NCBI GenBank assembly: GCA_039621445.1
Contig: CP154954.1
Span: forward strand, 39,455,816-39,519,815
Direction: 5' to 3'
DNA from: Euglena gracilis
Taxonomy: Eukaryota
Length of the DNA: 64,000 nucleotides
Positions 1-64,000 of this stretch are shown here, piece by piece. Both the position numbers and the translations under genes were made by a program. The notes under the pieces are model-generated. The model was not told where the DNA came from. It made no database searches and saw only the letters and a list, made by a program, of their open reading frames with translations. Every line of letters begins with the position of its first letter. Position 1 is the stretch's first letter.

Positions 1-1237
1 CCCCCCAACAGGGTCAATTTTTTCCTCCGGCGCTTCGCGTCGATTTTTTTTGCATTTTTGGCAAATTTTTGCCCAAAAGTGCCCAAAATTGCACTTTTGG
101 TCGTTTTGGGGGGTCAAAAAATTTCGGTCACCCGGACCGCGCCACTGTTTAGGTGGGGGGGGTGTCCCCCCCCCCCCCCCCCCCCCTCCTGGCCCGCAGG
201 AGGGGGGTCCGGACCGCCCCCCCCACCTGTCCTTACATCAAACCCTGATTGCACCACATGTAAAGTTTTTCGAGTACATTTAAATATGCCCCAATTTGCA
301 GGTGATGAAAAATCAATGTCAAGCAACGTTTTTATGGATTCTCATCAACACCGTGCATTTGTATTTTGATGGGGGGCTATGTTTTTTGCGCCTCAAATAT
401 GGGGTTCATTCTGGGCGCCAAATCAAGCATCCCACGGGGGATTCTACAAGCAAATAAACCCAAAGCCCTCGTTTCTCCTAAAACTTGCCATCATTCCGCT
501 GAGCAGACCATGATGGGGTTGACAGATATTCTTGAGGGTGGGAAGCCCAGAAAACCTGGTCCCGGGGACTGGCTGCCAGTTTTGCCACAGCTAATTTTCG
601 GGCATCGAGACATTTCGCCACAAAAATCATGCCCCCAACCCCCCCTTTTCACCTAAAAATTACCATCATTCTGCTAATTCGGGTAGAATAAACACTTGCC
701 GCAAATTATGACAAACCGACAACCTGATCACATCCACACATATACCTGGTGACTGTTTACACCCATTCCCACACATCCGGTAGTTTGAAGCGGGGGGGAT
801 ATGCAACAGTGACCCTCGAAAAGCACGACACAAAAAAAACACACAAAAATGCAAAAAAAAACACGCAAGTTGCAAGTTAAATCCCGTAGGAGGTCCCCCA
901 GGATGCACACTGTCTGCTGGAGAAGACGGAGATAATTTTTTACCTCTGCATTGGAGGAGTTTTCATTGTACAAAATAATATGCAACTTTCTGACCCAAAA
1001 ATGCAAAAGCTTTCACAAAAAAATGACAAGAATTTTGGTCTCGGGGGGAAATTGGAGCCAAAAGATGAGGAGTTTTTCAGAATAAAAAAATTCCAGCAAA
1101 ATCGCCAAAAAAATCACAAAAAAAAACCCGCAAAAATTCATAAGAACCCGCTAAATTTTTTGTTTTATACATGACGAAAAGTGCAAAAAAAACCGCAAAA
1201 AAAGAGCGCGTGTGTTCGCCCCCCCCCCCCTTCAAAG

Positions 1238-1340
1238 GGGCTTCCCCTGGCGGCGGGCTGCTGCCTTGGGCCTCGTCCTCCTCCTCGTGGGCTGGTGGTG
1301 GGGCCGTCCCCGCTATTGCAGCTCCGGGGCAGCCCCGGAG
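1238..1340 (+). CDS. Candidate upstream exon of the papain-fold gene encoding a TM/signal-anchor segment
   Basis: AG at 1236-1237, GC-rich reading GFPWRRAAALGLVLLLVGWWWGRPRYCSSGAAPE. Linkage to exon 3433 is not fully resolved. Confidence 0.45.
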
Positions 1341-2700
1341 GGTGGCTGTGCCCGGGGCCCGACCCTCCCCGGGAACCATTTTGACTGCTGCCCCCCCCCC
1401 CCCTGAGTGAGTCCATGATGATACATGATGTTTGGCGGCGTCGAGGTGCGCCTTAGCGATGGGTTGCCCCCGGGGACGGGACTGCGCTGATTTGCAGGGG
1501 TTTTGCCGTTATCTGTGGGCAGTGCCTCTGATCTTTTCTCCCCCTAATCCTGGTGTTGGTGTGCTGTGGTATGTGCAAGTGCAGTCGGTGTTGACCGGAA
1601 ATTATGTTTGCTGACCTGGCTGCATCGCAACTCTTCGTCTCCACCTGTTGGATTTCTGTGGCGAAACAGGTTGCGAAGTGGGGACCAGAGCGACCCTCCC
1701 TAAACCCACCCAAATAATCAACCCGAGTCCGGGTTTGTGTGATCCATGCTTTCTGGTAGTGGACAATGCTGATTCGTGTGTACTATTTTGGGAGAATTGC
1801 ACTGAATTTGTTCAGCAGAGGTAATTTGTCGGTCTTTGTTGTGTAGGGGACTGGGCTTAAATCCCAAATCCTGAAAAATATGTTTGCAATGCGGCAATGC
1901 GGTGTACACAAAATAGGATCCTTCCCCAAATGACACTCATTTTCGCCCAAAATGTTTTTTATTGTTTTGCCGTACAGTCTGTAGGGATGACAATCATATG
2001 GGAGGGGTCGCTAAGCTCATGTCCGAGCAGAGCTTATCATGGGGCCCTTTTGACCCCCCCCCCTCTCGGGGCCACCTCGGGAGAACCAAGATTCCCGGTG
2101 TGAACCGACTCCCACCCCGGGAACTTTTCTTGGAGAAAAATATCCCCACGGTCCCTCGCATCCAGAGATACCCTTTTGTCATCCTAATTTTGTACCCACA
2201 CGAGATATTCCCATTTTGACAGGCCGAGGTCCAAAAAAGGGACTATAAAACAGGGTCTCTCTGCCAGCCAGAAACTACATATTTTGAAGTAACTCCCCAT
2301 GGCTGCTGAGTCGCAAAGAGGGCCCAACAGAAAAATTCAAACATGTGCAACGCCCTATCCAACCATACCTGGATTTCCTGGAAGCTGCATCTGAATCCAC
2401 AGCCCCGTTTTTTTTTTGCTGTGTTTTTCGACCGTTTTTGGTCCGGTTTTTTGGTGAAAATGGGCTAAAAAAAACACACAATTCTCAAAATATCTCGAAA
2501 ATTACGCAAAATGAAAGAAAACGTTTGAAACGTCAAATGAAGCACTTGGCCCGAGATACGGCACGTTTACGCTGCAAAACAGTGCTGCAGCCCTCCATCC
2601 CTGCCATTCTCGGCCGTTTTTGGGTCAATGAATCAATTTTTCCGCTGAGTAGTCGGGCCGGGCCGGGTGGGGCCGGGCCGGACTGCCAGGCCAGTCCAGG

Positions 2701-3108
2701 CAGGGATCGATGGGAAGCCCTTTGGTTTTGAAGCAGGTGGGGGGTCTGGACCCCCACCCCCCCTGGCAGGTTCCAAAAGTAGCAAATTTTCTTTTCCGGC
2801 ACACAGCGCCGGAAAGTGAGCAAAAAAGTGTTTTTCCTCACTTTTGAGGATATTGCAGAATTTTTGATGTTTTGGTGTTTCCCACATAAAAAGTGTTCTA
2901 AACTTTTGAAAAATGAGCATTTTTTTTAATTTATTTTCAAAGAAAAATCACCGATTTTTTTATACCAATTTTGGCCTGGTATCCGCCCTTTCCCAGTCCA
3001 CAAAATCGAAAATTTTCCTGGCCCCCTTCAGTCTCGAGGTTTGAGGGGGGTCTGACCCACCCCCCTCTATTGGGAGGGGGTCCCCCCAAGGCTTCCCATA
3101 CATCCCTG
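2701..3108. mobile_element. MITE family A (hAT-like TIRs); candidate non-conventional intron 2698-3113
   Basis: Ends CAGGGATCGATGGGAAGCC and GGCTTCCCATACATCCCTG; internally similar to 31303-31824. TSD degenerate. Confidence 0.8.
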
Positions 3109-3432
3109 TGGCCGTTCTGCAGGGCCGCACCGCCGGGCGTGTTGCTTTTGATAACAAAGAGCTCAGCCCGATTCAAAACCTGGTTAACGAAACGACACAA
3201 TTGGCAGAGCTTGCAATTTCTGCCTGTTGGAACGGTGACAAATCATTTTTTGTGGACATGGCCTTCCTCCTCGACACAGCGTTTTGCAGTTTGTTGACGT
3301 GTGGGTGGATTTTGGAGCCTCTTTTTTTTTTGCTCGAATGCTCATTTGCATGTGTGTGGCGTCCCAGGAACAGCTGCAAGCACAATGATGCCCCCCCCTT
3401 CCCCTCGTCCCTCCGCCCCCCCCCCCCCGCAG

Positions 3433-6400
3433 ATCGTGGCGGGGGGCTGCGTCATCTTCTGGGCGAAGCGGCGGTACCTCGGCAGCGCCGCCGGCGCAAA
3501 GTTCTGCCGCAAGGCGGTGACGGAGGGGCCGGAGGCGACCGTCCCGGTGGCCCAGGTGTGGGGCGGCGCTGGCCTGTGAGGCAGTGTTGGGTAGGTAGGT
3601 GTAGGGCAGGGCTGTACGGGAAATCCCGAAACCCGATGGGCGGTGGGTGGGTGGTGGGTCCGACCCCCCCCCCCCAGTTTTCCCGTGCACCTCTGAGGTT
3701 GAAACAAAGGTGGAAACTTGTTTGTGGCCTTCCCCGTGGCACAGCCTTCCCCCGAGGCCGGGGACTCCCACCTGTGGGGTGGCAGGGCCTGCCCCCCCCC
3801 CCCCTGCAGCATGTGCGGGACCGGCTGCGGGAGCTGACGGAGGCGGACCAGCAGCGGCGGAGGCAGCGGCGGGCAGAGGGGGGCGAGGGGAAGGACGCGG
3901 ACAGCGACACCGAGGCGCAGCTCGACGAGGAGGAGATCTTCGGGTCCGGTGTGGTGGTCGCTTGGGTTCCTGGGGGAGCCTTACCCCCCTCCCCGCCCCC
4001 TGATGTTGCTTTCGAGTCGGGAGAGCATCGCCCAGAAAATCAGAGGAATCGGGCAACCAGGTAAACCCAAACCCCCCAAATACCTGGCGAGGTGCCAGGT
4101 TATTGGAACCAACTTTTGGCCCTGCCCCCCCCCCCCTGTCAGGTCATTTGGGCTTTTTTTTTCAGCGTCGTAAAGGAACTTTGCCTGAAAAAGGGGGGGT
4201 GACAAGTTATTGGAACCATCCTTTTTGCCCCCCACCTCCCCGCCAGGTTTTTCGGCCACTGCCAGGAGCAAGGTCCCTGCCAGGTTATTTGGGGGGTGGT
4301 TTACCCTGAATAGATTCCATTTGATCACAGTTTTATAAATTTCTTCCCAGCAAAAGAAGGGAAATTGCAGGTTCTTATACCATCTGCTCAAGCATGCAGA
4401 ACGCGCACAATGCACGTTTTTACGATGTCTCCAGGTGCCTCTAGCCCTTGGTGAACGGTTTCTTGCAGCACGGGGGTAAAATAAATAAGTATTAAGTTGA
4501 TGTATGAAGCTGATATTTTCTTTACCATCACAGAAGGTGTTCCCGCTTGCGTGTTTTTACAAAATTTGCACGGCACTGTTGGGGATGATGACGTTGGAGG
4601 CAATAATTGCAACGACAAAACTACTCAATTGCTGCAGCCTACAAATGGAAATGGAACAAAGATGGAAACTTGAAACGCTTTGGAAATTAATGGGGGGGAA
4701 ATATATTTTTTTCCTTCACCATCTTGCATCTTAAGGATTGGGTTGAATGGATATTGCTGTTGTAATCCCAACAGAAAGGGAAGCGATGTTGAACTGATTC
4801 CCGGCGCAGATGTTCGGTGCTCCAACAGTCGAAGAAAGAAAAAAGCGGAGAGGCCAATTGGTGCCATTCCAAACAACAGATTTATTTCACCATTCTCAAC
4901 TGTCTCAGTGAAACAGCAATGCCATCTCTCTCTTTAGAGCAACGTCAGGTATGTGCTCATGTTTATTGTGATCTTCCCCTGCCCAGGTGTGTGGGGGGTG
5001 GATTTCATGAACCTCCGCTACCGGGATGAGCCCATCAAAAGCGTGGCACTGTACGAGGAGACAATCAAGCCCCGGCCCATCCTGCCGATCATTCACCCGT
5101 ATGTGTTTCACTTCCTGTGTGTTATTATTCAGCGCGTATCCACCAGCAAGCTTGTGAGGCTCCTCATTCCGTTTTCTCGTTTTGGCGATGTGACTCTTTT
5201 TTTCGGGTGCCCTGGTTCTGGCAGAAACCCGTGAAATTCCACGTTTTCGACGTGCCTGCTTACAAGAATCGTTGCTGCCGTCCTTGAGTGTATCGCGATG
5301 GCTGTCCCGATGGGTTACAAATTGGTTGGAGAGCCGCCGGGGGGGGGGGGGCAGCGCCGCTGACCTTTCGAATCGGGCGGCGCAGGTACATCCTGGTGGA
5401 GACGGAGACGTGGATGTACGTGCTGGAGAAGTGGCGGGACGGCGTGGCCATCTCCCGCTTCAAGCGGAAGGTCTGCCCGATGTGCCCCCCACCCCCACCG
5501 ATTTCCACGGGCACCCCCGTGTTCACGGCTCACTTGGGACCCTAACACCCGCTGAAGGACTTTGTTGGGAAAATGAGAAGTGTAGGAATGGGAGAGAGAT
5601 TTGCCATCTGTGAGCTGAGATGTGTGGCTTCTGTGAGACACGTGTGGCTTCCGCTCTCTGCCCAGGTTGAAGCAAAAGTGTGCCTGCCACCAGCCTTGGA
5701 ATGTAGTTAAAGGGCTTCTTTTTAACTTGGAAGGCTTCCCAGGGGGTGGATGTGTCTGGGACCTGACACTCCCTGGGGGGACCGGGGCCGGAGGCCCGAG
5801 TATGGTTTTGCAAAGCACCAAAATCTTTTTGGGGAAATGCCTTTAGACAGCCCGATTTTTCTGGGTGCTCTCCCTCCCCCCCCGCGGGCCCGTGCCAGGC
5901 CGGTTGCATAGGGGACCCCCCTCCGGGGTCTTAAAAAGAAGCCTGTTTGGTTATCCTCCGACCGATATCATTCTTTTCCCCGTTGGTTCAGATGCAGCGT
6001 GCTACACCTGCCATCTTCCACAATGCTTTTGTGGAAGATGCGCTGGATCATTGCGCCGTTGGCCCCGAGAAGGTGGCCCAAGGCTCGTACCAGGGGCAGA
6101 GCGCTCGTTTTTGGAGTGCCGACGCAGCCAATTTCGGCCGAAAATGGCTGAAATATGACGTTTTTTGGGGAGTCCGTTACCAACGTGCTATTTTGCGCCT
6201 CCCGGGCGGTAACTGCTGCGTTTTACGCACGCCCGCCGCAGGCCAAATTGCGTCTGTCTGCCCGGCGCCCTTCGCAACAATTAGGTAAAGGATCGCCGAC
6301 CTCTAGCCGGGGCAGATCGCTCGTTTTTTGGGCACGTACGCAGCCAATTTCAGCCGAAAATGGCCGAAAAAGGAAAGACGACACATCCTTTCTTGACAAA

Positions 6401-9267
6401 GTGAGAATTTATTTTCCTTGTTGTTGTGGTATTTGGCTGTTTGTTTGGGGGGCACGTTGCCTGTATGTTGTTGCCGAGGCGTTTTTCGCAATTCCCCAGG
6501 TTTGTTGATTTATTTTCAGTTTTTTTTTTAACACCTACTACTAGAACTTTCAACCCTCTTCTGCTAAGGAATTTGCTTTGTTAATGCGTTCATCGGATTG
6601 CGTAGCTTCTTCTTTCCCTTGATCAAATGGAAAGTTTTGAAACTTTACTCAAAGCTGAATAGATGCTCTGTTGCCGAACAGCTCGTCTTTTGTCAAAAAA
6701 TGGAACCTAATTCGGCCGAGAGGCAGGGGGGTTCGAAAAAAGGAAAAGGTGTGTGCGAGGTTTAGGTGGGAGGTGTCCCTCCCTCCAGACCGGGGGGGGG
6801 GGTGTCCGCCCCCCCCCCCCACCTGCCAAGGGGGTCCGGACCGACGCGGAGGGTACCTGACCCCCCAAAACAGTTCAAGTTTTTCCTTCCGGCGCTTTTC
6901 ACATTTCGGAAATTTCCGTTGGATCGATCAGCAAGATATCATGCCGCAGTGGGCCCTCCTGCTCCAGCTGAAATTGCGAAAATGAGCCATGGGTCAGCTA
7001 TGGATTCTGTTGAGCTCAGGGTCCATTGCAGCTGGCTGGACTCCCCAAGGGGTCAGCCAGCTGCCCCCCTCCCCCTCCCAAAATGGCACTTTCATTTTCG
7101 GCCTGAGACTTTGCATTGGGCCGAAAACCAGTTACCCACCCAGACCCAGACCGCCATTGTTTAGGTGGGGTGGGGGGACACCCTTCCTTCTCTTCATTCT
7201 GCTTCATTTGAGCAGAAGCCAGCCATGGTCTCAATAAGTTCTTTGTTTTCGCTGCGGTGGTTTCTGTGCATTCTTTTTGCCGGGCAGGATGATGCCGTTC
7301 GCAGCCGGGGCAAATGGTTTGGGCCCGGCCGGCTGTCGCAACGCAAAGCGCCGCACCTCGTCCAGTGTGCCACGCCGTGCTTGCCATGGATTCCGGAGCT
7401 GCGAGTGTGGACTGGCAGTTTGGTCCTTCACATGACCAATTTTGATCAAACCTTTCCTATCAATATTCATGGCATGCAGAGACTCTCTTAGCTCAGGGAG
7501 GTTGAATTTTTCCCTGCCTCACGGGGGGGGGGCAGGTGCTACCCGGAGGGGGGGGGTTCCTCTAATTTCGGTGCAAAGCGCCATTTTTTTTTGGGCCCCA
7601 AAGTTGACCCCCCAGGGTTATACAGGGATTCTCTAAACCCATGGGTGGCTCCCCTGCCACCAAGCCTTCTGTTATGGATTCAACCCCTCTTCGTCAAAGG
7701 CGAGCTCTTCCACTGCGCCCCGGAACACACCCGGACGTTTTGGAACAGCCGTTCACCCCGAGTACTGGCGCAGTGTTTCGGAGAGGATTGCGTGTTGGAT
7801 TTCCAGCACGGCACACCTTTTGCTTGGACGTGCACAGTGTGCCACCGTGTGCGGCACAACCAACCGGATGTGCATGTGTGCAGGGGCAACCCACGACGTT
7901 CCACCATTCTGGGGGCACCGATTTTTTAGCTCAATATTTTCCTTCGGTGTCGAAGGAATTTTCCTTCCAGGGTGCTGTGGTGCGTGGGGGGTGATCACCC
8001 CCGCACAGCCCCCCCCCCCCCCCCAGAGGGCCTAAGGGTGGGTGCAGGGATCCTTAAACTCTGATCCCGTACCTTCCTTCTTCAATCTCAAGACAATTGG
8101 ATCATTTCAACACTTTCAACATAGATCCAACGACCCCAACTCCGATTTGCCATGAGTGGATATGGTTGAATCAATGCGTCGGTGGGAGTGCTGGAGTGAC
8201 TGCCTTTCGGGGGGGGGGTGGAAGTTGCTGATTGGTTTCAAGGCGGTGACTGGCTGGTGATTTGTGAACAAGCGGCAGGGGGTGGGGACGGTGAGCTACA
8301 TGGTATGGCCCGTCTCTTTGGGCGCATTCTTTAAAAAAATTTAAGGGTGATAAGACTTCCCCTGCTTCTCCTTCTCCTTCAACCCTGGAAGACATGCACA
8401 AAGAATGTTCAGAATCCGGAGACCCGCAGATTTGACCCCCAACTGTGGTCCTCAACCAAGCCCCCAACCCCCCTCACGCCCCCCTTGCCGTATGCTGCAG
8501 GTCGACCACCGACGTGCGCCTCACCACTACAGAGCTGCTGTGCTGGGCGATGGAGCACCCAGAGTTCAAGCAATACACCGACCAGGGGTATAGTCTTGGA
8601 CCCCCCCCCCCGGGGGGGTAGGGTGGGTGGGTCCCTTGGACCCCGGGGGGGGGGGGGCTGGTGGGTATATCTTTTTCGGCGCCAAAGGCGCTGAAAATTT
8701 TGAAAAGGTGCTATTTTGGCCATTTTTTTGGCCATTTTCGGGCAAAGGTGGGTGGGTCCCCCTGGAACTCCCCCCTCCCCCCCGGGGGGCCCAGGGAGTG
8801 GGTGGGTGGGTGCTGACCCCCCCTGGTCTTAAAAAAATCCCTGGCACCGACAACTGCCACACCTTCGCCCACGTCCCCCGCCCGGCAGCCCCCGCTGGCC
8901 GCCTCATCCTCGGGAGGCGGCGATGCGTTCCCCTGTGGGTGGGCGGGCGGCTGCTGGGTTGGCCTGCCTTTGGACGTGCTCGGGAGCAACCTGCACCTGG
9001 CGGGGGGGGGGGGACGAGTTTCCCCCGGTGGTGGTCAATTGGCGTTCCGGCGTCCATGCCCCCCATTCTCTTTTTTTCTCACACGCTTTTCTGACCCCCC
9101 CCCCGGCGGAGGGCATCGAAGTCCGGGCACGCCCCGGGAGGCCCGGCGTGCCGAAGGCGCCCCCCCAACCCAATCGGCCGCCGGGCGGGGCCGGCAACTG
9201 CAGCCGCAAGGTGGGCATGGTGAACCCCAACAGCTTCTGGGAGGACGTCCTCTACGACGACTACTGA
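3433..9267 (+). CDS. Multi-exon gene for a permuted papain-fold (PPPDE/LRAT/NlpC-P60-like) cysteine hydrolase, preceded by a hydrophobic segment; N-terminus unresolved
   Basis: Phase-consistent exons 3433-3555, 3810-3948, 4987-5098, 5386-5470, 7288-7364, 8501-8579, 8849-8872, 9196-9267 (TGA). The first five introns are GT-AG; the last two are non-canonical. Joined: IVAGGCVIFWAKRR...PILPIIHPYILVETETWMYVLEKWRDGVAISRFKRKDDAVRSRG...ELLCWAMEHPEFKQYTDNCHTFAHNCSRKVG...DDY*. A His in a beta-strand followed later by F/Y-x5-NC-x2-FA fits permuted papain-like families. Family assigned by motif recognition, not by search. Confidence 0.75.
5710..5945. mobile_element. MITE with CAGGCTTCTTTT-type TIRs, inside an intron
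   Basis: AGGGCTTCTTTTTAA ... TTAAAAAGAAGCCTG; flanks TGTAGTTA and TTTGGTTA (6/8 match). Confidence 0.6.
8580..8848 (+). other. Non-conventional intron formed by MITE 8583-8843 plus one TSD copy
   Basis: CAGGGG...CCCTG flanked by ACACCGAC (8575-8582) and GCACCGAC (8844-8851). No AG acceptor near the 3' end. Removal gives in-frame KQYT|DNCHTF. Confidence 0.8.
8873..9195 (+). other. Intermediate intron: GT 5' end, non-AG 3' end, paired termini
   Basis: 8876-8890 CCCCGCCCGGCAGCC is complementary at 14/15 positions to 9176-9190 GGCCGCCGGGCGGGG, in +4/-6 geometry. Removal gives FAH|NCSRKVG. Confidence 0.7.
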
Positions 9268-9453
9268 CCCGCTGCCCCCCCTCTCCTCCCCCCCCCGGGT
9301 CTGTGGGGTCTGTGTGTGGGGGGCAACGCCCCTCAGTGGGAGGACGGTGGCTGGGGGGATGCGGTAAAGGAGACCGTTGAACGAACGAAGGGGCAACCCA
9401 ACCAGGCTTCTTCTTTTTTTTTTAACTTGGAACCCCCCCCCCCGGGTCGGAGG

Positions 9454-9805
9454 CAGGCAATTGCTTAAGCACTGACCAACCCCTCCCCCCCCCCCCCGGG
9501 GGGGGGGGAGTTTGGTTTTTTCAAAACGACTGACTGGTTTTTGGCCCGGACCCCTCCCCCCCGGGGGGGGGTCGGCCAGGAGTGGGCAAAAGTGGCTTGA
9601 GTGACCCCGGCGCCGAAGGCGCCGGAAAATTTTTTTGGGCCTAAAATGGCCTAAAGTGACTGGAACGTGGCCGTTTTTCTGAGTGGCCGACCCCCCCCCC
9701 CCCCGGGGGGGTAGTGACTGGCTGGTTTTTTGAAAATGAGTGACTGACTGGTTTTTAAAAAAGTGGAGTGACCCCCCCCCACCGGGGTCGGTAAGCAATT
9801 GTATG
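9454..9805. mobile_element. MITE with perfect 8-bp TSD, nested in a larger MITE (~9403-10407)
   Basis: GTCGGAGG|CAGGCAATTGCTTA...TAAGCAATTGTATG|GTCGGAGG. Confidence 0.9.
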
Positions 9806-11619
9806 GTCGGAGGCCCAAACATGGGTCTCAGTGCAATGCGCCGGAATTTTTTTTGGGAAATACCCTTAGACAGCCCGATAATGGTTAGGGGGTATCCCCG
9901 CCTGTCTTTTGCTTAAAGGTTCACTGTACCCCCCCCCCCCCCAGGGTGGACTACGGACTACAGCTAGTCCAAATTGGCCAGTGGAAATGCTCAGGGACCT
10001 GGGAGGACCGCTGGCAGGGCCAGTGCTGGAAAACCCTTTCTAATAACCGGCGTGAAGCGCCGAAAAAATTTTGAACCCCAAAAACCGGCCAAAAATGCCC
10101 ATTTTTGGCCAGCTTTGAGATTTTTCTGGAACAAATTGGCCAAAAAACAATGCATTTCACACCCGATTTCCACCGATGGTGGAGAGCTACGGATGAATTT
10201 TTTTCCATTCGGGACCCCTCCCCCTGGGGAGGGGGGTCTAGCTAGTGCCTCTTTTCCAGTGTCTAGTAAATGGCTAGCCAGCGCCCCCCCCCATCCTTAA
10301 GCAAAAGCCTGGCCCACGCCCCACCTCCCCGGGGGGGGGGGGAGGGGCCATTCTGCACCGGGCCGGGTGGGTGGGGGGACCCCCCGGGTGTCTTAAACAG
10401 AAGCCTGGACCCCACCACCAGACCCTCCTCCAGGCCCACCATCTGTTATGTTCTCTGACCCAAGGCATCGTAACCTTCATTCCTGTGACCTCAGGCTCTT
10501 CCTGACCTGCCACAGCAAACCTCCTTCAGCAATCACCAGGGTTGACTGGGACTCCCCAAAAGCCAACGGTGGAGGGTCAGGGTTTTGGTGCTTTCCCCGC
10601 AGACTGCAGGAAGGTCCAGATCACACCCCCATGACCACCAAGGGGGTCCAGGCCAACCCCGAAACGCCCCAAAACGTGCGTATTTCTTTCCAGTGTTTTG
10701 CGCAAACTTTTTTTTAAAAAGAGCACCTTCCACAAAATTTTGCCCAATTTTTTGCCTGTCAGAACCGATTGACCAGCGCAGAATCATAGAATTTCCTGAG
10801 ATTTCCACTTTTCCCCTGCCACTGGTGTCCTCCACTCCATCCTGATAGGCGGGGCAGGTTCCCACGCCTTCCATTCTTTTGGTGCCTCAGAAATTCTCTG
10901 GTCAAAAAAATATCAACGTTTTTCGTCGCAAAGTGCTATGGTTGGTGGTGGGTGCACCCGGCCACCACCAACCATTTTTGGTTCCCGCATTTTGGCATTT
11001 TGGTTCCCGCAACTCTGGCAATGGCGCATTAGACCACTCTGAACCCTTTTGACTGCATTAATCACCGGCTGCTGGGCTGCTCTCAAATTCTTGGGCTAAT
11101 GATGATAGAAGCTATGCGGAGGTTTTTTTTTCTTCAAATGTGAGTGATTCACAGAAGGTCTTTCAAATGGATTGGATTCCTCCCATTTTAAACCCAAGGT
11201 TCCTCACCCGGGCAAAAATTGATGGGAAGGAAATTCGTCATTTTTTGAATATGAATGCTTTTGTGCATTTTTTAATTTGGAGTTTTATGGGTTTCGGTGA
11301 GGGTGTTGATTGTGGTGAGTTATGGTCACTTCACAATGAATATTGCAAAGAATGAATAGCAGAAGAATGTCTGCAACTCCAAAGCATTCTGAAATCAGCG
11401 AAAACAACGCAAAGTAGGGGAATTCCCTCCTAGCGGGTGAGTCTAAGTAATCCGGCATGGACGACCGCCAAAAGGCAACGTTCATGACATTTTTTTTTTA
11501 GAAAAAGGAGATGCCTTTTGAGTGCACCTCCACGGCCCAACGTCATTTTTTTCCCCTGTAGTGCTGTGCACCGTGCTCATTTGGAGGGGAGACGATCAGC
11601 AGGATCAACACCATACCCG

Positions 11620-12045
11620 CCCTCCCCCCCCCCGGGCAATTGACGCCCCCGGGCAATTGTCACCCCTGGCTGTGCCGGCCAATTTGTCACCCCAGGAAAT
11701 TGTCACCCCCCTCTGTGCTGCCCAATTTGTCACCCCCCCCCCCACAGAAGATGTTTGTGAACTTTCTTTTCGCCGGCACGGCTCGATTGATCCTCACCAA
11801 ATGCTCTGCACAATATCACAACCATAGCTGCATTTTTGCGGGTTCACTGGTGTTTCAGATGGTGTTCTTGGTCATTTGGATTTAATGTGGCCTACATGGG
11901 TGGGCAATTGACGTCCCCGGGCAATTGACGCCCCCGGGCAATTGTCACCCCCCTCTGTGCTGGCCAAATTGTCACCCTGGGAAATTGTCACCCCCCTCCG
12001 TGCTGTCCGATTTGTTGCGCGACAATTGCCTGGGGGGGGGCGGGT
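11620..12045. repeat. Tandem/inverted GGGCAATTG(A/T)C(G/A)CCCC repeat element
   Basis: Repeated CAATTGACGCCCCCGGG and AATTGTCACCCC units in two clusters. Confidence 0.6.
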
Positions 12046-15000
12046 ATGCTTTTCTTTTTCCCTTCTTTCCCATTCCCTGTGTGTGGGCCAAGTTTGGGGG
12101 CCAATCGTAAATCTGTCATGGACGTTTCATCCTGCTCTTTCCAAAAACTTGGCCAAAACAATTGGTGGGGACAGACAGGTTCCCAAAAGTTAAAGCAGCA
12201 GGATACAGTGAAAACTTAAGCTACAGCTTTGTAATCAGTTGGTGTTGATCCAAAGAACCTTTGCCACACGCACACAAATGGAGTGCACATACCATCAGAG
12301 CAGTACCGTATCCCACATTTTATTTTGATTTGAAAATTCCAATGGACATTAAGGGGATCTTATTCTTGGGACGGGTCCACATTTGGATCTTTGCTGAAAG
12401 GATTGGCTGGAAGAGGTCTTCGTCCATGAGGTTCCAAAATCAAAGGGCAGGATTTTTGCAACAAACAAATGTTGCCTCCAAAGATGCCAAGTTTCAACAA
12501 ACGAGAAAAAATATAAGCCAAAAATCACCATTTCAAAAACTCATCCATTTTCGATTATTTTGCACAATCGTTTTGCACATGTTAGTTTTAGAAGGGTCTT
12601 CTTTTTAGATTTTTGCCAAAATTGGCAGGGGTTTTATTTGAGGGAGGGTCTTTAGGCAAACTTGTTGATTCAAGGCTTTTGCTGCGCTTTGGCTTGGACC
12701 GTCCCATTCAGGCTTCTGTTTCAACTCAGAACACCCCCTCGAGGGGGTGCAGGAAGGACCTATTGCTTAATTGGCCTGGAAAGCCCAAATGATTTTGACC
12801 TTTTTTTTGGGTTGGGGTCCCTAAAATTCCCGAGAATTTCCTAAATGGCCCAAAGTGGCCCAGATCACCTAAACCGAGAAAAATTTGGCCATCCTCCTTT
12901 GAAATTGTTTTTCAAGGGACGAAAATTTTGACTTTGTGGTCAGGACCAACAATCTTGGGTTCCAAGTGACTGCTTTCTCAATCCAGGCCATTGAGAGGGA
13001 GACATATGATGGGGTTTTCTGGTCATGATTCTGCGATTCTGGGATTCTAGGAACTTGGTTTCAACCTCTCTGGCAAGAAACCCAAACTTACTTTTTCTGG
13101 GTTATTGCAGTTGAATTGCATTCTCCCCTCATTTTGGCATTTTCACATTCGGAGCAAGTGTCCAACAAAGTTCTCCATTTCTTATTATTTAATTATCGAA
13201 GGCCTTTGCGCCATGTGACGCAGTTGGCACCATGGGGGAGGGACACAGACACTTTTTTTGTGTGTTTTTGTGGTGTTTGAATTGGCAAAATTTGTGGGTT
13301 TTTTTGCTTTTTTTTCTTGTTTTTTTTTGTGTTTTTGTTTTCCTCCGGCGATTTCTCATTCCCATTTTTTTAGAAATTTTTCGACTTCGAAAAAAATTCA
13401 ACATTTTGGCCCGATTTTTCCCTGTGACCAAACTTTTTGCCAATTTTTGTCATCTTTGGACTATTTTTGGCCAAAAATTGCACATTCCCGAAATCTAAGC
13501 GAAATACATCAGAATATAGTTGCACAATAAAAGATATTAACAGGTGAAATTTTTCAAGTCCACTCCTGAATAGCGTATATCCTGGGAGTTCCTGAAGGAA
13601 TTTATGCAACTGCCGCTCTTTTTGTGTTTGTTTGTTTGCTTTTTGTTTGCGTTTTTGTTTGCGGATTTTTTTGTGTCGCATTTTTTGAGGGTCCATTGTG
13701 CTTACCCCCTGTTGGCACCGAATACAACCCAGAATTGTGATATTTTGAACCCCCACCTACAGTTTAAAAATGACCAACCTAAAGTGGGCAAATTTTAGGC
13801 TTGATCACAGGCTCTTGGGTGCGGCACCAAACAACCTCTGGGGGGGTCCTGGACCAGCAGCCTGGGTATGGGTTTCGACCGGAGAATCTTTCGAAACTGC
13901 CCCGAGACAACCCCATTTCTGGGTGGTTTCCGGGGGGGATCCCGCGCCGGGCTGGGTGGGTGGGTGGGTGGGTGGGGTGGGAGGACCCCCTGGGTCTTCA
14001 AGCAGCCTTGCGCCATTGTTCAATTTGTGTCCAACCCCAACCCTGAGGGGTGCACCTGGTATTGCGGAGTGACTGGCTCCTCTTGGTTCCGGACAACACC
14101 AACACCTCTGGGACTTGTGGCACCGGAACTGGCCCAAAGAAATCCGTTTGCACCGGGGTTTTTTTAGTCTTGGACCCCCTCCCCCGGGGGGGAGGGGGGG
14201 GGTGGGTGGGTCCCTTGGACCCGGTGGGTGGGTGCCGACCCCCTCCCCCTCCCCCCCCCCCGGTCTTAACCATCAGAGAGTGACACCCCATTGGTATTCG
14301 GCCATATCGGCCCCCGGCCCGCCCGCCCCAGCGCTTCGCCCCTTGCTGCTTACCCCAGTGCCATGCCCTGGGCTGCCCGTCCCTGTGCCGGGTTCCCTGC
14401 ACCTTTTCCTGCCTGGCATTGCCCTCACTTCCCCCAAAGCTGTTCACCCAAAAGGGAACCATTTTCCACATTTTTGCCAAAAGGGAGTATGCGAGGCATA
14501 AAGGGACAGCACAAAGCACCTTCGTCTTCATCAAAATGGCCCGGCCAAGTCATCCCAGGGATCCAGAGCGAAAACCCTATTTTTCACCCCCCCCCCCCAC
14601 CCCATGGGCAGGGGGTCGAAAAAAACTGGGGGCAGGCGGTTTAACCGTTTAATGGCTTGAAGGAAAATTTTGCTTTGTGTTGTGCGTTTTATTATTTTGT
14701 TCACGCGGCACTGTGCAGATTGTGAACAATTATGCCTGTCGTGCATCCAAAAAACCAAACTGTTTCTGCACATTGAAAGACAACACAAAGGGTTTGAAGT
14801 CATTGATGGCGTTTTTCATGATGAAGATGGAGAAATATCCGAAGTTCCCCCCCCTGCTCTTCTTCAGTGCCATGGCTCCTCCCCGCACCCCCAACAGAGC
14901 ACCTCCATTTCAGCCTTTGGCCCCACTCCTGTATTCAGAGAATTGGTGCATTTCTCACAGTGCATCTCTTAAGCGGTAAATTGGAGGGGGACGCATGAGA

Positions 15001-15831
15001 CACACGGTGGTGCCGAACGATTTGCAGGGAACGGCAACGTTCTTCTTCGTTCGTGGCAACCTTTCTTGTGGGCTTGCATTTGAGCACAAATGCCTTGTTG
15101 TGAAGCAGTTCAGGGGGGAGTTCATATGCTTCTTCCGAACATCTTGTTTGCCACACTCACTTGTTCCTTCAGCAATGGAATGCATGCTGTCGGCGGTTGA
15201 AAGCCTGCTGTGCACAGAAGATTCAAACTGGATCATTGATTTGAACGGTGTGCGCCTCCACCACTGTGCGGGGAGAGAGTATGGAGGTCCTGCACCACAT
15301 TGAAACATATCCAGGAGAGGGGGGGGATTGGGCTCGACCAAGTTCAGCCCATTGACCTCCTGCCATCTCCCTTTGTCCTTGAACCAGGGTGGTCATTCTT
15401 CAGGCAGCCAGGAGACCAAGGAGGGGGGAGGGGGTCAGCCCTCCACCAAAAAGGGCATCCTCCTAGCAACGTTTTGCAGTGTGATTTTCCCTAAAGAGAG
15501 TTGGTTTTATCTCCGGAAAGAAAGTCACGGCTGATTTGGCTTCTTCCTCAGTCAGTGGCACGGGAGTCCACCGTCTGGTCATGGCAACTGGAATTCTCCG
15601 CCGACTCCCAACCCAAAAAGGAATTTCAATTCCAGTTTCGATGCAGATTCGATCGCTTGGTCGGCAGACACCCGGGGCCCAGCACCCCATTGCACAAGGC
15701 ACCCCCCTCCCTGGGGTTGGCAAAAGGAGCAGCCTGGTCTACGCTTTCGGGGGCTGCCCTCTCCTTGCCGGTGGTGCAAGACCACCCCCTGCGGTCCGAA
15801 GGTTTACGTGCCACACATTATGTACCTGCAG

Positions 15832-35002
<19,171 letters not shown>

Positions 35003-35918
35003 GTGTGTTTCCCCTGCCCCTGAGTGATTTTGGCCGTCGCCGAGGCTTTATCGGCAGCTTGCACGTGGATGTCCTTGGCAACCATTTGCATTCCACCCCC
35101 CCCCTCCCAATGGACACATTGAAGGCTCTCTCCAGTGGACATCAAGGTGACGCTTTGATATCCATGTGTGGACACCGAAAAAAGAATATTTTTTGTGAGG
35201 GGACACCGGAAAAATTTTTATGTGTTGCCCGGAAAAAAATTTGCGCTTCATTTATGAACACCAAATTTTTTTTGTGGTTTTGTGGACACCAACAAGACCA
35301 CAACAAGTATTTTGCGGCTCCCAATTTTATGTGAACCACAACTGAGCCCTGATCGTCCCTGGGCAGCGGTCCACCCCTTGTTCACAACAAGAAGGGCAAG
35401 GTCTTGCATCAGAATCTTTTGTCTTTGTCACAGAGGCAAAACAGGAGCGGCTGAAAGCGCAACAGCAGAGGTGTGTCAGCGACGTTTCCTCAAATCTAAT
35501 GCTGGCCTTAAAGGTCATTTTTGCCTCATGTTGACAACCGTCAAAAAGTTCGTCCCCAATCAGAGGCTATACGGCTGTGATGCAGCCCTGACAATGCAAT
35601 GCATTGTGCAGTGGTTTGACCCAGCTTGCACGGCCGCATTGGCCCGGTGGTGCGGCTAATCAAGCTAACCACCCCATTTTTCACCGAGAAATATTTGTCT
35701 GCTTATTTCGGAAGTGATTGGTCTTTTCATGGGAAAGCTTCTGCTTGTTTCATTGTTCTCTGTTGGACGCTCATAAGGTGCTGTTCAGGTCCAGCAAGGG
35801 TCGAGAGGTCTTTTGTGTTCCTCAGGGTAGCCGGTTGACAGAAGCCGACCCTGACAATGACAACTAACTCCCGCCTGCTGACCGGCCCCAACCCCTGACC
35901 TCCTTCCCCACACTGCAG

Positions 35919-37584
35919 TGTTCTCCTGCTGCTCGCAGCCTCAGCTGTTTGAACTTTTGGCATCAGACCAAACAAAATGACGACGTTATCGTCCCTTCTT
36001 TTCTCACACTGCCTGCCAGGCACATGCAAATCGCCAGCCGCCTCAAACAGGGGTTGCCCCGAATCCCCCCGGGCAGTTCATGGGATAAAGGGGGGGGGTT
36101 CGACCACCCTGGGATCCCCCTGGAGCCAAAATGTTTTCTTCTCTGTTTGTGATGCTGAAAATCAAAACCCCCCAGCGCAAGGTAATGGGTGGGTTTCATT
36201 GGGATTGGGTGGGAGTAATGCAGGTCCTAAAGGTCGATCAATCATTGGCATTCTCCAGAACAGGCAGATCATCCAGGCACCAGCCAAAAGCCTGCCCAAC
36301 GGCCCTGGGTCGGGAGGGGGATCCACCTGTGTCCTCTCACTGCTGTTTCGTAATATGTTGATTTTTGAAGGGGAATGAATGACATGAAAGCTTCAAAAAA
36401 TGTAAAACTTAAGGGAGAAACAAAAAACGAGCAATCCTCGTTATTATCCAAAATTTGTGCAATGAAAGAATGTTGAATGAAAACTTTGAAGGTGCAGGAA
36501 ACTGCGCAGAAATGAGCAAAATGTGGTGGCGTAACGCTGGGTGGCCATATTCACCGGATTTGGGTGTATTCCTCCCACTTGGGGAGGGGGTGGACCCAAC
36601 ATCTCACCAATCACCTCGGAATTGAAGGGCGGACCGTGCATCAAGGAGAGGCCACCTCCCGACACGTTTGTGTTGGGTGGGGCAATGGGTGTTAGGTGCA
36701 GCTGATGAGGGTGGTTTAGCATTCACTGCTGATTGATCAATTTCTTGATTATTGCATATGAAAACAGAATCCAAATCAAGAATTTATGGTTGTTGGTCAT
36801 TGTAATAAATTATTTGGTTGAAAACTTCTAATGGAGTGGAGTGAAAACCCCAGGTATAACCTGAGCACAACCGTGTTAAATGAATTCATCTTTGGAAATT
36901 GATTTGGAGATATTGCGGGGTAATATTGGGTGAATTTCAAGACAACAAAAAAGTAATCCAAAAGAAATCATTGGAATTGCGGGCCCTTGGACCCCTCCCC
37001 CGGGGGTCGGTACGTCGTAGGTCAGTCAAGGCCTGCCCAACCTCCGGGCTGCAAAAAAATTCCAGGGTTTTCAGCCGATTCTGGCTTGGCTTTGGGTGGG
37101 TGGGAGGGTTGATTCCGGGGGGGGGGGGGGGGGTGGGTGGTGTGGGGGTTTTTCGGGGGGGCAGGAGGTCACATGATGGGTTTTGTTTGTTTTTTTCCGA
37201 AAAAATGGGCGGGTGGTTTGGACCCAGGAAAAAGTGCCCTGAGCACAGTATTCTACGTCGCCATTGTATGTCTATCACGATTCTATGTCACCACCAAACC
37301 CCCACCCCCAATTTTTAGTTCACAAATTTTCATCCAGGACCATCAGTAGGATTTTACACAAAGTCGGCCCCAAAAGGTGGGGTCCGGTGGTATGTGTATA
37401 TTTTCATCGCCCCCCCACCCGTCTCTTCTCAGCCGGGGAAAGCGATTTTAGATGGACGCCTCCCCCAGTGGTCAAAGTTCTTTACCTGCCGAAGGCCACC
37501 GGTGACTCCCTCCCCAACATGTGGTGACTGGCAGGTTGAATTTCAAGGCGTGGCCGACCCCATCCTCGGCGCATGCCTCGGAAG
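35919..37584 (+). CDS. Probable linker exons of the LRR gene
   Basis: 35919-35959 (LFSCCSQPQLFELL; preceded by CTGAC, a pyrimidine tract and CAG) and 37535-37576/37584 (VEFQGVADPILGAC). Phases are compatible with the flanking exons. Confidence 0.5.
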
Positions 37585-38082
37585 GCAAACCCCCTGATTT
37601 GCCCCTGTGGGGCAGGGTATTAAGTGAGCGGTGGTTTTGCAGGGGGGTGCCAGGGGTCCCTGGCCACTCACCACACAAACTGGGCCAGAAGCGAATCAGC
37701 GCCAGCCATAAATTGACAAGAAGCCTTAGCGCAACTGAGGGGGGGAGGGGGTGTCCAGACCACCTCCCCCTTGGACCGGGGGGGGGGGGAGGGGTCCGGG
37801 ACCACCCCTTTATTATTATATTTGGCTTTATATTTTGGGGGGGCACCACAGCACCAGCACAACACAGACACATATTGTCAAACCATCAAAACATTATTTT
37901 TTTCCTCTACCCATCCCGAACAACAGCGTTCATTTGCCGCACATATTTGGGTTTGGGTTGAATTTTACATGTGGGGTTGTAATATGTGGTTTGCTTTATG
38001 TCGAAAATTCGGCCGTTCAAAACGCCCCCGGGAACCCCCCAAAATTCTTCAAGCGCAAAGCGCCGGATTAGATGAAACATGG

Positions 38083-38470
38083 TGTAAAAACCCAAATAAT
38101 AAACCTCCCCAGTTTATTATTTGGACACTCGAAGTCGGGTCCAGGGGGGGGGTTATTATTTGGGGGGGGTTATTATTTGGGCAAAATTACCGAAGTCGAA
38201 AATCGATCCAAAAACCCCTCCACAGGCCCCAATAGTCGCTTTTTTGGCATTTTTTGGATTTTTTTTTAAAAATGGGTGCTTTTTTGACATGTTTTCTGCA
38301 CCAATCTTATCCATTTTTGTGTTTTTTTTGCAACATTTCTGCTGATTTTTGACTCTTTTTTTTCCTTTGCCTTCACACCTGCCGGAGGGGGGTTTATTAT
38401 TTGGGCGGCCGCAGTCGGTCCTCAAGGGGGAGTTTATTATTTGGGGGGTTCTTATTTTGGGGGGGTTATA
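38083..38470. mobile_element. Second copy of the GGTTATTATTTGG MITE
   Basis: Aligns by eye with 16227-16633. Confidence 0.7.
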
Positions 38471-38949
38471 TTGTTTTGTATGTATGTTATTTTTTTAAAG
38501 AAAGAAAACCGCGTGAAAACGCAATTTTTGGGCCTTTTTCAAGGCCCAAAGTAATTTTCCGTGCAAAGCGGGGGGTGGTCCGCCCCCCCCTCTGGGGGAC
38601 CCAGACCCCCCCTGCCCACTCACTTAATACCCTTGGGGGGGCAGTGGACACTCTGCCATGGCTCTCTGGCGCCGACTCGGAGACCCCTCCCCCCAGGTGA
38701 TCAAAGTCATCCAACTCAAATCCATCCCAGGCAATCTCTAACGTTGAAAGAACCCGGAATGGAATTTTCGCAGCTGGAGATGGCCTTTCTGGGTGCCAAC
38801 GTCGTTGGGACTGGTTGCTGGATGCGATCCACCCCCTGGAGGAATTATCCCGGGTGGCGTCACACGTAGTTGCCTCAGACATTGTTGAAGGTCGCTGCCA
38901 CTGTCCGGTTGCCTTCTGGGCGGTGTGGGGGACCTGCCGTTTCCCCCGC

Positions 38950-41900
38950 AGGGAACGACTGCAGGCGAGCACCGACCGGCTGGAGCGCCAGGCTGCGACC
39001 CTTGACCAGTGGCGCCCTTGGGTGGGCTGCCCGGGTTGGTCGGATGCGCAGGGGTCCGTGACTCCGCTCAACACTGCATCAACAGGACAAGCCAGTGCCT
39101 GAGCAGCTGCGGTGCTGGTAAGGGAAAAAGAAGGTTGATTGGCGGGAATTAGGAGACCTTGGTCTGATCTGTCCCTGGGGTGGGCATGCAGGTTAGGGTT
39201 CCCGCTGGAAACACTCTGCCACTACGCGATGAACTTTTTGAACTGCAGACTGCTGGCATGACCTCCATGGAGCACACCACCAACCCAACGGGAAATATGC
39301 AGGATAACTTGGTCACGGGGGAAATTTCCAGTCGCCGCAAGAGATCCAGAGTCTGCTCCTGAGTCTTTGGGAGGTATACAGCCAACGGGATCATTTGAGG
39401 AGGAAACATGCTGGGAAACCATTGCAATCATGTGTGTCTCCACCTCATGGTGCTGAGAAAGTCATTGGCCTTCAAAAGAATTCACCCAGGTTGTCGAGTG
39501 AAACCCAGTTGGGTGACTCTCAGGCAGAGCCAAACTCGGTGCATCTGAACAATATTCAACCCACGTTGTCAAGTATTTTGGGTATCTGTGCATTTTTCGC
39601 TGCAGATAAAAGCCATTTTGGGGTTTGTTATTCCCCCTTCAGGTCCAGACCATGTCACCGCTGAATAATGGTCCGACCAGGCTTGTGCTTAGTCGGGTGC
39701 CTACCCCAGGGGGGGGGGGGGTGGGTGCTAGGGGCAGGCACCCCATAGCACCCGATCCAACCCCCGGGGGGGGGGGGGGGGGTAGGGTTTTGGGGGGTGC
39801 CTGCCCCTAGCAGGCACCCCCCTCCGACCCCGGCGCCGGGGGCCCGGAAAAGGCTATTTTCAATGAAAAATTTCTGGGTCCCCCCCCCTGGACCCCTCCC
39901 CCCCCCCCCGGGGGTGTGCCTGCTGGGGCAGGCACCCTATGGCACCCCCCCCCCCCGGTCAGTAAGCACAAGCATGGGTCCGACCCACCGGGTGACCACC
40001 AGTGGCTTTGGGTTGTGGGTCCTCCGGCTCAAAGTGGCCAACCCTGGGTTCCGGCAAACAAGTGGCCTCATCCAGACCACCGTCAAGGCCAGCCGCATTT
40101 TTTTGGGGGATGGGGGTCGCATGGTAGCCAGGCCAACCCCGTCGGGCAGTTCACCCGTAAGCCGCTGCCCACAGGGATGCCCATCGGCTGGTGGCGGAGA
40201 TGGAGAGCCTCGGGTGTGGTCGGCCATTGGTGCACCCATCCCTTTCGCTTGCCTTCGGGGGGAAGTGAACCCCCCCCACCCCCATCACGCCTTCCCCCGT
40301 TGCCTTCCAAGGACCCCGGCAAGCTGCACCAATTGCTTGCCCACGGGACGTTTTTTGGAGGGGATGAAATAAAGCAGGGGGGGGAATTATGCGGTCCGCA
40401 TTATTCCGCATTATTCCGCATTTTTCCGCATTTCCGCATTATTCCGCATTATTCCGCATTTTTCCGCATTTTTCCGCATATTTTCCGCATTTTTTTTGTA
40501 AATTTTCCGCATTTTTCCGCATTTTTGCATTTGACCGCATTTTTTCCGCATTTTTCCGCATTTTCCCGCATTTTTCCGCATAATTTCCGCATTATCCCGC
40601 ATTTTCCGCATTTTTCCGTATAATTACCGCATTTTTTCGCATAATTTCCACATTTTTCCGCATAATTTCCGCATTTTTTTTGTGAATTTTTGCTTGTTAT
40701 TTGTATGACTACCAAGCTTCCAAACTACCAAGCATTTCCAAGCTTTTGCTCAATCACGTCGTTACAATGGTTTGTTTGACATAATCTTTTTGAGCAATCG
40801 CTTTTCATCAAGGTACTTTGGGACAGCACAATTTCATCTGTGCAGTTTTCACCCCGCTTGGAAGAGCAACTGACCCTTCTTTCATCGTTCAGGACCCTTT
40901 TTTTTCAAAAGGGTCCTAGTTCAGGTGCAAGCCCAGTTTCTGCGTGATATGTTCATCAGAGTTTTGAAATCGTTGCAGGACGGTTTGAATATTCGCTTTG
41001 AGAAAAGCAAGGAACAAATTGAGTTTTACCGTCAACTTCGCATGCTCAACCCAAATAATTTGCCTCTTATGTCATCAGCTCCCGCAGATTACTCAGCGTT
41101 GCATTTGGATGGATGTGATGAAGATTTCATACAATATTTGCAATGCACAAAAAGGGATATTGACGGCCCAGAGGAGTTAATTGAATGGTGGAAGACGCAT
41201 CGGCCATCTCTTTTCCGTGAACGTGTTTTGTTTCTGATTTCCTCCCCGGTCGCCACTGCGAGTGTGGAAAGGTTTTTTTCCGTTTGCGGACAGCTGGATG
41301 CCGATCAGTGGGCTTTGTCACAAAATGCATTCATGCTTCAATTTAATGGTGATTTGTCTGGGCGTTTCACCTCCCTCTGACCTGTTCGCATTGTTTATTT
41401 GCGTCCGCGTCTTTTGAACAATGGACATACTGCCGCTGAACATTTTTATTGTGCTTTGTTTTCCATTGCATTTTGGTGACTTCTGGCAAGCTTGGGCATC
41501 AGTGATGGAAATCAAATAGCATCGGGACCCTGCATATTGTGAGGCAGAAAGATATCTGTCCTCTCCATGTGACCTGGGACTCCACAGAATTTCGGCATAT
41601 TTTCCGCATTTTCCGCATTTTTCCGCATATTTTCCGCATTTTTTTCCCGCATAATTTCCGCATAATTTCCGCATTTTTCCGCATTTTTCCGCATAATTTC
41701 CGCATTTTTTCCCCGCCTGCCAGACCGCATAATCCCCCCCCCTGAATAAAGGCCTTGAAAAAAAAGACACTGGCAAACCTTCACATACATATATACATAC
41801 ATATATATATATATGTATGTATGTATGTATGAATGTATGTATATGTACACATATATATGTATATATGTATATATATATATATATATAACCTTCGTATATA

Positions 41901-43965
41901 TATATATATATATTTCGGAGGAGAAGGGGTGGCAAGCACATCTTTGGTGGTTTTTTGAGGGTTCTTTTCTCTCAATTTTTGTTTGTGTTTTTTCCTCAGC
42001 GACTTGAGTTACACTTCAGCATTTCTGTGTCGGGCTTTCACATTTTTTTAGTGGTGACACCTGGGGAATGGTGCGAATTTGGTGTCTTTGATCCACCGAA
42101 ACACGTCGCCGAGTTGTGAAACCCGATTGACCCCGCAAACTGATACATTCGCCAAAACACACTGAAACCCCGGTCATCACCTCCCCCCTTTCCTGTGTGA
42201 CAACTGCCAGTGCCGGGTGGTGGGAGGTGGGGCGACAGGTCCACCCCTTTGCCTGCTTTCTGAAGCCCTGGCGCACATTGTGGAGGTTTTTGAAGTTGTT
42301 ACAAAAGGAGTGGAAACTCACACGTCACGAATAAAGTCGGTAGTGTCGGGCTGTTAGAGAACTCCACTGGTGGTTGATGAGGGGATACAGAGCACAGGAG
42401 GATTGTTACCAGTGACCTGTTGACTCAATCTTTCAGGATAACATTTAAAAGTGCCGTTTATTTTAATGGTTGAGGTGCCAAGGAATGGGTTTTCGTTGAC
42501 TCAACTGTCAAATTCGGGCCCAAAAGGCTGGTGCTTTAGTTGTTGTGCTACAAGATATCTCGAACATATTTCAGGATCATATCAAAATATATTTAAGGAT
42601 CTTCAAACTGCATTAATGCCGCAACTTCAAATGGCACATTTGCGAAGCTACGCAAGTGGTTGGTTCGTGCAGACGCACACAGGTGTGCGCCCATTTAGCA
42701 AACCAACCACAATTTCACAAACACACCAATTTTAGCTCGCGTATGTGGAGTGTGGCCCGTTTGCCCGTTTGGATATTTGTGCAAACGCGTACCAAATATT
42801 AAATTCTCATGAAGTCAAAAATTTTGGGGCATTGTGTTGAGCTTTGTCTCACCTCCCCAAATCCCATGCAGCCAGCAACATCCCATGCAGCCGTTGAAAG
42901 GTTCCAAACAAACATGCAGGGTGTCATGCACCATCAAAAGTTTTTGTTTCCATCTCCGCGTCCTGGGGCACCAAACCATATTCTGATTACATTGATTGGT
43001 TTTGGGAGCCAGGGTGTTGTCATTTTCATTAAAAATGTCGGTGTGCGCATTTTCAAACGCAGGCAAAGGAAAAATCCTTTAGTTCAAGTTATGCCTCCAA
43101 ATAGCAATTTTTGCAATTTTTGCTCGGAAATTTTTTGACCCAGAAAATTTTCACAATTTGGCCCCTTTTTTTGTCATTTTTGGACCTTTTGCCCTAAAGT
43201 TGCCTATTTTTAGGACCAGCATGTTCCCAAAGTCTCTTAACAAAATAAAAAAATTTCCCCGGAGGAGATGAAAAAAATTCTGTCCTCTCCAGCAGAACAT
43301 CCTGGGGAAGCTCTAGATTGAATTTACGTGCAAAACGCTTTTTTTGTGTTTATTTGCGTTTATTTTTGCGTTTATTTTTGTGGGTTTTTTTGTTATGTTT
43401 TTCGAGGGTCCGTTCTTTGGAGCCCCTCCCTGTTATTCTAAGTGTCTTATTCATTCTTGCAGCTTCTGTTCTCCGTCTTCAAATCCCCCACCATCTCCAC
43501 TTTCCACAGGGAAGACACCTCCCAGCGATTGCGCACACAACGCGAGGGCATGGAGAAGACGCTGGGCACCCTGCGGGAGACGGACCAGGAGGTGTGCGCC
43601 ACCATTATGCATTCATTTGGTGGTCATTTGTTTCGAGTGGAACGAAGGCCCCCCAAGCGTGGACTGCAACAATGCTTCAAAAGATCAAACAACCTCAGAA
43701 ACACTCCCGGAATAGTTTTGACGTCCTCTGCCCGGTCATATGGAAGCCACCACCTGTCTAGGTAATAGCGCCATGATATGCGAGAATTTGACACATTTCG
43801 CCTTCTTGCAAACTTGTGAATGGAAAATATTAAAAAAAACACAAAAAAATACTACATTTACGAGATGAAATGGACAGTGCCCCCCCCAGGGGCTTCCATC
43901 TCGTGTCATCGCAGATGACCAGAGCGCAGAAGATCCTCGGAGCGTTGCGGCGATGGCCGTTTTGA
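38950..43965 (+). CDS. Vti1-paralogous Qb-SNARE motif without TM domain; probably the 3' end of the LRR gene
   Basis: Exons 38950/38952-39003, 40173-40213, 43510-43591, 43915-43965 give [75 protein letters not shown]. This is collinear with exons 4-6 of the downstream Vti1 gene, with the same 93-nt and 82-nt exon lengths. Confidence 0.8.
39004..40172 (+). other. Non-conventional intron splitting a SNARE exon
   Basis: GAC-CAGTGGC...GCCGCTG-CCCAC with an extended stem (GGGTGGGCTGCCCG pairing with CGGGCAGTTCACCC). Flanking pieces of 52+41 nt equal the uninterrupted 93-nt paralogous exon. Confidence 0.75.
39678..39976. mobile_element. MITE with perfect 8-bp TSD
   Basis: GGTCCGAC|CAGGCTTGTGCTTA...TAAGCACAAGCATG|GGTCCGAC. 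Confidence 0.92.
40375..41744 (+). mobile_element. Internally deleted hAT transposon retaining the C-terminal dimerisation domain
   Basis: TIRs CAGGGGGGGGAATTATGCGGTC and GACCGCATAATCCCCCCCCCTG; AATAAAG duplicated on both flanks; (TTTTCCGCA)n subterminal arrays. ORF 40925-41380 contains EWWK...[16 protein letters not shown]...LQFNGD. Confidence 0.85.
41783..41912. repeat. TA/TATG microsatellite
   Basis: Directly visible. Confidence 0.9.
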
Positions 43966-44082
43966 CACCTGTGCCGCCCACATCCCTTCTTTGCTTGATG
44001 GGATACTCCTTTGATCTTAACCCCCAAATCAAACCTGGGCCTTCTTTCCTTGGCGACGTCAGGGGTCGTAAATTCGGGGAGG

Positions 44083-47000
44083 CTTAGACGGCCGGGAATG
44101 CACTTTTCATTTTCGGTGGTTTTTTGCGCACCTGCGCATTCTTTTGTGACCAAGTGTGTCGCCTTCACTTGACGGGGCGGCCGACCCGTCAACTGAAACC
44201 CCTGGTACCAAAACTGGTACCACTACCTTCGATCCCTGGGTTTTTTTCTGGGCAAACCGACTTTTTTCGTTTTGAAAATGACGGTTTGGCACCTCCGCGG
44301 ACCGAGGGAAAACCCCCGTCTGCCGAAGTAGGTGCGACACGAAACGCTGTTTTACGAGGACGAACCCTCGTCAGGTGAAGGCGTTGTACCTGTGGCTGTC
44401 CCCCCTGTTTTGTGGTACCGAGTGAATGCGCAGGTGCGCATTCACCCCCCTCTCCGTCCCGGCCTTTTCCTGAGGTTTTGGACGGTTATTGTGGCTCCCA
44501 GGGGTGGGGGGTGGGAAGGGGGTACAGTGGTCTCTACCGTTAGAGTGGTGGGGAGGTTCTGTGCCCTGTGCTGGAAGCAGGTCATGAGGGGGCGATGGTG
44601 AATGTTTGGTGTGTGCGTGTGGTCTGCATTCAGAGCGTGGTGGGGTGTGTGTGTTAAAATCAAGACCAGATGTCTGTAGGGGAGGGCTCGTTACCCTCCT
44701 CAGGCTGCCTGCTGTTTGCCATCCCACACGGTGCACTGCACCCCGCCTTGACACTTGCAGGCACAGCATCCCTCCAGTGGCGCACGCCGTCCGCTCCGCA
44801 TGTGCCTTCTCACAGGCACCATGGCACATCACCATGTGGGACCACCTGTGTTTAGGTCTGACGTTTGTGATGGGGTGCTGGGTATGAAAGGGGGGGGGGC
44901 TGACTTGCACTCCTCTCCTGTGTGTCACTGGTTTTGAAAGCCACGGAGCGGAGCCCCACTTCAACCCTTTTTGCCACAGACAACACCCTCCAGAACAGCC
45001 CTCACAAACGATGTAAAATGGCTCCTCTCCGAGGTTGCATGAGGATCAAGAATGCGCACATGCGCACTCTTGAGGCCATTCCTTCGCTGGCTGGCTGTGA
45101 TTCTATCTGCAAAAGAGCAGGAGGGGAGCAGCGCTGGGCATCCACAAGAGTGCGCACCTGCGCATTCTGTGAGGGGGAGTGCGCATGTGCGCATTCTCTG
45201 TGTTGTGGGGAGCTGTGTCTCGCACTCCTGAACCCAGTGCCAGCACAGCATTGTGGCAGTGCAACCCCCATGGTGCACTGCTGGCCTTTTTGTTAGCGAT
45301 TTCAGAGGCATCTCGTTGCACAGGTGGATGCCGCCAGAGTAGGGTGTATGTCTCCTGGGCTGTGCCTCCGCCTTGTGTGCTGAGTTGTTTGGCATGGCTG
45401 TGCAGCAACCTCCCACCAGGGTGCTTTAAGGGGAGACACAAGAAGGGAATGCGCATGTGCGCATTCACCCCGATGTGCCATGTTTGACCTCGGCCATTGC
45501 GGATGGGGTGTGTGGAGAAGGTGTGTGCATATGTGCTTTCCCTGGTCTTCACAGCCGCCAGGGGTTGTGTAGTTTGCAGTGTTGGTGCGTCGACTCTGAG
45601 TTCATGATAAATAAGGGTTCTGTGTGGTGGGTGACTTTTGTTGCCAGCAAGGCCACAGGTGGTGGTCCTCCTCTGCCGTGTTTTGCTCCAGGGCTGCCTC
45701 GTCCTCGGACACCATTGGATCCTCACAGGGAGGTCTGCACTTCAACCGTGTGGTTTCAAACCCAGGCCAGGCGGGGGGAGTTGGCATGGGTGGTGGCATA
45801 CCCACCTGGAAGTGAAAATATTCGACGGTGTGGCTGTCATTCAAAGAAAGGCACAGGACGATTTTTTGTGCATGTGCGCATTCACCGGCTTTTCACTCAT
45901 GCCATGAAGGACTGCTGACCGCATTTGGGAATTAGGGTGCCCGTCACTGAGGAATTTCCTCGGGCACTGAAGTCCCTTTCTCATCCGTTTTCCCTTGGTA
46001 CGACACAGTGTAATACACAGAAAAAACAGAACGGAAAATATTCCTGGGTTTATCAGCAAGTTTTTGTTGTGATGTGCTTGTGCCTGTCTCACGATCTCAA
46101 GGGCCTGGAGAAAATTTGGGGCAAGGACTGACCAGTGGTGTTCGCTTCTTTGAGTCCATTTGGATTGTGAATTAATTCTGTGTTTACAGACCGTTTTTGG
46201 GAATGATGCCGAAGGTGGTGACAGGTGTGTTTCGCTCTCGAGGTGCCAACCCCGTGAGCACTGTGTGTGGAACCAGACACAACCCCCTGCGTTGACCCTA
46301 ACTGTGGGGCACAGTGCTCCTGGCACCGTGCACTGCAGCCCAACAGACATAAGGCTGTTCAGGGAGCCAATTGGCTGTGTGCTGCCATGCACGCTCTGGG
46401 GCGTGGGGTCGGACAACGCTGGCAGCAACCGCCCCATCACCTCCCCCAGGTGGGGGACGGTTGCACGTGCGTTGTGACGTGCTCCACACGTTCATTAGAG
46501 CAGTGTGACTCGGCTGGGCACTGGATGCAGCGGGTGAAGTGGAATGCGCAGGTGCGCATTCTGATTTGTTCGGTGACTTGCGCTGCAGGGGGTTAGTTCC
46601 CCTGTTACTGAAGGACATGAATTCGTGCCTTGACTCCTGCCATCACCGAGCCCAGGGTTTTCCATGCTGCAGCAGGTGTCGTGTTTCAGGGTGTGGTCTG
46701 GTACCGCGACATGGTTGCCCAGGGTGATTCTCTTGGTTCATCTCCCCCTCACACACCCGCCCGAAACCACATCATAACGGTGCACAGCTCGCATTCAAGG
46801 CAGGCAAACAACAGGCCATACCCAGTGTGTCTTTCAACATCAATGCGCGTGTGCGCATTCCCCCTTCCCGCAGCCTGTGTCCATTCCAAAAAATGCGCAC
46901 CTGCGCATTCTTTTGGGTTTCCAAAAAAATGCGCAGGTGCGCATTCTTCGGCCCTGATACTCAGTGACACCCCCATTGTTTTGACCTTGGGGGGGCTGTG

Positions 47001-47436
47001 TCTCTGTGGCTGCAAGGTGTTCCCTCCCATGCTCATCCCAGGTTCACCAGGCCCTGCCCCCAGGAGCCATCAGCACCCATCGGTGAACACAAGGTGTCAC
47101 ACCCAGGTCCAGGCTTCCCTGCGTCGTCCGTGTTCCGCATGCTGTGTGGAGTGTGCCGAGTGTGAGCCCAGCCACGCACTGTACCACAGTCGTCGTGAAA
47201 CAGCTGTAAACAGCATGATACGTGGTTGAAGCAGAATACTGGGGGGTGGTCCCTGTGGTCCTCTTAAATCCAAACAGCTCATTTTTACGGTGTTTACCCC
47301 CAGTCTGGAAGAGGCACACAACCCTTCAGAATGCGCACCTGCGCACTCTGCGTCCAAAATGCGCGGATGCGCATTTTCACTAAAACTGTCAGAATTTTGT
47401 GACTCAACAAGAAAAGTGCATTCCCGGCCGTCTAAG
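44083..47436. mobile_element. TIR DNA transposon copy 2 with 5-bp TSD
   Basis: GGAGG|CTTAGACGGCCGGGAATGCACTTTTC...CCGTCTAAG|GGAGG. Lacks the MITE present in copy 1 and about 200 bp of internal sequence. Confidence 0.93.
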
Positions 47437-48874
47437 GGAGGGTTTTTCCTCTTTGTTGCCAGGCTCTGTTTTTTGAGGGGTCGATGCCTTTGGGAGGGAT
47501 ATCCAGCCAAGTGTCTCACTTCCCCCTCTTCATTGTGCTGCCCTTGACCCGGAATATTTTTCGACTCCATGTTTGTACAGAACCCGTGTTTGCAAGGTGC
47601 ACGGGTCCGCTGATGTATTTTGCTGATGTATCCGCTGATGATGATTTGGTGGCCCCCCTTTGGGCCGAGCACCAAACAGGATCCTATTTCCTGGGGGGGT
47701 TGTAAGTGGGGGGGGTTCAGAATTGCTGAAATGTCCAAAACAGCGGACGAAGGATCTTTTGCTTGTCGGCAAATAAAAAGGTGTGGGTTTTTGACGCCAG
47801 GCTGCTTCTTTTTAAATTTGGCGGACCCCGTTGCATATTGGGGGGGGTTGACCCCCCCCGGGCATCCGGCGGCATTCCCGTGTTTCCAGGGGCGGCAACT
47901 TTCTGGTTGAATTTTTCTTGCAACGCCAAAGAATTTTTTTTTCCTTGATGCGGTGGGGTCGGGCCAACCACCTCCCCTCAGCAGGCCTTCCCATACAGCC
48001 CTGGGTTGGTTTGGCGGGTCTGCAGCCAAAGCCCCCCCTCCCCTGGGTCAGGGTTGTCTTAAGCCGGAGGGACCCAACCCCAGGGGCGGGTCCAGCCAGG
48101 CAGCAGCTCCCAGCCGGGCTGCGGACTGTGTCGCCCGGTGTCGCAGTTTCCCCCACTCCCGTGCATGTCCAAGTTGGGCACCCGGGATGGTCAGTTGACA
48201 GTGTGGCCGGCCATTGACCAGCTAAACCCTACCGCAAAAGTGTCTCCCGTTCTGCCTGCCTGCCCACTGTTCCTGTGTCACTTTTTTTGTCACTGGCCGC
48301 AATTTCAATTTCCCCCTCTCTCTGCATTGCAGGAGAAGGGCAGTCCACCTGCTGTTTCTCTCAGAGTTCTGACAGCAGAAAAGCATGTCCATCCCCATCT
48401 GCCCCCGTAGTCATTTTTTTGGTTGCCTGCACGCCTATCCCCATGTTGTGGGCATTTTCGACCATCTGTTTCGTTCGACCAATTTTTTTTCAAAGCATCT
48501 CGAAGATGATGGGAGAATCTAAGGAAGCACCCAGAGACCCGAGGCAAAGCCCTTGGAACGCCAACGCCAACACCACTTTCCATCCAAAGACGAACTTTGA
48601 GACGTTCCTCTCCTCATTTCGAATGCCACTGTATTACCAAATCCTGTTGCTGCCAGGATACAGTATCACTACCTGGCCACAGGGGGACCGAAAAGCAACA
48701 GTCAAGGAGTGGTGGCTGGGCCTGCTCTGGGGTTTGAGGGTTCCATGGCCCGCTCCTGACAGGAGTGAGTATACCCTTTCGAACGGTGCTGCGGAGCTGG
48801 TCCGAACCGTGCATGTGACAGCCCCATTGTGAGACTGACCGATGCGCTTGAGCACATTCCGCGGGGCATGCTGG

Positions 48875-48898
48875 TTTTTTCCCGCCCTCCCCCCGCAG
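48875..48898 (+). promoter_or_regulatory. Probable spliced-leader trans-splice (or 5'UTR) acceptor
   Basis: Pyrimidine tract plus CAG ending 8 nt upstream of the ATG at 48907. Use as an SL acceptor is inferred from euglenozoan biology. Confidence 0.45.
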
Positions 48899-48906
48899 CC
48901 CCCACC

Positions 48907-51900
48907 ATGTCGGAGCTGTTCGAGACGTACGAGCGGGAGTTCTGCGACCTCTCCGGGGCGATCACATGCGACCTGAATGACCTGCAGACCGGCGCGGCCC
49001 GCAGCAAGGCCGGGGCACTGGAGGCGAAGTTCGCCACGCTGCAGGAGTCGCTGCGCAACATGGAGGTGGAGCTGGCCAGCCTGCCCGCCGCGAAGAAGGC
49101 CCGGGCAGGCCGCCGGGCTCTTCCCTGGTCGCTGGGTTGCGCGGTGCTTTTTTTTCCTTTCGCCAGCAGCATCCCTTGGGTAGGCCGCATTGCCGATGAG
49201 GTCTCATATGGCACAAAGTGAACACACCCCAACTGCAGGGTGTGCTACTGTTGTGGAGGGGGTGGATGTGACTGGGGGTTTTGGGGAGTCGTTCAGAAGT
49301 CCAGTTGTCGGTTTGCAGTGGCTGCCAGTGAAAGAAGTTGATCCCACCAACAGTAGTTTCAGTGTGCGTACGTCTGGGGACGATGTCTGTCATTGGTTTC
49401 CCCTGGTGAACAGTTCTGCCCGACGCCCTGCAAGCAGCTCAGTGTACGTCTCCGCAATTTCCAGGCCAATGCCAACAACCTGAAGAAGGAATTTGAAAAG
49501 GCAAAAACAGCTGCAGGTGTGTCCATTATGTCCAACCCTGTCCCGGTCGTGGGGGAGGGGGGCGGCGGCCCGGCAACCCCAGATGCCGAAGAAATGCACA
49601 ATCCATTGGAACTGCATATAAGACCCAAAAATGCAACAGCAAATCCAAAGTTCAACCAAAATCCAAACCCCCATGAAACTGTGAAGATGCTCCCCCAAAT
49701 TGGTTGATTTCTGTGTTTCTGTTTTATCTGAGTTTTTTTTAATTTTACCCATCCTTAGTTTGCTTAAATTGGCATTTTGGAGACAATTTTTGCTCATTGC
49801 TCAAAATCCTTCTTTTAGGACTTATTTCGGACACTCCTGCGGGAAAGTTTATTTCGGCCGAATTCTTCATCAAAATCAAAAGTGGACCTCCAAAAATAAG
49901 ATCCCCCTTGGGATTATCAGCAACCGACCCAAAAGGGAGACCCAGGATATTATTCTGTGGGGGTATTAAGGTTCCATTTAGACACTGGCATTAGGTTTTG
50001 TTGGTATTGGTTTTAGGGTTGTTGCTCATTTTACTTGTTTTTTTCAGCAGTGTTTAGCGGTGTCCACAGGCATTCAATAGTGTAGGGGCCAAATTTGGGA
50101 GAAATTGCAAACAGGTGCAAAAAAAAAACATTTGAATTTCCCACCTCATCTTCTGAGCAATCTGTGGAATGGCCGGAATTCATTGCACCTTCAGTGTTCA
50201 AGTCCAGAAAAAAAAATTGAACAAAAATTGCGGAAATTGCGGAAACATAGAGGGCCTGAGCAGTGCTCATTAGCGAGCAAGGTTCAGAACCTTCCCAGGA
50301 GGAGTTTCTCCCTCACAGCTTTGTCACTCTGTGCCCTTTTTGCTTCTCCTTGAGGTTGCTAACAGATTTCTGTTCTGAAAGAAACCGTTTCGGAAAAGAT
50401 TTCCGTTCAAAGAAATTTCTGTTCTGATATCAAAAGTCAGAATAAAGAATTAAAAATTTATCAATATTTGAGTTCTTTTTTAATCAGCTCACAGAAGAAA
50501 GCTTCCAAGAAAAAAAACCCGATGTGTCGTCATTGGGTTTGCACCCCCCCACCTGCCACTAACCCAGGGTATCTGGGACCCCCCCCCAAATTTCCCTTCT
50601 GGCGCTCGGGCGGAATATTTTGGGGATTTTTGGCAGATTTTTCCCCAAAGTGCCCAAAATGGTTCTTTTGGCCGACTTTGAGGGGCAAAAAATTCGGCCT
50701 GGTGCTTTGCGCCCGGCCGAATGCCACCTGCCCAGACCGTTCCACTGTGCAGGAGGGTCCCCCCCCCCCCCGCTGCTGAACCGGAGGAGGGGTCCGACCC
50801 CCCCCCCAACCTGCCCTTATATCAAACCCTGGGCTGGGACTGTCGGAATGCCTCCCTCCTGGACGAGCAGTCAGCGGAAGTGAACTTCCCAGTCAGGGAT
50901 CGTGGCTTATGCCTGATGGTCACACCATTCGCAGCCTCCCCCCTCCCCCCCCCACCAGCCACCCACCCCTTCTCGATGCTGGTGTTGCTGCAGGGCGGAA
51001 GGAGCTCGTCGGTGGCTCTGCAAACCGCTACATTTCGCCCCAGGACGAGGACCACAGGTGGCAGTCTCTGCCCCCCCATTGCCCCGTCACATGTGATTGG
51101 GACGTTGCAGATTGTGGGACCGGCTGGGCTGTGGGCTTGCTTGTTACCCATGGAAGGTGCATATTTCCGAAAATTTAAAAAGACGACTTTTTGTTGCACT
51201 ATGGACCTTCCACGTCGTTCTAAAAATGAAATCTGCCTTTGTGAGTTTGAGTTTGTTTCGTCAATTTGTCTTTTTTGCTGCATTCATTGAGGTCGATGTT
51301 GTGTTCATCCTCCCCCTCCCCCCTCAACAGAGCATTGGAAACCTCGTGGCGGCCTGGGCATCCGTTCCCCATGGTTGCAGGGAGCGGCTGCAGGCCAACA
51401 CGGACCGCTTGTCCAAGCAGAACGAGACACTGAAGAACGCCCGCCGCCTAGTGGCGGAGATGGAGGACCTCGGGTGTGTGAACTTGTGCGCGTGCACACG
51501 CATGCATGGGTGCATGGGCGTGGGTGTGGGTGTGGGTGTGGGTGGGTGTGTGTGTGTGTGTGTGTGTGTGTCTGTTTGTGTAAGTACGTCGGAGAGCTCA
51601 AAACCAGCGGCATCCTCCATCCTGATGGGGAATGCCCGAACCCCTATGGGTGTTGGGAGGTGGTCCGCCCCACCTTGCGTGGTGACATGGCGGGTCGACC
51701 CACCCTCTCTGCCTCCTCCCGGGGGAGAAGGCATCTGACCGAAAAAGCATCACCAGGCCAAAAGAGGGGATTAACGGCACCAAACAAACAGCCGCAATGC
51801 AATGCACACACGGGGGGGGGGGGGTCGATCTCCCCCAACCAGGCCTTCCCGCCCTGCCGTGCCCGTCCCCTGCCGTGGGCGGCCCCTACCTGCCCCCCCC

Positions 51901-54511
51901 CCCCACGGCCGCCAGGGAGGACACGTCCAGCCGCCTGCGGCAGCAGCGGGAGGGGATGGAGCGGACGCTGGGCACCGTGCGGGAGACCAACCAGGAGGTG
52001 GGGGGGGGGGGGGGGCTTGCGGGGTGGGTGGGGTGGGGTGGGATGAGGTGTTCTGTCTTTTCCAGAATTATCAGTAGCGACCCTGACTGCAATCACAAAC
52101 CACCCACACAAATCACACAGACCCGTGCCCATGAGCTTCCTGGAAATGAAAAGCTGAACAACTACCAAAATTCTATCGAAATCTGTCGAAATTCTTCAAC
52201 AGAAATGGTAGCACGGTATGTGCCCTGAGTTCAGTTCAATTCGCCCCCTCAAAACCCCCCCTTGCTTGAATGTTTTTTGCAATCCCTTCATTGTAAGCTG
52301 GTTGATTCGAAACTCTCCTGGTGGGAGGGGTACGCGTGGAGGAGGGAGGCTGGGCTCAGGGTTTTTTTTTTTAGCCTTGGACCCCAGGGGGGTAGGGTGG
52401 GTGGGTCCGGCCGAGCCCCCCACCCCCCCCCCCCCTGGGGGGTCCCCCCAGAGGGGGGTGGGATATACTTTTTGGCTCCCGAGTGCACCGAAATTCTTTG
52501 AAAAAAGGCGCTATTCTTAGCATTTTTTTGCGATTTTTTAGCTTTTTCGGGGAAAGGTCCCCCGGGACCCCCCCTGCCCCCCCCCCCCCCCAGGGGTGGG
52601 TGGATGGGGGGACCCCCCTCTCCCCCCAGTCTTAAAAAACCGCTGGCTGCCCTTGACAGGAATCCTATGGGTGGCGCGCCGACGGCCCTCCATCTCCTTG
52701 CTGGGAGGGGTTCGGGGCCCTTTATTCAGGGGCGTCGGTTTTTAAGGCCATGACCTTCCCCGGGTGTTTTTGGAGCCAAAGGACTTTACCTTTGCGATGT
52801 TGCGATGGGCTTGGAGGGGGTCCGACTACCCCCCCCCCTTCCTCCCGGGTTTGGCTCTCTTCCAGGCGTACCTCAAAGTTTTGGGCTGCAGGATTGCACC
52901 GCCGGTGCCCCTTGGGGCCCCTTTGCCAGGCCTCAGGAACCGGCGTCCCCGGGCAGCCTCGCAGACCCCGTCTGTGCGCTGCCCGGCGGCGTATGACTGA
53001 CCCCCCCCCCTGCGCCGCTGCAGATGACGCGGACGCGCAAGATCCTGTCCATGATCCAGCGGCGGTCGCTCATGAACAAGCTGATCATCATCGCCGTCAT
53101 CCTGGTCCTCACGCTGACCGTCTTCCTCATCGTCTATTTCGGGCGGGCCGGCCCTCAAAACGTTTCGGCTGCAGGTCGAACCTGTGCTCCGGTGGCAATG
53201 ATATGTTGGTCGAGCGGTATCCTGTCACCCAACAAGAGAAGTCGTGCTTGCTGGGATGACACTCATCACCACCACTCTTTCCTTCTACAGGGGCACTGGT
53301 TTTTTACGTCCCCTCGGTGCCTTCTCCGCCGAAGGAAAATTTTTTTTGGCTTCCTTTCTCGGGTGGAGGGTTTCAATCAACGCCTCCACCGAATTTTTTC
53401 CCATCAACACCTCCTTTCTGTGCAACCCTGTGCATCCTCCGATTTTCAGTGCAAAACTGCCGCAGCTTTTGAAGAAATTAACTGACCCCCCCACCCAGAG
53501 GGGACCCAAGGGTAGTGGGTTGGGTCCGAGCCAAGCCCTTGCAAGGCCCATGTTTTTTTGATACTTGGAGAGCACTGCCGCCGTGATGGCACCAGCCTTC
53601 GCTGCTCTCCTCTCGCAGCAGTTGCCATCCCATACCCTCCCTAATGGTCTTCACACCCCATTGGCCAGTGTTTGGGTTCGGGGCTGCCCATCGGACGAGC
53701 CTCAATTCCCAGCGCTGCACGTACAGGGGTTGACGGCGGGGCCCTTGCCCGGCGCAGTGGCGGGGGGGGGGGGGGGGGGGGGGCAGCCCCAGCTCTCTCC
53801 GTTGCTCCGCCCGTTTGGCCGGCCCGGGGCCAAGTGGATCGCCCCACTCTTCAACAACACTGTCACGCCGCCTCCTACCACCCCGCCGATGCCGTCGCCC
53901 TCCCCTTCCGTGGCGGACGGTGGCCAGGCGTCTTCTTGATGCGGAAGACCCCCGGGGGGGCGTCGGGCCTGGACCCCTCAGGGAAGCCCTCCGGTTTCGA
54001 GGTACGTGGTGGGGGATGGGTCCTGACCCCCAAATCAGGCCGTCTGAAAGGCATTTCCCAAAGAATTTTCTGTTGCTTTGAGCCGAAAATTTCCATGGGA
54101 TTTCGGCTTTTGCTCGGAAACCCACACTCAGGCCTCCTGCTGGGGAAGGAGGGATGCAAGGGAACCCCGGAGGGGGGTGGTGGGCCCGGACCCACCCCCA
54201 ACACAGAGGGGGTTCATCCCTCATAAGGCTTAAAACTGAGGGGGAAAGGCATCTTTTTTGATTTCCCGGTGCGCAGAGGGGGGGAAATTTTTCACTATTT
54301 TTGGAACCTGCCAAGGAGGGGGGACGGGGGGTCCCAACACAGGCTGTCAGCATCCAGGGGCATCTGGGCTTTACCCCCTCGGAGGAGGGGGCCTCAAAAG
54401 AAGCCTGACGGGGGCATCGTCGCCCCGCCCGCCTCCAGCCCGGAGCCGCTGCCCACGCGCCGGGCTGCGGTCCTGCAGAGCCTTGGCGCCCGGTTCCGGC
54501 TGCGCGGGTAA
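48907..54511 (+). CDS. VTI1: Vti1-like Qb-SNARE (Habc, SNARE motif, TM) with a C-terminal extension
   Basis: Exons 48907-49102/49104, 49436/49438-49516, 50994-51057, 51381-51473, 51916-51997, 53024-53140, 53832-53921, 54413-54511 (TAA). MSELFETYEREF...NMEVELASLP...LRNF...RERLQANTDRL...ARRLVAEMEDLG...LRQQRE...RKILSMIQRRSLMNKLIIIAVILVLTLTVFLIVYFKW... matches Vti1 family hallmarks. Confidence 0.88.
52357..52645. mobile_element. MITE of the same family as intron element 8583-8843, here inside a GT-AG intron
   Basis: CAGGGTTTT..TAGCCTTGGACCCC..GGGTAGGGTGGGTGGGTCC..GTCTTAAAAAACCGCTG; flanks GCTGGGCT and GCTGCCCT. A truncated relative lies at ~14153-14270. Confidence 0.75.
53141..53831 (+). other. 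Non-conventional intron
   Basis: GGG-CGGGCCGGCC (53144-53153) is perfectly complementary to GGCCGGCCCG (53817-53826)-GGGCC. No GT at the exon end. Removal gives IVYF|KWIAP. Confidence 0.78.
53922..54412 (+). other. Non-conventional intron formed by MITE 53925-54407 plus one TSD copy
   Basis: ACGGTGGC|CAGGCGTCTTCTTGA...TCAAAAGAAGCCTG|ACGGGGGC (TSD 7/8). Removal gives ADG|GIVAPP...LRG*. Confidence 0.75.
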
Positions 54512-55087
54512 GCCAGCGGGCTGGCTGGCCGGGGGCCCGGTTCCGTGTTCAGTCGCTGTGCCGCGGTGGTTTCAGATGCGGGAGCTCTCATTGTCCCAGA
54601 AGCTTTCAGCGGCCGGACCTCCTCCATTTGGGGGGTCAGTTGAAATTAAGTGAAACTCAGCCCAACCAGGTTGGCTGAAATTTTTTTTGGCCACGAAGTG
54701 CACAATGTTTTTGAAAACAGAGGTTGGAACCGATGAAAAAAGGGTGCTGGAAAATGAAGTGGTTTGGAGGCTTTTCTATCAGAAAACCCATTTTGTCACA
54801 GAGTCATTAAAGACTTGCAGCTTGGAAAACGCGTTGGCTGGGAAGAAGGTTCTGGCAAGCCCATAGAGACAGGGGGGCCGGCCGGCTGCTCAGACCTCCA
54901 AAGTGACTCCAAAACCATAGAACACACTCAAAATTAGTTTCAGTCTCTCTCTTTTCCCATTTGCTTCCAGAATGGTTCTGTAATTGACTTGTTTTTTCCT
55001 GGGGGGTTGGCTTTTTTTGGAGGCAGAATTTTTTCTTGGTGCGCCCACCCATTCAGACGCCAGCAAATGCACAGACACGCGCGACAA

Positions 55088-55108
55088 ACACACACACACA
55101 CACACACA

Positions 55109-55140
<32 letters not shown>

Positions 55141-55260
55141 CAGCAGCACACACACTCACACGCTCGCGCGCACACATGCATACACATGCGCACACGGACT
55201 CATGCCCACACAACACTCGCAGGCACACCCACTTGCACACACCCCCCCACACACACACAG
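55088..55260. repeat. CA/CACG microsatellite
   Basis: Directly visible. Confidence 0.9.
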
Positions 55261-56989
55261 AGCCGTCCTGGCCTTGCCACTCAGGTGCTCCTGCTTTTTG
55301 CCCACTTCTCTGTTTTTGTGTCCCTTCGAACCCCTCCCCCCTGACCCATTGCTCCGCTTCCCTGAAAATGTCGGTGCGGCGGGTGCTTTTCTTCCAAGGC
55401 CCTGTCGCACAAAACCCATGGCATGCCGATGCCAAAGGGGAGTCTTTGGAGGGATGGGATGGTGGCAGCGCTTCCCAGCCCCGTTCCTCCACCCCAGCAA
55501 TTCCTTTCCAGTTTCATAAAAGGGGGAATGGGTAGAGCCAACACATGGACAGGCAACGCACTTTGGGTAAAACACCCTGTGATTTATATGGCAGTAGTCA
55601 ACATTTGAGCCGTCACTAAGGAACAACCTCCGCCGTCCGGCGTAGTTCACAAGCAATCGTACTACGAAAAAAATTGCAAACAATCGCATTTTCTGCATTA
55701 TTTTGCATATTCATATTTTGCTTTTCCGTCTTCTGGGGGGACACTTGCACAGGCAAACTGCTCTTCAACCAGACAACTGGAGGTTGCATATTTCACATTT
55801 TTGGACCAATTTCACATTAACAACAGTTACAAAATGAAATATACCTTCTCCTTCCCATGTCTCAGCACCGGAAAGGATGGGTGAGGACCAGGGGGATGAG
55901 GGTGTTTTGACAAGGGGGGAAAAACTGAATGTTAAAAAAAATTCCAGTCCTTCGTGCCGAAAAGGGGTCCACTGTTGAAATTACAGGAATTTTTATGAAA
56001 AAGATCGCCGATATCTTCGGAAGTTGCGGAACTGTCGAATTTTTATGTCTCTTAAAAACTCTTTTAAAAACACATGCAAAATGAGGCACCCCAGAGGATG
56101 ACCTTCTAAAAACATGGGCAAGGACCGGGGGGAGTGCTCAAGGGTGGTAGAGCCCCCTGATAAGTGCGCAGTGCCCTAAAGATGCACAGTGCCCTGATCA
56201 GTGCGCACCCCCGAAGGGTGCGAAACTGCCTCCCTAAAAAGTGCCCCCAAAACCCCCCAAAAGTGCTCCCCCTCAAAAAAGAGAAACCGCCATCATATCC
56301 CAGTCGGAAAACACACACAATTATGCTGAAGGCCCCCTAACTGTCCTCCCCAGACCAAATGCTTCCATCGTCCGAGCCCAAATTTGACACATAATCACTT
56401 GGCTCATTGCTTAACATCACAAGAAGGGGAAACCCCTGAAAAAGAGCTGGGAAAAATATATATTTTGTGCTTTACCCTAACAATTGCGCAGTGCCCTCAT
56501 AAGTGCGCACCCCTTCAGGATCGGGAAATTGTACAGCCCCCGAGAGCTCCTGAAAGGAAATCAATTCAATTTACATTTTTCATTTTTTTTGCTTTTTTGT
56601 TGGCATTTTTTGCATTTTATTTCAAAAAATTTTGCTTTGAATGTTTGAGGGGAATATTTCCCTCAGTGGAAAATCTTCCCTGAAGGAGGTGAGCTGGGAG
56701 CTCCTGAAGGATTTCATGTGTGCAACTTTTTTTGAGTTGTTTTTGCATTTATTGGTGTTTTTTGTGGCACGTTTTTCGAGCATCCCCTGATGGGAACAAA
56801 ACAATCAACAGAGTAAGCTTGGTTTGTTTATGGCCCTCTTGAGCGATGTGTGGGGTGGGAGAGCATACCCACCTCCTCTGCGCGCCTGCATTGTTGCTGT
56901 GGAGTGGGCTGCATGCTTGCCAGCCTCTGCCCAGCCCCCGGGACCAAGCACCTGTGACACTGAATGGGTGTGGAACTTGACCGGGCGCA

Positions 56990-57190
56990 ACTGCGCGTGA
57001 TTGTGTGTGACTGTGTGTGATCGGACGTGACTGCACGCGATTGTGTGTGACTGCACGTGACCAGCGTGACTGCGCGTGATTGTGTGTGACTGCATGTGAC
57101 CGGACGTGACTGCACGTGATTGTGTGTGACTGCATGTGACCGGACGTGGCTGCGCGTGATTGTGTGTCACTGCACGTGACCGGACGTGGT
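56990..57190. repeat. Minisatellite of ~10-nt GTGACTGCAC-type subunits with a ~40-nt higher-order unit
   Basis: GTGATTGTGTGTGACTGCATGTGACCGGAC repeated. Confidence 0.85.
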
Positions 57191-57397
57191 TGGGTCACCG
57201 GTGTTTGCCCAGGACTGGCCCTCCCGCAGCCGGGGGACACCCCGCCGGGGTCAGGAAGCCCTTGGCGCCCTGTGGGATCCCCTGGCTAGGCCGATGGCCT
57301 CCTTGCCCAACTGAGCGAGCCATGTGGGTTCTCTGAGGAGTGGCGTCGTGGGGGGCAACGTTCTTGTTAGCAAGTACACGTCTGAGCATATTTGGGG

Positions 57398-59207
57398 GGC
57401 AGGTCCCAACTATACGACCCGCCGGTCAGATAGTTGGGAGCGGGGGGGGGGGTCGTATGGTGGGACCCAGGTCCGACCTTTCGGAAGAAGTCGGGGCTTT
57501 GATTGGAATAGGGTCAGGGTTCCGGCCGGCGGGCCGTAGGGCACCCATTTTTGGGAAGTTAGGGAGAAGTTAGGCCGCATTCTGGACGAATTTGGGCCGA
57601 ATTTAGGCCAAATTCAGGCAAATTTTGGGCAAAATTTTGGACGAAGATGCTTTTTCAAAAATCTTCCGAAATGAGGACCTAACCTCTGGCCTAACTTACT
57701 CCCTAAATTTGACTGATTCTTGGCACGCCAATCCTAACCCTAACCCTATTCCTAAAAGTCAGCAGGAACCCTCCCCGAATCCGCCACCGGTTGCTGGGAA
57801 ACCGCGCGTTTTCCCGGCGTCGTGGGACCGAAAAGTCAAAAAAAGTGGGACTTGGGTCCCACCATGCCCCCCCCCCCCCCACTCCCAACTATCCGACCCG
57901 CGGGTCGTACAGTTGGGAGCTGCCATTTGGAGCTGGTGGAAGAACCGGAAGGATGACGTTTTTTGTGCCGCCACTGCGTCCTTTTTTTTGTTACCGACTG
58001 GTGATGTTTATTGCAAGTGCCACAAGTACTGCGGCACCAAAGAGAAAACCTGTTGTTTTTTCCACACTGCAGTGTGGCCACAAACTTTTTTGTGCCACCT
58101 CCACGATGGCAAAAATAAGTAAAAATGGCAGCCCGAAACTACTGGGCCCCCCCGGGGGGCCAGTAGTTAATCCGGGGGTCAAAATAGTTTTTTTGCGTTA
58201 ATGATGGAATAGGGTTAGGTGCGCGACTTAGGGTTAGGGTTAGGCCTAACTTATAGACGGGTGTTCGGTGTACAAGTTAGGCCTAACCTTAACCCTAAAT
58301 CGCGCACATAACCCTATTCCATCATTAACGCAAAAAAACTATTTGACCCCTGGATTAACTACTGGGCCCCCCGGGGGGAGGGCCAGTAGTTTCGGGCTGC
58401 CGTAAAAATTTACACACCTTCCCACCCCCTTTGTCCCCGACACGGCTGGTCTATGACACACCGCCCAGATCAACTGCATTTTTCCCGCACCCAAAATGCC
58501 GTTTTCTTTGCACATGACATGGCGGTTTCCCGGCAACCGGTGGCAGATTCGGGGAGGGTTCCTGCTGAATTTTAGGAATAGGGTTAGGGTTAGGAGGCAG
58601 CTCCCAACTCCATGTCCCCCCCAGGGGGGGCCATATAGTTGGGAGCAGGGGGGGGGGGTGGTTGCGTTAATGATGGAGTAGGGTCAGGTGCGCGACTTAG
58701 GCTTAGGGTTAGGCCTAACTTGTACACCGAACACCCGTCTATAAGTTAGGTCTAACCCTAACCCTAAGTCGCGCACCTTACCCTACTCCATCATTAACGC
58801 AAAAAAAGCTATTCTGACCCCCCCCTCCCCACTATATGCCCCCCCCTGGGGGGGGCCCTATAGTGGGGAGCTGCCGGTTAGGATTGGCGTGCCAAGAATC
58901 AGTCAAATTTAGGGAGTAAGTTAGGCCAGAGGTTAGGTCCTCATTTCGGAAGATTTTTGAAAACACATTTCGCCCGAAATTTGCCTGAATTTGGCCTAAA
59001 TTCGGCCCAAATTCGTCCAGAATGCGGCCTAACTTCTCCCTAACTTCCCAAAAATGGGTACCCTGCGGCCCGCCGGCCGGAACCCTAACCCTATTCCAAT
59101 CAAAACCCTGACTTTCTTCGAAAGGTCGGACCTGGGTCCCACCATACGATCCCCCCCCCCCCGACTCCCAAGTATCTGACCCGTCGGCCGTATAGTTGGG
59201 AGCTGCC
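57398..59207. mobile_element. Cluster of foldback elements with GGCAGC...GCTGCC ends and short TTAGGG runs
   Basis: 57398-57739 is the inverted repeat of 58876-59207; internal hairpins at ~58127-58401 and ~58640-58803. Confidence 0.75.
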
Positions 59208-60189
59208 AAAACGTTATATACTCCGCCGCGACGCAACTGCCGTGGCACACTTACTTCAAATGATTGTCTGTGCCGCGCGGCGGCGGGTGTCTGTCTGCGT
59301 TTTTCCTGCGGATCAGGCAGGCGGGTTGCCCCTCATGTGCGGAAGCTCCGCTGTTCGCCGCTGGGCAGCCTCGGTGCATCGACCCCCCGGCCCCTTTGGC
59401 CCTGGCCCTGCCCTCCTTGTGCCCCTGACCTCTGCTCTGGCTGTTTGTCACGTTGTTTAGCCATCCCAGCCGCTTGCAGGCGACCTTCCGGTGGTGGGAG
59501 GGTTTCGAACGTGGCCAGCCCGATGTGGAAAGACAAGGCAACGTGTCTTTGTGTCTGTGTTGTGCAGTTCTGAGCCAATGTGACAACAGGTTCCTTTTCC
59601 CCGGTCTGGTTGTCTGACTGCCCACCAGGTCGGCCGCCTGTACACTCTCTCCTCCCTTGCCACGTGGCCCAAACGAAGTCGGAATGCCAGTCTCGTGGTT
59701 CGCCCTTCACCACGCCCAACATGTGCCTGTGTCTGACCCTTTCACCGCCCAGCAGTGGAATCATTACCCGCATTTCGTCTTAGTATGTGGCCGTTTCTTG
59801 GTGGTGGGTCGCTGCCCAAATGTCTGCGCTTTACCCTCCCCATGGGCACCGCAGTGCATCGATGTTGGGGGTCTACAAGATGGGTTGGCATGTCATTGGA
59901 GAGACAGCACCCCCCACCGCATGCCATATGCATGCCATCTTCCAACTCAGATTTCTGTGGATCGTCGTTGTAGATTTCCTTGCTGCACCCCCCCCCCCCC
60001 GCGCACCAAGATGGTGTGAAATGGCCCAACGACATCAAAGCAGACACCAGGGGCAGGGAGATATTCCGGTCTAAACCGGAATTACCGGAATAAAAGTGCC
60101 AGCCAACGGCTTGAAAATTCTGCAAGACATAAAGGCAATGAAGGTGGAGTTTAATGCATTTTCATGATTTTCCTCAGTCAACCTCATGT

Positions 60190-60788
60190 CAGATGGATTG
60201 GATGAAGAGGGTGGACCGTGGAACACCAATGAAGAAGTCAAGATCTTCCAAATGATAGGTGAGTGGGGCGAAATGTGCAAAAGCAATGACAGCTTCCAGG
60301 CAATTTCAGGATTTTCCCAAGGGAGTGTTTTGCATTTGTGAAGGATCAGACAATATGTGATGTATTTTTTTTGCGAGGTGGAAGTGCAGGTGAAAAGAAT
60401 CAACTTTGGCACAAAACACGTGGCTTCTGCCAAACATAAAGGTGTGAAAGGGGGTGCCTTCGCAAATGCACTGATGTGCACGGCACGTTCAGGTTTTTGT
60501 TCAATTTTAGTTTGGATTTTTTCCAGGTCTGCGTCTGATTTGCGAAAAGACCCAACGTTGACAAAATTGTTGAGCAAGCATGTCCAGGCCATCAAGGAAG
60601 CTTGCAAGACAGCAGAAAAACAGAAAACGGTTGTTTTGTTGTACGTGTTGTTTGATGGGTGGCTGGACTCCATTGGCAATGAGGTGTGCTCAAACACAGT
60701 TGGGCGAGGAGAAAAACGGTACGTGGTGGGTGTGTTTTCATGGAGTGCAAAGGGGCCAGCCGTGAGATCGAGCACAAGCAACTGGTGA
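60190..60788 (+). pseudogene. Remnant of a hAT-like (BED finger plus RNase H start) transposase
   Basis: FCEVEV..KR...KHVASAKHK is zinc-finger-like; VLFDGWLDSIGNEV..NTVG resembles the first catalytic Asp region. Confidence 0.5.
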
Positions 60789-62903
60789 AGTGGTTAATGA
60801 CATTTTATTCAATTTAGGCATCTGATACGACCCTTATAAGTGCACCCCCCAAAGGATCCGAATTTACCTCCCTAAAAAGTCGGCACCCCCCCAAAGGAGA
60901 AATCACTGTCATCTCAGGTTCGAAAAGGACACAACATTATCAGAATTGTCCTTCTCAGACCAAAATTTCAATTGTCCAAGCCCAAATACGACACATAATC
61001 ACTTGACGCATTGCTTGACATTGCAAGGAGGGGGAAAATTGAAAAAGAGTGGTGGAAAATTAAGCATTTTTGTGCTTTGTCCTGATAAGTGTGCAGTGCC
61101 CTGATAATTGCGCACCCCTTGGGGCCCAAAGCGTCCTTAAAATGTGGCCACCCGTGCACTTTTTAGGGGAGGGGGGTTTATTGGAATAGGGAAGTTGATT
61201 TTCGCTTCGCTGCTGAGTGACCCCATGATTGCGCGGGGACATTGCGCGATGAGTGCGGCATTTATGAGGTTTTTTTTTTAGTCCCGCACCTTGGAACAAG
61301 CAATTATCACTCGGCGGGACAATTTTTTGGGAAGAAAGAAAGAAAGCGATGCCAGGGACTTGCCTCAAGAGAAAACCCTGGGCGCGCCAATGTTTATCAG
61401 CTTATTTCTCCCGAAAAGGCAGGCATCTGCTGTGGTGTGCAGACCAGCATCACCAAGTGCAAAGTCTTAGGCGGCCTAATTCGCACTTAAGGATTTAACT
61501 TTTTATTTGCGCATATGCGCAAATCCCCCGGTTTTTTGATTCCGGCAGTGAAGGTCCGGGGGTTCAAGAGACATGCCGGCCAGCAGGGGCAAAAACGAAG
61601 CGATTTTTTGGTTTTGGCGGAGAGACCCCTGGGACTTTGACAAAAAACTGGCTTTTTTTGGGTGTCCAGAAATTTTATTTTGGGCCAAACCCCCGGGACC
61701 CTGCCCGCCCAAACGGAAAAAAAGTGAAAAAAGCACCTGGGGACCGGGACCCTGCCCGCCCCTGTGGTGACGCGGAGCCTTTTTTGGGAAAGCAAACTCG
61801 CCGGCAGTGTGTTCCCTCCCGGTGCCTCGGAGTGTGTGTGTGTGTACTTTTACCTTGGAGACTTGGGAATTTTTGATTGGTGAAGAAAGCAGGGGACAGG
61901 GTGGCAGGGCTCTGGGAGGGGTGCGGGTTGGGGGGTCCGGTGTGCAGGGGATAGGGGGAGGAGGGGTCCAGGGGTGCAGGGGTGACGGTGCAGGGGGTGT
62001 GCAGGGGTGGTGTGCGGCGGGCAGGGCGGTGGGGGTCAGGCGCCCGCAGGGGTTGTCAGTGGGGCGGGGTTGCCTGGGTGTGGAGGCTTGCGTGCGTGCC
62101 ACGCATTACTTTGCCCTTGCTGTTTTTTTTGAGTCACAAAACAGATAATTGATGTTGATGCGCGCAATTGCGCAAATAAAACGTACGACGGTGTGCGTGC
62201 CATGGGATGAGAGGGGTGCCAATGGAAGAACCACATGATTGAAAGAGATGGGGATGAAAAGACAGGAGGGGAAAGAAAAAAGGCCGACTGGCAAACAGAC
62301 CCCCGGCGGGCGGGGGTACACGCTGGCCGCCCGGGGCTGAACAGGAGGAGGGGGGCCGCCCCGCACTCCGCCGCGCGCTGGTTGTCAGTGGGGGGCGGTG
62401 CTTGAGGGGAGGGGTAATTATTTTTTTTTGAACACGGGCGAGAGGGGCAGCACGACACGAGAGGGGGGCTGAAGGGTCACGAGAGGGGGTGTGTCACACC
62501 AACCCAAAAAAAAAAAAAACAGAAGTCCACCTCCCTGCAGGGTAGAGGGCGTGGGGATGACGGTCAGCAGGGGGGCGGTGTACACGGACACCCATGGCGG
62601 TGGGGCACTGTCTCCCAACTGGCAGGCAAATAACAAAAAAACAAACTGTGCGTTTTACTTGCGCAAGTGCGCGCATCAACACCACTGATGAATTTTTTTT
62701 TCGAAATAAGAATTCTGAGAGGGGACAGACCATAGCCGAGAGGGGACTGAGAGGGGGAAACAAACTTGTAACTGTAACATTTGCGCAAATGCGCGCATCA
62801 AATGTGTTTTGTTAAAAAAAAACATGAGAAGCGGTGAATGGCGTGGGGAGGAGAACTGAAGAAAAAAAAAGAAGAAGGTGCTGAGACAGGCCCACAGCCA
62901 GTC

Positions 62904-64000
62904 TCACTTCTTGTGCTTGGTGAGCCGCTTGGCCAGGCTCTCCGAGGCGGCCGCCGGCTTGGCGCCGGGCTTGGGCAGCCCGCGGCGGACGGTGCTCCGG
63001 GGCGCCGCAGGCGGGGCGGTACGAGGCGGTGGCGGTGCCGGGGCCTCCTCCTCCTCGGACTCCTCCTCCTCGGACTCCGCCTCCTGCGTCGCCGCCGGTG
63101 CCGAGGCCGCCGCTGCCTGCGACGACGCTGCCTCCGCGGCCACCTTGGCCTTGGATGCCTCGACGATGTGCTTCATCGCCGGGTACTTCTTGGGGTCGAG
63201 GAGGTGGTACGACTTGGGGCCCTTCAGGCTTCAGGGCCTCCCCCGGGCCCGGGGGACGGATCAGTCCCGCCGCCTTCCACCGGGTGTCCTCCTTGGCTCC
63301 CTTGCCCTTGCCCTTGCCCTTGCCCTCCCCCTTCTTCTCCTCCCCCTGCTTCTCCTTCCACTTCTGGGGCACCGGCTTCCGGTACCCGGGGGTGATCTCC
63401 TCGATGGTGTCCTCCTCCTCTTCCTCTTCTCCCTGCTGCACTGGTGGGACCGCGGGAGCTTCGCTGGCGACTGCGGAGGAGGTGTCCGAGCTGTCACTGC
63501 TGCTGCTGCTGCTGCTGCTACTGTCCTCCTCCACCTCCTCCTCCTCCGGGTGGCGGCTGGGCTGGGCCACCGGCGGCGGCACGATGATGGGGCTGGCTCC
63601 GGGTTCGGGCGGGGTCAGCTCCGGGGTCTCCCGGCCGGGGGCGGTCATCTCCACGTCGCCCTCCTCCGGGCTGTCCACCGCCTCGGTCTCCTCCCGTCGG
63701 GGCTTGGGGGCTGGGGGCCTGCTGGGCCTCTTCTCCGGCTCCTTCTTCCGGCGCTTCTTCTTCCGGTCAGCCCCACCCTTCTGGCGCTCCTCCAGCTTCT
63801 GCAGGCGGCGCTGCTCCTGCCGGATCTTGGTCTGGCGGCGCCGCTCCTCGGCCTCCTTGGCCCTCGCCCCGCCTCCTCAGCGGCCAGGCGGAGCTTGTCC
63901 TGCAGGGCGGCGTTCTCCAGGGGGACCCAGAGGGCGTCCCCCCCTTCCAGGGCGGCCAGCAGGAGGGGCAGCATGGCGGAGGCGACGGGCCGGGGCAGGG
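62904..64000 (-). CDS. Long intronless, charged low-complexity ORF with two apparent frameshifts, probably element-encoded; may start beyond the window
   Basis: GC-rich coding-like frames join near 63865 and 63225: ...QDKLRLAAEE/AKEAEERRRQ...EEDSSSS...GKGKGK.../SYHLLDPKKYPAMKHIVE...KRLTKHKK*. Confidence 0.5.

Follow-up and report, generated by a model that had tools for sequence, protein, structure and literature searches.

How can a coding exon take up a transposon-like insertion, and why should the nonconventional introns of euglenids be cut 3 nt before and 5 nt after a stem? Both questions meet at positions 8575-8851 of the 64-kb stretch of Euglena gracilis DNA analysed here (the window), where an element with CAGGGG...CCCTG ends lies between the two copies of a 7/8 direct repeat, ACACCGAC/GCACCGAC, whose sole mismatch is at position 1; the letters bear out the initial annotation on this point. 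According to the published code (Nomura et al. 2025, PMC12501133; Milanowski et al. 2014, PMC3935182) such introns read 5'-N3CDG-/-CH'GN5-6|R. Its spacers of 3 nt and 5 nt were established by experiment, with a tolerance of 5-6 nt rather than strictly 5 on the 3' side (PMC12501133), and a pyrimidine|purine consensus is reported at both junctions (PMC11282704). About 72% of the introns of E. agilis are nonconventional (PMC12501133).

An origin from MITEs has already been published in general terms (Milanowski 2014; PMC11282704; discussion of PMC12501133), and there, as here, inverted ends and repeats like target-site duplications are read as signs of MITE insertion. In the parts of these three papers covered here neither a superfamily nor a duplication length is named, and an explicit statement that the 3+5 spacers equal an 8-bp duplication was not found in print.

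Both intervals are introns

At the first locus we relied on P0005, an E. gracilis transcript-derived protein (eukprot EG_transcript_16500) retrieved with the last exon as query, whose nine peptide anchors all have a unique exact match in the window. P0005 reads ...EFKQYT|DNCHTFAH... over the intron-7 junction and is continuous across it, therefore positions 8580-8848 (269 nt) are absent from the mRNA. The initial annotation has the element interrupt a coding exon with no usable AG. Because of the direct repeats the junction is slidable, seven equivalent junctions (donor anywhere from 8576 to 8582) give the same mRNA, and the junction solver found GT/GC-AG borders at none of the seven. Only one of them, 8579|8849, fits N3-CAG..CTG-N5|G; this is the junction originally proposed and it is among those compatible with P0005, the choice between it and its six equivalents being made by the published rule, as mRNA alone cannot separate them. 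So placed, intron 7 has CAG/CTG with 3- and 5-nt spacers and the next exon opens with G; cutting at these distances removes the element plus exactly 8 nt, in agreement with the earlier proposal and with the spliced-out interval. A further argument, that the single mismatch of the duplication is intronic, turned out to be vacuous, because each duplication position has one exonic and one intronic copy.

The protein encoded at this locus matched no Pfam family, and the "catalytic NC motif" that had been placed downstream of the element found no support. Searches with pieces of its exons gave nothing in Pfam, PDB, a word-index protein search (44 aa) or metagenome contigs, and an exhaustive search of representative proteins with 38 aa of exon sequence returned only P0004, a repetitive protein. 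A PPPDE/DeSI identity, guessed from RLILGRR..VPLWV after NCHTF, was ruled out because P0005 puts that stretch in intron 8, the exon being only 24 nt long. The intron-8 stretch has a high GC3, which is misleading as a coding sign, and a GC3-based exon scan of the window was without discriminating power.

The same arrangement at 53917-54415, also pointed out in the initial annotation, was confirmed: ACGGTGGC at 53917-53924 is followed by CAGGC from 53925, and GCCTG ending at 54407 by ACGGGGGC at 54408-54415. These flanks again form a 7/8 direct repeat, with the sole mismatch at position 5, and the inverted termini of the element, CAGGCGTCTTCT/CAGGCTTCTTTT, agree at 10/12 positions, compared with 8/12 at the first locus, where the inverted terminus consists of CAGGG plus a T/A run only. 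The host is a Vti1-type SNARE gene; its eight-exon model can be aligned over its whole length with the ortholog P0002 (192/273 residues identical), and we take 53922-54412 as an intron because the spliced model does so. It lacks GT/GC-AG borders and has CAG/CTG with 3/5-nt spacers, a G opening the next exon. Intron 5 of the same gene is conventional. A metagenome scan with P0001 detected one relative only (L001, 33% identical). The features of both genes and the repeats of the window are listed in the following table.

Table. Positions of introns, exons, elements and repeats in the window.
Feature	Position	Strand	Details
Exon 7 of nine, EG_transcript_16500 gene	8501..8579	+	...STTDVRLTTTELLCWAMEHPEFKQYT; P0005 peptide anchors and junction solving
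Left flank-repeat copy ACACCGAC	8575..8582	+	first 5 nt exon, last 3 nt intron by the N3 rule
Nonconventional intron 7, 269 nt	8580..8848	+	N3-CAG...CTG-N5|G; junction solving against P0005
MITE-like element, family A, 261 bp	8583..8843	+	CAGGGG...CCCTG; body of intron 7, EG_transcript_16500 gene
Right flank-repeat copy GCACCGAC	8844..8851	+	first 5 nt intron, last 3 nt exon
Micro-exon, 24 nt (DNCHTFAH)	8849..8872	+	flanked by two nonconventional introns; P0005 anchors and junction solving
Intron 8, non-GT-AG	8873..9195	+	N3-stem-N5|A geometry; stem CCCCGCCCGGC; flank 8-mers 4/8
MITE	9454..9805	+	ends CAGGCAATTGCTTA.../...TATG; perfect 8-bp duplication GTCGGAGG
Family A, third copy, short and degenerate	14153..14270	+	approximate ends; similarity to family A
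MITE, 522 bp	31303..31824	+	perfect 12-nt inverted terminus CAGGGATGGATG; perfect 8-bp duplication CCCTGTGG
MITE	39678..39976	+	ends CAGGCTTGTGCTTA.../...CATG; perfect 8-bp duplication GGTCCGAC
hAT-like non-autonomous remnant	40375..41744	+	~22-nt inverted terminus starting CAGGGGGGGG; TTCCGCAT arrays near both ends
Empty site, single CCCTGTGG	47251..47258	+	paralogous copy of the host element of the 31303 MITE
Vti1 intron 1, nonconventional	49103..49435	+	N3-CAG...CTG-N5|A; termini 10/12; flank 8-mers 2/8
Family A, second copy	52357..52645	+	lies in intron 5 (conventional) of the Vti1 gene; flanks GCTGGGCT/GCTGCCCT, 6/8
Vti1 intron 6, nonconventional	53141..53831	+	CGG...CCG type; 10-nt perfect stem; flank 8-mers 2/8
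Nonconventional intron 7, Vti1-type SNARE gene	53922..54412	+	element 53925-54407 plus 3+5 nt of flanks ACGGTGGC/ACGGGGGC

Repeat families and their duplications

A CAG...CTG pair with 7/8 flanks is, taken alone, not above chance. When flank 8-mers were compared for all 66,641 pairs of CAG and CTG lying 40-3000 nt apart in the window, 57 had at least 7/8 identity against 37-67 in 14 shifted-register controls (some 50 are thus expected by chance), and 444 had at least 6/8. The 8575/8844 repeat gains its meaning because the element belongs to a family, the junction is defined by a transcript, and a second copy shows a repeat in the same register (6/8). That copy, hosted by intron 5 of the Vti1 gene, shares 77% column identity with 8583-8843, the similarity ending at CAG and CTG, and the flanks of family A are unrelated between copies and alike within each copy (7/8, 6/8).

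The element of the second locus shares two internal segments with the MITE at 31303 (51 nt at 82% and 121 nt at 74%) and also segments with the sequence at 2699; flank repeats in the CAGGCKTCTT family are 7/8 and 6/8. Each of the two intron bodies belongs to a repeat family or bears inverted termini, and in both cases the 8-mer repeats stand in the right register.

The CAGG-ended MITEs with perfect 8-bp duplications that had been listed at 9454, 31303 and 39678 are all three real. Moreover, the comparison of filled and empty sites shows that the second of them has moved and in doing so duplicated CCCTGTGG exactly; such an empty site was found for this sibling family only, and not for the two intron copies. 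Another MITE family in the window also has 8-bp duplications and starts GGCAG rather than CAG, therefore a duplication of 8 bp is not exclusive to CAG-ended elements. We also compared abutting repeats in pairs that end CA..TG and whose inverted termini agree at 10/12 positions or more, of which 979 passed a low-complexity filter: exact repeats of k = 8 occurred in three, against a mean of 0.37 in 30 shifted controls (one control reached 5), and the excess was absent at k = 5, 7 and 9. A candidate 2.4-kb element at 33705-36111 has open reading frames without a family match.

Stem geometry and the 3+5 cuts

In all five verified N3-stem-N5 introns, which come from the two genes, the stem runs precisely from +4 to -6, and the contiguously paired stretches measure 5, 11 (intron 8, CCCCGCCCGGC), 4, 10 and 5 nt; the same measure gives 0-1 nt in nine GT-AG introns. 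Folding energies of the two element-bearing introns did not differ from those of shuffled sequences (z -1.56 and -0.20), and in the centroid fold the CAGGG/CCCUG ends are paired at the first locus, the ends of the second being unpaired.

Both loci resemble the known euglenid nonconventional introns in lacking GT-AG, in having CAG at +4..+6 with CTG at -8..-6, in the purine of the next exon and in the slidable junction. There is no difference in kind; what is added is a body belonging to a repeat family and an 8-mer repeat in the 5|3 register. In our judgement it is quite likely that 8580-8848 and 53922-54412 are nonconventional introns each made of a MITE plus 8 nt of target-site duplication, removed without a scar by the 3+5 cuts, the elements being most likely hAT. 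A MITE (with CAGGG...CCCTG ends at the first locus) would insert in an exon and duplicate an 8-bp target; its inverted ends would pair in the pre-mRNA, CAG and CUG forming the foot of the stem, and the putative nonconventional splicing machinery would cut 3 nt 5' and 5 nt 3' of that stem. Each of the two 8-bp copies would then be cut after its fifth position, so that the element and exactly one copy would leave and the frame and sequence from before the insertion would return. The published cutting rule would thus account for the harmless presence of such elements in genes.

From these cases we infer that the nonconventional machinery may be the cutting enzyme, that these families may belong to hAT and that the route could stand behind many nonconventional introns. 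In its widest form the proposal is that precise excision at the RNA level is matched to the hAT duplication, that CAG-ended hAT MITEs in exons are removed scarlessly and that such insertions gave rise to most nonconventional introns, which number in the hundreds of thousands; we offer this tentatively and hold it with less than even confidence. As a corollary, the excised circular intron RNA would hold one rebuilt duplication copy between the inverted ends, and at the first locus the circle joint would consist of the first 5 nt of the right copy followed by the last 3 nt of the left one. If the link were general, it would explain the spacer total of 8, the slidable junctions of most such introns, the tolerance of a genome for massive transposon insertion in coding sequence, and the pyrimidine|purine consensus common to both junctions, as two copies of one 8-mer cut at the same register would yield it at each. 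For these questions the window supplies concrete cases, with an intron body that is a family member, an 8-mer repeat in the register of the cuts and mobile siblings with 8-bp duplications.

The earlier claim that nonconventional introns are hAT-type MITEs therefore holds in so far as two loci look like MITE insertions, and falters in its generality: two of the five verified introns keep the 8-mer repeat (7/8, 7/8) and the others have 4/8, 2/8 and 2/8. As the two positive introns and their genes came from the picks of the initial annotation, no frequency of 8-mer repeats can be derived from these counts. The three introns without the repeat also yielded no family copy in a self-comparison of the window, and these observations speak for another model, in which the 3/5 geometry belongs to an older RNA-processing enzyme unrelated to transposons and in which nonconventional introns also arise from sources other than MITEs, a MITE being tolerated in an exon only if it happens to have C-A/G-G ends and an 8-bp duplication. 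The variety of stem types among the five (CAG, CGG and CCC) agrees with it, as do the presence of the same MITE families in conventional introns and intergenic DNA and, in the published code, the acceptance of CGG-CCG and of a 5-6 nt spacer (PMC12501133). Nevertheless, the two spacers add up to the length of the duplications made by just those elements that turned out to be introns; the single strain-specific, recent gain of a nonconventional intron on record shows direct repeats of eight nucleotides (PMC4770533); and intron 6 of the Vti1 gene, which lacks the repeat, contains a hairpin+AAAATTTT module resembling those in MITEs of the window, which is more readily understood if old duplications have decayed than if this intron arose separately. 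We regard this model, or a mere coincidence of numbers, as unlikely but as a serious alternative.

Nature of the elements and comparison with other systems

The remnant at 40375-41744, which the initial annotation had called a hAT element with CAGGG inverted repeats, indeed starts CAGGG and has the terminus given in the table; its flanks have AATAAAG in common, a perfect match of 7 nt that extends to 8 nt if one mismatch is allowed. Its hAT identity is suggested by a sub-threshold domain match: the open reading frame at 40874-41380 is similar to the C-terminal dimerisation region of hAT proteins (Pfam PF05699, E 0.008, 16.4 bits, under the 21.4-bit cut-off), and 22 of its 30 neighbours in the protein atlas are hAT-dimerisation clusters (score 0.94). 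Matches to the Hermes transposase are not significant (E about 0.8-1). Neither a DDE/RNase-H-like catalytic core nor an autonomous element was seen in the window.

A hAT assignment of the MITE families is probable, and for families A-D it is the most likely one, reached indirectly from duplication length, CAGGG ends and the sub-threshold domain match. They might instead be other DNA transposons with duplications of about 8 bp, such as P, Merlin or Mutator-like elements, as the missing catalytic domain and the domain match below threshold would allow; the termini of families A-D are unlike those of the remnant past CAGG(G), and the GGCAG-ended family stands alongside. However, Pfam and the atlas both liken the only transposase-like frame found between CAGGG termini to the C-terminal domain of hAT, a non-significant PDB match hits the same region, CAGGG fits the hAT terminal consensus, and the duplications measure exactly 8 bp rather than 9-11; we consider a superfamily other than hAT distinctly improbable. 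With hAT MITEs (e.g. Ds-like elements) the likeness lies in the 8-bp duplication, the short CAGGG-starting termini and, in the remnant, short subterminal repeats, whereas here neither catalytic domain nor autonomous partner was seen in the window. The subterminal repeat ATGCGGAA has 26 copies in the remnant and five elsewhere, one of them in the 53925 element (2.0 expected window-wide); this copy was not counted as a link to the remnant.

The flank repeats have also been understood otherwise. Milanowski et al. attributed the 8-nt repeats of the recent gain to break repair (PMC4770533, 2016), and ours could likewise be scars of double-strand-break repair or microhomology-mediated gain (cf. the gapC intron) rather than target-site duplications. 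We consider this very unlikely: the inserts belong to repeat families whose similarity stops at the inverted termini, a sibling family gives a clean filled/empty pair with an exact 8-bp duplication, and three unrelated insertions each have repeats of exactly 8 bp. Mobility at the RNA level, in which excised circles would be reverse-spliced or reverse-transcribed into new sites with no DNA cut-and-paste, has the least probability of all. It would agree with reports that nonconventional introns leave the transcript as circles of full length (PMC11282704, which cites Guminska 2018 and 2021). However, flank 8-mers that differ between copies and repeat within a copy are those of a target duplication, not of an intron end carried along, and copies lie outside genes as well as within them.

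Introner elements of other eukaryotes offer a close parallel outside the euglenids. Those of Micromonas and Aureococcus (work of Huff et al. in 2016) and those of Amoebophrya are reportedly non-autonomous DNA transposons that bear inverted termini, duplicate their target and have turned into introns. In Micromonas, Aureococcus and Amoebophrya, as at our loci, the element is spliced out with one duplication copy and the mRNA is restored (PMC11282704, PMC7789003). The introners of Micromonas and Aureococcus have spliceosomal GT/GC-AG sites derived in part from the duplication (PMC11282704), whereas intron 7 at the first locus has none, and those of Amoebophrya have repeats of 3-5 nt (PMC7789003), compared with the 8-bp duplication of the Euglena loci. 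Unlike in introners, a non-canonical machinery acts on the Euglena introns, and what sets the sites is how far they lie from an RNA stem (3 nt and 5 nt).

Protein-guided exon models of the two genes

A search with the last exon of the first gene returned P0005, an Euglena gracilis transcriptome product (source name eukprot EG_transcript_16500), from which nine peptide anchors were taken; all nine match the + strand exactly and at a single place each, from 1428 to 9264. Solved junction by junction, the gene has 9 exons and 8 introns. Intron 7 (locus 1) reads ...CAATACACCGAC|CAGGGGTATAG...AAAAAAATCCCTG|GCACCGACAACTGCC... in the window. Because P0005 runs ...EFKQYT|DNCHTFAH|NCSRKVG... across the junctions, with QYT joined to DNC, 269 nt are taken out between 8576-8582 and 8846-8852. 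Seven equivalent junctions allow this removal, of which none is GT-AG and exactly one, 8579|8849, satisfies the published N3-CAG...CTG-N5|R rule of nonconventional splicing.

Direct inspection of 8575-8851 and 53917-54415 showed the initial annotation's sequence statements to be correct for both; the "catalytic NC motif" it placed just after the locus-1 element is unsupported, P0005 being without any Pfam family match. A PPPDE peptidase identity, guessed from the downstream frame, was ruled out, that stretch being intron 8. In the same gene, intron 4 (5100-5389; TAT|GTGTTT...GCGCAGG|TAC) has 4 equivalent junctions, all of them lacking both GT-AG ends and a CAG/CTG stem, and the conventional GT-AG intron 3 is flanked by an 8-nt direct repeat matching at 7/8 (CCGGTGTG/CAGGTGTG, 3946-3953 and 4984-4991), which yields 9 protein-equivalent junctions.

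For the second gene, an 84-aa exon used as query brought up the Vti1-type v-SNARE orthologs P0001 (E 9e-17 against PF05008) and P0002, and tblastn located 8 exons at 48907-54508. Three non-GT-AG introns were set by the N3/N5 rule and the 4 others at GT-AG sites; the spliced model aligned end to end with P0002 (192/273 residues identical), taking in ...AAKKA|QLSV..., ...VYF|KWIAPLF... and the C-terminal RLRG. Within this gene, locus 2 corresponds to intron 7 (53922-54412), and reading through it hits a stop codon. A second, diverged Vti1-like exon set at 43344-43953, with peptide stretches of 28 and 14 residues, is a paralog or pseudogene fragment.

Introns, elements and repeats of the two loci and related features
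Feature	Position	Description
Locus 1, left flank	8575-8582	ACACCGAC; adjoins element directly
Locus 1, right flank	8844-8851	GCACCGAC; adjoins element directly
Locus-1 element (family A)	8583-8843	261 bp, CAGGGG to CCCTG
Micro-exon	8849-8872	24 nt, DNCHTFAH; nonconventional intron on either side
Intron 8	8873-9195	non-GT-AG; 3-stem-5 geometry as at locus 1, stem CCCCGCCCGGC
1-kb element	9403-10407	terminus CAGGCTTCTTCT as in the Vti1 intron-7 element (53925); flanks 6/8
Short degenerate family-A copy	~14153-14270	
1.37-kb element	40375-41744	~22-nt inverted termini starting CAGGGGGGGG; TTCCGCAT arrays near both ends
Second family-A copy	52357-52645	within conventional Vti1 intron; flanks GCTGGGCT/GCTGCCCT, 6/8
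Locus 2, like layout	53917-54415	ACGGTGGC, CAGGC...GCCTG, ACGGGGGC
Hairpin module	8677-8693, 9608-9624, 20739-20755, 53315-53331, 63096-63112	

Intron bodies and other elements

To judge from their sequence, the intron bodies at both loci are transposon copies. The two longer family-A copies align over their full length at 77% column identity; the likeness ends at CAG and CTG, and the flanks of one copy are unrelated to those of the other. At locus 2 the element (53925-54407) has termini CAGGCGTCTTCT/CAGGCTTCTTTT and shares two internal segments with the MITE at 31303. The 1-kb element starts 136 nt past the EG_transcript_16500 stop codon, with MITE 9454-9805 nested within it. Several MITEs, as well as Vti1 intron 6, share a GC hairpin module, CGGCGCC-GAAG-GCGCCG, after which AAAATTTT often comes (6 matches in 5 places vs 0.14 expected).

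MITE 31303-31824, whose 12-nt terminus CAGGGATGGATG is perfect, interrupts one copy of a larger element that is present twice, at 92% identity (27947-32010, 44083-47439); the uninterrupted site in the other copy is a single CCCTGTGG at 47251-47258, and together the two make a clear filled/empty pair in which exactly 8 bp are duplicated. Perfect 8-mer flanks also border elements 9454-9805 and 39678-39976. The host element itself (3.4-4.1 kb) has ~27-nt inverted termini CTTAGACGGCCGGGAATGCACTTTTC and a 5-bp flank repeat at each copy (TGTCC, GGAGG); a Pfam comparison of its longest ORFs came back empty. A second MITE family with GGCAGCYCCCAACT-like termini (58127-58401, 58596-58875, 57398-57924) carries 8-bp flank repeats (GTAAAAAT and GGTTAGGA, both perfect; ATTTGGGG/ATTTGGAG, 7/8), so 8-bp duplications are not confined to CAG-ended elements.

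Chance level of the flank repeats

Among all CAG...CTG pairs 40-3000 nt apart in the window (n=66,641), flank identity of at least 7/8 occurred in 57, vs 37-67 in 14 shifted-register controls; such a pair with 7/8 flanks is, by itself, not beyond chance. Demanding inverted termini of at least 10/12 left 135 pairs, with 8/8 flanks once (31303-31824; control mean 0.15) and 7/8 once (53925-54407; control mean 0.40). Since the flank repeat alone does not exceed chance and the terminal complementarity of the locus-1 element is only 8/12, the case for locus 1 must rest on other evidence. Given the empirical rates of 57/66,641 for at least 7/8 and 444/66,641 for at least 6/8, it is unlikely that the 7/8 and 6/8 flanks of two family-A copies, at positions set beforehand, arose by chance. 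Among the 979 pairs ending in CA..TG whose termini reach 10/12 or better, exact abutting repeats numbered 3 at k=8 (mean 0.37 over 30 shifted controls, a single one of which hit 5); there was one at k=7, where 1.20 are expected, and none from k=9 to k=11.

Splice geometry and transposon type

The two genes hold 15 introns: 9 GT-AG, 1 of neither kind (5100-5386) and 5 with a stem from exactly +4 to -6, whose contiguous pairing spans 5, 11, 4, 10 and 5 nt vs 0-1 nt in GT-AG introns. The published nonconventional code is well reproduced here. According to PMC12501133, mutagenesis set the spacer before CAG at 3 nt with zero tolerance and that after CTG at 5 nt, 6 being tolerated. With an 8-bp duplication adjoining the inverted ends, each cut would come between the fifth and sixth bases of a duplication copy, and splicing would take out the element plus one duplication copy, leaving an mRNA of pre-insertion sequence; the locus-1 transcript-derived protein is consistent with such restoration. 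This idea, that 3+5 equals one 8-bp duplication, also fits the pyrimidine|purine consensus common to both junctions (PMC11282704), the slidable junctions of most nonconventional introns (PMC12501133) and the eight-nucleotide direct repeats at the sole strain-specific, recently gained one, credited by its authors to break repair (PMC4770533). The initial annotation's further argument, from an intronic location of the mismatch, carries no information: every duplication position has one exonic and one intronic copy, and a mismatch anywhere is therefore between the two.

In the three other introns of 3-stem-5 geometry the flanks agree at only 4/8, 2/8 and 2/8 positions, and the window contains no family copies of them; one of the three, Vti1 intron 6, where no flank repeat is kept, holds the hairpin and AAAATTTT module like the MITEs. 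Introns lacking the repeat represent either old duplications that have decayed or another origin. The 2/5 introns with a repeat are not a frequency, because both genes were reached through the initial annotation's picks.

A MITE origin of nonconventional introns was proposed in 2014 (PMC3935182) and came up again, along with TSD-like repeats, in a review of 2024 (PMC11282704) and a 2025 discussion (PMC12501133). The principle that splicing excises a transposon together with one copy of its duplication is already known for spliceosomal introners. In the openly accessible article texts searched, we found no statement of a hAT type, an 8-bp duplication or a match between 3+5 and duplication length.

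Our best guess for the superfamily is hAT. The 64-kb window showed neither a catalytic core nor an autonomous element, and Hermes transposase matched the dimerisation-domain region of 40375-41744 without significance. The ORF of this 1.37-kb element, ending in a 12-residue stretch and then ...SVERFFS..., matched the hAT dimerisation domain PF05699 weakly (E 0.008; 16.4 bits, under the 21.4 cut-off), and by language-model features hAT clusters made up 22 of its 30 nearest (score 0.94). A candidate 2.4-kb element at 33705-36111 has termini CAGGGTGGACGTAA/CAGGGTGGTCGAAC (10/12) and flanks GGACCCCC/GGATCCCC (7/8); its ORFs gave no Pfam family, and one contains an ...ARVERSF... motif.
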